A DNA stretch of 64,000 nt. It comes from an uncultured Lentisphaeria bacterium (GTDB lineage Bacteria; Verrucomicrobiota; Lentisphaeria; Victivallales; Victivallaceae). Under the pieces are notes generated by a model. That model had not been told where the DNA came from. It searched no databases and worked only from the letters and a program-made list of their open reading frames with translations. Both the position numbers and the translations under genes were made by a program. Each line of letters begins with the position of its first letter. Positions within the stretch are counted from its first letter, which is position 1. Shown piece after piece: positions 1-64,000 of this stretch. The DNA is taken from assembly GCA_903831825.1 (NCBI GenBank), contig CAIKZE010000219.1:2025-66024 (forward strand). The letters are read 5' to 3'.

Positions 1-69
1 AAATAAATTAGGTCCCCAATGTCCCAAGCCGATCATGCCTACTTTTAACATTCTAACTCCCTGGTTAAA

Positions 70-552
70 TTATAATTTTCTTAACAGCCGTGCCGGATTT
101 CCCGCATAAACCCCTGCAACAGCAATGTCTTTTACCACAACACTGCCCGCGCCAATCACTACATTATCGCAAATTTTTACCGGGAGAATGGTGGCGTTTG
201 AACCAATGCTTACTTTGTTGCCGATAACAGTCGGAAGCCAGTCTTTATCTTCTCTGGAAGGCATTCCCGCTTTAAATAAATCATTAACGAACATTACGCC
301 ATGAGCAATAAAACAATCTTCCCCGATTGAAACCTTGTCGCAAATGAAAGAATGTGACTGCACCCTGGTTCTGCTGCCGATATTGACATTCCCTTGAATT
401 TCAACAAAAGGGCCGACAAAGCAATCATCGCCGAAGGTACATGAATAAAGGTTCACCGGTTCAACGACTTTAAAATTACTGCCGTGTGTTACATTAATAA
501 TCCGGCACTGATATCTGGTTATTTCAGAATCCATTAAAACTCCCTCCGGCAA
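70..552 (-). CDS. Left-handed beta-helix (hexapeptide-repeat) sugar N-acetyltransferase, WxcM/QdtC/FdtC-like
   Basis: 160-aa ORF with hexapeptide periodicity through most of its length (VSIGEDCFIAHGVMF, VIGNKVSIGSNATIL, VVIGAGSVVV). Lies 12 nt downstream of the GT2 gene on the same strand. Confidence 0.7.
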   Translation of the reverse strand: MPEGVLMDSEITRYQCRIINVTHGSNFKVVEPVNLYSCTFGDDCFVGPFVEIQGNVNIGSRTRVQSHSFICDKVSIGEDCFIAHGVMFVNDLFKAGMPSREDKDWLPTVIGNKVSIGSNATILPVKICDNVVIGAGSVVVKDIAVAGVYAGNPARLLRKL

Positions 553-564
553 TTACTGCATTTA

Positions 565-1275
565 CTATTTCAACCCGACCCCGACTTTTATCCATGGTTC
601 CAGCATTTCCCACCAGCCGACAAATGGTTTTATTTTAGAATAATTCTTTTTTGCGGCAGGATAGATCATGCTGATGGGCACTTCGATACACCGGTATTTA
701 AGCTTCAGCGCTTTGGCATACAGATAATATTCAAACTGATAATGCCAAAGCCAGTCTTCCTGCCATTTTACAGCCGGATTATTCACAATCTCCGTTTTAA
801 ATGCACGATAACCGCAAGTCGCGTCAGTCAGCTTCTTAAAAAAAAGCAGCCAGATTATGGCATTTACCACCAACGGGATGGATATTTTTCTGAACAGCGG
901 CAGATTGGGAGAATCACCGCCCTCCAGGAAGCGAGACCCGGTAACATAGTCAGCCACGCCATCTTTAATCGGGTTGATGACCCGGTGCATCTGCTCCGGT
1001 ATCATCTTGCCGTTGCCGGCGATATTGACAACGATTTCACAATTCCGTTTAAGCGCCTCTTCCACGCCAATTTTTAAAGCATAGCCGATGCCGTAATTTT
1101 TGTCCAGACGGATACATTCAAATCCTGACCGGTCAATAATTTCGGCGGAGCCGTCGGTGCTGCCGTTGTCAACAATGATAAAGACATCCGCGGGCATCGT
1201 TTTCTTGCATCGTTCCAGAAGTTCCGGAAGCTGTTCCCGCTGGTTATAAACCGGCATTATACATAAAGCCCGCAT
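565..1275 (-). CDS. Family 2 glycosyltransferase, polyprenol-phosphate sugar transferase-like (DPM1/ArnC/GtrB-like)
   Basis: 236-aa ORF with a GT-A N-terminus (CIMPVYNQ...IIVDNGSTDGS) and a TDATCGYRAF segment typical of this group. Confidence 0.75.
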   Translation of the reverse strand: MRALCIMPVYNQREQLPELLERCKKTMPADVFIIVDNGSTDGSAEIIDRSGFECIRLDKNYGIGYALKIGVEEALKRNCEIVVNIAGNGKMIPEQMHRVINPIKDGVADYVTGSRFLEGGDSPNLPLFRKISIPLVVNAIIWLLFFKKLTDATCGYRAFKTEIVNNPAVKWQEDWLWHYQFEYYLYAKALKLKYRCIEVPISMIYPAAKKNYSKIKPFVGWWEMLEPWIKVGVGLK

Positions 1276-1290
1276 GGTAGTTTTTCCTGT

Positions 1291-2388
1291 TTACTTCAAC
1301 AGTTCAAGCAGTGTGCTGCATACGGTCGACACTTCGTTTTCGGTCATTTCCGGAAACATCGGCAGAGAAATAATTTGACTCGCCACTTTCGATGAAACCG
1401 GGAATGACTTTGCGGCAAAATCCATATTCGCGTATACTTTCTGCTTGTGCACGGGAACCGGGTAATGAATACCGGCGAATATTCCGGCCTCATTCAGCTT
1501 CAACAGTAATTCGTCACGATTCAGGTCTTTAAGCCTGATGACAAAAAGGTGATAATTCTGGAAGCTTCCCGCCGGAGCTTCCGCCGGCAATACAATGGCT
1601 TTGCAGTCACTAAGCAACCGACGATATTGACCGGCAAGCTGATTGCGCGCCTGGTTCCATTCGTCAAGATGCTTAAGCTTGAAATCAAGAATTGCCGCCT
1701 GGATTGTGTCAAGCCTGGAATTGCCGCCCTCGCGGTCGTGAACATATTTTACTTTCCCTCCCCAGTTCCGCAACGCCCGGATTTCTTCAGCGAGAGCCTC
1801 TTCATTAGTCGCCACAGCTCCGCCGTCTCCAAACGCTCCTAAATTTTTCCCGGGGTAAAAACTGAATCCTGAACCCATGCCCATACTGCCGCATTTTGCT
1901 CCCTGACAGACACTTCCGTGCGCCTGGCAGGCATCTTCCACGATAATAGTTTTCGCACCGAATTTACGTTTAATCGCGGAAATGTCGTACGGATAACCGT
2001 AAAGGTGAACCGGCAGCACCACTTCCGGCACCGGCCCATCGTATTTGTCAACGTCGATCTGATAAGTTTTTTCGTCAATATCACATAACGCGATTCTGCC
2101 TCCCGCGTTGGCAATAGCCAATGCGGTGGCAATAAAGGTATTATTCTGAGTCAACACGGTTTTATCTTTAACCCCGTAAGCTTTAAGCAGCAAAGTAAGG
2201 GCATCTGTTCCGGAACCTACGCCAACAACATATTTTACGCCAAGATATTTGGCAAAATTCTCTTCAAACTCGTTCAATGCTTTTCCCATAACAAACTGGC
2301 AGGATGAAGCAGTTGCTACTAATAAACGGTTATATTCATCCTGATATTTTTGGTAATTACGTTGCAGATTGACAAGAGGAATCGCCAT
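1291..2388 (-). CDS. DegT/DnrJ/EryC1/StrS-family PLP-dependent sugar aminotransferase
   Basis: 365-aa ORF with GSGTDALTLLL, EDACQAHG and FSFYPGKNLGAFGDGG (PLP-lysine region). First gene of a 3-gene minus-strand cluster. Confidence 0.85.
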   Translation of the reverse strand: MAIPLVNLQRNYQKYQDEYNRLLVATASSCQFVMGKALNEFEENFAKYLGVKYVVGVGSGTDALTLLLKAYGVKDKTVLTQNNTFIATALAIANAGGRIALCDIDEKTYQIDVDKYDGPVPEVVLPVHLYGYPYDISAIKRKFGAKTIIVEDACQAHGSVCQGAKCGSMGMGSGFSFYPGKNLGAFGDGGAVATNEEALAEEIRALRNWGGKVKYVHDREGGNSRLDTIQAAILDFKLKHLDEWNQARNQLAGQYRRLLSDCKAIVLPAEAPAGSFQNYHLFVIRLKDLNRDELLLKLNEAGIFAGIHYPVPVHKQKVYANMDFAAKSFPVSSKVASQIISLPMFPEMTENEVSTVCSTLLELLK

Positions 2389-2641
2389 ATTTCAATACCT
2401 TAATTTATAAATAATCAAATTTAAGCACTATACAACAAAAACAGCAAAAAACAATCAGCATATTTCCGCACATAGGAGATGCAGGCGAGTTTGATTCGCC
2501 ATTTCAGTAAAATACTTTTCGAACTTGTACCTGCCGGCAAACCGGATTTCCATACAATATTTTTGTATTTTTACTTGAAAGAATCAGGTTTCGGTTCAAT
2601 CATAACTGCTTTAATAATTTTTAAAGAGCAAGAGAGATATT

Positions 2642-3445
2642 ATGAGCAATAAAGAAAATATTACGTTATGGCATAACCGCAAGAGTGCCGGAACAGGTAA
2701 AGAACAGGATGATTTTCTGCCATATATGGAAGTGCATTTGTTGAAAACCGAACGTCCGCTTGGCGCAGTTCTGATTTGTCCCGGTGGCGGCTATGGCGGG
2801 CGGGCGTCACATGAAGGAGTGACTATCGCCGAAAAATTCAACGCGCTGGGGCTCCACGCATTTGTCGTACATTACCGGGTGGCGCCATATCGTTTCCCGG
2901 CTCCGCAGGAAGACGCTTTGAGGGCGATAAAAATCATCCGCTCACGTGCCGCGGAATGGAAAGTTAAGCCGGATAAAATCGCGATCTGCGGATTCTCCGC
3001 CGGCGGGCATCTTGCCGCTTCCAGCGGAATCTTTTTTGATGAGGTAAAAGCCGATGACGGAGACAAGGCCGACAGTTGTTCCAGCCGTCCGGATGCGCTG
3101 ATCTTGTGCTACCCGGTAATCAGCAGCGGCCCGAAAGGCCATCAGGGTTCATTCATAAACCTGCTCGGCCCGGAAGACGCTCCCGGACATAAGGAAAAAT
3201 ATTCACTGGAGAAACTAGTCAGCAAAAATACGCCTCCCTCCTTTCTCTGGCATACCGCCGATGACGGCGGAGTGCCGGTGGAAAACAGCCTGATGCTCGG
3301 CATGGCGCTTCGGGAACATGAAATCCCTTTCGAACTGCATGTCTTTCCGCAGGGCCGTCACGGGCTCGGGCTGGCTCCCGAATATCCAAATATCGCAGTC
3401 TGGCCGGAGCTCTGTCTTACCTGGCTGAAGAACATGGGCTGGTAG
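2642..3445 (+). CDS. Alpha/beta hydrolase, acetyl-esterase / BD-FAE-like
   Basis: 267-aa ORF with a PGGGYGG motif and the nucleophile elbow GFSAGGH. The C-terminal part carries D and H (ADDGGVP, GRHG). Confidence 0.7.
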   Translation: MSNKENITLWHNRKSAGTGKEQDDFLPYMEVHLLKTERPLGAVLICPGGGYGGRASHEGVTIAEKFNALGLHAFVVHYRVAPYRFPAPQEDALRAIKIIRSRAAEWKVKPDKIAICGFSAGGHLAASSGIFFDEVKADDGDKADSCSSRPDALILCYPVISSGPKGHQGSFINLLGPEDAPGHKEKYSLEKLVSKNTPPSFLWHTADDGGVPVENSLMLGMALREHEIPFELHVFPQGRHGLGLAPEYPNIAVWPELCLTWLKNMGW

Positions 3446-3450
3446 ACAGG

Positions 3451-4134
3451 TCAGTTCTGGACAATTTTTCTGATGCTGGGAAGGCCGCCGTGGCGGACGA
3501 TGTCGCCGCGGTTCATATAGATGATGTCTTCGCAAATGTTGGTCGTTAAGTCTGCAATACGCTCCAGATAGCGCGAGACGCTGAGCATATTGAGATAATA
3601 ATCAACGTTTTCCGGATGCTTTTTAATTAAAGCCTTTATGTCTTTGAACATCTGGCTGTTATAATCATCCACGATATCGTCTTTTTCGATAACTTCGAGC
3701 GCCAGGACTTCATTCATGTAAATTAATGAATCAAGCGCGCCTTTGAGCATGCTTCTGGTTACATCCATCATCGGCTTGAAGTCCAGTTCCCATTTGCACT
3801 TTTTACCTTCGGCAATGGCTTTGGCGCGTTTGGCGATGTTGGCGCCGAGATCGCCGATGCGCTCCAGGTCATTATTGACTTTCAGGCAGGCGACGACATA
3901 GCGCAGATCGCTGGCGACCGGCTGGTGGAGCGCCAGAATTTTGAGACATTCCTCTTCGATGGCTATTTCCTTCTTGTCGATGGTTTCATCATAGTCTATG
4001 ACTTTAAGCGCTTTTTCCGCATCGTTTTCAACTGCGGCGTCAACGGCGCTTCTGACCGCATTTTCCACCATTGAACATAGGATCAGAATATCTTTTTTAA
4101 GACTGGCGATGGCGTTATTCAAGTGAATGTTCAT
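3451..4134 (-). CDS. phoU: Phosphate signalling complex protein PhoU
   Basis: 227-aa ORF with two PhoU repeats (DLERIGDLGANIA and YLERIADLTTNI). Directly downstream of pstB. Confidence 0.9.
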   Translation of the reverse strand: MNIHLNNAIASLKKDILILCSMVENAVRSAVDAAVENDAEKALKVIDYDETIDKKEIAIEEECLKILALHQPVASDLRYVVACLKVNNDLERIGDLGANIAKRAKAIAEGKKCKWELDFKPMMDVTRSMLKGALDSLIYMNEVLALEVIEKDDIVDDYNSQMFKDIKALIKKHPENVDYYLNMLSVSRYLERIADLTTNICEDIIYMNRGDIVRHGGLPSIRKIVQN

Positions 4135-4166
4135 TTTCGGCTCCTGTTGTTTTTGTTAATGTTAAA

Positions 4167-4967
4167 TTAACCGAATCTTCCGGTAATATAATCTTCAGTT
4201 TGTTTATTTGCAGGACTGGTAAAGATTTTTTCAGTAATATCAAATTCGATTATTTTCCCCTGAAAATAAAAAGCGGTGTAATCGGAGATTCTGGCCGCCT
4301 GCTGCATATTGTGGGTCACAATGACAATGGTGAACTCCTGTTTGAGCTCTTCAATCAAATCTTCGACTTTAAGGGTGCCGACCGGATCGATTGCGGACGT
4401 CGGCTCGTCCATCAGCAGCACTTCCGGCTCGCCGGCAATCGCGCGGGCGATGCAAAGCCGTTGCTGCTGTCCGCCGGACAGGGCCATGCCGCTTTTTTTC
4501 AGCTTGTCCTTAACTTCATCCCACAAGGATGCTCCGCGAAGCGCCTTTTCCACATGATCGATGATTTCACTTTTGGAAAGCGAAAAATGCAGTTTTAAAG
4601 GATAGGCGACATTGTCGAAAACAGACATCGGAAACGGAGTGGGTTTCTGAAAAATCATGCCGACTTTGCGCCGCAGTTCCAGAATATCCACGGAATTGTC
4701 GAGAATGTTTTCCCCGTCCAGAAAAATCTCTCCTTCGGCGCGCTGTTCCCGGTACAGTTGATAAATGCGGTTGAAAGTCCGGAGCAGGGTGGATTTGCCG
4801 CAGCCGGACGGACCGATGATGGCGGTAACCTGTTTCTCCAGGATGTCAATATTATTATCGAAAAGCGCCTGATGCATTCCGTAATAAAAATTCAGATTGC
4901 GGACCGATATTTTGGTTTTTTCCGCTGCTGCCGTGTGGTTGATGATAAGGTTGCTGTTATTTTCCAT
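4167..4967 (-). CDS. pstB: Phosphate ABC transporter ATP-binding protein PstB
   Basis: Walker [13 protein letters not shown] signature LSGGQQQRL, Walker [12 protein letters not shown], and a PstB-type C-terminus YITGRFG. Confidence 0.95.
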
Positions 4968-5814
4968 GTCTGCTGTCCTTGAATAAAAATCTGCATGAAA
5001 TGTTTAAAATCAATATCGCCGCCGTAATAATCAGCGCCGCGCCCCAGGCACGGGTATGCATTTCAGGAAACGGCGAATTTGTGGCATATTCAGTAATCGT
5101 GATGGTCAGGTTGGAGGTCGGTTGAGTAAAATACCCGAACGGCCAGCTATCGCTGCAAAGCGCGGTGAAAAGCAGCGGCGCAGTCTCTCCGCTTACTCTG
5201 GCAACCGCCAGCAGCACGCCTGTTGTCAAGCCGGTTTTGGCGGCACGGCAGACAATGTTTACCGTGGTCTTCCAGCGGGGCGCGCCCAGCGCCAGCGCGG
5301 ATTCGCGCAGGGCGTCCGGCACCATCAGCAGCATGTCTTCTGTGGTACGCAGGACTACCGGAAACATAATAATGGACAATGCGACGGATCCAGCCAGGCC
5401 CGAAAAAGTTTTTGTGGTATAAACCATCAGCGCGTAAACGAACAGTCCGACGATGATTGAAGGAATTCCCATCATCACATTTGCGGAGAACCTGATGACA
5501 TTGCCGAGTTTATTGCCTTTGGCAAATTCCGCCAGATAAATTCCGCCGAGCAGTCCGGGCGGAACTCCGATGACTACCGCGCCCAGCGTAATAAAAATTG
5601 TTCCGAGAACGGCATTGGCCACCCCGCCGTCCGGAATTCCGTATGGTTTGGTCGGTTCGGTGAAGAAGGCCCAGGAAAAACTGCGGAACCCGTTATCAAA
5701 AACCGTATATAAAATCCAGCCCATAAACAGCAAGGCGAAACCCACGGTCAAAATTGAAGCGGCCGTAACTGCCAGGTTGGTCGTTTTTCTGAAAAAAAGC
5801 CCGCGTTTTTTCAT
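4957..5814 (-). CDS. pstA: Phosphate ABC transporter permease PstA
   Basis: 285-aa multi-pass permease. Sits in the third position of the pstSCAB order and overlaps pstB by 11 nt. Confidence 0.85.
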
Positions 5815-6761
5815 TATTTTTCTCCCATCTGCCTGCTCACTCTGTTAAGCCAGAACTGAGCAAGCACCTGAATGAGGAAAGAAATTACCAGCAGAATTAA
5901 CCCCAGTTCAAACAGCGCGCTTCGGAAAACGCCCTGGGCTTCCGCAAAATTATTGGCCAGCGTGGCGGAGATGGTAGTCCCCGCCTGATAAAGTGAAGTC
6001 GGCATTTTCTGAACATTGCCGATGACGAACAGCACCGCCATCGTTTCTCCCACTGCCCGCCCGAGTCCCAGAAAGATTGCGCCGAGCAGGCCGCGGGCGC
6101 CGTAGCGCATGGTAATATCGAGCGTCACTTCCCAGGAGGTCGCGCCGGCGCCGAACGCCGATTCCTTGAGTACCGGCGGCACCATCCGGAATACGTCGCG
6201 CATCACCGCGCAGATAAACGGCAGAATCATCACCGCCAGGATTATTCCTGAAGTCAGAAAACCGAAACCGTTGTATTCCCCGGCGAAAAGCGGAATTATT
6301 TTAAGATGAAGAGTATTCGCCAGAAACGGTTGTACATGATCCTGCATGAACGGAACAAAAATAAACAGGCCCCACATGCCGTAGATGATGCTGGGGATCG
6401 CCGCCAGCAGATCAATCGCATGGCTCAGCGTATGACTCAAGGCCGGAGGCGCGGTTTCAACCAGAAACATCGCCACAATAAAACTTAAAGGAACAGCAAT
6501 CACTACCGCGATTGCCGTTGTTACCAGCGTCCCGGCGATTGCGGGCATTGCGCCGTAGAGATTTTTTACCGGGTCCCATTCGCTGGAAGTCAGGAAATCC
6601 AGCCCGAACTCCTTGATTGCAGGAATCGAGCTCCAGAACAACTGGATAAAAAAACCGAACATCACCACCGCCGCCAGCAAGGCGCAGACCGCGGTGGTGA
6701 TTTTGAAAAACTGATCCGCCGCATCCGGCGAGATCAGTTGTTTTTTCGAATTTTCCATCAA
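5814..6761 (-). CDS. pstC: Phosphate ABC transporter permease PstC
   Basis: 315-aa multi-pass permease located between pstS and pstA. Overlaps the pstA start by 1 nt. Confidence 0.85.
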   Translation of the reverse strand: MMENSKKQLISPDAADQFFKITTAVCALLAAVVMFGFFIQLFWSSIPAIKEFGLDFLTSSEWDPVKNLYGAMPAIAGTLVTTAIAVVIAVPLSFIVAMFLVETAPPALSHTLSHAIDLLAAIPSIIYGMWGLFIFVPFMQDHVQPFLANTLHLKIIPLFAGEYNGFGFLTSGIILAVMILPFICAVMRDVFRMVPPVLKESAFGAGATSWEVTLDITMRYGARGLLGAIFLGLGRAVGETMAVLFVIGNVQKMPTSLYQAGTTISATLANNFAEAQGVFRSALFELGLILLVISFLIQVLAQFWLNRVSRQMGEK

Positions 6762-6771
6762 ATCTTCTTAA

Positions 6772-7824
6772 TTATTCTTCCGATTTATAGTTAACCGGTT
6801 TGCCGTCGGCAACCACCGATTTATCCCAGGCGGACTTGACCAGATTGAAAACGTTTTCCGGAATCGGAACGTATTTCAGATTGGTCGCGCTCTGAGCTCC
6901 TTCAGTGAAACACCATTTGAAATATTTGAGCATGGCTTCGGCCTTGGCTTTGTTCTCCTGATTTTTATAAATCAGAATAAAGGTGGCGCCGGTGATCGGC
7001 CATGAATCTTTTCCCGGCTGGTCGTTCAGTTCCATATAGAACGCCGGCGCATTCTGCCAGTCGGCATTGGCTCCGGCCGCCTGGAAAGTGCTGATTTCAG
7101 GTTTAACGAAATTGCCGTCACGGTTTTTCAGCATAACGGTCGGCAGTTTTGATTCAAGCGCATAAGTATATTCGACGTAGCCGATGGAACCCTTGACTTT
7201 CTGCACGTTATTGCAGACTCCCGGGTTCTTCTGACCGCCGATGCCGACCGGCCATTTGACGGATTTGTCGCAGCCGACATCTTTTTTCCAATCAGCTGAA
7301 ACTTTCGTGAGATAATCGGTGAATATCCAGGTGGTGCCGGAACTGTCGGAACGATGAACAACGGTTACCGGAAGGTCCGGCAGCTTCAGTTCCGGATTGA
7401 GTTTGGCGATAGCCTGATCGTTCCAGTTCTTGATATTGCCGAGGAATATATTGCCTACGGTTTCGCCGTCAAGCTTAAGCTGGTTGATTTCCACGCCCGG
7501 CACATTGACGACGATGACAACCCCGCCCATCAGCATCGGAAACTGCATCAACCCGTCTTTTTCCAGTTCTTCCAGTTTCAGCGGATTGTCGGTGGCTCCG
7601 AAATCCACCGTTTTGGATTTAATCTGATTGATGCCCGCGCCCGAACCGACTGACTGATAGTTTATTCTGGTCCCGGTTGCTTTCTGGAAGTTGTAAGTCC
7701 AGACCCGGTAAACCGGTTCCGGGAAAGACGCGCCGGCGCCGTTAATGGTTTCCGCGCAAAATCCCGACACCGCAGTTAAACCTGCGACAATTGAAAGCCC
7801 TGCTGTTTTTTTGAACCAATTCAT
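6772..7824 (-). CDS. pstS: Phosphate ABC transporter substrate-binding protein PstS
   Basis: 350-aa ORF with a signal peptide followed by the PstS-type GAGASFP motif. First gene of the operon. Confidence 0.9.
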   Translation of the reverse strand: MNWFKKTAGLSIVAGLTAVSGFCAETINGAGASFPEPVYRVWTYNFQKATGTRINYQSVGSGAGINQIKSKTVDFGATDNPLKLEELEKDGLMQFPMLMGGVVIVVNVPGVEINQLKLDGETVGNIFLGNIKNWNDQAIAKLNPELKLPDLPVTVVHRSDSSGTTWIFTDYLTKVSADWKKDVGCDKSVKWPVGIGGQKNPGVCNNVQKVKGSIGYVEYTYALESKLPTVMLKNRDGNFVKPEISTFQAAGANADWQNAPAFYMELNDQPGKDSWPITGATFILIYKNQENKAKAEAMLKYFKWCFTEGAQSATNLKYVPIPENVFNLVKSAWDKSVVADGKPVNYKSEE

Positions 7825-7881
7825 TTGTTCTTTCCTTAATTAATTTAAAGGTTGACTGTCAACATAAAGCTACTCCTCATT

Positions 7882-7900
7882 TGTTAGGGTTCTGTTAGGG
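7882..7900 (-). promoter_or_regulatory. Pho-box-like direct repeats upstream of pstS
   Basis: The minus strand reads CCCTAACA-gaa-CCCTAACA, an exact 8-mer repeated at 11-bp phase, 58-76 nt upstream of the pstS start. Further TAACA words occur at 7937, 7948 and 7956. The 11-bp phasing of 7-8-mers is the PhoB box architecture. Confidence 0.4.
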
Positions 7901-7964
7901 CGTAATTAGAAATGAAATAAACTTATAAAACGCTTTTGTTAGCATATTGTTATAGTGTTACAGA

Positions 7965-9350
7965 TTAACGACTTAACCGGCGGCACCGGAGCTTTATAAC
8001 TACAGAGGCACAAAGACACAGGGAAAGCATTTTCTCCATTTTGGGCAGCCGACTCCGAGATTTTAGAGAGCCGTTGAGCAGAAGCATTGCCGGCATGGGA
8101 AGTATGGGAAGCATGGGAAGTTCCGACATTTCCGAGTGCTTAGAGAGCTCTTGAGCAGAGGCCGTGTCAGCATAGCCAGCCGGGCAACCGTCCGACTCCG
8201 AGCTTTTGGAGAGTGTTTTAGCAGAGACCTCATCGGATTTTCCGTCGACACTCCCATACTTCCCATACTTCCCATACTTCCCATTATTCCCATCGTCTTT
8301 CAAGATTCCCGAGCCATTAGAGAGCTCTTGAGCAGAGGCTGTTTTGCCCATGCGGCCAGCATAGCCAGCCGGGCAACCGCCCATTTCCGAGTAATTAGAG
8401 AGTGCTTGAGCAGATGTTTAAGCAAATTTCCCATTATTCCCATTATTCCCATCATTCCCATCGGCATTTACCATACCATAGCATAGCACATTCCCGAGAT
8501 GTTGGAGACCGCTTTTAGCTTGCTGTTATTTTGTTTTCCACTTTTCTCGCTTTTCTCGCTTTTTCATTTCCGAGTGTTGGAGAGCCGTTGAGCAGAACCG
8601 TTTTTACTCACTTTTCCGACGGCTGGTTAAGTTTTTCGTTAATAAATTTCAATTTTGTCATTTTGGACATCCTGGACAGTGCTTGAGCAGAAAAAAGTTG
8701 AATAATGTCCAACATCTCCGAGACTTTGGAGACCCGTTCAGCACAACGGTTTTAATTTTTAATAAGATTTTCAAACAACATTTACGACATCTGGTTAAGA
8801 TTTTCGTTAACTGATCCGCAGTCGCGGGAGACCACCGTCCGAGACGGACGACACTATAACAAAACCCATTTTGGACACCGCTTCCCCATATTTTGGACAC
8901 ATGTTCCGGTGTAGTGCCCTCTCTCTGAGAGGGTGGTTCCGGATCCACCGTCCGAGACGGACGGCACTACAACAAAACCCATTTTGGACACCGCTTCCCC
9001 ATATTTTGGACACATGTTGTGCAGTCTCGCCCGGGACTCCGAGCTTTAGAGACATCTCCAGTATGGCGTTTTTGCCAAAAACGCCTCTCTTTGCCGGTTT
9101 TGGCAAAACTGGCATACAATTTTTCTTTCCAACATTTCCGAGGTTTTAGAGTCCTATTGAACACAATCCTTTTCTTCCACGAATTGCTCGAATGGACACG
9201 AAGAAAACCAAATTCGCGATAATCCGTGTAATTAGTGGATATAAAATCCCATTTTAAAAATTATAAGTTTTGTCTTCGTTTTCAGGATTTATTCTGAATT
9301 CTGACTCCTGAATTCTGACTCCTGAATTCTGACTCCTGAATTCTGACTTC
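7965..9350. repeat. Mosaic intergenic repeat array A
   Basis: About 11 degenerate copies of a 30-nt motif (ttccgag-N-ttagagag-N-ttgagcaga) separated by micro-repeat fillers. Fillers include 9-mers of TCCCATACT type in both orientations, a 22-mer x2, a 73-nt unit x2 at 8833-8905 and 8946-9018, and a 14-mer x4. No credible gene. Confidence 0.85.
9296..9350. repeat. 14-bp tandem repeat gaattctgactcct, about 3.9 copies
   Basis: Direct reading gives units at 9296, 9310, 9324 and 9338. Sits immediately before the 147-bp repeat copy A. Confidence 0.9.
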
Positions 9351-9362
9351 TATCCCTTTACC

Positions 9363-9509
9363 TATAGTAAATTTGTCAACGCAGGCAGTGAAATAGAGCT
9401 AAAATAACGCAAAAAATGCGATTTTGAAAGTTGCAGTTCAATGGCATGAAAAATGGTATTCCGGCTTTCTTGCGGGTGGCTTGCCGACGGAGAATGCATC
9501 CTTAATTTT
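9363..9509 (+). repeat. 147-bp direct repeat, copy A
   Basis: Aligns with 10441-10588 with 5 substitutions and one 1-nt indel (hand alignment). Begins tatagtaaatttgtcaacgcaggcagtg. Confidence 0.9.
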
Positions 9510-10367
9510 TCAGAAGATAAAAAAACGGCAAAGAAAAGTCACACAGTGTGTGGCGAATTGCCGTTGTCTGTCTCCGGGAAAGTAAATCGTCACATGCTGT
9601 GTGACGAATCCACGCCGTCGTTTCATCAGGATTTAGGCTGGTCTCATTACCGCACTCTGATGCGGGTCGAAAAGCCGGAAGCCAGGACTTTCTACGAACA
9701 GGAGACCGCACAGGCACATTGGAGCGTTCGCGAATTGGAACGGCAGATAGGCTCACTCTACTATGAGAGATTGCTCATGAGCAAAGAGAAGAAGGAAATG
9801 CTTTGCGAGAATCGCCATACCGTCGGACTTCATCCGCTGGATGTCATCAAGGACCCGTATGTGCTGGAATTCCTGAATCTCCCGGAAGACCATCGCTTGA
9901 ATGAAACGGATCTGGAAGACCGGCTTATTGAAAACCTGCAATCCTTCCTCCTGGAACTGGGCCACGGGTTCGCATTCATCGGACGCCAACAGCGTCTTAC
10001 GCTGGACGGAGACCATTTCTATGCTGATCTTGTATTCTATCATGTCCGGCTGAAATGCTATATCGTCATTGATCTTAAAACGCAGAAGCTGGCTCATGCC
10101 GACCTTGGCCAGATGCAGCTCTATGTCGGTTTCTACGACGAGAATGTTAAGGGAAAGGATGATAACCCCACGCTGGGGCTGATACTCTGCACTGACAAGA
10201 ACGATGCGGTAATCCGGTATGTGCTGGGGAAAGGGCAGGACAAGATATTCGCCAGCCGCTACCGGCTTGAACTGCCGTCAGAGGCAGAACTGGCCGCTGA
10301 AATGCGCCGCGAAATGAAGTTGCTTGGCATGGATGATGCAAAACAAGCGGGGGCTAAAAAGAAATGA
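9453..10367 (+). CDS. DUF1016/YhcG-like PD-(D/E)XK nuclease, 5'-truncated
   Basis: Homology to YhcG-type proteins starts only at LGWSHYRTLM. The C-terminal nuclease core is intact (GFAFIGRQQRL, YADLVFYH, IVIDLK, QMQLY). The first ~50 codons of the ORF are read from repeat DNA. An internal Met at 9594 would give 257 aa, against about 340 aa for typical full-length members as I recall them. Confidence 0.6.
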   Translation: MVFRLSCGWLADGECILNFSEDKKTAKKSHTVCGELPLSVSGKVNRHMLCDESTPSFHQDLGWSHYRTLMRVEKPEARTFYEQETAQAHWSVRELERQIGSLYYERLLMSKEKKEMLCENRHTVGLHPLDVIKDPYVLEFLNLPEDHRLNETDLEDRLIENLQSFLLELGHGFAFIGRQQRLTLDGDHFYADLVFYHVRLKCYIVIDLKTQKLAHADLGQMQLYVGFYDENVKGKDDNPTLGLILCTDKNDAVIRYVLGKGQDKIFASRYRLELPSEAELAAEMRREMKLLGMDDAKQAGAKKK

Positions 10368-10440
10368 AACTTCATTTTGAATCCAGCCTTGATTACCAGT
10401 CACTATTCACCAGTCACTATTTACCAATTGTCTCTACACA

Positions 10441-10588
10441 TATAGTAAATTTGTCAACGCAGGCAGTGAAATAGAGCTAAAATAACGCGAAAAATGCGGT
10501 TTTAAAAGTTGCAGTTCAATGGCATGAAAAATGGTATTCCCGGCTTTCTTGCGGATGGCTTGCCGGCGGAGAATGCATCCTTAATTTT
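10441..10588 (+). repeat. 147-bp direct repeat, copy B
   Basis: See copy A. Preceded by the 14-mer cagtcactattcac x2 and the junction aattgtctctacaca. Confidence 0.9.
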
Positions 10589-10812
10589 AACGCAAAGGCG
10601 CGAAGAAGAACAATAAAGAGAAAAAACCTTTTCAAAAAGGCATAAAAAAACGCATTTTATAATGAATATATGCACAACAAGTAATTTTTTTGCTGCTTGA
10701 CAGTCATAGACATGTTGACCTCATCGGGCTGTCCACTTTTTCCGGCCAGATATCTCCGGGTTTCTTTTTTTATGAAAAAAGTTTGAGATTTTTTGCTTTT
10801 TGCTTTGATTTA

Positions 10813-10831
10813 TGTAACTCTTGGGGTTACA
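10813..10831 (+). promoter_or_regulatory. Palindrome TGTAAC-N7-GTTACA in the higBA promoter region (candidate HigA operator)
   Basis: Perfect 6-bp inverted arms, 45 nt upstream of the higB ATG. Flanked by TTGATT (10805-10810) and TATAAT (10835-10840). Confidence 0.35.
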
Positions 10832-10875
10832 GTATATAATATAAATGAGATTTAGTTTTCAGTCAAGGGTTGGCA

Positions 10876-11154
10876 ATGATAAAAAGTTTTAAGCATAAGG
10901 GTTTAAAGCGGTATTGGGAACAGAATGACTGGCGCGGAATTCAGCATCAACATGCGCATAAGTTAAGATTAATTCTTGATTTGCTGAACGCAGCGACAAT
11001 TATTGATGATGTTGATTTTTCCGGTTCACGGTTGCATCCGCTGGAACCCAAAAAAGATAATATATGGTCGATAACAGTATCCGGAAATTGGCGGGTAGTG
11101 TTTAAATTTGAGAATAACAATGTTTATATTGTTGATTATAAAGACTATCATTAA
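10876..11154 (+). CDS. higB: HigB-type toxin (RelE/ParE superfamily, plasmid maintenance system killer)
   Basis: 92 aa from the ATG at 10876 (MIKSFKHKGLKRYWE...WRVVFKFENNNVYIVDYKDYH), a typical HigB sequence. The toxin precedes the antitoxin, as in higBA. Confidence 0.85.
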   Translation: MIKSFKHKGLKRYWEQNDWRGIQHQHAHKLRLILDLLNAATIIDDVDFSGSRLHPLEPKKDNIWSITVSGNWRVVFKFENNNVYIVDYKDYH

Positions 11155-11169
11155 GCATAATTTAACGGA

Positions 11170-11517
11170 ATGGAGAAAAACATGAATACGGAAAAAGAGA
11201 AGGTTTTAGACGCAACTATGCGCGCGGTCTGCCCGTCGCACCCCGGCGAAATATTAAAGGGATTGTATTTATCCGGTTCGTCAATCAGCATCAGCGAATT
11301 CGCCGAAACGATCGGTGTATCCCGCAAGGCAATTTCGGCGATAGTAAACTGTCACAAATCAGTAACTCCCGAAATGGCAATGCGTTTATCAAGAGCGACA
11401 AAGACAACTCCGCAGTTGTGGCTGAATCTTCAAGCCAACTATGATCTCTGGCATCTTGCGCATGAAAAGCAGGAAGTTTTTTCACAGATCAAACCGCTGG
11501 TTTTCGCAGTGGCATAA
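11170..11517 (+). CDS. higA: HigA-type antitoxin, XRE-family HTH
   Basis: 115-aa ORF with the HPGEILK motif and an HTH (ISEFAETIGVSRKAISAIVN). Starts 15 nt after higB. Confidence 0.85.
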   Translation: MEKNMNTEKEKVLDATMRAVCPSHPGEILKGLYLSGSSISISEFAETIGVSRKAISAIVNCHKSVTPEMAMRLSRATKTTPQLWLNLQANYDLWHLAHEKQEVFSQIKPLVFAVA

Positions 11518-11550
11518 GCGGGCAACTTGCAGGATAAGCAGATAAGCGTT

Positions 11551-11784
11551 TTACTTTTCAAAATGCTTAAGAAACAGCTCCTCAGCCTTTATCCTGCCTT
11601 CAGGCGAAACTACTATTGACTTTGTTTTTCCTTTGGGATCATGAATAAATCCTTTTTGGTAGAGGCGGTCCAGCGTATCCCAATCAAATCCTTTCCAGGC
11701 TCTGGTCATTGAATGTTCACTCCACATAACCAAATAGAGCAGAGCAAGTGTCATTTCATCAACTTTATCTTCGTTATATTTCAT
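11551..11784 (-). CDS. DUF6429-like small protein
   Basis: 77-aa ORF with LALLYLVMW...RAWKGFDWDTLDRLYQKGFI, which matches my recollection of the DUF6429 family. Convergent with higA. Confidence 0.5.
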   Translation of the reverse strand: MKYNEDKVDEMTLALLYLVMWSEHSMTRAWKGFDWDTLDRLYQKGFIHDPKGKTKSIVVSPEGRIKAEELFLKHFEK

Positions 11785-12038
11785 TCCAAAATCCTCCTGT
11801 TTTATAGGAATTTAAACTGCAAAGCAATGAAAATCAATTTATATCGTGGTCAAATTTTTTATATCGTGGTTAAACTTTGGCTGATGCGCTTAAAATCGGA
11901 TTTATGCTTTAAACCAAACTTGCCTGCTGACACATTTCCGGATTTTTGTTAAAATTTATATGCGCTGCATAGTTAGCATTGGCAAAATGATGATATAAGG
12001 ATGTATATTTGAATATAATAAAATCAGGATGTCAAAAT

Positions 12039-13235
12039 ATGAAAAAAATGAAAGTGTCATGCGTCGGCTGTTCCCTGGCCGATTTTGTTTATGCCAAGGT
12101 TAATTTTAACAGTGATGCGTTTAAAAAATATATGTCGCGGTCCGATGGTGACGGCGGCTTGAATCCGGGACATCTGGTTTTTACTGAAGGCCTGGAAGAA
12201 TTTGCCGGAAAACCGTTTGAGCAGATAAAAAACGAAATTACGGGCGGCGTCAAACCGGATGCATTCAATATCGGCGGCCCCGCGATAGTCGCCCTGATCA
12301 ATGCTTCGCAGTTGCTTTACGATCAAAATATTGAGTTCGATTTTTACGGCGCGCTCGGCCAGGACGATACCGCTGAAAAAATTCTCTCCATCCTGAAACA
12401 GACCCCCGTCAAGATGGACAATTATATCAAGGTTCCCGGATTTTCCCCGTTTACCGATGTCTTTTCCGATCCCGACTATCACGACGGCAAAGGCGAACGC
12501 TCCTTTGTCAACAATATCGGGTCCGCCTGGAAATATACTCCTGAAATGCTGGGCGAGCGTTTTTTTGACGCGGATATCGTCTTTTTCGGCGGCACGGCGC
12601 TGGTGCCGCTGATTCACGACCACTTGACCGCATTGTTGAAAAAGGGCAGAGAAAAAGGCTGCGTCAATATTGTCACCACGGTCTTCGATTTCAGAAATGA
12701 GAAGAAAAATGCCGGCGGAAAATGGCCGCTGGGCGAAAGCGATGAGTCTTACCGCCTGATAGATCTGCTCATTGTCGACTGGGAAGAAGCGATGAAACTA
12801 AGCGGGAAAAAAAATATCGACGATGCGGTAAAATTTTTCATCGAAAACGGCTTGCGTTCATTCATCATCACGCATGGCGCGGAAAACTTTTATGTCTGGT
12901 CTGACGGCTCGTTCTTCAAGAAACAGGAACTGACTGCGCTGCCGGTTTGCAAACTGGTCGGCGAACGCATAAAAAAGAATCCCGAACTCCGCGGCGACAC
13001 CACCGGCTGCGGCGATAATTTTGCCGGCGGGGTGCTGGCATCCGTGACCAAGCAGTTCTATGACGGCAAAGCAGGCAGCATGGATATTATTGAAGCCTGC
13101 TCATGGGGCTGCGCCTCCGGAGGTTTCGCCTGTTTTTATATCGGCGGCACCTACCTGGAAAAATTTCCCGGCGAGAAAAAAGGCAAAGTGTCTGAATTTC
13201 AACAGGCGTTCGCCAGTCAAATTGCCGGTAACTGA
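12039..13235 (+). CDS. PfkB-family carbohydrate kinase
   Basis: C-terminal PfkB signature DTTGCGDNFAGG. I prefer the ATG at 12039 (AGGA lies 10 nt upstream) over the TTG at 12009. Confidence 0.75.
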   Translation: MKKMKVSCVGCSLADFVYAKVNFNSDAFKKYMSRSDGDGGLNPGHLVFTEGLEEFAGKPFEQIKNEITGGVKPDAFNIGGPAIVALINASQLLYDQNIEFDFYGALGQDDTAEKILSILKQTPVKMDNYIKVPGFSPFTDVFSDPDYHDGKGERSFVNNIGSAWKYTPEMLGERFFDADIVFFGGTALVPLIHDHLTALLKKGREKGCVNIVTTVFDFRNEKKNAGGKWPLGESDESYRLIDLLIVDWEEAMKLSGKKNIDDAVKFFIENGLRSFIITHGAENFYVWSDGSFFKKQELTALPVCKLVGERIKKNPELRGDTTGCGDNFAGGVLASVTKQFYDGKAGSMDIIEACSWGCASGGFACFYIGGTYLEKFPGEKKGKVSEFQQAFASQIAGN

Positions 13236-13286
13236 ATTGCACAGGGACTTGTGTTTTAACAGGGATAGACAGGATGTTGAAAGAGA

Positions 13287-13396
13287 GTAGTCAGTAGTCA
13301 ACGGTATTACGACATGACAGTTTAACGGTATTACAGTCAAACCGTAAAACCGTGGAGCCGTTAAACCGGAAAAAGGATTTCTCTGTGTCTCTGTGG
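13287..13396. repeat. Low-complexity word-repeat patch of the same style as the arrays
   Basis: Contains gtagtca x2, acggtattac x2 (13301, 13325), aaccgtaaaaccg/ccgttaaaccg and tctctgtg x2. The reverse complement of the last resembles acagaggcacaaagacacaggg at 8002-8023. Confidence 0.4.
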
Positions 13397-13506
13397 TTAA
13401 TTGATTTAGCGATTTCCTGCCGGAAATGATTCCAGTCGTTTCATTTATGCGGTTGAAATTTCACGTTTCAGGAGGTTTATTATGAGGAAAAAAATTGGAG
13501 ATATAC

Positions 13507-14601
13507 ATGACGCCCGACGAACTGGCAATAATTGGTAAAGAAGCCCTGGCCCGGATAAAACATCTCGGAGTCTTTTTAAAAATAGAAGAAAAAGTTCAGC
13601 AGACCAGAGAGATTGAAGAAAAAATGCTTGCCCCCAACTTCTGGGACAAGCGCGAAGAAGCACAGCAGCTTATGGGGGCGCTCAGCATCTGCAAAAATGT
13701 GTGCAACCCTTACAACCGCCTGGCCAGACAGGTGGAGGATTTTGCGGTACAGTGCGAATTCGCCAAAGAAGACCCGGAAATGTGCGAGGAGGCTTCCGCC
13801 GCCTGGAAGAAACTTTCCGTGGAACTGGAACAGGTTGAACTCCTGAGCTTTCTGTCCGGCAAATTTGACGGCAACAATGCTTATTTTTCAATTCATGCCG
13901 GGGCCGGCGGAACTGAATCCTGCGACTGGGCCTCGATGCTCATGCGCATGTACCGGCGGTGGTTTGAACGCCGCGGCTGGAAAGACGAGATCATCGATAT
14001 TCAGCAGGGCGATGAAGCCGGCATCAAAAGCGTGACTTTGAGAGTTGAAGGCGAATTCGCTTACGGCTATTCCAGAGCGGAAAACGGCGTGCATCGGCTG
14101 GTGCGCATTTCGCCGTTTGACAGCAACGCCCGCCGTCATACCTCATTTGCTTCGGTTGACGTTTTTCCCGAAATCAGCGACGATGTCGATGTCGAAATTG
14201 ATGAAAAAGATTTGCGGGTGGACACTTACCGTTCCAGCGGCGCCGGCGGCCAGCACGTCAACACCACCGACAGCGCCATCCGCATTACGCATATCCCCAC
14301 CAATATTATAGTGGCGTGTCAGGCGGAGCGCTCACAGCATAAAAACCGCGCCACCGCCATGAAAATGCTGAAAGCGCGGCTGTATGAACGCCAGGAAGAG
14401 GAACGGCGCAAGGAAGCCGACCAGATTCGCGGGATAAAAACAGAAAACAGCTGGGGCAACCAGATCCGCTCGTATGTGCTGCATCCCTATCAGATGGTGA
14501 AAGATTTGCGAACCGATGTTGAAACCGGCAATACCGCGGCGGTGCTGGACGGCGATCTGGACCGTTTCGTCGAAGCCTGGCTGAAATCCACAACAAAATA
14601 A
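13507..14601 (+). CDS. prfB: Peptide chain release factor 2
   Basis: SPF tripeptide (RISPFDS) and GGQ (SGAGGQHVN). Collinear with E. coli RF2 as recalled from memory, including across the usual frameshift site. GGAG lies 7 nt before the ATG at 13507. The ATG at 13495 is an alternative start. Confidence 0.9.
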   Translation: MTPDELAIIGKEALARIKHLGVFLKIEEKVQQTREIEEKMLAPNFWDKREEAQQLMGALSICKNVCNPYNRLARQVEDFAVQCEFAKEDPEMCEEASAAWKKLSVELEQVELLSFLSGKFDGNNAYFSIHAGAGGTESCDWASMLMRMYRRWFERRGWKDEIIDIQQGDEAGIKSVTLRVEGEFAYGYSRAENGVHRLVRISPFDSNARRHTSFASVDVFPEISDDVDVEIDEKDLRVDTYRSSGAGGQHVNTTDSAIRITHIPTNIIVACQAERSQHKNRATAMKMLKARLYERQEEERRKEADQIRGIKTENSWGNQIRSYVLHPYQMVKDLRTDVETGNTAAVLDGDLDRFVEAWLKSTTK

Positions 14602-14603
14602 AT

Positions 14604-15599
14604 ATGGCAAATAACAAAAAAAACTTTTATGTCTGTGAACTGTCCGTAGAGCAGATTTCGCAATTGGAGTCCATTTTAAAGGAGCGCGGCTGGGCGTTCA
14701 AGGAAGTTCCATACGCTCACTGGCAGGCGGCGCTCGACAAAACCAATGTCACCGCCTATCTGAGCGGCAAGACTACGGTGCAGGGCAAAAATCTCGAGGA
14801 TTTGGTTTTGTACCTGATTGAACCTGAGATTTTGAAAACCGCCGGATTCGGTTATGAAGAGCTGCTGGGCGGCGCCGTTGACAGCGCCAAGGCGGAGCCC
14901 GAACCGGAGGAACCGTTTACCCCTCACGGCGGGATTGACGAAAGCGGCAAGGGCGATTTTTTCGGCCCGCTGGTTATCGCCGCCGTTTTTGCCGATGACG
15001 TTACTCAGAAACGATACCGTGAAATTGGCGTCCGCGATTCAAAAACCATCAAAAGCGGCAAAAAAATAAAAGAAATGGCGAACGCGATCAGAAACGCATC
15101 TGACGGCAAGTTTGTCGTGGTGACAATCGGCCCGGAATCTTACAACCGGCTGTACGATAAGATCGGCAACCTTAACCGGCTGCTCGCCTGGGGACATGCC
15201 AGAGCAATTGAAAATTTGCTGGAAAAAGCTCCGGAATGCCCGCGGATGCTGTCGGATAAATTCGGCTCTGAACACCTGATTCGCAACGCCCTGCTGAAAA
15301 ACGGACGCAATGTGAAACTTGAACAGCGCACCAAAGCTGAAAGCGATGTGGCGGTGGCGGCGGCGTCAATTCTGGCGCGGGACATGTTCCTGAGCCAAAT
15401 GGATAAATTAAGCGTCGCGCTGCATCTTGAATTGCCGCGCGGAGCAAGCACCGCCGTCGAAACGGTGGCCAGAGAGTTAGTTGCCAAGCACGGCGTTGGC
15501 GAGTTGGGAAAATTTGCAAAACTTCATTTTAAAACCCTGGAAAAAGTACTGCCGGGATACGTCAGGCCCGGCAAGGAGGCAATGCTGGAAAATGGCTAA
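14604..15599 (+). CDS. rnhC: Ribonuclease HIII
   Basis: 331-aa ORF with an N-terminal RNase HIII-specific domain and a catalytic GIDESGKGDFFGPLV segment. Starts 2 nt after prfB. Confidence 0.85.
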   Translation: MANNKKNFYVCELSVEQISQLESILKERGWAFKEVPYAHWQAALDKTNVTAYLSGKTTVQGKNLEDLVLYLIEPEILKTAGFGYEELLGGAVDSAKAEPEPEEPFTPHGGIDESGKGDFFGPLVIAAVFADDVTQKRYREIGVRDSKTIKSGKKIKEMANAIRNASDGKFVVVTIGPESYNRLYDKIGNLNRLLAWGHARAIENLLEKAPECPRMLSDKFGSEHLIRNALLKNGRNVKLEQRTKAESDVAVAAASILARDMFLSQMDKLSVALHLELPRGASTAVETVARELVAKHGVGELGKFAKLHFKTLEKVLPGYVRPGKEAMLENG

Positions 15600-16662
15600 A
15601 AGACAAGGCAAAATCAATCAGGAACATTTTATCAAGACGGCCGACGGCAGGGATGTCACTCTTTTCACGCTGGACAATGGCGAAGGCGGCACGGCCTCGA
15701 TCCTTGACTACGGCGGTACCGTCGTTTCGCTGAAAGTACCGGACCGGCAAGGAAAAGCGCGGGACGTGGCGCTGGGATTTAAAAAACGTGAAGATTATTT
15801 GCAGAATGAGCCGCACTTCGGCGGAATAATCGGACGTTATGCCAACCGGATCGCGAAAGGCCGTTTTGTACTGGAAGGCAAAACGTATAATATTCCAAAG
15901 GATCCGAAAGAAGATAACGGGCTGCATGGCGGCAAAACAGGTTTTGACAGAGTCATCTGGAAAGCAACGGCGATGGAAAACTCCCTGGGGCCGGCGCTGC
16001 GGCTCCAATATGTCAGCCAGGACGGCGAAGAAGGCTTCCCCGGCCAACTGACGGTGTCTGTGCTTTATACTCTGACCTGGGATAATTTTCTGCGGATTGA
16101 CTATACTGCGGAAACCGACCGTCCGACTGTCATCAATCTGACTAACCACAGCTATTTTAATCTGAACGGCGAGAACGGCGGTTTGATTGAAAACCATGAG
16201 TTGTGGATCGGCGCCGGGTTTTATACGCCGTCTAGAGATTGCTTAATGACCGGCGAAGTATTGTCGGTAAAGCGCACCCCCGCGCTGGATTTTACCGCTC
16301 CGGCGCTGATCAGCTCGAAAATTAAAGACCTGCCGGATGGCTATGACTTCAACTATGTGCTGAATCGCCGCATCAATCCGGAAAGAGAAGCCGCGGCATG
16401 GCTGTATTCGGCGGAATCCGGCATCATGATGGAAGTTTTTACTTCGGAACCCGGAATTCAGGTTTACTCCTCGGAATTTCTGGACGACGAAGGTGTTACT
16501 GCCGGTAAAAGCGGCAAAAAATATTCGAAAAGAGCGGCGCTTTGCCTGGAAACACAGCATTTTCCCGATTCTCCGAACCAGCCGCATTTTCCGTCAACCG
16601 AGCTTAAGCCCGGAGAAAAATATCATAGTTTTACGGTTTACCGTTTTTCCGTGATTTCCTGA
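15594..16662 (+). CDS. galM: Aldose 1-epimerase (galactose mutarotase)
   Basis: GLHGGKTGFDRVIWKA and ALCLETQHFPDSPN motifs. The ATG at 15594 overlaps the rnhC stop. The longer ORF from 15481 lies inside rnhC. Confidence 0.85.
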
Positions 16663-17423
16663 GGTTCGTTGTTTTTCTTCCGGTAATGGCCCGGAGCCAG
16701 ACCGGTTTCCCGCTTAAAACTGCGGGAAAACGTGTGCTGGTCGGGAAAATTTAACATCTCCGAGATCTGGATTAAACTCAAGTCGGAATATGCCAGCAGG
16801 CTGATGGCTTTATTGATAACCAGGCGGCGGGCGAACTTCATCGGGGTTGTTCCAAGTTCATGCTGAAAAACCCGGATAAAATGGTTTATCGACATCCCCG
16901 CGGCGGCGGCCAGCCTGTCCAGCGAAATATCGCCTGACGCAAGGTTTTTCCGGATGTAAAATACGGCTTCGTTCATCCTCGGATCAAGCGACTGGCTGAA
17001 CTTGCGCCCGGAACCGTCCCGCTCCTGCCGGTAGCGGAAAATAAGGATGTGCAGATAGTGTTTCTTGATTTCGGTTTCCACATTGTCGTCCGGAATGTCT
17101 CCCGTGAAAATCGCGTTGAAGACGTCCTTGTAATCCGCGACCTGGATTATGCCGGGTTTCAGGCCGTTGTACAGCGGGCTGTCGTCTTCAGGCATGAATT
17201 TGGCGGCATTGATCCTGGACGGGGTGAACGACTCAATGCTGTGCATGCATCCCGGCGGAATCATAATCGCGCGGGAATCGTCGATATAATCAATTTTACC
17301 TTCAAGGCAAACTTTCAATTTGGTTTCAGTGTCAAAATAATGGTCCAACTGCCAGTATTCGTGACGATGATAGCCCGTGGTATGCGGTGAAATTCTTGCC
17401 GTATGCAATACTAAAATTTTCAT
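16638..17423 (-). CDS. AraC-family transcriptional regulator
   Basis: 261-aa ORF with an N-terminal cupin-like sensor and a C-terminal double HTH (MSINHFIRVFQHELGTTP...FPDQHTFSRSFKRETG). Its 3' end overlaps galM by 25 nt, convergently. Confidence 0.85.
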   Translation of the reverse strand: MKILVLHTARISPHTTGYHRHEYWQLDHYFDTETKLKVCLEGKIDYIDDSRAIMIPPGCMHSIESFTPSRINAAKFMPEDDSPLYNGLKPGIIQVADYKDVFNAIFTGDIPDDNVETEIKKHYLHILIFRYRQERDGSGRKFSQSLDPRMNEAVFYIRKNLASGDISLDRLAAAAGMSINHFIRVFQHELGTTPMKFARRLVINKAISLLAYSDLSLIQISEMLNFPDQHTFSRSFKRETGLAPGHYRKKNNEPQEITEKR

Positions 17424-17482
17424 ATTAATGTTTCTTTCCCCGGCTTAATGACTGTATTCGTGTTTAGCGACCGGAAAATTTG

Positions 17483-17676
17483 AATATCCAATATCCAACA
17501 CGGAATATCTCGCACAAAGACGCAAAGGCACAAAGAAAAGTAAAACTTGCCATTGTTTTTCTCTCCGTGTCTTCGTGCGAGAAGATGTTCAGCTTTTTGT
17601 ATTCTGCCTTTCCTTCCTCAGTTGGATATTTCCCGCTTCGCGGGATCCCGCCTTGCGGGACGAGATATTGGATATT
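17483..17676. repeat. MITE-like element bounded by a 13-bp perfect inverted repeat
   Basis: AATATCCAATATC (17483-17495) pairs with GATATTGGATATT (17664-17676). The interior carries CACAAAGA-type 8-mers, two small GC hairpins (cccgc-ttc-gcggg, tcccgc-ctt-gcggga) and a segment resembling 9520-9585. Confidence 0.55.
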
Positions 17677-17805
17677 TGTTTTTTTACCCATAAATCCAGT
17701 GAAGACCCATATTCAATAACCTTTACGTAAACAATTTAACCCCTGAGAAGAGAAAATTTAAGCGTCCCGTCGCTTTTTCTTAAAATATAAATCGTGATTT
17801 TGCGG

Positions 17806-17834
17806 TTTGAAATCTGAATAACGGAACATATAAT
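17806..17834 (+). promoter_or_regulatory. Sigma70-like promoter TTTGAA-N17-TATAAT for the type-IV-filament operon
   Basis: Spacer counted by hand as 17 nt. The -10 lies 25 nt upstream of the GGAGGGGG RBS/ATG at 17859. Confidence 0.5.
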
Positions 17835-17858
17835 ATAGATATTGAAAACGGAGGGGGC

Positions 17859-20324
17859 ATGGCAGAGGGTAACTCCAGCAATCTTAACAGTGACGGCATT
17901 TCACCGGAACAACCAGCTTCCGAACAGCCCGATATCTCGCCGGCTCTGATCGCGACCCGCAACAGCATGTGGCTGTTCAAAAATAAATTCATCCGTTCCG
18001 CGTTCGTCATTGCGCTGGGACTGCTGATTTGTACCGCAATATATTCCCTCTATATTTTTACCCGACACGCCGATCCTGCTGAAATCTTTATTTTTTCAGC
18101 GGCCAAATACAGTCCGGACAAACCGTTTACGCTGCTGGTTCTCGCCAGGGACGCTAAAACTGAACTTCCGTTGCAGAACCAAGCCATAGATTTATATATG
18201 GGATTGAACGGCAAGGGGCCACGCAAACTGCCGGCGGTGAAAACCGGCGCTGACGGAATCGCGCTGGTTCCGGTAAATCCGTGTCCCGTCGGGGAATATC
18301 AGATCAAAGCAGTCCTCCGGGAGTTATCGGCAGCCAGCAAGATCCAGGTCAATAGCGGACAGGCAATCGCCGTCCAGTCTGTAACCGTAAAACCATACTC
18401 TCCGGACAATTGTAAAATAACCATTGACACCGCCAGAGCATTCTATCTGCCGGGCGACATGGTTGCGGGGACGGTCTCTATCCGGGATATCCAGGACAAG
18501 CCTCTGGCGGCGACCAAAGTTTTGCTGAACGCGTCTGTCACGGTCTATGTCACGGTCTATGTCTCGGAGACACGGAGACGCGGACGATGGGAGGTTGTTC
18601 CAAGGGAGCGGCAATTGGCGTCAGTAAGCGGCATCACCGATGCCGCTGGAAAACTAAAATTTAATTTTATAATGCCGAAAGAACTGGAGGGCGTAGACTT
18701 CAGGCGGAAAGATACTGATTGCAAAATATCCGTAACAGCATTCTCCGAAGCTGGTCGGCAGCAGAACTTAAGCAAAACATTAACGGTCACTGCCAAACCA
18801 ATCCGCATAACCTATATGCCGGAGTTCGGTCAATTACTGCCCGGCATTCCAGGGAAGATGTACATTTTCGTCAGTGATCCTTACGGGACTCCGCTAGAAA
18901 CCACCATGAAAATCGGAAATCAGGTGTTTCATACCGGTAAAGACGGGCTGACTTTAATATCGCTGCCGCCAAAGGGGCAGACTGCAGTTGTCAACGTGAC
19001 TGATAGCGCCGGATATAAAAGCGATGATGCTATGAAGTGGGTTTATAATGCATCTCCGCAGGCATTCATCCTTAAGACCGAAAAGGCGGTCGTTCACAAT
19101 GAAGAGGAACTTCAACTGAACATTATCGCCAATCAACCAGGCGGCAGGATATTTATTTATCTGGTGAAAGATGAAACTCCGTTCGAATTTATTCCAGTTC
19201 CCATGGATGCCAGGCAAAAGCAATTAAAGTTAAAAATTTCCTCAGACATCGCCGGTATCTTACAAATCCACGCTTATCGCCTCCAGACGGATGGGAAAGC
19301 GACGCATGAGTTGCGTTTGATTCAAGTTATGCCGGAAAAACGAAGCGAAACCGCCAAGGCATATTTTCAAGTGCAGGATGGATTGCTGAAGCCGGATTAT
19401 CAGAATCAGGCTGCGGGAATTCTTATGCATGAACCGGTTAATCAGTTGACCGCCGGATATTTGCTGGCTAATCAACGGAATTTCAGTAATCTGCAAGCAC
19501 AAAGCTGTTCAAAATACGCGGACCGGGAAAAATTATTGATTCAACAAAAAATCAAGCTTGGCAATAAACTGTTTTTATATTTGTCTATGGCAACGTTGAT
19601 ATTATTGGCTGTTTTAAACATTCCGTTCCTGCTGGTACCGCTTAATATCAAAAACAATTCCTACCGGATGGCAGTCAACAAGGAGTTCTATGGCGAAATT
19701 CAGCGGCAATTCATGAAACTGCAATGGATGTTTTGCGCGATAACTGTCGGTTACATGTTTTTTATCGTCTTGCTTTGTCTGGACCAGCCGTCCAAACATT
19801 TCCGGGAAATAAAGTTTGAGTATGCTTTGCCGTTGTCCATATTCTTTATATTGCTGTTGTTGCTGCTGGCAAAATCCGTTAAAGCCCGAAACCGTGTTTT
19901 CAAATATTTCAGCCCGGACAGCGCAAACTGTCTCCAGAAAATAATATTGCTGATTCCATGGCTATACGGTATTTCCAGTTTCGTTTTTTTGACTCTTACC
20001 CTGACGGCGGTATTTTTTTCGAATACGCCGGGACTTTGTTTTATAACATCTATATTTTTCATTTTGTCTTTAATTCCGCTGTTCGGCCTCCGTGGAATCC
20101 AATGCTCTGTCTGTGCCCAGGAATATCTTGATCTGTATTGCAATCGGGAAGTCAGTAATATGGGATCAGGTATCGGTACTTACCCGCGTTCTTTTTCTTC
20201 GCTCTGGATCGTGGGCAGCGGGCTTTATATCGGACCGGTCATTATGACATATCTGATTGTTGTCGCAGTAATAATCTCGCTGTTTCTGCCATTGTGCAAA
20301 ATCATCGATAAACTGGGTAAATAA
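17859..20324 (+). CDS. Large membrane protein: N-terminal TM, ~500-aa beta-rich extracytoplasmic region (Ig/MG2-like by eye), ~7 C-terminal TM helices
   Basis: 821-aa ORF with a strong RBS. Hydrophobic segments are visible at about residues 45-65 and 575-815. Stops 13 nt before the gspF-like gene. Confidence 0.8.
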   Translation: MAEGNSSNLNSDGISPEQPASEQPDISPALIATRNSMWLFKNKFIRSAFVIALGLLICTAIYSLYIFTRHADPAEIFIFSAAKYSPDKPFTLLVLARDAKTELPLQNQAIDLYMGLNGKGPRKLPAVKTGADGIALVPVNPCPVGEYQIKAVLRELSAASKIQVNSGQAIAVQSVTVKPYSPDNCKITIDTARAFYLPGDMVAGTVSIRDIQDKPLAATKVLLNASVTVYVTVYVSETRRRGRWEVVPRERQLASVSGITDAAGKLKFNFIMPKELEGVDFRRKDTDCKISVTAFSEAGRQQNLSKTLTVTAKPIRITYMPEFGQLLPGIPGKMYIFVSDPYGTPLETTMKIGNQVFHTGKDGLTLISLPPKGQTAVVNVTDSAGYKSDDAMKWVYNASPQAFILKTEKAVVHNEEELQLNIIANQPGGRIFIYLVKDETPFEFIPVPMDARQKQLKLKISSDIAGILQIHAYRLQTDGKATHELRLIQVMPEKRSETAKAYFQVQDGLLKPDYQNQAAGILMHEPVNQLTAGYLLANQRNFSNLQAQSCSKYADREKLLIQQKIKLGNKLFLYLSMATLILLAVLNIPFLLVPLNIKNNSYRMAVNKEFYGEIQRQFMKLQWMFCAITVGYMFFIVLLCLDQPSKHFREIKFEYALPLSIFFILLLLLLAKSVKARNRVFKYFSPDSANCLQKIILLIPWLYGISSFVFLTLTLTAVFFSNTPGLCFITSIFFILSLIPLFGLRGIQCSVCAQEYLDLYCNREVSNMGSGIGTYPRSFSSLWIVGSGLYIGPVIMTYLIVVAVIISLFLPLCKIIDKLGK

Positions 20325-20337
20325 GGAGTCAAAGAAA

Positions 20338-21381
20338 GTGAAAATCAACAGCTATGAGCTTGCTGACTTTTTCAAGCAGTTGGCGCTGCTGACCAAGTCG
20401 GAACTGCCGCTGCCGAATACATTATCCCAGATGGCGCGGGATTTCCGGAGCGGGGCGCTCCGGCAGGTCATCGCGGAACTGGGCGACGCCACCGGCAAAG
20501 GCAAAACCCTGTCCGAAGCAATGCGGGACTATCCGGAATCTTTCACGCCGTTTTATATCCGGATGATCGCATTGGGCGAGCGCGAGGGCACGCTGCCGGA
20601 CATATTGTCGGAGTTGTCCAGAATTTCCCGTCTCCATTATATGCTGGCGACCATGATTAAGGATATCATACTGTATCCGGTTATTACCATCAGCGTCGCG
20701 CTGCTGATTTTAATGTTTCTCTGCTATGTCATCATCCCCGAATTCGGCAAGATTTTCGATGAACTGCTGGCGGGAGAACCGCTGCCGGCGTTGACGCGGC
20801 TGGTGTTCTGGATTGCCGGGATCATCAAGATTAACATTGCCGTTTTCATTGTGCTTTATATCGCCTACATTGTCACAATCTGCTGGATGTTCCTGAATAA
20901 AAACACCGCCAATAAAGTTTTGCTGGCGCTGGTCCGTAAGTTTCCCTTTTCCGAGGTTGTTTTTTATAATTTCGCGATGGCCCGGCTGTGTACGGTATGG
21001 GCGGTCATGGCCCAACGGAAAGTCCCGGTTGAAGAAGCGTTTCCGGTCATTGCCGGAGTCATGGATTTTCCGGAAGTGGCGAACGCGCTGGCCCGCGTGG
21101 CGGAAAAATGCGGCAAAGGCGAAAGTCCGCTGCAATGCCTGAAAGCTGAAAACAACATTTCCCGGCTGCTGATCATGACCCTTGAAAACTGCCCGGAAAA
21201 CAAGCTGCCGGACGAGCTGGACAAACTGGCGGAACTGTTTCGGGAGCGCGGTTATTACGGTTACCGCCGCATCGGCATGGCCTGGGAGGTAATGTCCATC
21301 GCGTCAATGGTGATGGTGATCGGGATCATCATTATCTTCATCTTCCTGCCGTTCCTGGCCAGAATTGTCCACGGATGGTAA
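20338..21381 (+). CDS. GspF/PilC-family platform protein, paralog 1
   Basis: 347-aa ORF with T2SSF-type segments (LSEAMRDYPESFTPFYIRMIALGEREGTL, IIPEFGKIFDEL) and 3 TM regions. GTG start with AAGGAG upstream. Confidence 0.8.
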   Translation: MKINSYELADFFKQLALLTKSELPLPNTLSQMARDFRSGALRQVIAELGDATGKGKTLSEAMRDYPESFTPFYIRMIALGEREGTLPDILSELSRISRLHYMLATMIKDIILYPVITISVALLILMFLCYVIIPEFGKIFDELLAGEPLPALTRLVFWIAGIIKINIAVFIVLYIAYIVTICWMFLNKNTANKVLLALVRKFPFSEVVFYNFAMARLCTVWAVMAQRKVPVEEAFPVIAGVMDFPEVANALARVAEKCGKGESPLQCLKAENNISRLLIMTLENCPENKLPDELDKLAELFRERGYYGYRRIGMAWEVMSIASMVMVIGIIIIFIFLPFLARIVHGW

Positions 21382-21410
21382 TTTATATTATAGGGAAGGA
21401 GCTTTAAATC

Positions 21411-22547
21411 ATGTATGTCATCACCCAGCAATACACCATCGGCCGGTATAACGAGTCGCCGGAAGGTTCGCTGTCCACCACCGGCGCGGCGCTGCTGGCC
21501 AGTACGCTCGCGTGGGCGGCAAATAATAAAATACCGTTTCAACAGGCCATTTTATCCCTGACCGACTCCGGCTGTCCGCAGCATGGCCTGGTCCTTTTTC
21601 TGCTGCCGAATTCCCGCAACTGGAACATGTGCCTGCAAGCAGTTTACGGCGATCTGGTCAATGGCCTGCCGCTCTATCAGGCGTTGCGCAAACGCCTGGG
21701 ATACTTTCTGCCGGAATATTACTTGCAGGCGGTGGAAAAGGCGGAGAAGGATGGACTCCTTCCGGAAATTCTGCCGCATTTTGCCAAACGAATGAATCTG
21801 GCGTCGGAAATCCGGTATTCCTATCGAACCACCTTGGCTCTTCCATTTCTGGAGTTTGTGCTCATCCTCATTGTCCTGAGTGGATTGACAATATTTATTC
21901 TGCCCAATTTCCAGAAAATATTTAATGAACTGCTGGGCGGAATGAAAGTTCCCTTCAACAGCGGCTTCACCGGGTCGGCTCTCCGTATCTATTCATTGTT
22001 CGGAAAAAATCTGTTTTATCTCCTGCTTTCGGGCTGGCTGTTCCTGATCCTGTTCAGGAATTTCAGGAGCGTTATGACGATGATCATGGAGGAAATCCTG
22101 ATGTTCATACCGTATTTCAGGCCGCAGTTAAAGAACATGGCAATGCTGGAACTGGCGGCTTCCATTTCATCGTATCTGGCCGCCGGGGAAGACATTTTTA
22201 ACGCCATGAAATTCAGCCGGAAAGCCTGTAATCACCTGTGGCTGCGCCGTAAACTCGGCCGCTGCATCCGGCAGATGGAAAACGGCACGGACTGGCTGGA
22301 CGCCTGGCGGCAGATGAAGCTGAACCAGCCGTTGAATGAATGGATCATCTGCAATGCCGCCTCCAGACAGAACATTGCCGCCGGGTTCGACACGATGACC
22401 GACTGGCTGTATCATACCGCAATCCGGAATGTGCGGAAAAATACTTTCTGGCTGTCGCTGCTGTGCGTTTTCATCAATGCGACAATCGTTTTTACCATCG
22501 CTTATGCGGTTTTCGCATCACTGGTCATGATTATTCAAAAACTATAA
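21411..22547 (+). CDS. GspF/PilC-family platform protein, paralog 2 (divergent)
   Basis: 378-aa ORF. ILPNFQKIFNELLGG parallels IIPEFGKIFDELLAG of paralog 1. It also has LPEYYLQAVEKAEKDGLL and a similar TM layout. Confidence 0.7.
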   Translation: MYVITQQYTIGRYNESPEGSLSTTGAALLASTLAWAANNKIPFQQAILSLTDSGCPQHGLVLFLLPNSRNWNMCLQAVYGDLVNGLPLYQALRKRLGYFLPEYYLQAVEKAEKDGLLPEILPHFAKRMNLASEIRYSYRTTLALPFLEFVLILIVLSGLTIFILPNFQKIFNELLGGMKVPFNSGFTGSALRIYSLFGKNLFYLLLSGWLFLILFRNFRSVMTMIMEEILMFIPYFRPQLKNMAMLELAASISSYLAAGEDIFNAMKFSRKACNHLWLRRKLGRCIRQMENGTDWLDAWRQMKLNQPLNEWIICNAASRQNIAAGFDTMTDWLYHTAIRNVRKNTFWLSLLCVFINATIVFTIAYAVFASLVMIIQKL

Positions 22548-23612
22548 ATGGGAATACCGGATATGGATATCAACAAACTTGAACCACCCAAAATTGTAGA
22601 CCGGATACTGAATGAAGCCGTTGCGTTGCATGCCAGTGACATTTACTGGCTGCCGGAAGGTGATCTATACAGCATCCGCTGCAAAATCAACGGGGAACAA
22701 AAAGTTTTATATAGCATTAGCTCCGAAGCCGGGGCGCAATGTACCTCCCGGATCAAGGTCATGGCGCAATTGCTGACCTACCGCAATCAAATTTCGCAGG
22801 ACGGCGTAATCAAGGACGATGCCGGATTCGGCAATGTTGAATTCCGGGTGGCGGTCATGCCCACGGTCAACGGCGAACGGATTACTGTCCGGATTCTGGA
22901 TAAAGCCATGACGCCGCAGTATCTCGACGAACTGCATTTCGCGCCGGAAGTGGTCAGCCAATTGCAGACTATGCTCAGTAAAAACAGCGGCATGATTGTG
23001 CTTACCGGCCCCACCGGCTGCGGCAAAACCACCACCATTTACGCGCTGGTGCGGGAACTGTTGAAAAACAATCAGGATCCGGCTTCAATCATTTCCATTG
23101 AAGACCCGGTGGAATGCCGCATTCCCGGCATCTCCCAGGTGTCGCTGTCCAAGGCCGGGGAAGAATGGAATTATCCGCTGGCGCTGCGCGCCGCCCTGCG
23201 GCAGGACGTTAAAACGCTGGTGATCGGCGAAATGCGCGACCGCGAAGTGGTCAAGGTCGCCCTGGACGCCGCACTGACCGGACACCGGGTCATTACCACT
23301 TTCCACGCCGGCGATATTCCGTCGGTATATGCCAGAATCCTGCATCAGGGCTTTGAGCCGTTCCTGGTGGCGTCCGCCATTACCGGCATTGTCAGCCAGC
23401 GGCTGCTGAAATCCAAGCTCGGTGAAACCAGAATCCCGCTGGCGGCGCTGCTGGTTCCCGATGACGCCTGGAAAGATTTTATTATTGCCAATCCGGCATT
23501 AAGCGAACTCAGAAAGAAAATCAAGGAATATCCCATGGCCCATTTGCAGAACGTCGCTGAAAAAATGGCGGCGGCCGGCATGATAGATGTAAAGGATGCA
23601 TATTTACTATGA
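22548..23612 (+). CDS. GspE/PilB/ComGA-type secretion ATPase (short form, no Zn-finger C-domain)
   Basis: Walker A GPTGCGKTT, Asp box ISIEDPVE, Walker B LVIGEMRD, His box TGHRVITTFHAG. 354 aa. Confidence 0.9.
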   Translation: MGIPDMDINKLEPPKIVDRILNEAVALHASDIYWLPEGDLYSIRCKINGEQKVLYSISSEAGAQCTSRIKVMAQLLTYRNQISQDGVIKDDAGFGNVEFRVAVMPTVNGERITVRILDKAMTPQYLDELHFAPEVVSQLQTMLSKNSGMIVLTGPTGCGKTTTIYALVRELLKNNQDPASIISIEDPVECRIPGISQVSLSKAGEEWNYPLALRAALRQDVKTLVIGEMRDREVVKVALDAALTGHRVITTFHAGDIPSVYARILHQGFEPFLVASAITGIVSQRLLKSKLGETRIPLAALLVPDDAWKDFIIANPALSELRKKIKEYPMAHLQNVAEKMAAAGMIDVKDAYLL

Positions 23613-23983
23613 AAACTAAAAAACAGCAGAATGTCCGGTTTTACCTCATGCCGGAAATGATTTTCGCGTTGGGGCTGCTCCTGATTCTGACCGCGTGTTT
23701 TCTCGCGACCACCAGGACGATACAGCAAATGGATAAATCTTTCACCAGTGAAAGTTGCGGACTGATGGTTGTTGACAACACCATTGAACGGCTTGGGCAC
23801 AAGAAACAATATAATATTGACGATGTAAAAAGAATTTTCCTGGACGAATATGATAAAGGCGGAATTAAAGACAGGACGAGAATGATTGCCGGCTTCACGC
23901 CGGTAATGGACGGCGCCATGCTTGCCATCATCCAAAATAACGGAAAACCGCTGATTGAGGTACATATAAAATGCCAACGCTGA
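23609..23983 (+). CDS. Small membrane-anchored pseudopilin-like protein (degenerate N-terminus)
   Basis: 124-aa ORF with an ATGA overlap with the ATPase stop. N-terminus VRFYLMPEMIFALGLLLIL, with Glu displaced and no Gly at -1. Confidence 0.55.
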   Translation: MKTKKQQNVRFYLMPEMIFALGLLLILTACFLATTRTIQQMDKSFTSESCGLMVVDNTIERLGHKKQYNIDDVKRIFLDEYDKGGIKDRTRMIAGFTPVMDGAMLAIIQNNGKPLIEVHIKCQR

Positions 23984-24453
23984 AATCAAAAACATATAGA
24001 AAAAGAACTTATACCCTGATAGAAATGATGGCGGTGATCGTGCTTGTCGGATTTTTGATGAATATGGCGCTGCTGTTCTATTATAAAAGCCGGAAAATCA
24101 ACAGCCAATACACCGAGAAGGCCGTTCAGATAAAGTCCGTCAGTATTGTTTCAAAGTATTTGCGCAGTTTTGTCCATAATAACGGCGAGACATTTATGGT
24201 CAACCCGGACAAGGTTGTTTTCAAAAATGGTTCCGTCATGGCAATGGCTGACAACCGGCTGGTGTTTACTGCAAACAATGTGAATAGAAGCCTTACGCTT
24301 CCGAAAGGCTTTGCGGCTACGTTTGCTTTGGAAAGAAATCCGGAAGAGCCGCCATGCATAATCATGAATATCGTTATGTTGAATTCCAAAGATCAACCGC
24401 AATTTAATAAATTCACCCGGATCGCCGCCAGTGCGGAAGGAGTAGCGCAATGA
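23971..24453 (+). CDS. Pseudopilin with prepilin-type N-terminal domain
   Basis: 160-aa ORF. KRT-YTLIEMMAVIVLVGFLM has the conserved Glu5 but Thr at position -1. Overlaps the upstream gene by 13 nt. Confidence 0.7.
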   Translation: MPTLKSKTYRKRTYTLIEMMAVIVLVGFLMNMALLFYYKSRKINSQYTEKAVQIKSVSIVSKYLRSFVHNNGETFMVNPDKVVFKNGSVMAMADNRLVFTANNVNRSLTLPKGFAATFALERNPEEPPCIIMNIVMLNSKDQPQFNKFTRIAASAEGVAQ

Positions 24454-24659
24454 AACCAAATACGAAAAACCAGGGCGGTTTCGCCACCATTTTTGTTTTA
24501 ATGCTGGCGGCGGCTTTGCTGATAATTTTTGCCGCAACCATGAAAAGCATGTATGCCGCTCATGACCAGAATAAAAAAGACAAGCGGCAAATCATCAAAA
24601 AAGCCGAACAACTCAATTCACAATACGCCAACCGGGAAAAGTTATCATCCCCAAAGTAG
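24450..24659 (+). CDS. Small pseudopilin-like protein lacking Glu5
   Basis: 69-aa ORF with an ATGA overlap. NQGG-FATIFVLMLAAALLII has Gly at -1 but no Glu at +5, as in GspK/PilX-type minor pilins. Confidence 0.5.
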   Translation: MKPNTKNQGGFATIFVLMLAAALLIIFAATMKSMYAAHDQNKKDKRQIIKKAEQLNSQYANREKLSSPK

Positions 24660-24795
24660 CTTTAGTATAGCCTGCGCTTGCAAAAGCTTATTGTTTTTAA
24701 TTCATTAACTTCTGCAAGTTGTTATGTTTGCACAGATTACGACTCCATCCACCGATCCGTCGCGGATATTTATTACAAAAAAGTAAATATATATG

Positions 24796-24824
24796 TTGAC
24801 AACGGCTCCGCTTAGATGTATAAT
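24796..24824 (+). promoter_or_regulatory. Consensus sigma70-type promoter TTGACA-N17-TATAAT
   Basis: Both hexamers match the consensus exactly and the hand-counted spacer is 17 nt. The -10 lies 39 nt upstream of the ROK regulator ATG. Confidence 0.6.
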
Positions 24825-24862
24825 GAAAGAATAGAAGTTAATTATTTACTTTTGGGAATAAT

Positions 24863-26062
24863 ATGATTATCAGAAAAAAAGATTATCAGAAAAAACTGTT
24901 CCTGACGATGATAAGGCGGCATTCATCGCTGTCACGGTCGCAAATCAAGGACAAGGCGGGCATCCGGTTGGCTACTATCACCGAAATAACGGCTGAATTG
25001 CTGGATGCCGGGCTGGTGAAGGAAGGCAAGCGTCTTAAAGCGGATCGCGGCCGGCAACAGGTGCTTTTGGGGATAAATCCCTCCGGCGGATACAGCCTCG
25101 GGCTTGAAATCAATCCGTCCAGGCTGTGCGTGAGCCTGCTTGATCTCAAAGGCGGGGTGCTGCTGAGCAGGGAGAAAGCGCTTAAGAAGAAGAATAAGTT
25201 TTGTTTGAACGAACTGGTGGAATTCTCCAAATCAATAATCGGACAATCGGGAATCGACTCATCCAGAATCATTGGCATTGGCGTGGCGCTGCCCGGCATT
25301 GTGGACGCGAAAAACGGAATCTGGATTTCATCCACTTTGATGGACGATATCAAGAACGTGCCGTTGAAAGCGGAACTGGAAAACGCTTTTAAAGTTCCGG
25401 CGTATCTGGAGGAAAGAACGCATGCCCGGCTTCTGGGCGAAAAAAGTCTCAGCGGCAGAAAAGACAACAATATCCTTTTTGTGGATTTAAGCTCGGGAAT
25501 AGGCGCGGCGGTTTTAAATGAGGGCCGGCTGTACCGGGGAAGCGCCAACAGCGCCGTGGAACTGGGCCATATTCACATCATGGAAAACGGCCCCATCTGC
25601 AAATGCGGCAACCGCGGCTGTCTGGAGGCCGTCTCCTCCCTTGAAGCGATTGCGAAACGCGCGTCCTCCGCGTTGAAAGACGGCGTTAAATCGTCGATTC
25701 TCGACCAGGCCGGGGGAAATGCGGACGACGTAAATGCGGAACATGTCATCAGCGCCGCGGCGAACGGCGATAAACTGGCGCTTGGCATCATCGACGATGC
25801 CTGCAAATGTCTGGGAACCGCCGTTGCTCACGCTGTAAATATGTTCAATCCGGAGTTGGTCATTTTCGGTTATGAATCGCAGCATGTGATCCAGCCCTTG
25901 ATTGAACCGACCTGGAAGGTTATTAGAAAATATTCGCTGAATACGTCTTTCAACTCATTGAGAATTGAAACCTCCTGCGGAAAAGATTTTCTGGGCGCGG
26001 TCGGCGCCGGCATGATTTCCATCGAGCATTTTTTCCAAATGCCTCAAATACAGATTACTTAA
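24863..26062 (+). CDS. ROK-family transcriptional regulator (NagC/XylR-like)
   Basis: 399-aa ORF with an N-terminal wHTH (LSRSQIKDKAGIRLATITEITAELL). ROK motifs: ELGHIHI plus the Zn cluster CKCGNRGCLE. Confidence 0.85.
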   Translation: MIIRKKDYQKKLFLTMIRRHSSLSRSQIKDKAGIRLATITEITAELLDAGLVKEGKRLKADRGRQQVLLGINPSGGYSLGLEINPSRLCVSLLDLKGGVLLSREKALKKKNKFCLNELVEFSKSIIGQSGIDSSRIIGIGVALPGIVDAKNGIWISSTLMDDIKNVPLKAELENAFKVPAYLEERTHARLLGEKSLSGRKDNNILFVDLSSGIGAAVLNEGRLYRGSANSAVELGHIHIMENGPICKCGNRGCLEAVSSLEAIAKRASSALKDGVKSSILDQAGGNADDVNAEHVISAAANGDKLALGIIDDACKCLGTAVAHAVNMFNPELVIFGYESQHVIQPLIEPTWKVIRKYSLNTSFNSLRIETSCGKDFLGAVGAGMISIEHFFQMPQIQIT

Positions 26063-26081
26063 TATTATCAGGACACCAGTT

Positions 26082-29000
26082 ATGCGGAGCAAAGATTTTA
26101 ATTTCAATCATGAAGGCGTGGATGTATGTTCTTCCACTATCCGAATTCCATCATACGTGCTTGGCGCGGAAGACACGAATCCTCCTCTATTTGAAAAGGG
26201 TGTTAAAAAGATATATCCTTATAAATGGAAGAACTCCTTCACGGAAAAAATCGTCGATAAAGAATACGATGCCGTTATTATCAATTCCCCATGGATGGAA
26301 GTGACGCTTTTGTCCGATTGGGGCTTCCATCTGTATCGCGCGAAAGACAAAATGACCGGAAGGGACATGTTCTTCTGTCCCAAGGTGATGAAACCGGCGA
26401 ACAACGCAATCAGAGGGGCATATCAGGCGGGCGGGGTGGAATTTAATTTTCCCGTCGGGCATAATTCCATGACTTACGACCGGGTGGAATTGAATGTCGT
26501 TAAAAATAAAAATGGCATCAGCGTGCTCTTCTATAATGTTGACAGATCTTCGGGCATGAGCCTGGCCGCCGGGATAACCATCACAAAGGATTTTCGAGGT
26601 CTGATTTTCGATCAATATATGGTGAACCCGACTCCGCTTTCCAAGGCCTGGTATTACTGGCTTAACGCCGGAATCGCTCCGGACAAATCGCTGTCGTTCG
26701 TGTTTCCCTGTAAAAGCATGCTGGGACATTTCGAGGGGCCGTTTCTGGAAACGCGGAAGAGGTATGACTTTCCGTGTTTTGACGGCGTCGATTATGGCAG
26801 GAATTCTGAAGTGCCGGAGCCGATCGGGCTTTTCGGACTGGGAAATATGAGCGGCTGGTTCGGCGCATGGTATAACGACTGGGATTTCGGCGTCGGCCGC
26901 TGGGCCGCGCCGTGGAAAGTCGGGGGACAGAAATACTGGTCGTGGGGGAACAGCGAAGAAGGATTGCTTTGGGGCAAGATCGCGGCGGATAATGATCTTC
27001 CGATCCCGGAAATTCAAAGCGGACGGCCTGAAGTGCAAATGGACCGCGGCATCCTGCATCCGTTTTCATTCACATCCCACCGTGAATGGTGGGTGCCAAT
27101 CTCCGGCACCGGCGACTTGAAGTCGGTTTCAAGGCACGGCGGCCTGAACGTGACGGGAGACGGCCGCAACACTACCGTAAAAATATCACCCAGCATGAAC
27201 GAAAGTAAATGCGGAATCTCTGTAAACGGACAGGAATTGGAAGGCAAATTTGACTTGAAAATCGGACATGTCGTTGAAAGATGTCTGCCGTTTCCCTGTG
27301 ACAAAGTCAAAACACTGAAAATAAAATCATCCAAGGGGACAATTCTCGAGTGGAGTTCCGGCAATGCCGCGGAATCCGTCAACGTGAATACTCTCATTGA
27401 CCGGCACATCCCGTTAGAGGAAATGAATGCCGAATCCATTTGCGGCAAAGGCTGGCATGCCGACCGGATACAGCATCCCGAGACGGCCCGTTATTTTTAT
27501 CTCAAGGCGCTCGAAAAAGATACGCATTGTTCAAAAGCTAATTTTCTGCTCGGATTACAGAGCCTCAACTCGGAAGATATTGCCGCCGCGTTGAAATATT
27601 TCAAAAACGTTCTTGAAGTGGACCGTTTAAACGAGGAAGCGCTCTATTTTCATGGTCTTGCATCTCTGTGGAACAATGATCATGACCAGGCAATCGCGGA
27701 TTTCAGCCATCTGGCGGCGACCGGCCATGAATTCGTGACCCCCGCCATCATACATTTAATCAGAGACGCCTTCGTCAATAAAGAATTTGAAAAGCTGGAA
27801 ATGCTGCTGGAGGATGGAACCAACTCCGACCCCGGCAACCCGTTGTTGCTGTTCTTCTCTTCCGTGTATCACCGCATAAAGGGCGACACCGCTTCCGTGG
27901 CGTCGATATGTGATAAGCTTGATGTCAAAATTGGCGTGAATCTGTTCGCCAGATGGGAACGACATTTTGCGGGAATAAAAGATCCCATCGTCACGATAGC
28001 GCCTGAAAATTACACCAGTGACAGCATGTTGATTGCGGCGGCGCTGAATTATTACCAGATAGGACGGGTGGAAGAAAGTCTTCAACTGCTGGGAATGTGC
28101 GAATCTGACGAAGGACGGACGGAAGCGGATTATCTCTCCAGGTTCCTCCTCGGCAACAAGCAAAAGGACCGGAAAAGCCCGGCGCTCTTTTTCGCGCACG
28201 GACGCGAGATGATGAAAGCCCTGACCCTTTCCCTGAAAGAAAATCCCGGTGACCTTGCCGCGAATTTCGGATTGGGCTGCCTTCTGGCAAATTTAGGCAG
28301 GACGCCGGTGGCGATAAGCAATTTACTGGCCGCCGCGGAAATGACCAAGGGTAACTCCGTCGTCAACTGCGCGCTGGGCCGCGTATATATGAAAGAGCAG
28401 AAATATGAATTGGCGGTGAAGGCGCTGGAAACCGCGATATCCTCTGAAGAATTGAATCCGCTGCCGTGGGTTGAACTGGATAAGGCGTTGGGGGTTCTCA
28501 AGAGGAGAGATAAAAGCTGGCTTAAGAGGTTTTCGTCCGCGCCGAAGGCAATATTGGAAAATGATGATGCCCGTAAAAGCCTGGCGTCGCTGTGCTGCGA
28601 CCATGGGCAATATGATACGGCCGCCGGATTGCTTGATGAACATGTTTTCTATCCGTATGAACTGAGTCATGAACTTAGGAACCTGCGGTCAAGAATATTC
28701 CGGGAAAAGGCCATCGAGCTTTCACGCCGGGGGCAACACGCCGAGGCGTTGAAGGCCATAAAAACAGCGCTCGAATACCCTCACAACCTGCAACTGGGCA
28801 AACCCTTCAGGACGTATGATGCGGGAACCCTGTTTGCCGCCGGGCTTATTTGCGAAAAGACGGGCGACCGGTCCGCGGCGAATGAGTTCTTTAAGAAAGC
28901 GGCGGCTGAATATCAGCCGGATCCTACCGGCGCCAAACCGTGGTCCGCATTGGCGGAACTGAAATTGGGCAACGAAAAAGAAGCCATTAAAAAATTGAAT

Positions 29001-29150
29001 GGCATCATAAAAGACGCCAAAGGACATCTGGACGCATGTGTTCCAATCGAGCTCAACAATGATTTGGAGGAAATCATCCAGCTTTGCTCAAAATTCAAAA
29101 GGGGCTGGATGCCGGAACTGGAAGACATCAAAGGATGCAGAGTACAATAA
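26082..29150 (+). CDS. DUF5107-like N-terminal domain fused to a long TPR-repeat region
   Basis: 1022-aa ORF. The beta-rich N-terminal ~450 aa resembles my recollection of DUF5107. The C-terminal ~570 aa shows TPR-like helical repeats (YFYLKALEKD, ALKYFKNVLEVD, ALGRVYMKEQKYELAVKALETAI). Confidence 0.5.
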   Translation: MRSKDFNFNHEGVDVCSSTIRIPSYVLGAEDTNPPLFEKGVKKIYPYKWKNSFTEKIVDKEYDAVIINSPWMEVTLLSDWGFHLYRAKDKMTGRDMFFCPKVMKPANNAIRGAYQAGGVEFNFPVGHNSMTYDRVELNVVKNKNGISVLFYNVDRSSGMSLAAGITITKDFRGLIFDQYMVNPTPLSKAWYYWLNAGIAPDKSLSFVFPCKSMLGHFEGPFLETRKRYDFPCFDGVDYGRNSEVPEPIGLFGLGNMSGWFGAWYNDWDFGVGRWAAPWKVGGQKYWSWGNSEEGLLWGKIAADNDLPIPEIQSGRPEVQMDRGILHPFSFTSHREWWVPISGTGDLKSVSRHGGLNVTGDGRNTTVKISPSMNESKCGISVNGQELEGKFDLKIGHVVERCLPFPCDKVKTLKIKSSKGTILEWSSGNAAESVNVNTLIDRHIPLEEMNAESICGKGWHADRIQHPETARYFYLKALEKDTHCSKANFLLGLQSLNSEDIAAALKYFKNVLEVDRLNEEALYFHGLASLWNNDHDQAIADFSHLAATGHEFVTPAIIHLIRDAFVNKEFEKLEMLLEDGTNSDPGNPLLLFFSSVYHRIKGDTASVASICDKLDVKIGVNLFARWERHFAGIKDPIVTIAPENYTSDSMLIAAALNYYQIGRVEESLQLLGMCESDEGRTEADYLSRFLLGNKQKDRKSPALFFAHGREMMKALTLSLKENPGDLAANFGLGCLLANLGRTPVAISNLLAAAEMTKGNSVVNCALGRVYMKEQKYELAVKALETAISSEELNPLPWVELDKALGVLKRRDKSWLKRFSSAPKAILENDDARKSLASLCCDHGQYDTAAGLLDEHVFYPYELSHELRNLRSRIFREKAIELSRRGQHAEALKAIKTALEYPHNLQLGKPFRTYDAGTLFAAGLICEKTGDRSAANEFFKKAAAEYQPDPTGAKPWSALAELKLGNEKEAIKKLNGIIKDAKGHLDACVPIELNNDLEEIIQLCSKFKRGWMPELEDIKGCRVQ

Positions 29151-29198
29151 ACAAGTTGTTAATTATCAAGTAATGCAAAAACAGGAGAACTTTATCAT

Positions 29199-30413
29199 AT
29201 GAACGAAACAAATAAAAGGAAATTCCCTTCCTGGCCTCAGTTCGGCGAAGAGGAAAAAGCGGCCTTGATGGATGTTTATGACCAGAACCGGCTGGCCTTT
29301 TCAAATGCCAAAGACTGGCAGACCAAAGGAACGGCAAGAATCAGCCTGGAAGAGGAATTTGCGCGCTTCCACGACTGCAAATTCGGCATCGCCGTCACCA
29401 GCGGCACCGCCGCTCTGATGGTCGCACTGCGGGCGGTGGGCGTCGAAAAAGGTGACGAAGTGATAGTTCAGTCATACATGTGCATCGCTGACACGGAGGC
29501 CATCATACAGGCGGGGGCCGTGCCGGTATTTTGCGATATCGACCCGGCGAACTGCGGCCTGAACCTGGAATCCGTCGAAGCCTGCATCACCGCGAAGACC
29601 AAAGCGATTATCGCCATTCATTTCGGCGGTTATATGATTGACATGGACAGGTTAAGCGCGATTGCGGAAAAACATAACGTGAAAATTGTCGAGGATGCCT
29701 CGCTGGCGACCGGTTCAGTTTGGAACGGCAGGAAGGTCGGCAGTTCTTCTCTGATTACAATATTCAGTTTCGGCACCGACAAGCTGTTGACCGTGGGCGA
29801 GGGCGGAATCGTCATTACAAATGACGCCGCGCTGGCCGATAAATGCCAGTCCTTGAGGAACTCCGGAAACTATGCGCGGATCGACGATTCCCTGGCCGAA
29901 AACCGGGCGCTGGCCGAGTTCACCGACATTGAGCAGATCGGCTGGAATTTCAGGATGCCGGAAGCGCCCGCGGCGCTTGGTCTCGTCGGCTTGCATAAAC
30001 TTCCATTGCAGATACAAAAAAGACACGAGAACGGACGTTATCTTGATCAAAAACTTTCAGCAATTGAAGGTCTTCAGCCTCTGGTTTGTTCCGAATCCCA
30101 GACTTTGCAGTCGCAGGGCTTGTATATCTTCAAAATCAATGAGAAATTGTTCGGCTGCGACAAGGAAAGTTTCATCAAGCGGATGAATGCCGAAGGCATC
30201 CCCGCGCTCTACGGTTATCACAACCCCATCTACAAGTATTCCGTCTTCCGGAAAGAGAATGCTTACAAACATATTTTCCATAAATATGCGGAAGCGGCTT
30301 GCAGTCAATGCGTATGGTTCAGCCATAGCATTCTCCTGGGCAGCAAAGACGACATGGATGCGATTGCCGCCGCGGCGCGCAAAATCAAATGTGAGATCGG
30401 AGGTTGCAAATGA
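29199..30413 (+). CDS. DegT/DnrJ/EryC1/StrS-family aminotransferase
   Basis: 404-aa ORF with SGTAALMVAL, VEDASLATG and FSFGTDKLLTVGEGG (PLP lysine region). Confidence 0.8.
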   Translation: MNETNKRKFPSWPQFGEEEKAALMDVYDQNRLAFSNAKDWQTKGTARISLEEEFARFHDCKFGIAVTSGTAALMVALRAVGVEKGDEVIVQSYMCIADTEAIIQAGAVPVFCDIDPANCGLNLESVEACITAKTKAIIAIHFGGYMIDMDRLSAIAEKHNVKIVEDASLATGSVWNGRKVGSSSLITIFSFGTDKLLTVGEGGIVITNDAALADKCQSLRNSGNYARIDDSLAENRALAEFTDIEQIGWNFRMPEAPAALGLVGLHKLPLQIQKRHENGRYLDQKLSAIEGLQPLVCSESQTLQSQGLYIFKINEKLFGCDKESFIKRMNAEGIPALYGYHNPIYKYSVFRKENAYKHIFHKYAEAACSQCVWFSHSILLGSKDDMDAIAAAARKIKCEIGGCK

Positions 30414-31369
30414 GCCAGTATGTAATCATGCCCACGATGGACTGCGATCCGGGAGACTCTTTTCCCAATTCGCGTTTCTCCAAGTTCACTCCGCCGGGCT
30501 GGCGGGCGGACAGGGAAAACTGCTACGGGCAGTACAAGGCGGCAGTGGAGAGAATAATGGCCATACTGAACGATGTCGGCATCGGCTCGAAAATGACCTG
30601 GTTCTTGAACGAACGGGATGTCGGCTGGTCGAAAAACTTGAGGAGTCTGATTCTCGAATTACAGGCCGCCGGCCATGAAATAGGCATCCACACGCATGTG
30701 GGAGGCACCTTCAACGAAAGCCGTCTCGCCGACCCTGGAATGCGCCAGTCGGCCTGGGACATCATGTGCAAAGCGAAAGCTGTCATTGAAGGCATTATTG
30801 GCCGCGAGTGCATAAGCCATCGTTTCGGCTGTTACCATCAGGAAGTGTTTTTTTACGACATTCTCAAACAATTAGGGTATAAAATAGTTTCCGATGTCAA
30901 TCCGGGCGTATATCTGAGAGATATGGAAGGCTATATCCTGGACAACGAAAACGTCCCTCTGAATGCGGCGCCGTGGTGGCATGATACCGGCAACTGGAGT
31001 GATTACAACTCGAAAAACGGATGCTTTCTGCATATCCCCGTCACGGCCTCCGCGCTGGGCGAAGATGCCTTGCTGAACACGCTGCAATCCACGGAAATAA
31101 ACGGAAGAAAGCTGAAGAACATAACCCCGATAAACGGCATTGCGGAAAAGGCGGCAGCTCATAACATAAAATATATCTGCTGGCATATCCACCCGCACGA
31201 AATCCAGAAAATGGACGGCGGCATTGATGAAGCAAAAGCTCAAGATTTAAGAGAATGTCTTAGCGGCATTGACCGTAAGTTGAAACCGGCCTATATGACA
31301 TTCTCGGAATTCTATAATGGCTACCGAAACATAAACAACACATCGGGCGGAACGGATTTCAAACACTAA
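30410..31369 (+). CDS. Hypothetical protein, possibly polysaccharide-deacetylase-like beta/alpha barrel
   Basis: 319 aa from the ATG at 30410. GGAGG lies 7 nt upstream and there is an ATGA overlap with the aminotransferase stop. Histidine-rich segments (HEIGIHTHVGG, WHIHPHE). The fold call is weak. Confidence 0.7.
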   Translation: MSQYVIMPTMDCDPGDSFPNSRFSKFTPPGWRADRENCYGQYKAAVERIMAILNDVGIGSKMTWFLNERDVGWSKNLRSLILELQAAGHEIGIHTHVGGTFNESRLADPGMRQSAWDIMCKAKAVIEGIIGRECISHRFGCYHQEVFFYDILKQLGYKIVSDVNPGVYLRDMEGYILDNENVPLNAAPWWHDTGNWSDYNSKNGCFLHIPVTASALGEDALLNTLQSTEINGRKLKNITPINGIAEKAAAHNIKYICWHIHPHEIQKMDGGIDEAKAQDLRECLSGIDRKLKPAYMTFSEFYNGYRNINNTSGGTDFKH

Positions 31370-31393
31370 ATTTTTAAAAGGAGGATGGACAAC

Positions 31394-32122
31394 ATGAAAG
31401 GGAACTCAACAGTTTTTAATCGAAAACTAAACTTTCACGTTTCGTTTTCGGAGAAGAAAAAGGCAAATTTTACGCTCATCGAACTCCTCGTGGTGATCGC
31501 CATCATCGCGATTTTGGCCTCAATGCTGCTGCCGGCGCTGACCAGCGCCAGGGAAACGGCCAGACAGGCACAATGCATGGGCAACCTTCGTCAAATCGGC
31601 CAGGCCGTAGCCTCCTACTCGCTTGACTATCAGGATTTTTTTCCGTATGCCGTTAACGGCGGCGCGCCGCACACCTTATATTACAATCTGCAACCTTATA
31701 CCGGAATAGTTCCCGCTTACCCTGCAACAGCGGCTCAAGGCAAAATTTACTGGTGTCCGAAAGACACCTACAGGGTGATTTGGAAAGATTGTCAATACAG
31801 CTATACGCAGAACGGTTATATGAATTGCCTTGGCGCATGGGCAACCTATATGCACATGACCCGGATGACGCGGATCAAGAACCCGTCCACCATGGTCTTC
31901 ATGACGGACGGAATGCGGACATCTGCCGGAGTGGAAGGTGGACAATTCTGCTTCTACACCTCAACATACCCTTTTACCGCAGGCTCCAGTTCCACAGACC
32001 TGGCGATTGATTTCAGGCATCCGAATTTAAACGTTCCGTGTTTGTTCGCCGAAGGTCATGTGAACACTAAAAATATTAAGGATATGTACGGAAATACAAA
32101 TTGTGTTTACTACGCGCCATAG
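31394..32122 (+). CDS. Pilin-like protein with prepilin-type N-terminal domain and C-terminal (D/E)GHV box
   Basis: [28 protein letters not shown], with FAEGHV near the C-terminus. I prefer the ATG at 31394 because GGAGG directly abuts the ATG at 31385. Confidence 0.85.
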
Positions 32123-32222
32123 ACATTCGTTTTCCGGTGTGAAGTATCGCATATTGCAAATTCTGTAATTTTAGAGTTATTGATTTAAAGACTTGTACAC
32201 AAAATAAGAAGGATAAATTCGG

Positions 32223-35006
32223 ATGAAGGGAAATTTTTTCTTACTGGCTGCCGGCTGCATATTTTTGAGCAGTTTGGCTTCATCGGGACAAGATGCATCG
32301 AACGGAAAAGCGTTTAAGAAACCGCTTCCGGTCAACGTCCTTCCGGCTGGACTCACGGAAATGGGGTTCAAGGAAGTCAATCCGGAACCGCAGCCCGCGG
32401 GGACCGAAACAGAGATGGGCTTCATTCCTTTCAGCCGGCCGGCAACCATTCCCGTATATCCCAATACTCGGCCTCTCGCCGACGAGCGGGTCAAATCTCT
32501 GGAGGCCTTTGGTACCCTTGGCGAAATAGTGTCGATGAACTTTGTCATTTATCCCTTAAAAGCTTTGAACAATCTGCGGGTGGTTGCGACAGAACTTAAA
32601 TCCGATGGAAACGTGATTCCCTCTGAAAACGTGGACGTCAGGCTGGTGACCTACCGCAATGTCGTCTATCCTTCGTATTATTCGGACAAGACCTACAGGA
32701 CGGTCCCGGAACTGCTGGAAAAAGTGGATGTCGCATCCGCGCCGGAAAAAGAATGCCGGAGATATTGGCTGAAGGTCAAAATTCCCGATAACGCCGCCGC
32801 CGGGCTTTACACCGGATCGGTAACGGTTTCCAGCGACAGTTCCGGCAAGACATTCGTTTTGCCGCTTACCCTGAGGGTGCTGCCCTTCAAGCTGCTGAAG
32901 GACCCGGAGAAACATTTCACTGCCTACAACTATGATGTTGAATTGTATTCCAATGTTCTCTGGAAGGGAAAAAGTCCGGAGTGGATTTCAAAAGCGGAAC
33001 GGAATGACTACAAAACAATGCGCGAATATGGATTTGATGTGTTTCCGACGATATATATATTCTACGATACCAAAACGAAAAAGCTTGCCTTTGTCCGTAG
33101 CGGCGACGGCGGGAAGGCGATAAATGAAATGTTGTCAGCCGGGCTGAAAGGCCCCGTTCCGGTGGTTTTTGCCGGAACTCCGGAACTCTACCTGGAATTA
33201 ACCGGCAAGCGGATGAGCAGCCATCATTATATAATGCCGGAACCCCCGCCCGAGGAATTTTATAAAATCGTCACCAGGCTGGTTAAGGATTTTGAAATTG
33301 AACGCAAGGCGAAAGGCTGGCCGGAATTCATTTACAACCCGCTGGACGAAGTGGCCGCCGAGTCGAAGGCTTTCGGTGTGAAAACTTACAAAGCGTTCAA
33401 AGATGCGGGCGTGAAAACCTACGCGACTAAGAGCCCGGCCGTTTCTGACGCTTCGGACTACGCGGATGTCGTGGATTTCTGGTGCGATCCGTACTATTCC
33501 ATTCCGTATGAAAAGGTGGTTTCGGACAAGAAACACGGCTATTGGAGCTACCCCAATTACGTCCAATGCGCGCCAATACACGACCCGCTTATATTCTGCG
33601 CCGGAGGCCGGATGGTTTACGGCTACGGCCTGTGGCGCTCCGGTTACGCCATGCTGATCCCCTGGATTTGGCGATGGGGAAGTCTGGACACCTATCTAAT
33701 CCCCGCCACCAAAGGCTCCCCCGCCTGCGGCAATCAATTGGATGGCAATGGCGAAGTGATTCCGGCGGTGTATTGGGATTGCATCAGGGAAGGCGTCAAT
33801 GACTACAGTTACATCTACACGCTGGAGACGGCGGTAGCGCAGCGGGAAGATTCCGGCGACCCTGAATGCCGGAAACTGGCAGCCCGGGGCAAGGCCCTCC
33901 TCCAGGAGATATGGAACGCGGTGAAACCGCAGACAACTTACGAGAACGCCCCCTGGAATCACGAAGATTTCGACGGCTACAGATGGCGCATGGCGCAGAT
34001 TACCGGACAACTCCTGAAATTTCCGTCGGCCAACAATGCCCCGGTTCCTTCGGTGATAATTGATTCCAAATCCAAGGCCGCGGCGGATGATATGCAGGGA
34101 TTCTTCCGGAAGCAGAAGGATGAAGGAAACATTCAGGTCATGAATTTAGGGAAGGACGATTTCAAATCCTGGAAAAGCGTCACCACGGAAGGCAAGGTAA
34201 AAATCCCCGAAAATGTAAACCATTCAGGCAATAAATGCCTGCTTTATGATGTGACAGTTGACTACAAAAAAGACGGCGGCGGAGAAACCGGCGTTTACCT
34301 GATCGGCTGGCCGCGGATAAGTATGGACTTCGGCGACAAAGGTTTGAACATGAGCGAATACGACTATGTATCTTTATGGGTGATGGTCGAATCGGAAAGA
34401 CCCGAAACGAAAAACGAGTGGACGCCGTTTTACATTAACCTCCTTTCGTGCGACAAAAACAAATACAAATTATACGATAAAGTCATTATCGACCTTGTTC
34501 CCGAACGGGTGTGGATTCCTGTTCTTCTTTCGATAAAAGATATGGTGAAAGAATCGGGCAATCAGGAAGCTCCATGGAAATGCGTGAAAGCCCTGCAGTT
34601 CGGCATCAGCGAATCAAAATATCCTGACGGCACCAACATCCGGTTCTATCTCGAAGGCATTAATCTCATAAAACTTAAGAATCCGGCGATAGCCTCGGTT
34701 GACATTCCCTCCGCCATCCTGTTGAAGCGCGACGAAACCGCGTTCAATGTCGGCATAATGGGATACAAGGAGCATTGTTCCCTTTCCGCCGCGCTGCTGG
34801 GAAGCAAAGGCGAGACCGTTTCCACGGCCTCCGCGTCTAATATCGAGAAGGATGCTAAAATGACGATAGATACGTCCAAGTTGACTGCGGGAATCTATAC
34901 GCTCCATCTGGAAATAAAGGATTCCTCCGGGAAAACATGTTCAAAATATGACAAAGTAGTGAAAGCCATTGACGGGCCGGCAAGCGGCGGCGTTAATGCA
35001 AAATAA
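32223..35006 (+). CDS. Large secreted protein, putative glycoside-hydrolase-like (family not recognised; possibly DUF4091/GH123-like)
   Basis: 927-aa ORF with a signal peptide (FFLLAAGCIFLSSLASSGQ) and an aromatic-rich central region. The functional call is weak. Confidence 0.75.
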   Translation: MKGNFFLLAAGCIFLSSLASSGQDASNGKAFKKPLPVNVLPAGLTEMGFKEVNPEPQPAGTETEMGFIPFSRPATIPVYPNTRPLADERVKSLEAFGTLGEIVSMNFVIYPLKALNNLRVVATELKSDGNVIPSENVDVRLVTYRNVVYPSYYSDKTYRTVPELLEKVDVASAPEKECRRYWLKVKIPDNAAAGLYTGSVTVSSDSSGKTFVLPLTLRVLPFKLLKDPEKHFTAYNYDVELYSNVLWKGKSPEWISKAERNDYKTMREYGFDVFPTIYIFYDTKTKKLAFVRSGDGGKAINEMLSAGLKGPVPVVFAGTPELYLELTGKRMSSHHYIMPEPPPEEFYKIVTRLVKDFEIERKAKGWPEFIYNPLDEVAAESKAFGVKTYKAFKDAGVKTYATKSPAVSDASDYADVVDFWCDPYYSIPYEKVVSDKKHGYWSYPNYVQCAPIHDPLIFCAGGRMVYGYGLWRSGYAMLIPWIWRWGSLDTYLIPATKGSPACGNQLDGNGEVIPAVYWDCIREGVNDYSYIYTLETAVAQREDSGDPECRKLAARGKALLQEIWNAVKPQTTYENAPWNHEDFDGYRWRMAQITGQLLKFPSANNAPVPSVIIDSKSKAAADDMQGFFRKQKDEGNIQVMNLGKDDFKSWKSVTTEGKVKIPENVNHSGNKCLLYDVTVDYKKDGGGETGVYLIGWPRISMDFGDKGLNMSEYDYVSLWVMVESERPETKNEWTPFYINLLSCDKNKYKLYDKVIIDLVPERVWIPVLLSIKDMVKESGNQEAPWKCVKALQFGISESKYPDGTNIRFYLEGINLIKLKNPAIASVDIPSAILLKRDETAFNVGIMGYKEHCSLSAALLGSKGETVSTASASNIEKDAKMTIDTSKLTAGIYTLHLEIKDSSGKTCSKYDKVVKAIDGPASGGVNAK

Positions 35007-35021
35007 CCAAGGAAAATAACG

Positions 35022-37061
35022 ATGACGAACGAATTGTTACTGGTCTCCAAACTTTTCCCCACCTCATTGGAGGAAACGGAGAATTTCGACGTACAAAAGC
35101 GAATAGAACTGTTGAAGAAGTATCATTTCAACGCCGACCAGGTTGACCTGACGCAGACCAACATCGGCAAGGGTGACACCGGCGTATATTACTTCAAGAC
35201 GAGCGCCGCCAGAGCGGTTCCCCGCGACGTGCTGGCGGAGTATTCTGTGGCAGCGGCGAAAGAGGGGATAAAGCTTCTGACCTATTTCAACGTCCACTGG
35301 GCCGCTGAGTTCATGGCGAAGGCGCATCCCGACTGGATACAGTATGACAAGAACAAGGCACCCATCGGGACCGGAAGCTATAATGAAGGGGCGTTCTTCT
35401 GCGTAAACAGCCCATGGCGCGACTATGCCGCGCAGATCGCGGAAGACATGGCCCGCTATGACATCCTCGGTATTTTCCTCGACGGCCCCATCTTCAGCGG
35501 CGCGGGCTGCTATTGCGAACATTGCGAAAAGAAATTCGGTTCCCGCCTGCCGCAGTCGGCGGAAGAGGCCGATTGGAAAAAGTTCCAGGACTTCCGCTCA
35601 CGCTCGATTTTCGACTTCATTGGTCATTTGAAAAACGGCTTGAAAAAATCAAGTCAGAAGGTAATGCTTTTCAGCAACGCTCAAGGCGGTTTTTATCATA
35701 CTCTTGACTTCCGCAGAAACGTGCCGGCAAACCGTGAGTTGACCAAATATGTGGATATGCTTGGCGCGGAAGGCGGATGCCTCCGGATGAATCTCGTCGC
35801 CACCTATTCCTATCTGCTGCCCGGACTTTCCGCCAAACGGCTCGAATCCCAGGCGGGCGGGAAGGCGACTTTCAACTTCATTTCGGGCCGTCATCTGAAC
35901 TGGTCGAGATATCTGCTGCCCCCGGCGGAAATGAAGCTGGTTTATGCCCAGACCGTGGCGAACGGCGCCAACCCGGAATACATGATTTTTTCCGGCGACA
36001 TCGGCAAGCCCGGCGCTCTGGCCGTGGGCGAAATAAATAAATTTCTGCAGGAGAACGCCAAGCTCTTTGAGGGCGCGGAATCAATGGCGGAGGTGGCAAT
36101 GCTGGTATCTGACCAGACCGCAAACTGCTACACAAGTCCGGAAGATTTGGGCGACACCGAGTACAAGGGAATGGTGATGGCGCTGATGCAGTCACATATC
36201 CCGTTCGACCTCATCGACGACCATTCGCTGGCAGACAAAGAGTTTTTTAAATACAAAACCCTGATCCTTCCGAACTGCGCGTGTCTTTCTGCTCACCAGA
36301 TCGAGAATATCAAGGATTATGTCCGCGGCGGCGGCACGATCATCGCCACCTATGAGACATCGCATTACGATGAGATTGGACGCAGGGCAAGCGATCTCCA
36401 GCTTGGCGATCTGTTCGGCGTAACATCGCTCAATAAGCCCAATGAAATGGGGGCCATCGACAATATCAGCGTGACGGATCCGGCGTTCCGGGATCTGTCC
36501 CAGACGCTCATTCCGGCCACCATGCGCAACCTGGCCATTCAAAGCCGCGGAGGCGAGGGCGCCGCTTACTTCCATGAGAAGATGAAAAGCCCCTATTCCG
36601 AACTGCCTCCGGTCTCCTCCAGCCCTGCGCTCGTGCTGAATAGTTACGGCAAGGGCAAGGCGGCGTATTTCCCCGGAACGTTTGGCGGGTTCTACTGGAA
36701 ATTCCGCTTTCCGGAATACATGGCAATCCTGGCTGGACTTATCGCCAGATTCAATCCGGCCGGCATCTGCTTTAAAGGGCTGCCGCAAAGCGTGGAAGTA
36801 GTGACGCGCCGGCAGGAGAAGAGCGGACGGCGCTTGATACACCTGATAAGCACCCTGGAAGGCGGGGCGTCGCGTCCGGTTGAGTACATCCTGCCCCGCG
36901 ACATCGAACTGCGGATCGGCAACCTGGGCGACATGAAGGCTGCGGCATTTTTCGCCGAACAACGGCAGGGAGAGGCGCTGGAGAATAAGGCATCCGGCGG
37001 AGAAGTTTCCTTTGTCATCAAGGGATTCAAAGAATACGGAATTGTTGTGATAGACCGGTAG
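35022..37061 (+). CDS. GH42-like / GHL6-type putative glycoside hydrolase with beta-galactosidase trimerisation-like domain
   Basis: 679-aa ORF with the Cys cluster GCYCEHCEKKF. Also has a GATase-like segment LILPNCACLSAHQIENIKDYVRGGGTIIATYETS. Confidence 0.6.
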   Translation: MTNELLLVSKLFPTSLEETENFDVQKRIELLKKYHFNADQVDLTQTNIGKGDTGVYYFKTSAARAVPRDVLAEYSVAAAKEGIKLLTYFNVHWAAEFMAKAHPDWIQYDKNKAPIGTGSYNEGAFFCVNSPWRDYAAQIAEDMARYDILGIFLDGPIFSGAGCYCEHCEKKFGSRLPQSAEEADWKKFQDFRSRSIFDFIGHLKNGLKKSSQKVMLFSNAQGGFYHTLDFRRNVPANRELTKYVDMLGAEGGCLRMNLVATYSYLLPGLSAKRLESQAGGKATFNFISGRHLNWSRYLLPPAEMKLVYAQTVANGANPEYMIFSGDIGKPGALAVGEINKFLQENAKLFEGAESMAEVAMLVSDQTANCYTSPEDLGDTEYKGMVMALMQSHIPFDLIDDHSLADKEFFKYKTLILPNCACLSAHQIENIKDYVRGGGTIIATYETSHYDEIGRRASDLQLGDLFGVTSLNKPNEMGAIDNISVTDPAFRDLSQTLIPATMRNLAIQSRGGEGAAYFHEKMKSPYSELPPVSSSPALVLNSYGKGKAAYFPGTFGGFYWKFRFPEYMAILAGLIARFNPAGICFKGLPQSVEVVTRRQEKSGRRLIHLISTLEGGASRPVEYILPRDIELRIGNLGDMKAAAFFAEQRQGEALENKASGGEVSFVIKGFKEYGIVVIDR

Positions 37062-37089
37062 AATCAGCCCTCGCCCGAAAGGGCGACGG

Positions 37090-38973
37090 CTATCTTAATG
37101 CGACGGTGTCCGGCGGCGCGGTCTCCTCTGTTTCGGTTTTCCCTGGCTTCAGAGGCATGCAGAAGAGTCTGCAAACCAGTTCGCCGCCCGGGTTTTCGCC
37201 GTTAATCAGAGTCCGGGAATAATTGCGCTGGCGGTCTATCAAACAGAAAACTTTCGTGTCGGACGAGATCAGTTTTATATTTACGATGCCGTTATCGTTG
37301 AATGGAATATTGAAGGTTTCGGTTTTAGCGCTTTTCTGGCTGCTGGAGAATTTTTTCTTTTCTCCATTGATTTCCAGGAACGCATTTCCCGCCTCATTAA
37401 AAGCCAGAGTCAACTCCAGTTCGACAGTTTTAAACTTGCGGCCGACAACCGGAAACGATTTTTGTATCGCGGTTCCCGGCTGCATTTCAACGGTGGTCCA
37501 GCCGCCAAAGGAAAACGGGCCATTGTCGAGAAACATGAGTTTCCCCGGCGAAACTTCCAATGAGACTCCATTCGGCCGCACCATGCGGATAATATCGGAT
37601 TCCAGATACTGGCGGTAATCATCATATGCGGTAAAACAAATGAATACGCCGATAATCAGCGGAATGGTTAATAGATAAGCTTTCCGGGGATTCTTCGGCC
37701 GTATTCGCCAGAAATAGTTGACCGCCGCCGCCGCGCAGATCGCCAGCAGCGGAATTACCGGCAGCCGGAACCGGCATAGAATGTAAAAAACCGCAGTGGC
37801 CGCCCAGAACGAAAGAATAAAATAAATCAGCAGGAAAAGTTTGATGTCTTTTTTTCTGAACATTCTGGCCGTCAGGAATATCATCCCCGCCAGGCCGAAT
37901 GCCATTATGATGCCGGTGGGCATAATTCCGGTGAACATAAAAATCTTGCTCTGGGTTCCCTCGCCCAGAAATGAGATATTGTTGGGGATTTCCTGATAAT
38001 CCCAGAACAACAGCAGTTTCCGGAAGGTAAGCTCAATATATGCAAGCGGTTCGGCGGCGATCCATGCCATTATCCTGGCGGAAATGGAGATTTCGTTAGC
38101 TGTGCTCATCCAGGTCTGATAGCTGGGCGGATATTCCATCGGCCCGGCGGTGAGATCCGGATTGCGCCCTCCCGGCGGCGCTTCAGGAGTATTGCCCAGC
38201 GCCAATACCGAAGCGGCCGCCGTTGACGGTCCGGTCAGCTTCCCGTTGAGCACGGTATTGCGCCAGGCAAAGGGGATCTGCGGCAGCAGAATCAGGAAAA
38301 TAAACAGAGCAGTCGCGGCAAATTTCAGCATTATAAGCTTATATTTTGAAAAACTCCATTTGCCGGTTTTCCCGCCGGTGGTAATGAAGACTGCCGCCAG
38401 CAAACCCGGCACAAAACACCAGACATTGCCCCGGGTGAGAATGGAACAGCCGCAAACCAGCCCCGCCAGCGCCCAGTAAAACCAGTTGCGGGCGGAAATT
38501 GCCAGCAGCGCAAGATACAACAGCAGCATTATCCAGAAAACCTGCAATGTTTCAATCAGCATGAACGGCGTATAAAGGATAAGCGCTGCCGCAAATACGG
38601 TCAGCAACGCCGCAATAATTCCGGCGGCGCGGTTCCACAGCAGCGCCGCGCATTGACCGGTCAGAAATACCGTCAGTGCGCCGAGGATGGATTGAATTAT
38701 AATCAGCGCCCAGATGGAATCGCCGAAAGTCAGTTTGATGAAAGGCAGAAAAAACGCATAATAGAACGGCTGGAAATAAAAAACTTCCTTGAAGGTGCCG
38801 TTGGCAATTTTAGCGGCAAGTTGCTGATAAACCCCCATATCCGTGACGGGCGACGGACAGGTGACCTGATTGAAGCCGTTGTTGAATTCGGCAAGCTCGA
38901 TACTGACCGCGAGCCGGACAGCAAACGCTGCGACAGTCAGCGCCAGCAGGATGTAAGTGAATTTTCTCTTCAT
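37090..38973 (-). CDS. GT-C fold membrane glycosyltransferase (GT39/GT83, PMT_2/ArnT-like) with C-terminal soluble domain
   Basis: 627-aa ORF with about 12 TM segments over the first ~450 aa, followed by a ~170-aa beta-rich tail. Confidence 0.55.
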   Translation of the reverse strand: MKRKFTYILLALTVAAFAVRLAVSIELAEFNNGFNQVTCPSPVTDMGVYQQLAAKIANGTFKEVFYFQPFYYAFFLPFIKLTFGDSIWALIIIQSILGALTVFLTGQCAALLWNRAAGIIAALLTVFAAALILYTPFMLIETLQVFWIMLLLYLALLAISARNWFYWALAGLVCGCSILTRGNVWCFVPGLLAAVFITTGGKTGKWSFSKYKLIMLKFAATALFIFLILLPQIPFAWRNTVLNGKLTGPSTAAASVLALGNTPEAPPGGRNPDLTAGPMEYPPSYQTWMSTANEISISARIMAWIAAEPLAYIELTFRKLLLFWDYQEIPNNISFLGEGTQSKIFMFTGIMPTGIIMAFGLAGMIFLTARMFRKKDIKLFLLIYFILSFWAATAVFYILCRFRLPVIPLLAICAAAAVNYFWRIRPKNPRKAYLLTIPLIIGVFICFTAYDDYRQYLESDIIRMVRPNGVSLEVSPGKLMFLDNGPFSFGGWTTVEMQPGTAIQKSFPVVGRKFKTVELELTLAFNEAGNAFLEINGEKKKFSSSQKSAKTETFNIPFNDNGIVNIKLISSDTKVFCLIDRQRNYSRTLINGENPGGELVCRLFCMPLKPGKTETEETAPPDTVALR

Positions 38974-39008
38974 CTGATAATGTTTGCTGTCCGTTTAATG
39001 AGCATCGC

Positions 39009-39575
39009 TCAGACGTTCATCAGCTCTTTTTCTTTGTGTGCCAGATCTTTATCAATGGCGACAATATAGTCGTCTGTCAGCTTCTGAATATCATCCAGCA
39101 TCTGCTTCAGGTCATCTTCCGTGATTTCGCTGTTTTTCTGGGCTTTTTTCGCCAGCTCATTGCCGTCGCGACGGATATTGCGGATCGCGATTTTGGCTTC
39201 TTCAGCGCGATGTTTAACCTGTTTGGCGAGTGAAGCGCGACGCTCTTCGCTGAGTTCCGGTATCGGGAGACGGATGATTTTACCGTCGTTGACCGGGGAA
39301 ATGCCGAGATTGGCGGCAATCAGCGCCTTTTCGACTGCCGGCATTGCGCCCCGGTCCCAGGGCTGGACTACCAGCATCCGGGGTTCCGGCACGGTGATTC
39401 CGGCCAGTTCTTTCAACCGGGTCGGGGTTCCGTAGTAATCGACGGTGATATTCTCAACCAGCGACGGCGAAGCTTTGCCGGTCCTGAACGCGGAAAAGTC
39501 TTTGCCCATGTTTTCCTGGGTCTTCATCATATGTTCTTCGAGAAAATCCATCAAACCGCCTATTTCAACACTCAT
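39009..39575 (-). CDS. frr: Ribosome recycling factor
   Basis: 188 aa, collinear with E. coli Frr as recalled from memory (RTGKASPSLVENITVDYYGTPT, IRLPIPELSEERR, IRNIRRD). Confidence 0.95.
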   Translation of the reverse strand: MSVEIGGLMDFLEEHMMKTQENMGKDFSAFRTGKASPSLVENITVDYYGTPTRLKELAGITVPEPRMLVVQPWDRGAMPAVEKALIAANLGISPVNDGKIIRLPIPELSEERRASLAKQVKHRAEEAKIAIRNIRRDGNELAKKAQKNSEITEDDLKQMLDDIQKLTDDYIVAIDKDLAHKEKELMNV

Positions 39576-39675
39576 ACTATTTCTCCATGTTAAAATTGAG
39601 TATATTAAAGTATCATAAGAATTTAAAACAAATAACCGGAAAATTCAAACGCCGCAAGCAAAAAACAGGCGCGCA

Positions 39676-40584
39676 TTAATGCTGTCCGCCGAGAATAAAC
39701 AGGATTACGGCGGCGGATATCAGCGCGGCGGCAATAATCCGCCTTCCCAGCAAACCCGGATTAAGCCGGGTTTCAAGCGTTGAAAAACCGTATCCGGCGA
39801 CAATCGCGCCGATAATTACTGAAATTATTCCCCTGGAAGACTGGATGATATTGCCGAAAACCGGACCGATCAACCCGAAACACGAGAACAGCAGCAGCAT
39901 CGCCACAAACCAGCAGATGCTGAACGGCATTGCCGGTTTCAACTGCCGGAAAGAAATTCCGGGAACAATAAAAAGCATCGGGATGGAGCAGATTCCGGCG
40001 AAGACATAAGAAACGACCCCGGCCATCGACGCCCCGAAAAAGATGTTTTCATAACCCAGACTGTCAATCAGGATTTTGATGTAGGTATCAGAGAGCGAGA
40101 AACCGCAGCAGGCAACCAGGATCAGCATTGCGCTTTTCACCGGGATGCTGCCGCCGCTCCAATTGGACATGACCGCGCCCCCCAGACAGAGCAGAACCCC
40201 GAGCCATTGCAGTCCATTGAACGTGTTATGCAGGAAAATAATACTTATTCCGGCCAAAAAGAGTATTTTCAAGCCGAGCAGCGGCGCCAGCCGGGACGCA
40301 TCAGTCTGTTTGAGCGCCAGAAAGAACGCGCATTGCGCCAGCAGATAATAGACATTGCACAAAATCACCGCCTTGCCGAAGTTCATCAGCGGCGGCAGCG
40401 GTCTATGCATCAGCAGGAAAGGCAGCAGCGCCGCCGCGAAAACCCCCATGATAAGATGCGAAACCACCAGCAATTGATACGAGTTTCCGGAGCTGGAGAT
40501 AAAGCGCTTGGAGAACAGATAGGAACATGACTGGGAAGTCGCCGCTGTCAGTCCGGTGATAATGCCGAGTATTATAGTTTCCAT
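39676..40584 (-). CDS. EamA/DMT-family transporter
   Basis: 302-aa ORF with about 10 TM helices in two similar halves. Confidence 0.7.
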   Translation of the reverse strand: METIILGIITGLTAATSQSCSYLFSKRFISSSGNSYQLLVVSHLIMGVFAAALLPFLLMHRPLPPLMNFGKAVILCNVYYLLAQCAFFLALKQTDASRLAPLLGLKILFLAGISIIFLHNTFNGLQWLGVLLCLGGAVMSNWSGGSIPVKSAMLILVACCGFSLSDTYIKILIDSLGYENIFFGASMAGVVSYVFAGICSIPMLFIVPGISFRQLKPAMPFSICWFVAMLLLFSCFGLIGPVFGNIIQSSRGIISVIIGAIVAGYGFSTLETRLNPGLLGRRIIAAALISAAVILFILGGQH

Positions 40585-40593
40585 TAAAGGGCC

Positions 40594-40627
40594 TGAAAAA
40601 CAGACGGCGAAGCTTGAAAGCTTCGCC
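40594..40627 (-). terminator. Rho-independent terminator after the cupin gene
   Basis: The minus strand reads ggcgaagctt-tc-aagcttcgcc followed by gtctgttttt. Confidence 0.55.
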
Positions 40628-40648
40628 GCCGGTTTTGAATATTAAAAA

Positions 40649-41404
40649 TTAATTTCTGGGCGTAATCGGAACTTGCTGTTCCTGGGGGGTCAGTTCCTGT
40701 ACTCCGCTCAGATTCATGTCTTTCGCCTTGCTTGGAGTTCTGCCGAGCAGTTTGTCAGCGGCGGCGCTCGGCGTTGTGGGAGCGGGAGCGGCAGGAGCAG
40801 TAACTGCGGGAACTGCGGCCGCGGGGGGAGTGGTCGATCCATTACCGTTCACCTGAGAGTTCTCGTCGCTGGGAGCAATATCCTGCAACACAGCTACGGG
40901 AATCGGTTTTGGCGGCGGCGCCAGTATCTTTTCGTTCAGCTTATCGTAGGACGGGGATATTATGGTCAGGAATTTCAATGTGTTCGGACTGTCATTGACG
41001 GCGGACTGCAAAGAGCCGGCCGGAATGTAAACGGCCATTCCTTCCTTTAAAATGTAGTCAAGGCTGTTTACCTTAAGTGTGCCGCCGCCCGCAATCACCA
41101 GCACCATTTCGCTGCTGTTCAAAGTATGCAGGGCCAGCCCTTCGCCGGGGGGAAGCAGTACCAGAGAGACGCTGTAGCTGCCTTTGCCGGATTCTGAAAT
41201 ATTGGAGAAGATCGTATAATATTTAGCGCCGCCCAGTTCTTTGTTGACACCCGGAGCGAGTTCATAAACGTCTTTGTACATGACTTTTTTGGGAGATTCC
41301 GCCAAGTCGCGTTTCTGGGGTTCCGGGTCGGGAGCAATGCAACCGCCGCCGATAAAAGACAAGGCGATAACTGCTGCCAGGATTGTAGCGTATTTACAAT
41401 TCAT
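40649..41404 (-). CDS. Cupin-domain lipoprotein with Pro/Ala-rich C-terminal tail
   Basis: Lipobox-like SFIGGGC. Cupin core LLPPGEGLALHTLNSSEMVLVIAGGGTLKV...AVYIPAG. Tail PPAAAVPAVTAPAAPAPTTP. Confidence 0.75.
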   Translation of the reverse strand: MNCKYATILAAVIALSFIGGGCIAPDPEPQKRDLAESPKKVMYKDVYELAPGVNKELGGAKYYTIFSNISESGKGSYSVSLVLLPPGEGLALHTLNSSEMVLVIAGGGTLKVNSLDYILKEGMAVYIPAGSLQSAVNDSPNTLKFLTIISPSYDKLNEKILAPPPKPIPVAVLQDIAPSDENSQVNGNGSTTPPAAAVPAVTAPAAPAPTTPSAAADKLLGRTPSKAKDMNLSGVQELTPQEQQVPITPRN

Positions 41405-41682
41405 TTACTTATTATCCTCATGTTTATTACATAGTATAATTATATCTTCAAAACAAAGATATAAAGAATATAATTTACGAAATCAATAATGCAACCCCGC
41501 GCGTTAATAATTAAGGGCAAGCCCGCCTGCCCAGCCTTATCAACCATTTGGAAACCTGTGAAATATCCGATTTTACTATAATGCACTTATAATTAACATA
41601 TTCAGCAATAAAAACAAACGGAGACGCGGCTTATTTGAGAGACATGTCCTCCGCCCGCGTCATGTTTCCAGGCAATAGACGA

Positions 41683-41931
41683 TTAGCGCCCGGTCATCTT
41701 TTCCAGCGCTTCCGGATAGCGGGCTCCCACTGTCGTAATAAGCGTTGATTTCTTTCTTGGCCTGGTCCACCACAGCCTGATATGCTGTCGGATAGAGCTT
41801 GACCGGTACGCCCTCAAAATATCGCCGCCTGTAACCGTTTTAATCTGATTGGCGATTTCCCGCGTGTTACCGCTGTGGGAGAAATAGGCGACAAGAATTT
41901 TTTTCGGTTTCAATAATACAGTTTCGTTCAT
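41683..41931 (-). pseudogene. Frameshifted and truncated flavodoxin gene
   Basis: The N-terminus KKILVAYFSHSGNTREIANQIKTVTGGDI is flavodoxin-like. After about codon 37 the homologous reading (EGVPVKLYPTAYQAVVDQAKKEINAYY) continues in the +1 frame. The rest of the domain is absent. Confidence 0.6.
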
Positions 41932-42094
41932 TTTTCTTTCTCCTGATTGTTAGGAGCCGTTCAAAAATAACGTCTTTTTTTATCTTTGATATTAACTTTA
42001 AACATTACAGTAACTGTAAGCCAACCGTATTCCGTAAAAAAAGATAAAAAAACTGTTTTTTTAAGCGTGAAAAGACTGATTAGCCGCTGAATCA

Positions 42095-43954
42095 TTAAAT
42101 TCTGGGTTCGGACTCCGCATGGCCGGCTTCTTTGTAGAGGGGAACCTCTTCCGGTTCTTCGGGAAGCGCTTCGGGCGCCAGATCTTCCGGACGACCGGTG
42201 TCATAATAATGTTTTAAGGCTCTTTTGAAAGCGATCACGAAAACCACCGCCATCAGGCACATCACTAGAATGGAGAGCGTAACCAGCAGATATTTGCCTT
42301 TCGGAAGATAATTTTGAGTGACATTCAAATACCCGGCGGTAAAGGTCACAATCACCAGGAAAAAAGCCGGTACCGCCGTAATCCAGACATATTTTTTCTT
42401 GCCCATCGCCAGCAGCATTACGGAAACGATAAATAAAGCACAGGCGGCCAGCAACTGGTTGCTCATGCCGAGCAGCGGCCAGATCGTGGCGATGTTGCCG
42501 GTATATACCAGGTAACCCCAGGAAAAAGTGAATACCGCGCCGGTCACGATAATGCCCGGCGTCCAGTGCGGATTCAAAAACCGGCGGTCGAATTTGCCGA
42601 ACAGTTCCTGAAGCAGAAAACGCCCCGCCCGGGTGCCCGCATCCACTGCGGTCAGCACAAACAACGCCTCAAACATGATCGCGTAATGGTACCAGTAAGA
42701 CATCAATTTATCCATATACGGCAGCGAGGAAAAAATATAGGACATGCCGACCGCCAGCGAAACGCCTCCGCCGGTTCTGCCCTGAAGACTTTCCTGAACC
42801 CCCGCCGATAGCGCGTCGAGATTTACGGTGGACATGCCCAGTTTGGCGAACGCCTCCGGTGCGGCGTTGATCGCGAAATAGTCCGCCGGTACCAGCACGC
42901 ACGCGGAGATCAAGGCCATGAGCGCCACCATCCCTTCCATCAACATTGCGCCGTAACCGACAAATGGAATATCCGCTTCGGTGGCAATCATTTTGGACGA
43001 GGTGCCGGTTCCGATAATGGCATGAAACCCGGAAATCGCACCGCACGCGATCGTGATGAACAGGAACGGAAACAGCGTACCGGGAATGACCGGGCCGCCG
43101 CCGGAGGAGAATTTCATGACCGGAGCCATTTTCAATTCAGGCAGCACTACCAGAATGCCGAGTGCCAGCAGTCCGATGGTGCCGATCTTGAGATAAGACG
43201 AAAGGTAATCGCGCGGACAAAGGATCATCCAGACCGGCAGCACCGAAGCAATAAACCCGTAAAGCGGAATCGCGATTGCAATCTGATTTTTGCTCAGCAG
43301 AAAGATTTGCGCCAGCGCCGGGGTTGCCGCGATATAATGGCCGAAAAAGACCGAGGCCAGCAGCAGCGCCACCCCGATGATACTGCCGCCTTTGACATCG
43401 CCCGGTTTGAAATATTGCATATGCAAACCCATGATTAACGCTATCGGGATGGAGGCGAAAACCGTGAATGTTCCCCAGGCGCTCTCGTCCATGGCATTTA
43501 CCACCGCCAGCGCCAGCCCGGCCAGCGCCAGAATCAGGATTGACAGCACCGCCAGGGTGGCGGCGATGCCGCCGGCCGGCCCGATTTGCTCGCGGGCGAT
43601 TTCGCCCAAACTCCGTCCGCCGTGGCGCACGGACGCGAAAAGCACCGTCATGTCATGCACTCCGCCGCCGATTACCGAGCCGATGATGATCCACAACGCG
43701 CCGGGCAGATAGCCGAACTGCGCCGCCAGGATCGGACCCAGCAGCGGACCCGCCGCCGCAATTGCCGCGAAATGATGCCCGAACAGCATGTATTTATTGG
43801 TTGCCACAAAGTCCCGCCCGTCGGCAAACTCAATCGCCGGAGTCGGACGTTTCGGATCAATTCCAAGCACTTTATGCGCAATAAAAAGACCGTAAAACCG
43901 GTAGCCCAGCGTAAACACGCACAACGCCACCACAATAAGCGTCAGCGAACCCAT
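42095..43954 (-). CDS. cstA: Carbon starvation protein CstA (peptide/pyruvate transporter family)
   Basis: Large multi-TM protein with CstA-type segments (FGHHFAAIAAAGPLLGP, ISGFHAIIGTGTSSK). I prefer the start at 43954 (AGGAGG 6 nt upstream) over 44020. Confidence 0.85.
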   Translation of the reverse strand: MGSLTLIVVALCVFTLGYRFYGLFIAHKVLGIDPKRPTPAIEFADGRDFVATNKYMLFGHHFAAIAAAGPLLGPILAAQFGYLPGALWIIIGSVIGGGVHDMTVLFASVRHGGRSLGEIAREQIGPAGGIAATLAVLSILILALAGLALAVVNAMDESAWGTFTVFASIPIALIMGLHMQYFKPGDVKGGSIIGVALLLASVFFGHYIAATPALAQIFLLSKNQIAIAIPLYGFIASVLPVWMILCPRDYLSSYLKIGTIGLLALGILVVLPELKMAPVMKFSSGGGPVIPGTLFPFLFITIACGAISGFHAIIGTGTSSKMIATEADIPFVGYGAMLMEGMVALMALISACVLVPADYFAINAAPEAFAKLGMSTVNLDALSAGVQESLQGRTGGGVSLAVGMSYIFSSLPYMDKLMSYWYHYAIMFEALFVLTAVDAGTRAGRFLLQELFGKFDRRFLNPHWTPGIIVTGAVFTFSWGYLVYTGNIATIWPLLGMSNQLLAACALFIVSVMLLAMGKKKYVWITAVPAFFLVIVTFTAGYLNVTQNYLPKGKYLLVTLSILVMCLMAVVFVIAFKRALKHYYDTGRPEDLAPEALPEEPEEVPLYKEAGHAESEPRI

Positions 43955-44137
43955 TACAAGCCTCCTGTTACAATAAACAGTCCTATCTTTAGAAATAAAT
44001 AAAACCCAATAATCTAACACCTGTCTATCGCTTTACCAAGATGCTAAAAAATTCTTTTGATTGTTTTGAATTTTGATGTCTTGTGCATATATTAAACACT
44101 GTTAATCTAAATCAACCTTAAAGAGAGAGGTAAAATT

Positions 44138-45949
44138 ATGGCTGATATAACCGGAATGAAAGTAAATACGCCGGAAAACAGACTTCGCGGCAGACTGCCG
44201 AAAGTGGGAATCCGTCCCACTATTGACGGCCGGCGCCAGGGCGTCAGGGAATCGCTGGAAAGTCAGACGATGGGCATGGCGAAAGCCGCGGCCGCGCTGA
44301 TCGGCAAGCATCTTAAACATGCCAACGGCATGAAAGTGGAATGTGTGATTGCCGATACTTGCATCGGCGGGGTTGCCGAAGCGGCGGCCTGCGCTGATAA
44401 ATTCGCGCGGGAAGGCGTCGGCGTCTCCCTGACCGTCACCTCCTGCTGGTGTTACGGCGGCGAAACCATGGACATGGATCCGCTGATGCCGAAAGCGGTC
44501 TGGGGATTCAACGGCACCGAGCGTCCGGGCGCAGTGTATCTGGCGGCGGTTCTGGCCGGACACAGCCAGAAAGGCGTTCCCGCATTCGGCATTTACGGCA
44601 GAGACGTCCAAAGCGCCGATGACACTTCGATTCCGGCCGATGTTCAGGAAAAAATTCTCCGCTTCGTTCGCGGCGGCCTCGCCGTTGCCGCAATGAAAGG
44701 CACTTCATATTTGTCTATGGGCAGCGTTTCCATGGGCATCGCCGGTTCCATCGTTGATCCCGGATTCTTCGAAGATTATCTGGGTATGCGTTGCGAAGCC
44801 GTGGATATGACCGAATTCGTCCGCCGCATCGAGGAAGGCATTTATGACGGGAAAGAATTTAAGCAAGCCCTCAAATGGACCAGGGCAAACTGCAGGGAAG
44901 GCGAGGATTTCAACTCCGCCAAGTCGCGTAAATCAGCTAAGGAAAAAGAGAAAATCTGGGAATTTGTAGTCAAAATGACCATGATCGGCCGCGATTTGAT
45001 GGTCGGCAACCCCCGGCTGGCGGAACTGGGATTCGGCGAAGAAGCGCTGGGACACAATGCGCTGTGCGCCGGATTCCAGGGGCAGCGGCAGTGGACCGAC
45101 TATCTGCCTAACGGCGATTTTATGGAAACCATTCTGAACTCTTCGTTCGACTGGAACGGCATTCGTCAACCATATGTGATGGCCACTGAAAATGATGCTT
45201 TAAACGGCGTCGCCATGCTGTTCGGGCAGTTGCTGACCGGCACTTCCCAGGGTTTTTCCGATGTCAGGACTTACTGGAGCCCTGAAGCCGTTTACAAGGC
45301 CACCGGCCATAAACTCGGCGGTGACGGCAAAAACGGGCTGATCCATCTGATCAACTCCGGTTCAACCACGATGGACGGCACGGGGCAGCAGACGAAAAAC
45401 GGCAAGCCCGCGATGAAGCCGTTCTGGGAAATCACTCCGGCGGAGGCCGGCAAATGCCTTGACGCCACCGAATGGTGCCCGGCGATAACCGAATACTTCC
45501 GCGGCGGCGGCTTCTCCTCCAGATTCGTGTCCAGGGGGGGAATGCCGATCACCATGTCCCGGATCAACCTGATTAAGGGGCTTGGCCCGGTGTTGCAGAT
45601 TGCGGAGGGCGTCACTTTTGAACTGCCGTCCAAGATTCATGATAAACTTGACCGCAGAACCAATCCGAGCTGGCCTACAACCTGGTTTGCTCCCAGGATT
45701 ACCGGTAAAGGCGCATTCTCGGATGTTTACAGTGTCATGGCCAACTGGGGCGCCAACCACGGAGCATTCAGCTACGGGCATATCGGCGCGGATTTGATTA
45801 CGCTGGCGTCGATGCTGAGGATTCCGGTATGCATGCACAATGTTCCGGAAAGCGATATTTACCGCCCAAGCACCTGGGCTGCATTCGGCATGGATGCGGA
45901 AGGCTCGGATTACCGCGCCTGTCAGGCATTCGGACCGGTCTATCGTTAA
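44138..45949 (+). CDS. fucI: L-fucose isomerase
   Basis: 603 aa. [22 protein letters not shown] matches the E. coli FucI N-terminus [22 protein letters not shown] (recalled from memory) and the protein is collinear throughout. Confidence 0.95.
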
Positions 45950-45967
45950 AAGTTAATCGTAAAAGCA

Positions 45968-46006
45968 ACAGCGGCATTCGTCAGGTGACGGATGCCGCTG
46001 TTTTTC
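45968..46006 (+). terminator. Rho-independent terminator after fucI
   Basis: 10-bp stem acagcggcat/atgccgctgt with an inner stem cgtca/tgacg, followed by ttttt. Lies between convergent genes. Confidence 0.7.
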
Positions 46007-46030
46007 TATAATCCCACCTGATTTTCAGGC

Positions 46031-48058
46031 TTATTCTTCTTCGTGATGCTGTCTTTCCGACTGATACTTGGTAATAATATCATTGGCCACATTCGCGGGG
46101 ACCTGTTCGTAACGGCTGAACTCCATTTCGAAAAGTCCGCGGCCCTGAGTCATGCTGCGGAGTTCCGTGGCGTACTTGGACATTTCCGCCAGCGGAATTT
46201 CGGCATTAACCACTTCCATGCCGGCGTCGGCTTCCATGCCGAGGATGCGTCCGCGTTTGTGATTAAGGTCGCCGGTGATGTCGCCCATGTAATGGTCGGG
46301 AATGGATATCCGCACCTTCATGATGGGTTCCAGCAGCACCGGCCTGGCTTTGGCCATCGCCTCGCGGAAAGCCATGCGGGCGGCGATCTTGAACGCCATT
46401 TCGGAGGAGTCTACCGCATGGAATTTACCGTCATAAACAGAGACTCTGACTTTTTCGACGACGCAGCCGGCCAGCGGTCCTATGGTCATGGCTTCGTTGA
46501 TCCCCTTTTCAACAGCGGGAATGAAGTTTCTCGGGATAGCCCCGCCGACAACATCATTGACGAATTCATAACCCGCATCGTTAAATGACATGCGCAGGGC
46601 GACTTCACCGAACTGTCCGTGGCCGCCGGACTGTTTTTTATGCCGGTAATGGCCGTCGCCGTCGGCGGTGATGGTTTCACGGTAAGGAATCTTCGGCGTG
46701 GACAGATGGACTTCCACTTTATAAACGTCTTTCAGTTTCCTGACAATATTGCCGAGATGCTGGTCGCCCATGCCGGTCAGCAGGGATTCGTGGGTTTCGT
46801 CATGCCGTTTATAAGTCACGGTCGGATCGGTTTCGGCGATCTTATGCAGTCCGGATGCGATTTTGTCTTCTTCGCCGCTTTTCGCTGCGGAAATAGCATA
46901 GGACATAACCGGGTTGGGAAAGACGATAACCGGAAGCGGTTTGACTCCCGGAGCCGTTGCCAGGGTATTGGAGATGTGGGTATCTTTGAGTTTGGCGACC
47001 GCCACAATGCAGCCCGGCCCGGCATCTGTAACAGGTTTCTGTTCTTTGCCGTTCATGATGAGCAGTTGTCCGAAGCGCTCTTTTCCGTCTTTGGATACAT
47101 TGAGGACATCTTTTTCAGCGGTAAATACCCCGGAAAGGATTCTGAAGAAAGTAAGCTGCCCGATAAACGGGTCAATAATCGTTTTGAAGACCAGGCCGAT
47201 GCCGGTGCCGGAATCGCTGACCGGAATCTTGCTGCCGTCGGCGAAAACAATTTCTTTGGAGCTTGCCGCATCGGGAAAAAGGTTGACAATATTATCCATC
47301 AGTTCGGAGACGCCGACATCCTTGGCCGCGCTGCCGGCAAATACCGGGACCAGGCTGCCGCTTTTGATCGCAGCCTTCAGCCCTGAAGCAATTTCGTCAT
47401 CTGTAAGCGTACCGCCGTCAAGATATTTTTCCATCAATTTTTCATCTGATTCGGCAATCGTGTCCATCAGCGCTTCGCGGTATGCGGCGGCTTCGGCGGC
47501 GATTTCAGCCGGAATATCGGTGTCTCTGAGGACGTTTATCACTTTCTTAAAGCCGGCTTCCACTCCGACCGGGAGAGTCAGCGGAACGCAGACGGTCTTG
47601 CCGTAAGCTTCTTGAATCTGGGCCAGGGTACGCTTAAAATCGGCGCGTTCCCGGTCAATCCGGTTGATAATGACGAAGCGCGGCAGATTGAGTTCTTCGG
47701 CCATCTTCCATGCTTTGGCGCATCCTACTTCAAGTCCGCCGACCGCGTCAACGACAATCAGTACGCTGTTGCAGGCATGCAGCGCGGCGGTGGTTTCTCC
47801 GATATATTCGCCGTATCCGGGAGTATCAATAAAAAACAGGTGATTGCCTTTCCATTCACAATTCAGGGGGGTGGCGTAAATACTGCTTCGTTTTTCCTGT
47901 TCATCCGCGGTATAATCAGAAATACTGGTTTTCTGATCAACGCTGCCGCAGCGTTCAACGGCTTTGGCTTTAAACAGCATCAGGTCGCAAAGAGAGGTTT
48001 TTCCGCCACCGGAATGACCGGCAACAGCGAAGGTTTTGATTTCTACCGATTTCTTCAT
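46031..48058 (-). CDS. Elongation factor G paralog (EF-G2-like)
   Basis: 675-aa ORF with a five-domain EF-G layout. G1 is AGHSGGGKTS rather than AHIDAGKTT. DTPGY and NRIDR are present. Not in a str-operon context. Confidence 0.8.
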   Translation of the reverse strand: MKKSVEIKTFAVAGHSGGGKTSLCDLMLFKAKAVERCGSVDQKTSISDYTADEQEKRSSIYATPLNCEWKGNHLFFIDTPGYGEYIGETTAALHACNSVLIVVDAVGGLEVGCAKAWKMAEELNLPRFVIINRIDRERADFKRTLAQIQEAYGKTVCVPLTLPVGVEAGFKKVINVLRDTDIPAEIAAEAAAYREALMDTIAESDEKLMEKYLDGGTLTDDEIASGLKAAIKSGSLVPVFAGSAAKDVGVSELMDNIVNLFPDAASSKEIVFADGSKIPVSDSGTGIGLVFKTIIDPFIGQLTFFRILSGVFTAEKDVLNVSKDGKERFGQLLIMNGKEQKPVTDAGPGCIVAVAKLKDTHISNTLATAPGVKPLPVIVFPNPVMSYAISAAKSGEEDKIASGLHKIAETDPTVTYKRHDETHESLLTGMGDQHLGNIVRKLKDVYKVEVHLSTPKIPYRETITADGDGHYRHKKQSGGHGQFGEVALRMSFNDAGYEFVNDVVGGAIPRNFIPAVEKGINEAMTIGPLAGCVVEKVRVSVYDGKFHAVDSSEMAFKIAARMAFREAMAKARPVLLEPIMKVRISIPDHYMGDITGDLNHKRGRILGMEADAGMEVVNAEIPLAEMSKYATELRSMTQGRGLFEMEFSRYEQVPANVANDIITKYQSERQHHEEE

Positions 48059-48335
48059 AATATATCCCTTTCTGTTTGTAAAATTCAGTCAAATTTTCAT
48101 TCTCTGACCAACATGACAATCTATACGGGAGACTATGGAAAGAAATATAAGCAGAATATGTGCATAATTCAAAAGCACTCTATAAAATTTTATTGCTATA
48201 TTTTAAAATGATGCTATTATTCACTATCACGACAAAAGATTAAGAGTATATTTTAAAAGTTTTAGATTCTCAATAGCGTTGAATTTCTGTTGCCGCCGGA
48301 TTCGTTCCGCCGGCCTGAATTTGTAAGGGGTTTTG

Positions 48336-49145
48336 ATGAAAATCGGTTTTAAGAAAAAAGCCAAATCCGCGGCTGACCAGGAGCCCATGCTTCACGTCGC
48401 GGGAGAAACTCACGTCGGCCTGATTCGCGAAGTCAATGAAGACAGTTTCTGTTATATCGCTTACCCGGAAGAGCCGAATTCGCTGGCGGTCGTCGCCGAC
48501 GGGATCGGCGGTCACCAGAGCGGGGATGTTGCCAGCGCCATCTGTTGCGAACACTTCATCTGCGCCTGGAAGAAAAGCGATGCCGGAAACTTTTCCGCCG
48601 ATTTCATGGCCGGACATTTCATGACAAAAACAATCACTGAAGCCAATACGCTGATTTATGACGAAAACTGCCGTCGTCAATTGCCCCAGCCGATGGGTAC
48701 GACGATTGTGTCGGCCATGTTCACTCCCCAGTCGATTGTGGTCGCTCATTCCGGCGACAGCCGGTTGTATATTCTCAGAAACGGCCTGCTGCAGCGGCTT
48801 ACTGAAGATCACAGCTATGTGGCGGAGCTTGTGCGCCGGAAAATTATCACTGAAAACGAAGCGGCCGGACATCCGTTTTCACATATTATTTCCAGATCGC
48901 TGGGACCGGCTTCGGAAGTTGAACCTGAAGTCAATATTTTTCCGCGCCTGCCCGCAGATCGTTTCATCCTTTGCTCTGACGGCTTGACAACCCATCTTTC
49001 GGAAAAAAGGATTGAAGAAATCCTGGTGACCAGCAAAACCCCGCGTGAAGCGCTCGACATGTTTATGAAAGACACGCTGATTTCCGGCGGTGAAGACAAT
49101 GTGACAGTAATCTGTATTTTCAGCACATTGGGCGCGCTGAACTGA
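48336..49145 (+). CDS. PP2C-family Ser/Thr protein phosphatase
   Basis: REVNEDSF, VADGIGGH, AHSGDSRLY, LCSDGL and GGEDNVTVI motifs. ATG at 48336. Confidence 0.85.
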   Translation: MKIGFKKKAKSAADQEPMLHVAGETHVGLIREVNEDSFCYIAYPEEPNSLAVVADGIGGHQSGDVASAICCEHFICAWKKSDAGNFSADFMAGHFMTKTITEANTLIYDENCRRQLPQPMGTTIVSAMFTPQSIVVAHSGDSRLYILRNGLLQRLTEDHSYVAELVRRKIITENEAAGHPFSHIISRSLGPASEVEPEVNIFPRLPADRFILCSDGLTTHLSEKRIEEILVTSKTPREALDMFMKDTLISGGEDNVTVICIFSTLGALN

Positions 49146-49172
49146 GTCAATACGGCTTAATTTTTTCTTAGG

Positions 49173-49637
49173 TCAAAGTTTCAGACTGTCCAGAGCCGTC
49201 CAGGCGTCGCTGCCGGTTTTTTTCTCATGACATTTGCATTTTTTCTTATTCAAATCAACGCCGCATTGCGGACAGAGTCCCTGACAATTTTCATCGCACA
49301 GGTAATTTATCGGAATGCTGATCAGCATTTCTTCCCGGATATCCTCGGTAATGTCCAGTTCCGGCTCCGTCACATCTTCATAATAGCGGCAGACGGAAGC
49401 ATTCTCGACTGTCTGCTTAAATTCTTTCACACAGCGTCCGCAAACGCAATGAATCGCGGTTTTAACCGAGCCGGCCACGAGAACGCCGCGGTTTACCAGG
49501 GAAGCGTGCAGTTGATATGAAACGTTATCTTTGAACTGCACGAGTTCAGTATCTTCAATTTCCAGAAAGGCATGGCCTTCTGTTCCGGAAATATCCAATT
49601 CCTGACGCTCCAACTGCAATACATTGATTTTAATCAT
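49173..49637 (-). CDS. yceD: YceD/DUF177-family protein
   Basis: 154-aa ORF with a C-terminal Cys cluster CDENCQGLCPQCGVDLNKKKCKC, typical of DUF177. Confidence 0.75.
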   Translation of the reverse strand: MIKINVLQLERQELDISGTEGHAFLEIEDTELVQFKDNVSYQLHASLVNRGVLVAGSVKTAIHCVCGRCVKEFKQTVENASVCRYYEDVTEPELDITEDIREEMLISIPINYLCDENCQGLCPQCGVDLNKKKCKCHEKKTGSDAWTALDSLKL

Positions 49638-50137
49638 AAAAGGCCTGCTCCAATTTTTATTTTAATCGCCGCCACCACCGGCGAAGGCACATACTGGGCA
49701 AAATCGCCGTTCAAATGGGCTACTTCTTTAACCATACGCGAACTGACGAATGAATTTTGAGGCGTCGGCATCATAAAGATCGTTTCGCATTCCTCTTTCA
49801 AGCTGCGGTTCATCAGAGCCATCTGGAGTTCATATTCGAAGTCGGAAAACGCGCGCAGCCCGCGCAGCACCGCATTTGCCTGAAACCGGGTCAGGGCATC
49901 AACCAGCAAGCCGTTGAAAGACACGACCCTGGCGTTAGGCAGCTCGCTGCAACATTTTTCCAGCAGGGCGATTCGCTCTTCAGTCGAAAACAGCGGGTTT
50001 TTGTCAATATTGACGGCGACGCCCACGATTACGCGGTCAAACAAGCGGCAGGCTCTTTCTATCAGGTCGAGATGCCCGTTCGTCACCGGATCGAAACTGC
50101 CGGGATAAAGTACGGTTTTTATTAAATTATCTTTCAT
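49634..50137 (-). CDS. coaD: Phosphopantetheine adenylyltransferase
   Basis: YPGSFDPVTNGHLDLIERA nucleotidyltransferase motif. 167 aa. Confidence 0.9.
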   Translation of the reverse strand: MKDNLIKTVLYPGSFDPVTNGHLDLIERACRLFDRVIVGVAVNIDKNPLFSTEERIALLEKCCSELPNARVVSFNGLLVDALTRFQANAVLRGLRAFSDFEYELQMALMNRSLKEECETIFMMPTPQNSFVSSRMVKEVAHLNGDFAQYVPSPVVAAIKIKIGAGLL

Positions 50138-50387
50138 TGCAATGGTACTTTCAGATTTTATGGTTTAGCGCAAATTATCACGAAGTCTTGCATTTACAAA
50201 TTTGCGTTTTTTCAAATTAAACCGTTTTTTGGTGCTGTTTTTCTTTTTTTTTACTCAAAAACACGGTACATCAATGAATAACAGTTGATTTTTCTATACG
50301 GAAATATAATTTTCTTTTTGCCAAAATCAAAGTATTTTAACTTTATAAAACGGTTTGAGCGGAAAATTAAGAGGGATTTAACGGTTG

Positions 50388-51368
50388 ATGGGTATTCCGG
50401 AAAACAACAAAACAATAATTGATGTGCCTTCGCTGGATGCGCTGATGGAACACGGCATTAAAGACGCCTGTGTGGCCATAGGAGTCTTTGACGGCGTCCA
50501 CCGCGGGCATCAACTGTTGATAAAAAACTTGCTGGCAATGAGTGACAAACATCACTGCACACCGGCGGCGCTGACTTTTTTCCCGCATCCGCGTGAAGTC
50601 ATAAATCCGGAGAATCCGCCGCCATTGCTGGTGCCGCCGTTCAAAAAGATTGAACTGCTGCATCAGTACGGCATCAAAGCGGTAGTCACAATTCCTTTTT
50701 CCCGTGAGTTTTCAGCCCAGACGCCGGAGGAATTCATCAAAAACTGCCTGCATTCATCACGGGTCAAAATCCGCGGAATCTGCGTCGGCAGCAAATGGCG
50801 GTTCGGCACCGGCGGTTCGGGTGACAGTTCCGTGCTGCACAGTTTTGCCGACAGGGGACACTTCGATTTTGAAACGGTGGATGAACTGGTCATCGGCGAT
50901 TCGATTGTCAGCAGCACCTCCATCCGCCGCGCGATATCTGCCGGACTGCTGGACCGCGCCGGAGAAATGCTCGGACGGCCCTACAGCCTTTGCGGGATTG
51001 TGGAAAAAGGATATCATGTGGCGGGGCCGGAACTGGCGCACCCGACCGCAAATCTCAAAATTACTTATGGCGTTCTGCCGCCCGACGGCGTATATGCCGC
51101 ATCCGCGATTGTCGGGGACAGGCGCTATCCGGCGGCGGTCAACATCGGGGTTTCCCCCACTTACGACCGGCCGGATGACAAGAGCAGACGCCTTGAAGTT
51201 CATATTATCGATTTTGATCGCGATCTTTACGGGGCGTCAATTGAAGTGGAATTGCTCCAGTACCTCAGAGAAGAACGGTGCTTCCTTAATTCCGCCATGC
51301 TGAAATCCCAGATTATTAAAGATGTCGAAGATATTAAACAGATCATTACTAATTACAAACATAAATAA
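50388..51368 (+). CDS. ribF: Bifunctional riboflavin kinase / FMN adenylyltransferase
   Basis: IGVFDGVHRGHQ and SSTSIRRAI in the N-terminal half. PTANL and EVHIIDFDRDLYG in the kinase half. Confidence 0.9.
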   Translation: MGIPENNKTIIDVPSLDALMEHGIKDACVAIGVFDGVHRGHQLLIKNLLAMSDKHHCTPAALTFFPHPREVINPENPPPLLVPPFKKIELLHQYGIKAVVTIPFSREFSAQTPEEFIKNCLHSSRVKIRGICVGSKWRFGTGGSGDSSVLHSFADRGHFDFETVDELVIGDSIVSSTSIRRAISAGLLDRAGEMLGRPYSLCGIVEKGYHVAGPELAHPTANLKITYGVLPPDGVYAASAIVGDRRYPAAVNIGVSPTYDRPDDKSRRLEVHIIDFDRDLYGASIEVELLQYLREERCFLNSAMLKSQIIKDVEDIKQIITNYKHK

Positions 51369-51386
51369 CTCCCGGAGGGTATTTAA

Positions 51387-52586
51387 ATGAACGAGAAAAA
51401 AGCTTATTCAATCGTGGAACTGGCGGAAATGCTCAATGTCCCGCGCACTACTTTAAACGACTGGCTGACCCGTTTCTACCAGTACATCGAATGTGAAACC
51501 CGCGGCAAGAGAAAAGTTTATTTTGATACTTCGCTTGAAGTGCTGAAGGAAGTTTCCGAGCTTCGCAATTCCGGCATGGCGGCATCCGATATCGAAAAAG
51601 AACTTGCCAAACGCCATCCGGTTCATGCGGAAATAGCGCCGCCGCAGCCGGAGGAAGAATCCGAAAGCGGCGAGCCGGCTGCTCAGCCTGCGGCCCAGGA
51701 AATGATGCCGCCGGTTGTCAGACAGCAGGCCGAAGAAATCGGCAGAATGCTCGGCAAGGAGCTTAAGAACATCGCCGAGCGGCTTGAAGCCTCAAAAGAT
51801 ATGAATAAATCATTTGCCCGTAAAACCATGCGCTGGTATATCCTGGCGCTGGTGCTGATCGTCGCCATGGGGGCAACCGCCATCCTCATTACCGTCAAGG
51901 CGGGCGAACTGCTCAAACGGCAGGACTTGAAAATTGCCGGCAACAGCAACATCCTCAGCAAGATTGACCGCCAGAATGATTCTATTACCAAGGAACTCCA
52001 GCAGCGCGACCAGCTTATTTCCAAACAGAATCAGGACTTGCAGCGCATGAGCATTCTCCTTGATAAGAACAGCAGCGACTATCAAAAAAATATTGAAAAA
52101 CTGCAACAGGAACTTAATAAGCAGCGGGAAGATTTCAAGGCGATGATTGAAAAAGCGTCCCAGAACGCCGACACTAAAACTTCCGCCGAACTCGCCGCAA
52201 TAAAAGATTACTTTGCCAAGGAAAAACTTGAATATATCAGTAAACTGGAGGAACTAGGGAAAGAAACTGCCGAGCGCGGCCGCCTCATTGACCAGCTCAA
52301 AAACGACATGCAGAAACAGTCCGAAGAGTATAAAGCCGCGCTGGTCAGAAATGAAAAAAATGTCATTGACTCCAAAGACAATATTATCAATAAGCTGAAA
52401 GAAGAATTCTCTCAGAAGCGCCAGGAATATGCCAGGAAAATGCAGCAGTTAACCCGCGAATCCGAGGATAAAAACAAACAGATAGAAAATCTGACCAAAC
52501 ATGCCGCCGAACAAAACGATACGATCAACCAGATGAAGGCCAAGCAGGCGGAACCGGCTCCGGCTGAAAAACCCGCAGCTCAATAG
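51387..52586 (+). CDS. MerR-type HTH, single TM, long K/E/Q-rich coiled-coil protein
   Basis: 399-aa ORF. The N-terminus is YSIVELAEMLNVPRTTLNDWL and the TM is WYILALVLIVAMGATAILITV. The remaining ~230 aa show heptad-like periodicity and are rich in charged residues. Confidence 0.7.
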   Translation: MNEKKAYSIVELAEMLNVPRTTLNDWLTRFYQYIECETRGKRKVYFDTSLEVLKEVSELRNSGMAASDIEKELAKRHPVHAEIAPPQPEEESESGEPAAQPAAQEMMPPVVRQQAEEIGRMLGKELKNIAERLEASKDMNKSFARKTMRWYILALVLIVAMGATAILITVKAGELLKRQDLKIAGNSNILSKIDRQNDSITKELQQRDQLISKQNQDLQRMSILLDKNSSDYQKNIEKLQQELNKQREDFKAMIEKASQNADTKTSAELAAIKDYFAKEKLEYISKLEELGKETAERGRLIDQLKNDMQKQSEEYKAALVRNEKNVIDSKDNIINKLKEEFSQKRQEYARKMQQLTRESEDKNKQIENLTKHAAEQNDTINQMKAKQAEPAPAEKPAAQ

Positions 52587-52606
52587 TTTTTCGCCATAAA
52601 AATAAA

Positions 52607-52637
52607 ACGGCGCAGTTTACCGCTGCGCCGTTTTTTA
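52607..52637. terminator. Bidirectional rho-independent terminator
   Basis: 9-bp GC-rich stem acggcgcag/ctgcgccgt flanked by aaaataaa and ttttttatt. Lies between convergent genes. Confidence 0.75.
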
Positions 52638-52655
52638 TTGTAGTGACTTGAATTG

Positions 52656-53423
52656 TTATCTGAATACCGGAATCGCGTCTCTAAGCCAGAAATCGTTGTA
52701 CTTAATATCCTGAACATGGCCGTCAGCCCGGAGCGAATTACATGTTTTTACACCAAATCCGTGTGTCAGAATGCCCAGCGAGCCGGCATTGCCATCGGCG
52801 GGAAGGTCATTGTTGACTAGAGTATCAGGTGTAACTATCCCGTCAGCCCAACTTCCCAAATACCATGTAAAAGCAAACGGATATCTCTCGAATGCCCCGT
52901 CGGCGGAACCTCCGTTGGCGGTTTGCTGTTTGCCGTCGGCAATGGTAAGGACGGCCGCCGGAGATTTTATTTTGCTTACCGGCATGGCCGGAAAGTTACT
53001 GGCATCAGGAACAGTTATGTTGAAATTGCCCATGCCGGTTATGTAAGGATTCACGGAATAGGTCAGTCCCCCGGCAGTGTTTCCGGCTGAAATGGGCTGG
53101 CGAGTGGCCAACGGGCAAATAAACGTGGAAACCGTTTTTCCTCTCAGGTCACGATTTATGTACGGCGCCAGAAAACCGTTCCAACTGTAAGTGGCGGCAA
53201 CGCCGTTAACAACTCCAGGCTGACGCGGCGGTAAATAATTCCTGTAATCATCCGCATACATCTGGAAGAAAAGACCAATTTGTTTCTGATTGCTTCTGCA
53301 ACTGTTGATCTTTGCCGAAATTCTTGCTTTGTTCAAAGACGGAAGCAGCATTGAGGCCAAAATCGCGATGATCGCGATCACCACGAGGAGTTCAATGAGT
53401 GTGAAATTTTTTCGCATATTCAT
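52656..53423 (-). CDS. Pilin-like protein with prepilin-type N-terminal domain and C-terminal (D/E)GHV box
   Basis: [30 protein letters not shown], with RADGHV near the C-terminus. Confidence 0.85.
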   Translation of the reverse strand: MNMRKNFTLIELLVVIAIIAILASMLLPSLNKARISAKINSCRSNQKQIGLFFQMYADDYRNYLPPRQPGVVNGVAATYSWNGFLAPYINRDLRGKTVSTFICPLATRQPISAGNTAGGLTYSVNPYITGMGNFNITVPDASNFPAMPVSKIKSPAAVLTIADGKQQTANGGSADGAFERYPFAFTWYLGSWADGIVTPDTLVNNDLPADGNAGSLGILTHGFGVKTCNSLRADGHVQDIKYNDFWLRDAIPVFR

Positions 53424-53625
53424 TTTTATATTCCTTCTTTTTTAATTACTACAACCGTTTCGCTATTTATAGTTTAATTCACTTTCTGAAAAAAAGCAAC
53501 AATAAATTAAATAATTTCATTAAAAAATATTGCTTTTTAGCAAAATAAGCGTTATTATTATATTCATAAAATGAATAAACTATTTAAATAGAACATCAGA
53601 TTAGGCTAAATGGAGAAAAAAAGTA

Positions 53626-54660
53626 ATGTTTAAAAAATATAGACTGACAATATCGATCTTAATGGCGGTCATGCTTTTTGCGCCTTGCGCCGGTGCGGCA
53701 GAAAACACTGACGCCGGGATTGCACAGGCGACCCCGCAAATGCGGGAACGGGCGGTTAATCTCAGCCGGATCCTGAATTTCAAGCCGGAATATCGCCGCG
53801 GGGTATTTATGTATGACCGTACAATTTCCGGATATGAGAAAAATCCTGAAAAACTGGCCGCCAGATGTAAAATGCTCGGTCTTACGGAGGTTTACTACAG
53901 TTTCAGCGACAAGCATGCCGCAGATAAAAAAGACAGTGACCGGGCGGCGGCGTTCAGCGCGGCATTCCATAAATACGGTCTTAAAGTGTATGCGCTGAAA
54001 TATGACGGCGCGGAAGCTTTTGCTTCTGAATCTTATGTCCAAAAATCAGCCCGTACCGTTCTTGACTACAACCAGTCCGTAAAACCGGAATCGCATTTTG
54101 ACGCGATTATTGCCGATCTCGAACCGCATATTCTAAAAAAAGGCCGTTCTTATGTTCCCAGGGATTTGAAGTATTACTGGGATGAGAAGGGTTACGGTCC
54201 GGGTAAAAGCAATGACCAACTAGTGAAACAGGCGTTGACTATTTTGTCCATGGCGAAACAGGAATTAAAAGGATTGGAAATTTCCGAAGCGCTCGGTTTC
54301 TTTTTTGAATCCCGTTATCAGAAAGGAGAGTTGCCCAGCGCCTCAATTAATAACTTTCTTGAACCATGTGCCTTTGTCACGATAATGGCATACGCCAACA
54401 AACCGGAAAAAATATTCCGGATGGCGGAAGCCCAGTTGAAAAACAGCAAGCGTCCGGGAAGTGTTGCAATTTGCTTGAAAACCAGTGTCGGCACCATGAA
54501 TGACGACGGCATTGAATCCTCGCTGCAGCCGCAAGGCTGGGACAAGTTGATTGAAGCCGCGGACCATGTAACAAAAGCCGCGGAAAAATATCCGTCATTT
54601 CGCGGCATTGACTTCTTCGAATATGCCGGGTTGGAAAAAATGTGGGAAAACAAGCAGTAA
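53626..54660 (+). CDS. Secreted hypothetical protein, putative TIM-barrel glycoside-hydrolase-like
   Basis: 344-aa ORF with a signal peptide. Its core is paralogous to the middle of the next gene (VLDYNQSVKPESHFDAIIADLEP vs ILDYNKQVAEEERFDGFQSDVEP). Confidence 0.7.
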   Translation: MFKKYRLTISILMAVMLFAPCAGAAENTDAGIAQATPQMRERAVNLSRILNFKPEYRRGVFMYDRTISGYEKNPEKLAARCKMLGLTEVYYSFSDKHAADKKDSDRAAAFSAAFHKYGLKVYALKYDGAEAFASESYVQKSARTVLDYNQSVKPESHFDAIIADLEPHILKKGRSYVPRDLKYYWDEKGYGPGKSNDQLVKQALTILSMAKQELKGLEISEALGFFFESRYQKGELPSASINNFLEPCAFVTIMAYANKPEKIFRMAEAQLKNSKRPGSVAICLKTSVGTMNDDGIESSLQPQGWDKLIEAADHVTKAAEKYPSFRGIDFFEYAGLEKMWENKQ

Positions 54661-54693
54661 CAGATATTAAGCTGACGATAAAAAGGAGCATCA

Positions 54694-57066
54694 ATGGCGA
54701 TTCAAAATAAAATGGTTGTCTTTTTCGTAATGTCCCTGATGGCGTTGGGCAATATAAGTATTGCCGGCGGCAAATGCGCGATCCTGTTGCCGGAAAGCCG
54801 GCCGGGACTCGAAGCGCCGGCCAGGGTGTACGAGCAGGCTGCGGCGTTCAAAAACTTTCTGTTGGAGAATCGCCTTGATGTGGATTTGATAACCGATGTG
54901 ATGATTGATACCGGCAAAACAGATTTTGCCAAATATCAGACCATTTTCATCTGGAATCTTTTCCCGTGGTCGGATGTTGTCTGGAGTAAGGCGGAAAATT
55001 ATGTCCGGAACGGCGGAACTTTATTTTGGCAGGGTAATGTGCTTAGGGGCGCAAGGCTCACGGACGAATATCTGAACAAACTACAGACGCTGGCCGGAGT
55101 AAAATTTGGAGAATATCAGAGCGATCCGCTGCTGGGGAATGGAATCATTAATCGTTTTATGTGGATAAGAACGCTGAAACCGTCAGGTCAGCCGCTCCCT
55201 TTGTTATGGCAGGATGAAGAGCCGGGAATGTTTGCGTCTTTCTCCGGAGAGGCCTTTAAGCTGGAGGCCGTTGATGGCGGAGTAGCGGTTGCGGAATGGG
55301 TTCAGCGTGACCGCAAAACCGGTGACGGCGTCGCGGCTGTGGTAAAATGCTACCCCGGAAATGGCAAAACGGTATTTCTTTCCTCCTATTCATTTATTAT
55401 GGCTGGAATTAAATCTGACGATCTGCCGGCACTGCACAGCAGGAAGATGCTTAAGGAATATCTGAGATTCCTGGGAGCCGTTCCCGTCGCCGCCCCGGTG
55501 GCTAAAGTGCGCCAGGAGCCGGTCAATATGCGTGAAATCAATCCGGACTATTCATGTCCGCGCGCAATGTGGATATGGAATATCGATTTCGGACTCGACG
55601 ATAAAGAATCAGACCGGCTTATCAACTTCTGTAACTTGAGAAAAATCAATGTCCTCTATTTTTACACGGGCAAGGCTGCGATGTTCAAGGAAGAACCAAG
55701 CCTCCAATATTTGAAAAGATTCCTGCGGAAAGCCCATGCCGCAGGCATAAAAGTACATGGACTGGATGGCTGGAATGACGCGTTTCTGCCGGAAAAACAG
55801 CCGGATTTTCTGGCGGCAATACAGCGGATTCTTGATTACAATAAACAGGTTGCGGAGGAAGAACGGTTTGACGGATTCCAGTCAGATGTGGAGCCGGTGA
55901 CATTTAAAGGCTATCATCAATCTGTTGAAGATAAAAAGCGAATTGATCTCCAGTTCATCGAACTGCACGCCAAAGGGCGCGATCTGATAACGCGGAGCGG
56001 ATTGAAGAATTTTGAGTACGGCCTGGCAATTCTCGAATCCTATGACAAGGATAAGCCGGAGACATACGTCACCTGGAACGGAAAAACCGGCAACGTTGCG
56101 GAACACGCGATTGACATTTTTGATTATTTCGCCATTATGTCCTATCACGACCTGGCTCGCGTAACCATAAAATCAGCGCAATATAATGTTGATTTGGCTG
56201 CCGCCAAAGGCAAAAAAGCCTTGATTGGCGCGGAAACACTGGACATTTTTACTAAATACCAGGGCTCCAGAGAGATTACTTTTTATGAAGAAGGCGTCGA
56301 TGAAATGGAAAAAGAACTGAAGAAGGTTTACCATCATTTCAAAGACAACAAAGGGTTCGGCGGTTTCGCGATACACCACTATGACTCCTACCGCACGCTT
56401 CCGGATAAGCCGCGTCAGATTGTGTCTATCGCCGCGCCGGAACTTAAAGCGGAAAAACTCGAAAAACCGGAAGTCGGTAAAATTATCTGGCGGAAAAAAT
56501 ATCCATTGCTGCTGAACCGGCAGGAGCAGGTGATTTATTCCAAAAAAGACTGGAAAGGCCCGCTGGACCTGAGCGCGGCGGTCTGGTTCGGCTATACTCA
56601 AGACGCGCTCTATTTGCGGGCTGAAATCAAAGACGACGTGATTCTGACAAAAGAGTCCGGCAGCGACATGTGGAAACGCGATCACGTCGAATTGTGGGTT
56701 AATATACCGGGGGAAGAGGATTCTTTTCAGGCGGGAATGACTCCGATGGAATTTGACAAACTGCTCAATAATGCTTATGTATGGCTTCCGGCACGTTTAT
56801 CGGAAGCGGAACGATTGAAGCTGGCCGCGCAGATAGCGTACAAGTTTGAAAAAAGCAGTGATGGTTATATTTTAGAATGCAAAGTGCCTTATGCTGCTTT
56901 GGGCGCCGGCTTTGATGCCGTTGCCAAGCACGGATTGAATGTGTTATTTGAAGTCGGAGACTCCGACAATATGAACGACGCCCCGAAAACGCAGATATCC
57001 AATGCTCCGGGAAAAAGCCGGGGAAAAGCCGAAACCTATTCAAAACTGGTTTTGATAAAAGAATAA
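54694..57066 (+). CDS. Secreted three-part protein: GATase/ThuA-like N-domain, TIM-barrel-like middle domain, CBM9-like C-domain
   Basis: 790-aa ORF with a signal peptide. The middle domain is paralogous to 53626-54660. The C-terminus (DALYLRAEIKDDVI...DHVELWV...LFEVGDSD) resembles CBM9/DOMON-like sugar-binding domains. Confidence 0.7.
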   Translation: MAIQNKMVVFFVMSLMALGNISIAGGKCAILLPESRPGLEAPARVYEQAAAFKNFLLENRLDVDLITDVMIDTGKTDFAKYQTIFIWNLFPWSDVVWSKAENYVRNGGTLFWQGNVLRGARLTDEYLNKLQTLAGVKFGEYQSDPLLGNGIINRFMWIRTLKPSGQPLPLLWQDEEPGMFASFSGEAFKLEAVDGGVAVAEWVQRDRKTGDGVAAVVKCYPGNGKTVFLSSYSFIMAGIKSDDLPALHSRKMLKEYLRFLGAVPVAAPVAKVRQEPVNMREINPDYSCPRAMWIWNIDFGLDDKESDRLINFCNLRKINVLYFYTGKAAMFKEEPSLQYLKRFLRKAHAAGIKVHGLDGWNDAFLPEKQPDFLAAIQRILDYNKQVAEEERFDGFQSDVEPVTFKGYHQSVEDKKRIDLQFIELHAKGRDLITRSGLKNFEYGLAILESYDKDKPETYVTWNGKTGNVAEHAIDIFDYFAIMSYHDLARVTIKSAQYNVDLAAAKGKKALIGAETLDIFTKYQGSREITFYEEGVDEMEKELKKVYHHFKDNKGFGGFAIHHYDSYRTLPDKPRQIVSIAAPELKAEKLEKPEVGKIIWRKKYPLLLNRQEQVIYSKKDWKGPLDLSAAVWFGYTQDALYLRAEIKDDVILTKESGSDMWKRDHVELWVNIPGEEDSFQAGMTPMEFDKLLNNAYVWLPARLSEAERLKLAAQIAYKFEKSSDGYILECKVPYAALGAGFDAVAKHGLNVLFEVGDSDNMNDAPKTQISNAPGKSRGKAETYSKLVLIKE

Positions 57067-57068
57067 TT

Positions 57069-58190
57069 ATGAAAAAAGACAAACAATTACTAAATGCCGA
57101 GAGCATTATCGACTGCATTGCCGAAAACGGTACGGTCACTCAGATTCAGGTGGAAAAGCAGATACACCTGAAACGTACTTCTGTTTTCAATATTTTTGAA
57201 GAGTTGAAAAATGCCGGGTTGATTATTTCTCCATCTTCTTCCCCGACAGTTCAGAAAGGCCGTCCGCGGTCATTGTGGACGCTCAATCCGCGGGTCGCGG
57301 CTTTCATGATGGTTTATATCAACAGTAAACATAACTATTTTGTGCTTACGGATTTTAACGGCAATCAAATTTTTAATGAAAGCAGCCCATTTTCCGAAAA
57401 CATTGATGATGCCATTGCCGGCACTGCGGAAAAATACCGGGAATGGCAGGCCAAATACAAAATAGCCGGAATCATGATTGCAATTTCCGCCAAAATGGAT
57501 TTTGACCGTGGTGAAATTATCGCCTCTTCCATCTGGAAATTAAAAGGGTTTCCGCTGAAAGAAAAACTTCTGGAAGCATGCGGCATTGATAACGAAAACC
57601 AGCTTCTGCTGGTGGAAAATAATGCCCGGCTGGGTGCATGGGGCGAGTTTTGTTTCGGCCCCAGCATAGGTACTAGCAATCTGCTTACGCTGCATATTTA
57701 TCAGGGGCGGCGGAACGGCAGAAATCTTTTCATCGGACTGGGCAGCGGGATTATCCTTGACGGACGCCTGTTCCGGGGATTTCGCGGCGGCGCCGGAGAG
57801 TTGGACCGCTCCTGCTATGACTGGTTTGAAAAAATATACGAAAAAGACAAGTTTCCGACGGCGCTGAACGAACTTGATCAGACCTCGCTTAAATTCTTCG
57901 CCGAAAAACTTGGCGAAGGCTTCGCGCACATGGTCAACTATCTGGCTCCGCAACGAATGGTGGTGGTGTTTGACCATGAAAATGTCTCCATGGAATTCAT
58001 TCAAATCTTACGCCAGTCGGTGAAAAGGAATTTAATCATTCCGGAGGCCGATTTCTTCCCGATAGAAATTTCCTCCGAAGGCGTAAACCTTGTCTTGAAG
58101 GGCGGTATCGCGTTGCTGCGGCAGATATATTTCAACCGCAGCGAACCTCTTACCAGATTACTCTGCCAAACGCTTCATTCCGCGAAATAA
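57069..58190 (+). CDS. ROK-family regulator (second copy in the window; Zn-cluster motif not evident)
   Basis: 373-aa ORF with an N-terminal wHTH (VTQIQVEKQIHLKRTSVFNIFEELK) and a ROK/sugar-kinase-like body (NNARLGAWGE, GGAGE). Starts 2 nt after the previous stop. Confidence 0.7.
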   Translation: MKKDKQLLNAESIIDCIAENGTVTQIQVEKQIHLKRTSVFNIFEELKNAGLIISPSSSPTVQKGRPRSLWTLNPRVAAFMMVYINSKHNYFVLTDFNGNQIFNESSPFSENIDDAIAGTAEKYREWQAKYKIAGIMIAISAKMDFDRGEIIASSIWKLKGFPLKEKLLEACGIDNENQLLLVENNARLGAWGEFCFGPSIGTSNLLTLHIYQGRRNGRNLFIGLGSGIILDGRLFRGFRGGAGELDRSCYDWFEKIYEKDKFPTALNELDQTSLKFFAEKLGEGFAHMVNYLAPQRMVVVFDHENVSMEFIQILRQSVKRNLIIPEADFFPIEISSEGVNLVLKGGIALLRQIYFNRSEPLTRLLCQTLHSAK

Positions 58191-58200
58191 TCCATCGGTA

Positions 58201-59004
58201 TTATTTCAGGTTGAGCACGTCCTGCATGTCGTACAAACCGGGTTTGGCGGTATACAGGAACCTGGCGGCGCGCAGCGCCCCCTTGGCAAAAGTATCGCGG
58301 CTGGATGCCTTGTGCGTGAGTTCAATGCGTTCCCCGCCGGTGGCGAAAATCACCGTATGATCGCCGACAACATCGCCGCCGCGCACCGCATGCATGCCGA
58401 TTTCCTTTTTGGTCCTGGCGCCGACCATGCCTTCACGTCCATGCACGACCGCATCCGCGTATGAGAGGTTTCTGGCTTCGACAATGACTTCCGCCAGGCG
58501 CACGGCGGTGCCGCTGGGCGAATCTTTTTTCTGGTTGTGGTGCATTTCCACAATTTCAATGTCATAATCATCGCCCAGGATTTCAGTAACTTTGCGGCTG
58601 AGGTAAAATAACAGGTTGACGCCGACACTCATATTCGGCGCCAGGACCACTTTGCCGCCTTTGCCGGCCAGCGCTTTAAGCTCGGCTTTTTCGGCATCGG
58701 AAAGCGCCGTAGTGCCGATCACCACCGCGCAGCCCGCTTCAACAGCGGCGGCGGCGTTCGCCACGACGCTGCCGGTGCTGAAATCAATGATCGCATCCGC
58801 ATTTTTCAAAAGCGGCGCCAGCGACTCCGTGATTTTTACGCCGCATTCTTTACAGCCTGCCGCCAGCCCGGCGTCATTGCCGAGAAAAGGAGTTCCCGGA
58901 GCTTCAACAGCCCCCGCCAAAGCCAGGTCCTGCGACTCCAGGATATTGGCGACCAACCGCCTGCCCATTCTGCCGGCCGCGCCGATAATTATTATTTTGA
59001 TCAT
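58201..59004 (-). CDS. dapB: 4-hydroxy-tetrahydrodipicolinate reductase
   Basis: IIGAAGRMGR NAD-binding motif and EMHHNQKKDSPSGTA catalytic motif. Confidence 0.95.
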   Translation of the reverse strand: MIKIIIIGAAGRMGRRLVANILESQDLALAGAVEAPGTPFLGNDAGLAAGCKECGVKITESLAPLLKNADAIIDFSTGSVVANAAAAVEAGCAVVIGTTALSDAEKAELKALAGKGGKVVLAPNMSVGVNLLFYLSRKVTEILGDDYDIEIVEMHHNQKKDSPSGTAVRLAEVIVEARNLSYADAVVHGREGMVGARTKKEIGMHAVRGGDVVGDHTVIFATGGERIELTHKASSRDTFAKGALRAARFLYTAKPGLYDMQDVLNLK

Positions 59005-59056
59005 AAATTCATCTCCGTTTTATTCTTTCATTTAATATGGTTTGGATCTCGAAATT

Positions 59057-60937
59057 TTAAAGGTCCGGAATCTTCAACTGTTTCTCTTTCGGCGTCCACA
59101 TGATTTCCTGCTGGATGCTCATTGACGCCGGAAACTTATGAACATTCTGATAGCGGCTGGATAACGCCAGCAGCGTATAAGGCGAGAACAGGAACGTGTA
59201 CGGCTGTTCTTCATGCAGCAGCCGGTGAAACTGGAAGCACAATTCGACCCGTTTCTTGTGGTCAAAAGTTACTCTCAATTCATCAATAATCCGGTCGGCT
59301 TCGGCGTTCTTGAACCCGTAATTGCTGCTGAACGGTTTGTCGGCTTCGCTGGAATGCCAGAGCTGATAGAGGTCGGGCTCGTAAGCGATTGTCCAGCGAA
59401 GCGTGCAGGCGTCAAAATCCTTTTGCTCCAGTCGCTGTAAATACACGGACCATTCCAGGATCTGAATTTTCATTTGGACTCCGCCTTTGGCCATGTCTTC
59501 CTTGATCAACGGCAGCATTTTCTCCTGAAGAGAGCTGTTCGCCACCTGCAAGATGGTAAACTCAAACTTTTTGCCGTCTTTTTCGAGGACTCCGTCGCCG
59601 TCAATATCTTTCCAGCCGGCTTCCGCCAGCAGGGCTTTGGCTTTTTCAACATTAAATTCATAGGGCTTGATGCTCTTGTCATAATAGGGGCTGTCGTAGT
59701 AAAGCGGTCCGGTCACAATCTCACCCAGCCCGAAATACGCGTCTTTCAAAATTTTTTCCTTGTCCACCAGACATGACAGCGCCTGGCGCACCCGCTTGTC
59801 CTGAAACAGCGGATTATGCAAATTGTAACCGACATAGGCAAATGTCCTGGAAAGATATTTCAGTTTACTCAGCTTGCCGTTTGGACCAAATTCCGGAATA
59901 TCAGTGCGGTTCCTCCACTGTTCCGGCAGCAAGTCCATCCGGTCAATTCCTCCGGAAAGCAGCGATTGAAAACAGGTGTTCGGATGTTTGATAATTTCAA
60001 ATGCTGTATATTTTATTGGCGGCGCAATGCCAAGTTTATCGCCGAAAAAGTTCTCATAGCGGGAGAGAACCACCCGGCGGTCCTTATCCCAGCGCAGCAG
60101 CCGGTACGGGCCGCAACCGACAATCATCCGGTTCCGCTGATGGTCGTCGTTAAACTTTTTCGCGTCAAACGGACCTGCATAGGCATGGTACAAATGTTTG
60201 GGCAGCGGACTTAAGCCGAGAGTCAGTTCCAGCGATTGATAATACGGCATCTTCCAGTAAACCTTGAATTCATAATCAGAGAGAACTTCAATTTTTTCAA
60301 GGTCTTTGTAATAGACCCGCATCGAAGCGCAATTGGTGTCCGGATCATTTATCACATCCGCATAGAATTTAAAATCCCGGGCGGTTACTTCTTTGTTTTT
60401 CCATTCTTTCCCGGTTACCGGGTCGGTGAAGTCCTGCCAGGTGATGCCTTTTCTCAGCTTGATCGAGTAGATTTTTTTATCCGGTGAAATCGTCCAGCTT
60501 TCCGCCATCAGCGGTTCAAATATCTCCGGTTTTTCAAAATTGCGGTCAGCCAGCGACGAATTACAAAACCCGTTTATCAAACTTACAGTGTAGTCGTTAT
60601 TGATTAAAGGATTCATATTGCCGACATCGGCGGAGATGGAAGTAATAATCCGGTCGCCGGGCGTGGCGTTCCGGTCGTAAAACTCCAAATTGGATATTTT
60701 CTCCGGAGATTTTTCTTCTGCCGTCGCGCTTGCCGGTTGAACCGCAGTAGCCGCCGCCGCAGTCATTCCTTTATTCTTCATTTGCTGCAGCGTGTCACTC
60801 ATTTCCGACAACTTTTTCTGCATGTCCATATAATCAAAATGCACCCGGTCAACCGCGTTGATCAGAATCACGCCCAACAGAATCACCGCCATGACCAGGA
60901 TCGTGGCAATTATATTCAAATAAAAGTTTCGATTCAT
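59057..60937 (-). CDS. ABC transporter substrate-binding protein, family 5 (Opp/Dpp-like), N-terminal TM anchor
   Basis: 626-aa ORF with an N-terminal hydrophobic anchor and an SBP_bac_5-like body (WTISPDKKIYSIKLRKGITWQD). Confidence 0.75.
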   Translation of the reverse strand: MNRNFYLNIIATILVMAVILLGVILINAVDRVHFDYMDMQKKLSEMSDTLQQMKNKGMTAAAATAVQPASATAEEKSPEKISNLEFYDRNATPGDRIITSISADVGNMNPLINNDYTVSLINGFCNSSLADRNFEKPEIFEPLMAESWTISPDKKIYSIKLRKGITWQDFTDPVTGKEWKNKEVTARDFKFYADVINDPDTNCASMRVYYKDLEKIEVLSDYEFKVYWKMPYYQSLELTLGLSPLPKHLYHAYAGPFDAKKFNDDHQRNRMIVGCGPYRLLRWDKDRRVVLSRYENFFGDKLGIAPPIKYTAFEIIKHPNTCFQSLLSGGIDRMDLLPEQWRNRTDIPEFGPNGKLSKLKYLSRTFAYVGYNLHNPLFQDKRVRQALSCLVDKEKILKDAYFGLGEIVTGPLYYDSPYYDKSIKPYEFNVEKAKALLAEAGWKDIDGDGVLEKDGKKFEFTILQVANSSLQEKMLPLIKEDMAKGGVQMKIQILEWSVYLQRLEQKDFDACTLRWTIAYEPDLYQLWHSSEADKPFSSNYGFKNAEADRIIDELRVTFDHKKRVELCFQFHRLLHEEQPYTFLFSPYTLLALSSRYQNVHKFPASMSIQQEIMWTPKEKQLKIPDL

Positions 60938-61027
60938 AATTTAATGCCTCTTTGTGCTCCGCGTTAATCGTTTCCACATAATATACCTCCCTGCATGAAT
61001 TTGAAAACCGGAAATAAAAAAATTCCG

Positions 61028-62160
61028 TTATGATACTGGCCATCTGAACAACAGAATACCGTTCCCATAATTCCCATTCCTCTCATAATTTTCCTTCTTT
61101 GCTTTCCGGCCCATGCAGCCAGTCACCGCAACATTTTGGACACCGGCACGCTTCCCGCAGTTGCGGGTGACGCCACCGTCCGAGACAGACAGGTCGGACA
61201 CCCGCCTCCCACATTTTGGACACCGCCTCGTAGATTCTGGACACTCGACTCCGAGTCGTTGGAGTGTCCTTGTGCGGAACGGTTCCGGTGTAGTGTTCTC
61301 GCTCTGCGAGAGAGGTTCCGGTCTGCCGTCCGAGACGGACGGCGCTACAACAAAGCCATTTTGGACACCCCGTCCGAGACGGACGGCACTACACCAAAGC
61401 CATTTTGGACACCCCCGTCCGAGACGGACGGCGCTACACCAAAGCCATTTTGGACACCCCCGTCCGAGACGGACGGCGCTACACCAAAGCCATTTTGGAC
61501 ACCCCCGTCCGAGACGGACGGCACTACAACAAAGCCGCGTCTTGGACATCCTCTGAGCATATTTTGGACACATGTGCCCACTCCCATTCTCCCCATTCTT
61601 CCCATCAGTCTTAAAAAACATTTTGGACATTTTGGACACTTGTTGTGCAAGACCGTTTTTCCTTTTTTCACAATTCACCAGTTACCATTCACATTCTTTA
61701 CATTTCCGAGATTTTGGAGACCGCTTTGAGGCTGTTGTTATTTTGTTTTCTCATTTTCAATTCTCAATTTTCCATTTTCAATTGTGTGTCCGGTTAAGAT
61801 TTTCGTTAACTGATACCATTTTTGCCTTCCGTTCCAGTCCGACCATTTTGGACACCACATCCCCTCATTTGGGACAGGTCGGACTAGTCGGACAGCTCGG
61901 ACACCCGCCTCGCAGATTCTGGACATCCCCGCGCCTCATCTTGGACACTGGCTCCACTCAACGGTTTTATGAGACTTATGGGGGCGCCTATGATTTTAGA
62001 CACAACTCCGTATCCTTCCCATTCTTCCCATCGGCATTGGCCGATAGCATCGCGCATTTCCGAGACATAGAGAGCCATTGAACAGAACGGTTTCATTTTT
62101 CAACTATTCACCAGTCACCTAATTGTCTCTACATATATAGTGATTTTGTCAATAAGAACG
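61028..62160. repeat. Mosaic intergenic repeat array B, paralogous to array A
   Basis: Shares modules with array A. The 23-mer ggttaagattttcgttaactgat is identical at 8793 and 61791. About 60 nt starting catt(c/t)ccgagat(g/t)ttggagaccgc are ~85% identical by hand alignment between 8488 and 61699. ttcccatcggcatt, the ccgtccgagacggacgg hairpins, ttttggaca words and TCCCAT micro-repeats also recur. Confidence 0.85.
61325..61548 (+). repeat. Five tandem 44-45-bp units, each a 7-bp-stem hairpin plus a ctacaMcaaagccattttggacacc tail
   Basis: Units start at 61325, 61369, 61414, 61459 and 61504. The last unit has a diverged tail. Confidence 0.9.
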
Positions 62161-62315
62161 GAGAGAACAGGCTCGAATAAAGCTTTTTCCCGGCACATTA
62201 TTTTTGCAGCCGGAATGAACTATTTCTGTAAAATAATTAATTTGCCAGTTGAAAATGAATCAATAATAAGTTATTATTAAGATATAACATAATTAAATAG
62301 TGTAATATAATAATA

Positions 62316-62903
62316 ATGAAACCTATTGACGAAGAACGGCTTTATCAGGCGTTGAAATTACTGGAGGAACTTCTGGGAATCGCCCATGCCCCGCATTTTG
62401 AATTGGTCATCTGCGGCGGTTCGGCGTTGATTGCTACCGGGCTGGTCCGCAGAACCACCAGGGATGTGGATGTTGTGGCGATGCTCAAGGGAGATATGGA
62501 ATTAGCCGATCCGGAGCCGTTTCCGGCCATACTTGAACAGGCGGCACGGAAGGTTGCGGCCAGCCTTGGCTTGCCGCACGATTGGCTGAATTGCGGCCCA
62601 TGCGACCTTTTTCGCATGGGACTGCCGGAAGGATTTGTCGGGCGTCTGGAAAAACATGGCATTGGGCCATGCCTGACAGTCCATTTTATCGGCAGACTGG
62701 ATCAGATTCATTTCAAACTATACGCTTCAGTTGATCGCGGCGGGTATCATATTGATGATCTGTTGGCCTTGCACCCAGCCGACGAGGAACTGGTTGCCGC
62801 TGCTCAATGGTCAATGAGCCATGATGTCTCGGAAGGATATGTGCTGCTGTTAAAAGAACTGTTACGGAGAATTGGCTATGGCAATGCCGCCGAAAGAATT
62901 TAG
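62316..62903 (+). CDS. Minimal nucleotidyltransferase-fold protein (DUF6036/AbiEii-like)
   Basis: 195-aa ORF. VICGGSALIATGLVRRTTRDVDVVA fits the GS...DxD NTase motif. AT-rich upstream region. Confidence 0.5.
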   Translation: MKPIDEERLYQALKLLEELLGIAHAPHFELVICGGSALIATGLVRRTTRDVDVVAMLKGDMELADPEPFPAILEQAARKVAASLGLPHDWLNCGPCDLFRMGLPEGFVGRLEKHGIGPCLTVHFIGRLDQIHFKLYASVDRGGYHIDDLLALHPADEELVAAAQWSMSHDVSEGYVLLLKELLRRIGYGNAAERI

Positions 62904-63912
62904 AGATCACTTTTTGGAATCGCTGCTGGACCTTTTGTGGCGGCAATGGTCGGCGCTGGGCGTGAGCGGTTACGGCAAAGCGCAAAATTCCGTAGTCATC
63001 GATCCCGAGGCGCTGCTGATTTTCAGTTGTTCAATCTGCCGTTACGATCAGCGGCTGTTTGATGCAATGCTTGACTGGCTGGACAAAAACGAACGCTTTA
63101 TCAACATCCAAAGATTGCGGACCATGATAAGCAAGGAAAAGTTTGCCGCCGCCGACATCCTGGCCGCCGTTGCGGCATGCATGGCGGACAAAAACCCGAC
63201 TCCGAAGTGGCGGCGCCTGGCCGATGCCGTCGAACGGGCTGCGGATAAAAACAGCGGCAGTTTGTTCTTTTTGAAAAATGGCGACCCCATGCCGGTGTTG
63301 GGAAAGGAAGATGCTGTTTTCCGGCAATACGGGTATCTGCGCAGTCCGGTGGAAAACCGCAACCGGGCAATCGCATTTCCACCATACTCGCCCGAAACGC
63401 TGCTGCTGCAAATGCGCGCGTTGTTTGGTATCGGCGCCAAAAGCGAGACTTTGCTATACCTGCTTCTCAATGAAAAAGGCGCTATTCAGGACATTGCATC
63501 AAATACCTATTATTCCTGGCGTTCGATTCAGGATGCGCTGTTTGAGATGGGACATTCCGGCCTGCTTTACTTTCCGGAAAGCAAACGCGGACGGTTTTAC
63601 CGTCTGGACGGCAAACCATGGCTTGATATCCTCCTCCGGGAACATCAGAAAAAAATACGATGGATCTGCTGGCCGCCGTTATTCCGGGCATTTGAACTGA
63701 TATGGGAAAAATTCAATAATCCTGAATTTCTGGAATCGTCTCCATTGGCGCAAACCGCCGAACTGGGAGAACTCATGCGGACCGACATCGCCGACCGGAT
63801 GGAACGTGCCGGCTTGGGAAGTCTGATTACTAATTACGGCGCTGACGCCGAAGAAGCATATCTCGAATCATTCCAGACGAATATTGATAACTCGTTGCGA
63901 GAAGTATCATAA
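62872..63912 (+). CDS. Hypothetical protein, partner of the NTase-fold gene
   Basis: 346-aa ORF that overlaps the upstream gene by 32 nt. An alternative ATG is at 62878. I recognise no motif. Confidence 0.6.
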   Translation: MAMAMPPKEFRDHFLESLLDLLWRQWSALGVSGYGKAQNSVVIDPEALLIFSCSICRYDQRLFDAMLDWLDKNERFINIQRLRTMISKEKFAAADILAAVAACMADKNPTPKWRRLADAVERAADKNSGSLFFLKNGDPMPVLGKEDAVFRQYGYLRSPVENRNRAIAFPPYSPETLLLQMRALFGIGAKSETLLYLLLNEKGAIQDIASNTYYSWRSIQDALFEMGHSGLLYFPESKRGRFYRLDGKPWLDILLREHQKKIRWICWPPLFRAFELIWEKFNNPEFLESSPLAQTAELGELMRTDIADRMERAGLGSLITNYGADAEEAYLESFQTNIDNSLREVS

Positions 63913-64000
63913 CTCTTTATGGTCAAAATCAGTAATATTGCGCAATTCGCTACCGGAGTTCTCCCGGCAGTTTGACAGAGTGTTGTTTAACCATGCAAAT

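Follow-up and report, generated by a model that had tools for sequence, protein, structure and literature searches.

Pneumococcal BOX elements are modular boxA-boxB(n)-boxC repeats with a fixed A-B-C grammar and stable hairpins, and they can influence adjacent genes. Plasmid iterons (22 bp) and the centromere-like sopC array of F (12 repeats of 43 bp) are other repeat arrays, made of protein-binding boxes. Tandem heptamers (STRR) in cyanobacteria and small dispersed repeats in Nostoc are said to have been described by Mazel in 1990 and Elhai in 2008. A REP is an imperfect palindrome of 20-40 nt with an unpaired GTAG at its end, and its genome normally encodes a cognate RAYT (a Y1 HUH transposase), usually with REPs on either side of the gene. 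REPs and REPINs are GTAG-tagged palindromes mobilised by RAYT Y1 transposases, and their clusters consist of REPs or REPINs reiterated together with flanking DNA (PMC3733652, PMC3116915). GTAG repeats were already known from the PVC superphylum (PMC3733652).

The locus considered here lies in a stretch of 64 kb from an uncultured Lentisphaeria bacterium (the window), where the 1.4 kb that separates pstS from the first accessory gene (array A) is a genuine non-coding patchwork of short repeat modules. Five sites in the window carry such modules, two of them being full arrays (arrays A and B; Table 1). We give somewhat better than even credence to the view that array A is a lineage-specific, strand-polar and non-coding selfish mosaic repeat array resembling BIMEs and REPIN clusters.

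Modular composition of the arrays

The first-pass annotation placed array A at 7965-9350. Its construction from modules stands, given that nearly all bases match modules of other arrays, whereas its limits are slightly wider (about 7997-9362), with a conserved terminal element (9350-9509) next to it. All modules of array A are on the + strand, 9-mer tracts excepted. The modules found across the family are the 30-nt motif, phased TTTTGGACA boxes, GTAG hairpin doublets, microsatellites of 7, 9 or 14 nt and a palindromic, terminal TAGT box. The GGACA boxes, 14 of which are present in array B, are phased, with spacings of 9, 11-12 and 22 nt.

A profile HMM built exclusively from motif copies at other loci (nhmmer, significance at E<=0.01) detected nine copies of the motif at significance and two weaker ones within 8049-9174, all on the + strand, and this independent search yielded the same set as the eight copies and three decayed ones listed in the first-pass annotation. 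Outside array A, the window has motif copies only in array B (~61.06-62.16 kb). The degenerate pattern proposed earlier for the motif has seven matches (with up to three mismatches), against 0.00 expected from shuffles, and the start-to-start distance between the listed copies, earlier given as 66-150 nt, has a slightly wider range of 66-182 nt. Copies in repeat family D1 are 63-81% identical to the reference copy and are spaced by 54-280 nt. The motif comprises three conserved hexamer blocks, roughly one helical turn apart, and this conservation persists when a single block is used as the alignment anchor. Such strong block conservation is unlike what is expected of pure junk DNA, and the motif is likely to be a protein-binding site. 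Some copies belong to longer stretches of similarity: 8488-8538 is 88% identical to 61700-61750 of array B (self-BLAST), and 9037-9173 is 89-92% identical to units of three other loci (L021, L022 and L015). After motif copy 9 come a short CCGTT/AACGG hairpin and a run of T, scored as a terminator-like match.

The sequences between motif copies are themselves repetitive. TRF recovered the 9-mer tracts noticed at the outset, including the inverted one, which is 96% complementary to 8252-8293, and the CTTTTCTCG word is one of the commonest in arrays elsewhere. The duplicated 22-mer proved to be part of a 58-nt duplication, and the pair of 73-nt units was found as a 74-nt unit with one further copy in locus L001. 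Each 74-nt unit contains a GTAG-tagged hairpin on the - strand, along with a pair of ATTTTGGACAC boxes at a distance of 22 nt from each other.

Table 1. Coordinates of repeat modules and associated genes in the window
Feature	Position	Strand	Evidence and remarks
Islet variable between strains/species (4 kb)	7925-12008	.	Pfam; comparison with relatives
Array A (modules common to arrays of other genomes)	~7997-9362	+	Short BLAST matches counted per base against 61 arrays from other loci
Motif copy 1	8049-8088	+	nhmmer E=7e-12; degenerate GGACA box cattttgggcag just before
(ATGGGAAGY)3 microsatellite	8095-8121	+	TRF; inverted repeat I2
Motif copy 2	8126-8164	+	nhmmer E=1e-7
58-nt composite unit (22-mer + motif)	8168-8225, again 8357-8414	+	83% identical; repeat family D7, self-BLAST
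Motif copy 3	8192-8233	+	nhmmer E=2e-7
(TCCCATACT)4.7 microsatellite	8252-8293	+	TRF
Motif copy 4	8305-8344	+	nhmmer E=2e-8
Motif copy 5	8381-8416	+	nhmmer E=1e-7
(TTCCCATTA)3.8 microsatellite	8428-8461	+	TRF
Motif half copy, blocks 1 and 2 only	8488-8513	+	nhmmer E=0.008
(CTTTTCTCG)2.6 microsatellite	8541-8563	+	TRF
Motif copy 7, 1-nt deletion between blocks 1 and 2	8566-8604	+	nhmmer E=1.5e-7
CTGGTTAAGnTTTTCGTTAAY box	8623-8643, also 8791-8811 and 61790-61810	+	3 matches vs 0.01 expected
Decayed motif copy, blocks 2 and 3	8667-8692	+	nhmmer E=0.2; repeat family D1
Motif copy 9	8712-8753	+	nhmmer E=1.6e-11
74-nt unit x2, 113-nt period	8832-9018 (8832-8905 / 8945-9018)	+	97% identical; repeat family D8
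REPIN-like doublet 1	8903-8978	.	Inverted repeat I1; GTAG-hairpin scan with three alternative stems
Hairpin modules of REP type	8908-8935 (+), 8948-8972 (-), 9061-9085 (+), 9092-9120 (-)		Tag decayed to GTAT at 9061-9085
Decayed motif copy, blocks 1 and 2	9036-9073	+	nhmmer E=0.22; abuts REPIN-like doublet 2
REPIN-like doublet 2	9061-9120	.	Inverted repeat I6; terminator-like hairpins
Motif copy 11	9132-9174	+	nhmmer E=1.4e-8
(CTGAATTCTGACTC)3.9 tandem repeat	9294-9348	+	TRF, 100% matches; directly upstream of TAGT box
TAGT-box element (cctttacctaTAGTAAATTTGTCAAC + ~130 nt)	9350-9509	+	Second copy 10441-10588, 96% identical; self-BLAST
5'-truncated YhcG/DUF1016 nuclease gene, islet	9453-10367		Pfam
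HigB, islet	10870-11154		Pfam
HigA, islet	11170-11517		Pfam
DUF6429, islet	11551-11784	-	Pfam
Array B (second array of the family, same orientation)	61060-62155	+	Self-BLAST, TRF, nhmmer, module matches
Array B motif copies	61246-61284, 61700-61725, 62055-62093	+	
Array B GTAG hairpin, REP type	61287-61315	+	
Array B 45-nt unit x4.7	61326-61536		TRF
Array B hairpin modules of REP type	five copies in 61326-61536	-	
Related TAGT box, end of array B	62138-62152	+	

Coding potential, RNA structure and hairpin modules

Stop codons are depleted in the array, as had been remarked (96 observed, 149 +/- 9 in shuffles), gene callers predict ORFs of 139-154 aa here, and 57% of the motif spacings are multiples of three, with 9-nt ladders; these features could be taken to indicate a decayed repetitive-protein gene, or a real gene with frameshifts. 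However, all six frames are depleted to a similar degree and each retains at least nine stops, off-by-one spacings are common (53 vs 54 nt, and 110 or 112 vs 111 nt), and the conservation is arranged in blocks, with no period of three; the spacings in multiples of three arise because the microsatellites are built of 9-mers. The earlier statement that the region holds no credible gene is also borne out by the ORFs themselves, which have no Pfam matches; the longest, of 139 aa, found only itself among 5.8 billion proteins. The coding interpretation, to which we assign almost no probability, is effectively refuted by these frame statistics, off-by-one spacings, lack of period-3 conservation and lack of homologues.

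It is improbable that the array encodes a long non-coding RNA or small-RNA array in which repeats of single-stranded motifs such as UUGGACA, UUGGAGA and AUGGGAAG would titrate out an RNA-binding protein, much as the CsrB/RsmZ sponges do. The strict strand polarity of all modules and the many GGA-containing boxes would suit such an RNA, as would the folding of 8040-8440, which is far better than that of shuffles (z ~ -6). This fold signal nevertheless comes from the inverted 9-mer tracts only and is equal on both strands, and the GGA motifs are not located in hairpin loops. A hairpin formed by the motif itself was rejected, as no Watson-Crick covariation was found among 221 copies in three pairing registers; only 16 of these copies (the CGACAC/GTGTCG subfamily) can form 6/6 pairs, most forming three or fewer. 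The window has no match in Rfam 15 at the gathering score, and the only match at E<=1, to sul1 (23.5 bits, gathering score 36.2), is attributable to chance. A sigma-70-type scan predicted no promoter at the left border of the array, and the existence of dozens of arrays of variable content per genome is unlike any known sponge RNA. These tests show the array to be neither coding sequence nor an RNA with a conserved fold.

The assertion that the region is not CRISPR, IS or integron attC held when each class was tested. CRISPR arrays have near-identical, evenly spaced repeats with unique spacers, usually accompanied by a leader and cas genes. Here the copies are only 63-81% identical to the reference copy and irregularly spaced, the "spacers" are common modules and microsatellites, and no cas genes are present among the annotated neighbours. 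The terminal inverted repeats that, together with a target-site duplication, are typical of an IS or MITE do not bound the array, and no plasmid or phage record matches it; a prophage or other phage, plasmid or viral origin was likewise rejected. AttC sites, which measure 57-141 nt and accompany an intI gene, were rejected on the basis of the lack of R''-L''/L'-R' palindromes, the 54-111 nt spacing and the lack of a flanking recombinase at any array.

The statement that the array could not be assigned to enteric-type REP/BIME repeats is correct insofar as its sequence shows no similarity to that of the enteric elements, but it does not do justice to the 3' part, which has GTAG hairpins in inverted doublets, reiterated with their flanks. 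This arrangement is the anatomy by which REP/REPIN clusters are defined (PMC3733652, PMC3116915). Each hairpin has a GTAG-YGC leader followed by a stem of 6-7 bp, with three to four alternative compensated stems (CCCTCTC/GAGAGGG, CTCTCGC/GCGAGAG, CCGTCCG/CGGACGG and GGCGTTTTTGCC/...). The sequences that face each other in doublet 1 are GTAGTGCCCTCTCTCTGAGAGGG (+ strand) and GTAGTGCCGTCCGTCTCGGACGG (- strand), their GTAG tags being outermost; in doublet 2 they are GTAT-GGCGTTTTTGCCAAAAACGCC (+ strand) and GTAT-GCCAGTTTTGCCAAAACCGGC (- strand), and doublets of this type with an intact GTAG tag occur at other loci. The combination of a palindrome and an unpaired GTAG is confined to the hairpin modules; the 30-nt motif has neither (221 copies), and REP hairpins are missing altogether from 8040-8600, the 5' half of array A. 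Inverted doublets (two) and tandem clusters including flanks (the 113-nt period x2 and the 45-nt unit x4.7), both typical of REPs and REPINs, were found. The alternating REPs and conserved linkers of BIMEs were not observed, as all modules except the two hairpin types are co-oriented and each hairpin type has a fixed orientation. The few matches obtained in a search for intrinsic terminators are terminator-like and correspond to the REP-like hairpins. A tblastn search for a RAYT gene, with an approximate E. coli RAYT sequence as query, covered 511 kb, a tiny part of the genomes, and gave no match; no other transposase turned up in this DNA either.

Distribution, turnover and genomic context

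The repeat family is real and restricted to a clade of uncultured freshwater Lentisphaeria. It was found in three Lentisphaeria MAGs and 53 freshwater metagenome contigs, with 303 motif copies that are always clustered and co-oriented; recurrence elsewhere, on which the interest of the region had been made to depend, extends to the second array in the window and about 55 other loci. A relative whose PstS is 70% identical lacks the family, there is no match in 72,556 plasmid and 50,697 phage records, and the viral contigs contain no array, their single match being a chance one inside a coding region. A search of the literature on Lentisphaerae repeats retrieved nothing relevant. Short-read assemblies of this clade break at the arrays, nearly every metagenome contig ending in one, and the arrays also produce spurious ORF calls of 139-154 aa. 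The strand polarity of the modules is strict (CATTTTGGACAC, for example, occurs 62 times in one orientation vs 0 in the other). Replication-oriented polarity of the KOPS or Chi type was rejected, as 12 long loci have a positive flanking GC skew and 16 a negative one.

The composite units common to several arrays are only ~100-170 nt long, with 76-92% identity. The (ATGGGAAGY) tract has three units here, seven in loci L001 and L002 and eight in L005, and its unit number varies among contigs differing by 0-2 substitutions over 1.2 kb; the 45-nt unit of array B also differs in number in L071 and L072. Variation in copy number between strains, raised earlier as a point to check, is thus real for microsatellite and 45-nt units in otherwise identical strains, and unit order is rearranged in same-site arrays of species with 84-92% identical flanks. 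Repeat-unit gain and loss outpace point substitution in the array, a sign of unequal recombination or slippage of mispaired strands. In lake populations, the unit numbers provide convenient markers for telling strains apart.

Array A belongs to an islet that also includes the second TAGT element (10441-10588). A comparison of gene tables for the pstS-pfkB region showed that relatives with 87-89% identical PstS lack the whole islet and have pfkB 259-321 nt from pstS, or an AraC gene at this position; homology to loci L068 and L069 stops at 7923. Absence at the syntenic site of close relatives had been named in the first-pass annotation as a sign that the region would be uninteresting, and it does occur, but it places the array in a variable islet and does not make the family trivial. 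For the synteny of array B, the contig of the sole relative stops 265 nt upstream of the gene. Both arrays of the window adjoin accessory genes (Pfam). Elsewhere the flanking genes are diverse and not fixed in orientation, forming 146 clusters of which nearly all are singletons, and many arrays flank housekeeping (core) operons. A recurrent transposase, integrase or RAYT gene was looked for and not found; the neighbours sampled (Pfam, by eye) were ordinary or orphan genes.

An integron-like or site-specific cassette system, in which the arrays and TAGT boxes would be insertion sites for YhcG, HigBA, the DUF6036 nucleotidyltransferase and RhuM, and the arrays themselves scars or arm-type sites, is very improbable. 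The islet is indeed missing in relatives, two successive units of the window each begin with the same 148-nt TAGT element, and toxin-antitoxin pairs, nucleases and RhuM are typical of the content of cassette arrays. The tandem ACCAGTCACTAT repeats at 10395-10426 presumably match the consensus of lambda Int arm-type sites, but this resemblance amounts to the coincidence of a single 10-mer. None of the ~60 arrays is adjoined by an integrase or recombinase gene, the sequence reveals no attC-like R''/L''-L'/R' imperfect palindrome and no core site fitting RYYYAAC / GTTRRRY, cassettes are far larger than the 54-111 nt spacing, and arrays flank core operons too.

Of 42 arrays elsewhere, 19 have the TAGT box at 70-480 nt downstream on their own strand, and none (0/42) has it on the upstream side or the other strand. 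This fixed polarity toward the box suggests an organised element rather than random accretion. The box is always directly preceded by tandem repeats of 7 to 14 nt, and the window has only three such boxes, all of them at islets. These observations, together with the adjacency of both window arrays to accessory genes, are compatible with a cis-acting platform, in which phased boxes (GGACA, TCCGAG, TTAGAG and TTGAGC) would bind an oligomerising DNA-binding protein, the array would be the upstream portion of a composite element closed by the palindromic TAGT box, itself a promoter or operator, and horizontally acquired genes would be controlled or insulated, with microsatellite length as a possible phase-variation switch. 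Block conservation surviving an unbiased choice of anchor, box spacings close to one or two helical turns (9, 11-12 and 22 nt) and microsatellite lengths differing between strains also speak in its favour. We nevertheless consider this platform rather unlikely: the first gene beyond the TAGT box is on either strand with about equal frequency, the sigma-70-type scan revealed no promoter excess and no promoter at the box, many arrays lie beside ordinary housekeeping operons, the arrays have no candidate binding protein linked to them, and even orthologous loci differ in how many sites they have and in what order. The RNA fold of the 148-nt TAGT element is no better than expected (z = +0.47).

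The more specific proposal that the arrays are polar cis-elements, putative phased binding-site arrays for a Lentisphaeria protein that end in a conserved palindromic TAGT box and a ~100-nt leader and mark and serve the core-side border of accessory islets, is distinctly unlikely. If true, it would constitute a previously undescribed system to capture, express or silence horizontally acquired genes, with microsatellite-length switches, and a polar platform of this kind would be a new way for bacteria to organise the borders of accessory islets.

Comparison with described repeat systems

The interpretation that we favour for array A, a selfish mosaic array akin to BIMEs and REPIN clusters, would involve modules of 9-75 nt reiterated with their flanks and shuffled between loci. 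A RAYT-type single-strand Y1 transposase, with its gene at another place in the genome, probably mobilises the GTAG hairpins or did so in the past, and the remainder of the array would have grown through tandem reiteration and recombination or gene conversion between arrays. The motif hexamers and phased GGACA boxes (9, 11 and 22 nt) are probably sites that a DNA-binding protein recognises, and not just remnants of shared ancestry; effects on adjacent genes, if any, would be secondary.

The arrays share with iterons and centromere-like sites their direct repeats of helically phased boxes, with a 22-nt period for GGACA, and the 45-nt tandem unit of array B, which contains a 7-bp inverted repeat. 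They differ in being numerous, chromosomal and heterogeneous in content, with no Rep or Par genes nearby and no plasmid match. The cyanobacterial STRR and Nostoc repeats are similar in that intergenic tandem 7-mers are interleaved with dispersed repeats of 20-30 nt and are lineage-specific, but they belong to another phylum and consist of other sequences, and we know of no report of a tri-block motif, fixed polarity or terminal box in them. BOX elements are likewise modular, non-coding and intergenic, with a variable number of a ~45-nt internal unit and no transposase of their own, whereas the arrays described here have a free order, many more module types and mostly no conserved fold.

The closest likeness in the reading favoured here is to REPs, REPINs and BIMEs, which are also strictly extragenic and present in high copy number (PMC3733652, PMC3116915). 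Shared features include the unpaired 5' GTAG tag on hairpins with lineage-specific stems, inverted doublets with the tags outside, clusters generated by tandem reiteration of a REP or REPIN with its flank, the BIME-like mixture of REPs and other short motifs, and the breaking of short-read assemblies at these sites. Several features weigh against this reading: the dominant and most abundant module is the 30-nt tri-block motif, which is neither palindromic nor GTAG-tagged, the 5' half of array A lacks REP hairpins, the modules are strictly co-oriented, whereas REPs in BIMEs alternate, the arrays have a fixed polarity toward the TAGT box, the motif blocks are strongly conserved, and the 511 kb searched gave no RAYT gene. 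The arrays also have no sequence similarity to any described REP family, and they include long fillers of microsatellite sequence and carry a conserved TAGT box at their end. If the reading is nonetheless right, mosaic repeats of the REP/BIME type extend to Lentisphaeria, in an unusually elaborate form with fixed polarity, phased boxes, fillers made of microsatellites and a tri-block motif that is not palindromic.

The repeat array and its distribution

The first-pass annotation had described the stretch at 7965-9350 (array A), between pstS and a YhcG/DUF1016 nuclease gene, as a mosaic of a degenerate 30-nt motif and short tandem-repeat fillers with no credible gene, and this observation is confirmed. 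Its degenerate pattern gives seven matches (≤3 mismatches) versus 0.00 expected from shuffles, and a profile HMM trained solely on copies from other genomes recovers the listed copies: nine reach E ≤ 0.01 and two more are weak, and all lie on the + strand within 8049-9174. The 9-mer tracts and the ttttctcgc repeat are present, the 22-mer repeat belongs to a 58-nt duplication, and the duplicated unit measures 74 nt instead of 73. Stop codons are depleted, as stated (96 observed versus 149 ± 9 expected), equally across the six frames, each of which contains at least nine stops. No array A ORF has a Pfam hit, and the longest (139 aa) has no homologue except itself among 5.8 billion proteins searched. 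A coding reading was rejected on the basis of these stops, of the missing homologues and of the motif spacings, which are frequently off by one (e.g. 53, 110 or 112 nt) and therefore exclude coding; a CRISPR reading was also rejected.

The motif is not confined to this array, a possibility that the first-pass annotation had entertained: it recurs in a second array (array B), in three Lentisphaeria/Lentisphaerota MAGs and, in JGI metagenomes, at 53 loci, most of them from the Trout Bog hypolimnion. Among 185,579 species genomes scanned for the exact pattern, only these three MAGs contain it, mostly no more than a few hundred bases from the end of a contig. Stratified freshwater lakes are the source of the metagenome contigs whose PstS is identical, all of which break within the array. 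The JGI loci contain 303 copies (≤4 mismatches), invariably clustered and always in identical orientation within any one array. The repeat family is absent from a relative with a 70% identical PstS and from viral contigs (the sole match lies within coding sequence and is due to chance), and plasmid and phage records gave no match. Literature searches yielded no description of this family, which appears to be undescribed so far.

Positions of the principal features in the window
Feature	Position	Strand	Remarks
pstS	6772-7824	-	Pfam PBP_like_2; one flank of 7965-9350
TAGT element, copy 1	9350-9509		in islet
YhcG/DUF1016 nuclease gene	9453-10367	+	Pfam; other flank of 7965-9350
Small module patch	10425-10588		
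TAGT element, copy 2	10441-10588		in islet; 96% identical to copy 1
Small module patch	13256-13400		intergenic; opposite orientation
Small module patch	17510-17582		intergenic
Array B	~61060-62155	+	mosaic array of the same family; same strand as array A
Related TAGT box	62138-62152		

Motif anatomy and shared modules

The consensus of 221 unique motif copies reads ACTCCGAG-act-TTAGAGAgtCgTTGAGCAnAA...TTTTc, with near-invariant hexamers (TCCGAG, TTAGAG and TTGAGC) 9-11 nt apart and variable triplets between them. This block pattern is unchanged when copies are gathered by a single-block anchor, so the way of searching did not create it. The distance between GGACA boxes is 9 or 22 nt, and such boxes precede the motif by 11-12 nt. 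Spacing between motif copies peaks at 54, 78, 102 and 111 nt and also shows 9-nt ladders. Protein recognition is the likely role of both the tri-block motif and the phased boxes. A perfect hairpin is formed by one 16-copy motif subfamily only, and the copies show no Watson-Crick covariation in any register; beside these results, the possibility that the array is a non-coding RNA seems improbable.

Nearly all bases of 7997-9362 match modules of arrays at other loci, and the composite units common to arrays are just ~100-170 nt long, with 76-92% identity. Array B has the 30-nt motif and the CTGGTTAAGATTTTCGTTAAC box in common with array A, and the 19 ATTTTGGACAC boxes of the window (versus 1.8 expected) are all on the + strand and within these two arrays. 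Much of array B, and array A toward its 3' end, contains hairpins with an unpaired GTAG-YGC leader, whose mutually compensated stems exist in several alternatives: CCCTCTC/GAGAGGG, CTCTCGC/GCGAGAG, CCGTCCG/CGGACGG and GGCGTTTTTGCC-type. They form inverted doublets with outward tags (8903-8978 and 9061-9120) and recur in tandem along with the adjoining DNA: a 113-nt period is present twice, and the 45-nt unit of array B, a GTAG hairpin plus GGACA box to which the 74-nt unit of array A is related, is repeated 4.7 times.

Short tandem repeats and GC-rich hairpins (TCCCGCnnnGCGGGA) are also found at 17483-17535 and 17631-17660. Elsewhere in the window, a 70-nt inverted match (31465-31534 and 53340-53409, 93% identical) is the prepilin-type N-terminal segment of two paralogous proteins, typical of PVC bacteria, and not a mobile repeat. 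Two intergenic perfect-centre palindromes of 36-40 nt (40597-40636 and 45967-46002) are probably bidirectional terminators.

Array polarity and the TAGT box

Frequent words keep one strand relative to the motif (e.g. CATTTTGGACAC, 62 to 0), the sole word without strand bias being the TCCCATACT 9-mer (13 to 13). Array orientation shows no relation to flank GC skew, 12 loci having a positive skew and 16 a negative one. The conserved palindromic TAGT element, cTTTTtACtATaTAGTRAtTTTGTCAAC, is followed by ~100 nt of less conserved leader and may serve as a promoter, an operator or a recombination site. Elsewhere, 42 arrays have enough flanking sequence for comparison: 19 of them are followed on the same strand by the box, 70-480 nt downstream, and none has it upstream or on the opposite strand; 7- to 14-nt tandem repeats precede it without exception. 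This polarity toward the box is the main feature left unexplained by a selfish-repeat reading, and would suit an array acting as a functional, polar platform ahead of the box. The gene after the box may be on either strand, the element has no fold signal (z = +0.47) and a sigma-70-type scan detected no promoter at the box; such a platform is considered unlikely.

At 10395-10426, a tandem repeat of ACCAGTCACTATTC (2.3 copies) includes CAGTCACTAT, identical to the phage lambda Int arm-type site consensus, possibly by coincidence. In two loci outside the window (L007 and L048), the TAGT boxes are preceded by related runs of CAGTCAC heptamers. In two other such loci (L020, at 1455-2690 oriented, and L046), the TAGT element is followed directly by an ORF of 411 aa that resembles a DDE transposase; it gave no match in Pfam at E ≤ 0.001 and might represent an IS that inserted beside the array.

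A variable islet and the nature of the array

Array A is missing from the syntenic site in relatives with 87-89% identical PstS, some of which have pfkB 259-321 nt from pstS and others an AraC gene beside it. Because these genes adjoin pstS in relatives and homology to the window ends at 7923, the segment 7925-12008 is a variable islet with approximate borders, containing array A, YhcG, HigB, HigA and DUF6429. Of the 137 positions in the N-terminal domain profile, the YhcG PDDEXK nuclease ORF matches just 86-137, and its first ~54 codons derive from the TAGT element; it has the look of a 5'-truncated or re-headed gene. A 20-nt direct repeat (TTTATATCGTGGTCAAAYTT, twice, 11838-11878) that resembles an operator lies upstream of DUF6429 (- strand), on the right-hand border of the islet.

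Comparing strains for copy number, as proposed in the first-pass annotation, does reveal differences. The ATGGGAAGY tract has 7 or 8 units, versus 3 in the window, in contigs that show 0-2 substitutions relative to the window over 1.2 kb, one of which has an additional copy of the 113-nt unit, and the number of 45-nt units in array B varies among ~100% identical metagenome contigs. In four contigs (flanks 84-98% identical), an array lies at a shared site 149-150 nt away from a conserved gene, and unit order is rearranged among same-site arrays with 84-92% identical flanks. Across all loci, the array-flanking genes are diverse, housekeeping operons included, with no recurring transposase or integrase, and we consider a cassette-recombination system about as improbable as a non-coding RNA.

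The best-supported reading, to which we attach a little more belief than doubt, places the array among elements of the REP/REPIN-cluster or BIME kind, as a non-coding mosaic repeat cluster specific to its lineage that would evolve through slippage and unequal recombination within a variable islet. REPIN doublets and ordered tandem clusters with flanking sequences have been described (PMC3116915), and are like the GTAG hairpin modules of arrays A and B in forming both doublets and flank-including tandem clusters. On this reading, the repeat family extends a known element type and is not a new category.

Follow-up and report, generated by a model that had tools for sequence, protein, structure and literature searches.

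A conserved 24-nt box and its leader form the downstream end of polar mosaic repeat arrays in a genus of Victivallaceae

The 147-bp direct repeat that brackets a truncated nuclease gene in this uncultured Lentisphaeria genome consists of two neighbouring copies of a non-coding module, a conserved 24-nt box followed by a leader. Within one genus of Victivallaceae, this box-plus-leader module is the fixed downstream end of polar mosaic repeat arrays, and it may serve as a junction at which accessory genes are exchanged. Mosaic intergenic repeats are a known class of repeat; the genome-wide rule of a terminal box, the empty sites, and the spectrum of cargo genes are new here.

Two copies of a box-plus-leader module

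The window analysed comprises 64,000 nt (positions 2025 to 66024 of contig C219), and the whole assembly from which it derives (5.9 Mb, 506 contigs) was searched with the second copy of the repeat. Pairwise alignment of copy A (9363-9509) with copy B (10441-10588) gives 5 substitutions and one 1-nt indel, in exact agreement with the count made in an earlier examination of the bare nucleotide letters (hereafter the sequence-only reading). A repeat finder resolved the pair into two gap-free blocks with 94% and 96% identity (families D4 and D10), and in the same families weaker similarity extends approximately 10 nt further upstream. The long 147-nt form has only four copies in the genome, namely A, B, and those on C178 and C235 (87% to 93% and 81% identical to it, respectively). 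The latter two, the longest relatives of the repeat, continue solely through more non-coding modules.

Directly upstream of box A, on the + strand, is a micro-tandem repeat with four units of CTGAATTCTGACTC (9294-9349; repeat finder family D9), and this slot is occupied by other heptamer to 14-mer repeats at other box copies. Box A itself (ctttacctatagtaaatttgtcaac; 9356-9380, + strand), the conserved array-terminal core, was identified by an nhmmer profile match. It is followed by leader A (9381-9509, + strand), a long variant of the D1 type; pairwise alignment and module comparison place the truncation point of the nuclease gene at its 3' edge. The second copy is preceded by a micro-repeat of the ccagtcactatt type (10388-10425, + strand), a U2-type upstream module recognised by sequence reading and module comparison, which lies 5' of box B (ctctacacatatagtaaatttgtcaac; 10432-10458, + strand; profile match). 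Leader B (10459-10588, + strand) is 96.6% identical to leader A in pairwise alignment, and is succeeded by further non-coding modules that comparison across loci shows to be common elsewhere (10589-10684, + strand), including a word family of the AACGCAAAGGCGCGAAG type and a partial "tail" module (...ATATGCACAACAAGTAA). At this identity, copies A and B are probably young, and recombination between them could loop out the DUF1016 cassette.

Box core, interchangeable modules, and array polarity

The search of the assembly with copy B returned dozens of partial matches, which share a common core (CAATTGTCCCTACATATATAGTAATTTTGTCAAC) once aligned in register. The resulting box is 24 nt long, CTACATATATAG-nnn-TTTTGTCAAY, with two nearly invariant halves around approximately three variable bases. 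A 42-nt profile (nhmmer) finds 84 copies in the genome, box A being one of them, with 41 on the + strand and 43 on the - strand. Upstream of the core are interchangeable modules, mostly short tandem repeats (TTCAATT, CCAGTCA/CCATTCA, TTAGAAC, a 14-mer, and others), and downstream of it are several leader families. Upstream module types and leader types combine almost freely around the box, as do the cargo genes.

A unit is laid out as an array of 30-nt motifs and/or a micro-repeat, followed by the box, the leader, and the cargo. The 30-nt motif (consensus CATCTCCGAGACTTTGGAGAGCCGTTGAGCAGAA) contains an imperfect hairpin and has 527 copies in the genome. Counted out to 3 kb from a box, 275 motifs precede it on the same strand and 5 follow it, whereas the opposite strand has none. 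Arrays are present at 42 of the 55 boxes that have at least 1 kb of upstream contig, with a median of 645 nt and 4 motifs, and they reach approximately 1.5 kb. Together, the polarity of the motifs and the array counts indicate that the box is the single fixed downstream terminus of each array. Many other boxes have a contig end only 100 to 700 nt upstream of them, which shows that the arrays break the assembly. The arrays explain the fragmentation of metagenome-assembled genomes (MAGs) at these sites whether the box is an anchor for recombination or a promoter.

An accessory island between pstS and a kinase gene

Both copies of the repeat are part of a 3,958-bp accessory island (7977-11934, + strand) between pstS and a PfkB-like kinase gene, an island absent from two sister species. 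In the genomes of these species (G003, contig C61, and G001, contig C769), pstS and the kinase gene are adjacent, approximately 295 bp apart, and the window can be matched to this empty site up to 7976 and again from about 11935 onwards. The island is composed of two tandem units. The first contains array A (7977-9293, + strand), a polar mosaic in which the repeat finder and a motif scan place 30-nt motifs and fillers all on the + strand, followed by box A, leader A, and the truncated DUF1016 gene. The second contains the micro-repeat, box B, leader B, a higB-higA toxin-antitoxin pair as its cargo (10870-11517, + strand), and a DUF6429 gene (11551-11784, - strand; Pfam), which converges on higBA and is the last gene inside the island according to the comparison of island boundaries. 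The higBA pair had already been suspected downstream of the repeat, and Pfam matches to HigB-like_toxin (HigB, 10870-11154) and HTH_3 (antitoxin, 11170-11517) place both genes after copy B. From the comparison of filled and empty sites, the gain is that of the whole island, with array, box, and cargo, and not of an element inserted into a DUF1016 gene.

In genomes G002 and G004, the pstS-kinase site has array DNA at contig ends, and different sequence beside the kinase gene. The reverse case is a 3.4-kb two-box island in G003, where the corresponding contig of the present genome (G000, contig C155) is uninterrupted; no target duplication accompanies this island, which carries an MNT-HepT pair and a Bro-N protein (Pfam). 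A third hotspot, behind one core gene, is occupied by an array and a box in G003 as well as in G000. The two arrays could not be aligned with each other, and their cargo is different: in G003 it is an AraC-like regulator locus, whereas the G000 box is followed by a CRISPR array, trailer end first. A candidate integrase remnant behind a G003 box was rejected, since its Pfam match was below the threshold (E 0.003).

A nuclease gene truncated at a module edge

The gene behind copy A is a 5'-truncated member of the DUF1016/YhcG nuclease family, and Pfam and paralogue alignment indicate that its start codon is borrowed from leader A. Its ORF (9453-10367, + strand; 304 aa) begins with an ATG within copy A, as had been described. 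The YhcG_C domain (PF06250) is complete, with profile positions 2-155 of 157 matched (Pfam, E 3.4e-58), which supports the earlier statement that the PD-(D/E)XK core is intact. The DUF1016_N match covers profile positions 86-137 of 137 only and starts at residue 55 (Pfam); approximately 85 profile positions and the usual N-terminal extension are lacking, and only the last third of the N-domain is left. The protein is thus assigned to DUF1016 as a truncated member, with the C-terminal domain complete and the N-domain incomplete.

Several further loci in the genome match DUF1016, and we aligned seven full-length paralogues with frames of 345 to 388 aa. These carry 100 to 130 more N-terminal residues than the ORF at 9453, consistent with the previous estimate that about 100 are missing. 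All seven from this genome being full length, the alignment confirms the truncation and shows that short DUF1016 proteins are not the norm. The sequence-only reading had placed the beginning of family similarity about 55 codons into the ORF; this agrees with the Pfam match, whereas homology to the paralogue on C55 already resumes at residues 22 to 25 (nt 9516-9525), no more than approximately 15 nt past the end of copy A at 9509. At the same position, copies B and C178 run into another repeat module (AACGCAAAGGCGCGAAG...), and this switch, together with the resumption of DUF1016 homology so close to copy A, indicates that the gene is cut at a module boundary. The missing 5' part is not found directly upstream, a place taken up by the repeat array and the pstS promoter region. 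The gene may have lost its first 100 to 130 codons in a joining event at the 3' edge of the leader module, in which case the ATG inside the repeat would be a fortuitous new start.

The sequence just after copy A (9520-9585) had also been likened to a MITE-like element at 17530-17570. This likeness was not recovered, as 9510-9640 has no significant match elsewhere in the genome. A MITE interior at 9520-9585 was rejected because the stretch is unique in the genome and its inverted repeat encodes two protein motifs in the DUF1016 linker that resemble HT(V/L)CGE.

Cargo genes behind the boxes

The genes behind the boxes are unrelated accessory genes in either orientation, including restriction-modification (RM), toxin-antitoxin (TA), Fic, Vsr, and IS200-like genes, LacI/GntR operons, and a CRISPR array. 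Paralogues of DUF1016 are frequent cargo of such islands. Based on crude ORF calls in G000, 47 of 78 first downstream genes run in the same direction as the box and 31 in the opposite one; in G003, roughly 10 are on the same strand and 8 on the opposite one. Ten sampled cargo proteins were assigned by Pfam to SLFN/AlbA_2, IS200-like Y1 transposase (two proteins), Fic, HsdM, N6/N4 methylase, Vsr, HigB, LacI, and DUF6036 nucleotidyltransferase. Convergent orientation toward a box is seen for the genes of HsdR and HsdM, for a RAYT-like gene, and, with its trailer end, for a CRISPR array. Operons headed by LacI and GntR genes begin 190 to 310 nt behind the box on the same strand.

Distribution of the box

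The box was sought in related genomes as a 24-mer with up to 3 mismatches, for which reversed-pattern controls gave 0 matches. It is present in all five species of one Victivallaceae genus, with 59, 45, 5, 5, and 3 copies, and in none of the 36 genomes searched from 34 other genera of the family and order. In an exact-pattern scan of 185,579 species genomes, matches were confined to this genus, in Victivallaceae/Lentisphaeria MAGs from lakes and groundwater, and to one contig of another MAG. The order of array, box, and cargo is also seen in G003 and in metagenome contigs from similar freshwater/lake sites. An origin from a phage or satellite was rejected, since viral contigs contain no box matches. 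A literature search on repeats of Victivallaceae found nothing relevant. As a marker, the 24-nt box signals the gene-proximal end of approximately 84 arrays and shows where accessory DNA begins, such as restriction-modification, toxin-antitoxin, Fic, nuclease, and CRISPR loci and sugar-utilisation operons, in an uncultured PVC lineage about which little is known.

Possible roles of the box

Taking the comparative evidence together, we consider with moderate confidence that the box is a junction or recombination anchor with a NIME-like role, and rank this role first, an outward promoter second, and purely selfish repeat DNA third. The box would join array DNA with incoming or rearranged DNA and would work as a stretch of shared homology, or recombination anchor, as has been proposed for the Neisseria NIME arrays that flank minimal mobile elements; accessory genes could then be gained, lost, and swapped behind it. 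This role is rated as the most likely because the box is terminal, the modules associate freely, the units occur in tandem, cargo orientation is mixed, truncation occurs at module edges, and hotspots are reused. If the box does anchor recombination, it would represent a new, searchable case of repeat arrays that organise gene flux outside Proteobacteria and Firmicutes.

Some observations point away from an anchor. The box has no associated recombinase or other enzyme, and clusters of at least three proteins within 6 kb of boxes include no recurrent recombinase/integrase or "terminase-like" family. The box is not palindromic, and lacks inverted symmetry of the kind found in the core sites of tyrosine and serine recombinases; inspection by eye gave no convincing match to dif/Xer-like or IHF-like sites, and these readings were rejected. 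A protein-binding or promoter element under selection could also account for the freely associating modules and the strongly conserved core, and the rather constant distance between the box and LacI/GntR operons hints at a role in expression. We regard it as quite improbable that crossover takes place at the box in a hitherto undescribed cassette-capture system of Victivallaceae, with a non-palindromic 24-nt site, polar arrays, and a putative enzyme encoded elsewhere. Such a system would be integron-like in outcome, with tandem units of one site and one cargo, defence and TA genes, and hotspots that are reused between species.

An outward-facing "mobile promoter" that supplies a 5' leader to the gene behind the array, with one copy now expressing the truncated nuclease, is unlikely, although several features are suggestive of it. 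The box is AT-rich and contains a TATAGT hexamer, approximately 60% of the first downstream genes are co-oriented with it, the operons that start 190 to 310 nt downstream on the same strand are LacI/GntR regulator-pilin-CAZyme-like operons, and the truncated DUF1016 ORF begins within the leader; in addition, the boxes of pneumococcal BOX elements have been reported to stimulate downstream genes (PMC3049150). However, inspection by eye reveals no -35 hexamer at 16 to 18 nt from TATAGT, and a sigma-70 consensus scan of 9200-11000 registered no site at either box. Approximately 40% of the downstream genes converge on the box, among them HsdR, HsdM, the RAYT-like gene, and the CRISPR trailer end, and a housekeeping promoter would not be expected to take the form of a nearly invariant 24-nt sequence confined to one genus, with 3 to 59 copies in each species. 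A T7-like single-subunit RNA polymerase, which might recognise a long promoter, was not found in a search that had no positive control. As for RNA structure, Rfam covariance models run over 7800-12000 gave nothing relevant, with a single sub-threshold match away from the repeat, and RNAalifold predicted no consensus pairing in 36 aligned copies of the box with a D1-type leader. As a promoter, the box would be unusually long and portable. It is doubtful, too, that the box simply belongs, as a further module, to a selfish REP/BIME-like family that an IS200-like (RAYT) transposase has spread, and has no role in gene acquisition, so that islands and arrays would coincide in permissive intergenic spots and copies A and B would reflect a local duplication. 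The genome does have nine Y1_Tnp matches, three of which lie in islands, within approximately 2.5 kb downstream of a box, and the strong differences in copy number and the complete turnover of arrays between species are consistent with selfish spread. The REP that flanks the RAYT-type genes is, however, a different one, also present as a high-copy MITE in its own right: the genes on C379 and C427 lie next to GAGCCTACGGCTC / GGATGGATTAAAATCCATCC, and not next to the box or the 30-nt motif. A link of the box to RAYT/IS200 was rejected on this basis, as the association between REP/BIME and RAYT expected of such a family is lacking, and the non-palindromic box, the strict polarity, and the single terminal box are unlike REP/BIME clusters.

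The sequence-only reading had taken the repeat for the terminus of a transposable element, including the 3' end of a minus-strand gene belonging to that element, and had proposed that its insertion removed the 5' end of the DUF1016 gene. This is now largely refuted and can be considered highly improbable. What stands is that the repeat is multi-copy and belongs to a larger repeat family, that the DUF1016 gene is truncated at its edge, and that the minus strand of copy B contains a 57-aa open frame ending in ...PFFMPLNCNF-stop, just as read. In copy A, C178, and C235, however, this frame is broken by frameshifts that split the similarity over two frames, leaving it open in one of the four copies, and it has no match to a Pfam family. 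The search for a parent element that had been suggested found no extended, protein-coding copy in the genome, the genus, the 185,579 species genomes, the metagenomes, or the viral contigs; the scans beyond the genus yielded nothing but further copies with this non-coding layout. A repeat search detected no inverted partner of the box or leader, and terminal inverted repeats and target-site duplications are absent from both comparisons of filled and empty sites. The repeat thus has neither the ends of an insertion sequence or MITE (terminal inverted repeats with a target-site duplication) nor an autonomous, transposase-coding parent. The other half of the DUF1016 gene is likewise not found on the far side of the proposed element.

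Comparison with known repeat systems

Among described systems, the arrays most resemble in behaviour the NIME arrays and minimal mobile elements of Neisseria, in which a conserved repeat has been proposed to seed recombination with incoming DNA (PMC1797815). NIMEs consist of 20-bp inverted repeats (dRS3) that flank RS units, and dRS3 is a known target of phage integration (PMC1797815). Both are non-coding mosaic intergenic arrays whose length and content differ among close relatives, both are situated beside syntenic sites with alternative accessory genes, including restriction-modification systems, and for both a recombination-promoting role is a proposal. The arrays of this genus differ in being strictly one-directional, with an unrelated 30-nt motif, a single non-palindromic 24-nt terminal box, no known recombinase, and a host phylum, Lentisphaerota, that is different. 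The likeness is thus one of behaviour only, in that arrays are dynamic between relatives and alternative accessory genes occupy syntenic sites; dRS3 is absent, and the arrays are not members of the NIME class.

Tandem units of one site and one cargo, TA and defence cargo, and one-directional arrays are also reminiscent of integron cassettes and CALINs. The box system differs in that it has no IntI, has mixed cargo orientation, and includes long repeat arrays in each unit. The 36 copies folded with RNAalifold show no attC-like folded inverted repeat, there is no recurrent recombinase within 6 kb, and orientation is 47:31, which together set the boxes apart from integrons. Clusters of REP and BIME sequences associated with RAYT are likewise multi-copy extragenic mosaics of narrow lineages, in which BIMEs alternate in orientation. 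The box arrays share with them their copy number, extragenic location, and restriction to a narrow lineage, as well as a hairpin, here in the 30-nt motif. They differ in that the RAYT-like genes of the genome have a REP of their own, the box has no palindrome, and the arrays do not alternate in orientation.

The BOX elements of pneumococci and S. suis, boxA-(boxB)n-boxC, are 67 to 637 bp long and resemble MITEs in their terminal inverted repeats and target-site duplications (PMC3049150). The present arrays extend to approximately 1.5 kb, no inverted termini or duplications are seen, and only their downstream end is conserved. The two systems share a modular, polar build in which the end modules are distinct and the internal ones vary in number, and either can generate or lengthen ORFs and influence adjacent genes. 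For annotation this calls for caution, since an ORF whose start lies within the module is chimeric, as is the case at 9453.

Insertion hotspot, island cargo and gene fragments

The intergenic region between pstS and a PfkB-like kinase gene is an insertion hotspot in this genus (7825-12008 in the window, with orthologous sites compared in the other four species, G001-G004), occupied in three of the five species and empty in two. In G002, the cargo adjoining the kinase gene is a different one: a small ORF whose product, judged by eye, looks like a putative ribbon-helix-helix protein.

The genome that holds the window (G000) contains at least eight DUF1016/YhcG loci, with paralogues on contigs C405, C397, C361, C244, C484, C55, and C183. 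Since at least five of these eight or more loci are located no more than 6 kb from a box, the 24-nt conserved core that closes the polar arrays of 30-nt motifs, the family recurs among the passengers of islands. A CRISPR array of the same genome (C248:23400-23895, repeat GTTTCAATCCACGCCCCCCCTGCGAGGAGCGAC) also counts among the box cargoes, because its degenerate terminal repeat follows a box and its non-coding leader by ~240 nt.

Gene fragments adjoining repeat modules are also present in the sister species G003 (locus L043:11440-11600 and 10955-11085). These include a possible remnant of a tyrosine-recombinase C-terminus after a leader, suggested by a sub-threshold Pfam match (E 0.003), and an N-terminal fragment of 43 aa that is truncated by the next array.

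Other repeat modules

The "tail" module (...ATATGCACAACAAGTAAAAATAAAGTGGACAGACCCC) has ~16 copies, with sites in the window (10642-10680 and 10727-10745) and on G000 contigs C367 (11514-11838), C178, C235, and C248. In the window, one truncated copy and one inverted fragment of this module lie just 5' of higBA. Two outward-facing copies on C367 form an inverted pair ~320 bp apart, which resembles a small element with GGGGTCTGTCCAC... ends that recall the inverted repeats of the Tn3 family.

Contig C235 (2,924 nt) has the same ~125-nt array unit at both its start and its finish, and copies of a promoter-like module in direct orientation flank its SLFN/AlbA_2 gene. The contig is possibly either a tandem arrangement that collapsed or a piece that was assembled as a circle.

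A high-copy MITE family of ~320-430 bp, separate from the box module, is present in G000, for example at C37:7079-7508, C439:2704-3025, C341:2990-3300, and C159:22398-22716, all outside the window. At least 80 MITE ends were identified, many of them at contig ends. The element has terminal inverted repeats (GGCATGTTTCAAAAGGTAGTTGACAC) and includes the REP that is found beside IS200-like/RAYT genes of the same genome (GAGCCGTAGGCTC..., GGACGGATTTTAATCCGTCC). On C338, a box is interrupted by one MITE copy, inserted directly 3' of TAATTTTG.

Follow-up and report, generated by a model that had tools for sequence, protein, structure and literature searches.

Among type IV filament (T4F) systems, the PilC/GspF platform is usually homo-oligomeric, and Com systems use one platform protein. 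The N1 region of the assembly ATPase binds GspL in T2SS and carries N-terminal regulatory domains in T4aP. PVC bacteria are diderms. Here we analyse a 64,000-nucleotide stretch of DNA from an uncultured Lentisphaeria bacterium (hereafter the window), in which the gene for an 821-aa membrane protein (gene 1) precedes those for two full-length platform paralogs, for a short ATPase and for three small proteins that resemble pilins. We estimate at roughly 60% the probability that this operon encodes a cytoplasmic-membrane engine belonging to a distinct T4F branch, as yet uncharacterised, in Lentisphaeria and Kiritimatiellaeota, having a heteromeric platform, DUF1559 substrates supplied in trans and gene 1 as an accessory.

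Organisation and conservation of the operon

Seven coupled genes occupy positions 17859-24659, all on the plus strand; their ORF positions coincide exactly with those of the preliminary description, and the ORFs together with Pfam matches bear out its recognition there as an operon of the type-IV-filament type, with a pair of platform paralogs, one short ATPase and three small genes for pilin-like proteins. Successive genes are separated by gaps of 13, 29 and 0 nt and then overlap by 4, 13 and 4 nt. A sigma-70-like promoter match (TTGAAA-16-TATAAT, 11 of 12 positions, plus strand, 17807-17834) lies 25 nt 5' of gene 1, and the next strong match (12/12, 24796-24824) precedes the downstream ROK regulator, so that the two bracket the seven genes as one unit; the former is a consensus match only, and the total number of promoter matches in the region is not above that in shuffled sequences. 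Purifying selection acts on each of the seven genes, with dN/dS of 0.006-0.30 over two independent pairs, and 0.06-0.28 when compared with the related locus L001.

The operon had been regarded as an orphan, a view that does not hold: the core F1-F2-ATPase-s1-s2-s3 recurs in Victivallaceae, in other Lentisphaeria and in one Kiritimatiellaeota MAG. Order and sizes are kept at L001-L005, L012, L014, L015, L016, L018, L019, L021 and L025; the core is divergently arranged at L022, and at the related locus L013 both F1 and F2 have been lost together with the ATPase N-terminus. Flanking genes differ at each locus, hence it is the cassette that is conserved and not its neighbourhood. The cassette is widespread in Lentisphaerae/Kiritimatiellae-type bacteria, and in its conserved core an ancient pair of full-length GspF/PilC paralogs is joined by one short ATPase and by three small proteins resembling pilins.

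Platform proteins and the assembly ATPase

F1 (347 aa, GTG start, plus strand, 20338-21381) and F2 (378 aa, plus strand, 21411-22547) are GspF/PilC-family proteins, each with three predicted TM segments and two T2SSF repeats (Pfam 3.5e-32 and 2.2e-14, respectively). As had been noticed earlier, they have the segment P(E/N)F(G/Q)KIF(D/N)ELL in common and are otherwise divergent, with 30% identity over just 98 aa (E 4e-11). F2 is the more diverged of the two and has a unique N-terminal region of ~70 aa, and F1 matches PilC in the PDB (2.2e-18). Orthologs of F1 are 26-92% identical across 11 loci (dN/dS 0.12), while those of F2, invariably adjoining F1, are 27-87% identical (dN/dS 0.15). Since F1 is nearer to its Kiritimatiellaeota ortholog, that of locus L016 (E 8.5e-80), than to F2, the duplication is older than the split from the L016 lineage. 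The strict co-occurrence of both paralogs suggests a heteromeric F1/F2 platform, in contrast to the usual homo-oligomeric one, and we propose TadB/TadC as a functional analogy.

The ATPase (plus strand, 22548-23612; Pfam T2SSE 1.5e-67) is a short protein of the GspE/PilB class, annotated with 354 aa. The true start is probably M6 (nt 22563), giving 349 aa, as judged from homologs of 349-350 aa and from 26 contigs on which the 349-aa form is recorded. The expectation of a short ATPase with all four nucleotide-binding boxes and without Cys4 is borne out by the positions of the boxes (Walker A at residue 154, Asp box at 185, Walker B at 224, His box at 244) and of the cysteines, which are limited to residues 45, 65, 158 and 190. 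The protein comprises N2 and the C-terminal ATPase domain, with neither N1 nor the tetracysteine (Zn-finger) motif; PilB is matched in the PDB at 1e-54 over residues 14-297, and the alignment with PilB stops where the Cys motif of the latter starts. The best NCBIfam scores are those of GspE (247 bits), PilB (220), ComGA (200) and PilT (137), all under the equivalog cut-offs. Orthologs are 59-96% identical, across phyla (dN/dS 0.06). The best 120 ATPase clusters all have 283-394 aa, most of them ~350, and are 52-99% identical; where source names are given, these are Victivallaceae/Victivallales, Lentisphaeria/Lentisphaerae, Kiritimatiellaeota or Verrucomicrobia.

Secretin, A24 peptidase and the GspC/L/M/PilMNOP families gave no Pfam match among the window ORFs scanned (those of at least 150 aa judged to be genes and a few smaller ones), which agrees with the earlier statement that secretin, peptidase and major pilin are all missing from the vicinity. 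Likewise, no secretin or GspC/L/M/PilMNOP was found at the cassette-bearing loci among genes with Pfam calls or scanned, in flanks of mostly 8-10 kb per side where the contig allowed, and 13 cassettes contained no major pilin.

The operon might supply only the inner-membrane part of a T2SS or T4aP that is canonical in other respects, with the peptidase, the major (pseudo)pilin, the secretin and GspC/L/M or PilMNOP encoded at other loci. An outer-membrane conduit would be expected in a diderm host, and the ATPase scores highest with the GspE and PilB models and with PilB/GspE in the PDB. Furthermore, multi-locus organisation and the sharing of peptidases are common (PMC6668835). However, the equivalog cut-offs are missed widely (247 of 630 bits for GspE, 220 of 676 for PilB, and 135 of 424 for GspF with F1), two full-length platform paralogs are present in every cassette, the lack of N1 makes canonical coupling to an alignment complex unlikely, and no secretin or GspC/L/M/PilMNOP gene occurs among those with Pfam calls or scanned at the cassette loci. 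We consider this explanation unlikely, and favour an engine of a distinct T4F branch.

The 821-aa protein encoded by gene 1

Gene 1 (plus strand, 17859-20324) encodes one plus six predicted TM segments flanking a beta-rich region of ~420 aa. TM1 (residues 49-67, 18003-18059, from hydropathy; helix 43-69 in the AF2 model) is preceded by a basic cytoplasmic N-terminus and aligns with TM1 of stand-alone 7-TM proteins. It is followed by a predicted periplasmic array of beta-sandwich (MG-type) domains at about residues 73-495 (18075-19343), all-beta in the AF2 model from residue 74 to 491. Foldseek matched this array to MG1-6 of complement C3/C5/TEP1, including the C3 beta-chain, at E 5e-17, although with a low-confidence model (pLDDT 56); homologs of gene 1 have Pfam matches to MG2, A2M_BRD, MG3 and bMG5, and those of 923-1063 aa to MG2/A2M_BRD/Big_1. 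The six-TM module (residues 567-812, 19557-20294) forms the part that stays constant across the family according to BLASTP, tblastn and alignments, with the conserved motifs LGxGIGxYP and FLPLxKI(I/V)(D/E)KLG. It matches a stand-alone 302-aa protein encoded 5' of F1 in L014 (BLASTP E 5e-19); such 7-TM homologs of ~300 aa occupy this position in both L014 and L019. One of the family, P0135, has the same N-terminus as gene 1 and no MG array, and the AF2 model of the module from this protein (pLDDT 72.7, pTM 0.65) had no fold match in the PDB (best E 0.41).

The family has just 23 representatives among 1.84 billion, falling into length classes of 291-433, 717-974 and 1640-1706 aa. Its full-length member P0137 (1706 aa), encoded upstream of F1 in L025 in the same position as gene 1, is a complete alpha-2-macroglobulin with MG2, A2M_BRD, A2M, TED (GCFEQT, containing the CFEQ thioester motif) and A2M_recep, the expected bait region being replaced by six TM helices. 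Relative to P0137, gene 1 of the window is without residues 159-243 (MG2), 591-646 and 971-1705, that is, MG2, part of the bait-region domain, and all that follows TM7 (MG7, TED and the receptor-binding domain); therefore, it cannot be a thioester protease trap. The exact 821-aa sequence was recovered from 8 contigs belonging to three or more sample assemblies, and hence is not an assembly artefact. Gene 1 is a 7-TM protein with MG domains in its first periplasmic loop, a reduced membrane-embedded alpha-2-macroglobulin. The preliminary description had found no counterpart for it, which is half right: relatives exist, but the family is small.

That description had further suggested that gene 1 may replace alignment or outer components. 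As an integral structural component, it would substitute for the alignment complex and/or the secretin. Indeed, a family member is the first operon gene in every context examined and is seen solely beside this cassette (the window, L001-L005, L012, L013, L014, L019, L021 and L025, with L010 and L011 by protein match alone); it is under purifying selection, and a long MG array could span the periplasm. On the other hand, gene 1 was not found adjoining the intact cassettes of L015, L016, L018 and L022, although a copy may lie elsewhere in these genomes. Starting 42 nt before the A2M stop codon, L018 and L025 are 88.7% identical in DNA, and the upstream position in L018 holds an unrelated minus-strand gene beside six intact core genes; judging from this alignment, gene 1 was deleted recently in L018. 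Across the family the periplasmic part ranges from ~1400 aa (a whole A2M) down to none. Gene 1 is the fastest-evolving component, its protein identity between loci being the lowest of the seven genes and its dN/dS (0.24 vs L001) the highest or near-highest, and its 23 representatives stand against the best 120 clusters of short ATPases. A structural substitution is therefore quite improbable. The variation in length and the loss from an 89%-identical relative mark gene 1 as a fast-evolving, dispensable accessory: it is an optional add-on and not a replacement for missing outer parts. Its conservation beside such operons extends through one Victivallales sub-clade and fails outside it. Nevertheless, purifying selection and its occurrence only upstream of the cassette show clearly that gene 1 has some cassette-linked function.

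Small pilin-like proteins

The three last genes, all on the plus strand, encode the N-terminally anchored proteins s1 (124 aa, bitopic, 23609-23983), s2 (160 aa, 23971-24453) and s3 (69 aa, 24450-24659). Of these, s2 is a prepilin-type protein that passes the NCBIfam prepilin N-terminal domain TIGR02532 (18.2 bits, cut-off 16.3); Pfam N_methyl matches it at 1.8e-3 and its L022 ortholog at 2.6e-5, and its profile matches type IV pilins in the PDB (9e-5 to 7e-4), where the first position of its aligned motif [YF][TS]L[IL]E falls on mature residue 1. In s1, present in all cassettes, the aligned N-terminus is pilin-like and follows the pattern [YFM]-x-[MV]-x-E, with an invariant Glu and no Gly at -1; there is a weak match to ComGE (1.6e-4) and no sequence match in the PDB. 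In the alignment of s3, the predicted cleavage site is an invariant G|F and Glu is missing at +5; the protein has no globular domain, and its PDB pilin match is marginal (0.049; dN/dS 0.09). Thus s1 and s3 may be called pilin-like by N-terminal architecture only. Residue -1 is variable in s1 and s2 and is Asn in the DUF1559 proteins described below, a misfit with canonical prepilin peptidase specificity.

Such proteins might also belong to a Com-like DNA-uptake pseudopilus, with a short ComGA-like ATPase, a ComGB-sized platform, ComGD-G-like minor pilins and no secretin. The ATPase spans positions 2-266 of the 267 of the ComGA model at 200 bits, F2 scores almost as highly with ComGB as with GspF, and the ComGE match of s1 and the lack of a nearby secretin point the same way. 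Yet the Com cut-offs are unmet (200 of 300 bits for ComGA, 59 of 240 for ComGB), neither a ComGC-like major pilin nor ComEA/ComEC/ComFA occurs in the window or the annotated flanks, and Com systems are single-platform, the hosts here being diderms, which leaves this identity very improbable. That the operon is the non-functional relic of a decaying secretion or pilus system could be suggested by the missing canonical partners, the domains lost from gene 1 and the losses in L013; this reading is largely refuted by the dN/dS values against L001, the ORFs being moreover intact and tightly coupled, the ATPase well conserved across phyla and the 821-aa protein identical between assemblies, and can practically be dismissed.

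Proposed mechanism and candidate substrates

From the established T4F mechanism, it may be proposed for an engine of a distinct branch that F1 and F2 together make up a platform powered by the ATPase hexamer, and that s1, s2 and s3 form a priming or tip complex. The conserved 7-TM module of gene 1 would dock to or modulate the platform, its MG array being a dispensable, lineage-specific decoration. A prepilin peptidase or outer-membrane conduit, if any, would be encoded elsewhere or be absent. Filament or pseudopilus subunits would be supplied in trans, and the best candidates may be the many DUF1559/H-X9-DG prepilin-like proteins adjoining glycoside-hydrolase genes, which are considered because of their shared prepilin-type N-termini and because none of the 13 cassettes includes a major pilin. 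The two pilin-like (D/E)GHV-box proteins reported from the window are real prepilins of this type according to the motif scan and Pfam: one on the plus strand at 31385-32122 (a 23-residue segment and, beyond it, AEGHV; N_methyl 6.8e-7, SBP_bac_10 1.4e-8) and one on the minus strand at 52656-53423 (N_methyl 6.9e-7, SBP_bac_10 2.6e-5). The gene at 31385-32122 is located directly upstream of GH123-like and GHL6/GH42M genes.

Operon layout and recurrence of the cassette

At 17859-24659 of the window, seven forward-strand open reading frames occupy the positions noted in the preliminary description, with gaps of 13, 29 and 0 nt followed by overlaps of 4, 13 and 4 nt. They are gene 1, encoding the 821-aa protein (17859-20324), the platform paralogs F1 (20338-21381) and F2 (21411-22547), the short ATPase E (22548-23612), and the small pilin-like proteins s1, s2 and s3 (23609-24659). 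The assignment of two GspF/PilC-family proteins and one T2SSE ATPase was borne out by Pfam and NCBIfam. A sigma-70-like match lies 25 nt 5' of gene 1 and the next good one precedes the downstream ROK regulator gene, both being consensus matches only.

The interpretation given in that description stands only in part, as the operon is neither an orphan nor led by a protein without a counterpart. A cassette of six genes, F1-F2-E-s1-s2-s3, recurs in the same order and with nearly the same protein lengths at many loci with unrelated flanks, and the 821-aa protein has homologs, including MG2 proteins of 923-1063 aa from Victivallaceae. We found the cassette in other Victivallaceae MAGs (loci L001-L005, L012 and L025), in more distant Lentisphaeria-type contigs (L014, L018, L019, L021, and L015 on a 2-Mb contig), in a Kiritimatiellaeota MAG (L016) and, in a divergently transcribed form, at L022; a metagenome scan with an F2 profile gave at least five loci. 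Identity to the window proteins is highest for E (59-96%), followed by F1 (26-92%), F2 (27-87%), then s3, s1 and s2, and is lowest for gene 1 (27-57%). Nei-Gojobori dN/dS values for all seven genes were 0.06-0.28 between the window and L001 and 0.006-0.30 between L004 and L012, which rules out a decaying remnant. The locus is an ATPase, platform and prepilin-like set of the type IV filament (T4F) superfamily that has been kept across phyla under purifying selection.

The Victivallales chromosome OY787460.1 (8.6 Mb) carries a different arrangement (L013:9905-14772), in which a macroglobulin-7-TM gene is followed by an ATPase gene short of about 65 residues at its N-terminus, after which come s1-s3; F1 and F2 are missing, as if by a deletion within the cassette.

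The secretion ATPase

E matched T2SSE with an E-value of 1.5e-67 in Pfam and PilB in the PDB with 1e-54, and its four nucleotide-binding boxes were located at residues 154 (Walker A), 185 (Asp box), 224 (Walker B) and 244 (His box), so that the locus has the PilB/GspE-family secretion ATPase by which the T4F superfamily is recognised. When aligned to Geobacter PilB, E spans only PilB residues 204-484 and therefore consists of the N2 and ATPase domains, without everything N-terminal to them. The alignment stops where the PilB Cys motif begins; E contains only four, scattered cysteines, and the C-terminal Cys motif is absent. The real start of E is probably M6 at nt 22563, because its homologs are 349-350 aa long and a 349-aa form is on record, on 26 contigs. 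The longest open reading frame begins five codons 5' of the start used in all homologs and public gene calls (22548-22563 in the window), and the shorter start gives an F2-E spacing of 15 nt instead of 0.

The equivalog models of NCBIfam were missed by wide margins. E scored 247 bits against a cut-off of 630 for GspE (TIGR02533), of which model positions 111-380 alone were matched, and it has neither the N1E domain nor the tetracysteine Zn site of GspE. The scores were 220 against 676 for PilB, 200 against 300 for ComGA, and 45 against 373 for the TadA-family model. The best 120 ATPase clusters were all 283-394 aa long and at least 52% identical, and those among them with a named source came from Victivallaceae/Victivallales, Lentisphaeria/Lentisphaerae, Kiritimatiellaeota or Verrucomicrobia.

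Some members of this short-ATPase family, 58-68% identical, are solo genes, seen at L023 and L024, with no platform or pilin-like genes in the sequence examined (up to 10 kb); at L023, where about 260 nt separate the ATPase gene from the contig end, this sequence is the downstream side alone.

The paired platform proteins

Both F1 (3.5e-32) and F2 (2.2e-14) matched Pfam T2SSF with two repeats each, and three TM segments were predicted in either protein. The polytopic GspF/PilC-family platform of the T4F superfamily is therefore present in two copies, and this pair of full-length platforms is invariant in the cassette, whose motor is free of N1 and Zn site. By sequence, F1 and F2 are old paralogs; the PxFxKIFxELL segment occurs in both, and their identity is 30% over 98 aa (E 4e-11). 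Since the F1 of the window is nearer to its L016 ortholog (E 8.5e-80) than to its own paralog F2 (E 4e-11), the duplication is older than the split of Lentisphaeria and Kiritimatiellaeota. A single GspF of the usual kind is not what was found, the GspF equivalog score being 135 against a cut-off of 424, and the ComGB score was 59 against 240 (NCBIfam).

The macroglobulin-type membrane protein

The 821-aa protein has no significant Pfam match of its own. The homologs nearest to it, named 'MG2 domain-containing protein [Victivallaceae]', are 923-1063 aa long and 44-57% identical; they contain the Pfam domains MG2, A2M_BRD and Big_1, and the homologs taken together match MG2, A2M_BRD, MG3 and bMG5. 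Hydropathy and an AlphaFold2 model indicated a basic N-terminus, a first TM helix at residues 49-67, an all-beta region at 74-491, a helical linker and six TM helices at 567-812. The whole-protein model was poor (pLDDT 56, pTM 0.31) and was used for secondary structure and the macroglobulin match only. In Foldseek, its beta region matched the MG1-MG6 ring of complement C3, C5 and TEP1 with an E-value of 5e-17 over about 470-490 columns, a match of a low-confidence model with a global TM-score of about 0.2. With the Pfam domains of its homologs, this match identifies in the protein a macroglobulin (MG) domain array of the alpha-2-macroglobulin (A2M)/thioester family.

The membrane module, rather than the MG array, is the constant part of this family. 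At L014 and L019, a stand-alone 7-TM protein of 291-302 aa is encoded directly 5' of F1; it matched the C-terminus of the window 821-aa protein with an E-value of 5e-19, and the motifs LGxGIGxYP and FLPLxKI(I/V)(D/E)KLG occur in both. In the relative P0135 (330 aa), the N-terminus and TM1 of the long forms are joined straight to TM2. These forms show that the MG array has been inserted into a 7-TM protein, in its first periplasmic loop. When 1.84 billion representatives were scanned exhaustively with HMMER, only 23 members of the 7-TM/A2M family came up, which fall into length classes of 291-433, 717-974 and 1640-1706 aa. A profile of the 7-TM module (A6) run against an index of 5.8 billion proteins gave three close matches, its word prefilter being probably swamped by hydrophobic words. 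The distant matches P0008-P0013 were rejected as members, being ordinary split A2M genes with no link to T4F genes.

The longest relative, P0137 (1706 aa; L025:6713-11833), is encoded directly 5' of F1-F2-E-s1-s2-s3 and contains, in order, an N-terminal TM helix, MG2, A2M_BRD (500-638), the six-TM module (690-970), A2M/MG7 (1020-1109), a thioester domain (TED) with GCFEQT (1216-1467) and A2M_recep (1607-1691). Judged by domain content, the long forms are complete alpha-2-macroglobulins, and the count of one plus six TM helices predicts a periplasmic location for both macroglobulin halves. In all family members the position of the bait region, between MG6 and MG7, is held by the six-TM module instead of a protease-accessible bait. 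Of the relatives, the long P0137 and P0142 alone have TED with GCFEQT and A2M_recep. Compared with P0137, the window copy is missing residues 159-243 (the MG2 domain), 591-646 and 971-1705; the loss of MG2 explains why Pfam found no match. The window protein ends after TM7, has neither a thioester motif (CxEQ) nor a receptor-binding domain, and cannot act as a thioester trap.

The shortness of the window copy could be taken for a truncated assembly artefact or a pseudogene. This is ruled out by the identical 821-aa sequence found on eight contigs from at least three sample assemblies, by its dN/dS of 0.24, and by the ...KLG(K) C-terminal end that it has in common with stand-alone and other fused forms. 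We also considered whether the 7-TM module is a prepilin peptidase in disguise or a GspF that has diverged. It had no match in Pfam or NCBIfam; modelled from P0135 (pLDDT 72.7, pTM 0.65), it matched no fold in the PDB (best Foldseek E 0.41); and the alignments A6 and the wider A8 contain no invariant Asp, the sole Glu invariant in A6 (E200) not being invariant in A8. The lack of a PDB fold match and of an invariant Asp or Glu led us to reject both possibilities.

The preliminary description suggested that the large protein may substitute for alignment or outer components; our comparisons point instead to an accessory. In every context that could be examined, the 7-TM/A2M gene lies immediately 5' of the cassette, which argues for a cassette-linked role. 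The gene is absent beside the intact cassettes of L015, L016, L018 and L022. At the DNA level, L018 is 88.7% identical to L025 over a stretch that begins 42 nt short of the A2M stop codon and runs through s3, and it keeps these last 42 nt of the A2M-7TM gene (L018:4559-4602 against L025:11792-11835), encoding ...KLTVIQANTGVE, with an unrelated minus-strand phosphorylase gene 5' of the remnant. This remnant marks where the A2M-7TM gene was recently deleted or replaced, with the six core genes remaining intact. Taken as gene content, these loci show the 7-TM/A2M gene to be dispensable and evolutionarily labile. L013, which has kept the MG-7TM gene and lost both platform genes, is the converse case. 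At L021, an IS1595-family transposase gene (L021:3867-4412) lies immediately 5' of the MG-7TM gene, which fits mobility and turnover of the first gene.

Small pilin-like proteins and candidate subunits

Each of s1, s2 and s3 has one N-terminal TM segment. The class III (prepilin) signal peptide expected in the T4F superfamily was recognised in s2, which scored 18.2 bits against a cut-off of 16.3 for the prepilin domain TIGR02532 (NCBIfam) and whose profile matches PDB type IV pilins; s2 also gave weak N-terminal matches to GspH and GspG, and no other GspG-K-type match was seen in NCBIfam. In alignments, s1 has an invariant Glu at the position equivalent to +5 and no Gly at -1, and its ComGE score was 21.7 against a cut-off of 49; s3 has an invariant G|F, with no Glu at +5, no globular part and no Flp-type motif. 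Thus s1 and s3 can be called pilin-like only by architecture. No major-pilin-like gene was seen within the cassette at any of 13 cassette-bearing loci; the count covers the cassettes, and flank genes that had no Pfam call or were not scanned may still hold one.

Two prepilin-like genes with DUF1559 and N_methyl domains are present elsewhere in the window (31385-32122 and 52656-53423), and the N-termini of their products are near-identical. The former stands beside GH123-like and GHL6/GH42M genes (31385-37061), the latter beside CBM9/GH42M genes and a ROK regulator gene (52656-57066), and at L015 a DUF1559/H-X9-DG gene is likewise paired with a heparinase-like gene; pilin-like proteins of this kind may therefore be part of polysaccharide-utilisation loci. 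At the predicted prepilin cleavage site, the -1 residue is Asn in the DUF1559 proteins (31463-31486; 52656-53423); in s1 and s2 it is variable (T, R, Y, N, S, F, P) rather than the canonical Gly, which is invariant in s3 only. Either a peptidase of unusual specificity acts on these proteins or they are not cleaved.

Comparison with known systems

With all equivalog cut-offs widely missed, the cassette belongs to the T4F superfamily but is not a T2SS, T4aP, Com or Tad system as these are defined. Pfam searches of the window open reading frames judged to be genes (those of at least 150 aa and a few smaller ones) found no secretin, A24 peptidase, GspC/L/M or PilMNOP. Extended to the annotated flanks of related loci, the search gave no GspD secretin, GspC/L/M or A24 prepilin peptidase; a second ATPase (PilT) and PilMNOPQ were found neither in the window nor in the flanks, and a ComGC-like major pilin was not found.

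The likeness to T2SS and T4aP lies in a GspE/PilB-class ATPase with four boxes and an N2 domain, in platforms with two T2SSF repeats and three TM segments, and in the small proteins with prepilin-type N-termini that follow. Unlike those systems, the cassette has two full-length platform paralogs rather than one, an ATPase without N1 and the tetracysteine Zn site, and three minor pilin-like proteins instead of four or five, in a locus devoid of major pilin, secretin, GspC/L/M, PilMNOP, PilT and peptidase. The monoderm Com pilus (ComGA-ComGG) resembles it in size, with an ATPase of about 350 aa and a platform of about 347 aa, in the small pilin-like genes placed after the platform and ATPase, in having no secretin, and in weak similarity to ComGA, ComGB and ComGE. 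However, the platforms of the cassette number two, a ComGC-type major pilin is absent, DNA-translocation genes do not lie nearby, the hosts are diderm, and the scores are under the Com equivalog cut-offs. To our knowledge, Tad/Flp (TadA-TadB-TadC) is the only textbook T4F system with two platform-family proteins and one ATPase lacking N1 and a Zn finger, and it offers the closest functional parallel to a heteromeric platform. Each cassette paralog carries both T2SSF repeats, whereas TadB and TadC are only about half that size; moreover, E scored far higher with GspE and PilB (247 and 220 bits) than with the TadA-type model (45 bits), and no Flp pilin, RcpA, TadZ or TadV lies near the cassette.

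With the bacterial A2M proteins (ECAM/YfhM with a thioester, MagD/YfaS without), the family described here shares a periplasmic MG array anchored in the inner membrane and, in P0137, MG2, A2M_BRD, A2M (MG7), a TED with CFEQ and a receptor-binding domain. It differs in the six-TM module at the site of the bait region and linker, in a TM helix as the N-terminal anchor, and in being coupled to a T4F cassette and not to pbpC or mag genes; the window copy furthermore lacks MG2, MG7, TED and the receptor-binding domain. Ordinary split A2M genes of other bacteria (P0008, P0013) are unlinked to T4F genes.

A PVC locus of related kind is Plim_0410-0401 of Planctopirus limnophila, an essential T2SS-like locus annotated as E, PilT-like, E, one F and six hypotheticals, in a genome with a DUF1559 family of 68 paralogs (PMC10632474). 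It resembles the cassette in its PVC host, in T2SS/T4P-type ATPase and platform genes after which small lineage-specific proteins are encoded, and in the large DUF1559 family, but has another architecture, the two being set apart by annotated make-up and not by sequence. The PVC phyla go unmentioned in the main text of the TFF survey by Denise et al. 2019, in which 884 systems were left 'generic' (PMC6668835).

In the papers searched, on H-X9-DG/DUF1559, pilins of Victivallis, Kiritimatiellales and Lentisphaerae, A2M with type II secretion and Verrucomicrobia T4F, we found no description of the cassette, of a TM-embedded A2M architecture such as that of P0137, or of a defined machinery for DUF1559/H-X9-DG proteins.

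Proposed mechanism

By analogy with T4F biology, a hexameric ATPase would turn or push a platform containing both F1 and F2, and s1-s3 would form a priming or tip complex. A canonical alignment complex is unlikely, since the motor has no N1 region, which binds GspL or PilM-type partners. The subunits to be polymerised or extracted would come from elsewhere, a major pilin being supplied in trans, and the DUF1559/H-X9-DG proteins are obvious candidates because of their near-identical prepilin-type N-termini and their place beside glycoside hydrolases, also at L015. Docking to the platform, or modulation of it, is the most likely role of the 7-TM module, and in the long forms the macroglobulin part may serve to guard or sense the periplasm where assembly takes place.

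Carried to its full extent, this model would make the cassette a new, secretin-independent class of T4F in diderm PVC bacteria, which would extract and polymerise or display the hugely expanded DUF1559/H-X9-DG proteins for glycan capture. The linked membrane-embedded A2M would be mechanically coupled to it, with the six-TM replacement of the bait sensing platform or filament activity, not proteolysis, to trigger a conformational change of the macroglobulin or to protect the periplasm where the filament is assembled. We put the chance that all of this holds jointly at roughly one in eight.

Prepilin-like DUF1559/H-X9-DG proteins are known to form large families in Lentisphaerae, Kiritimatiellae, Verrucomicrobia and Planctomycetes. 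With its high conservation (the ATPase being 59-96% identical across phyla), obligatory platform pair and N1-less motor, the cassette is a concrete, testable candidate for the machinery that these proteins would need, and it lends itself well to the study of how a heteromeric platform works. The reductive series of the 7-TM/A2M family, from 1706 aa through about 300 aa to absence, bears on the ways in which macroglobulin-type proteins can be put to new uses and on what links them with a filament motor.

Other features of the window

Regulators of sugar type recur beside the cassette, AraC-family ones in the window (16638-17423, minus strand) and at L022 (L022:3742-4596), and ROK/NagC-like ones in the window (24863-26062, plus strand) and at L016 (L016:3982-5106); this may be coincidence or a hint at carbohydrate-responsive control. 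Rfam and tRNA scans of the window gave no matches, and the release-factor gene at 13495-14601, checked for a programmed frameshift, has no CTTTGAC site. At 9453-11517 the GC content is low, 0.41 compared with about 0.49; this patch holds a gene for a YhcG/DUF1016 PDDEXK nuclease and a pair encoding a HigB-like toxin and an HTH antitoxin, and is probably a small mobile or defence islet.
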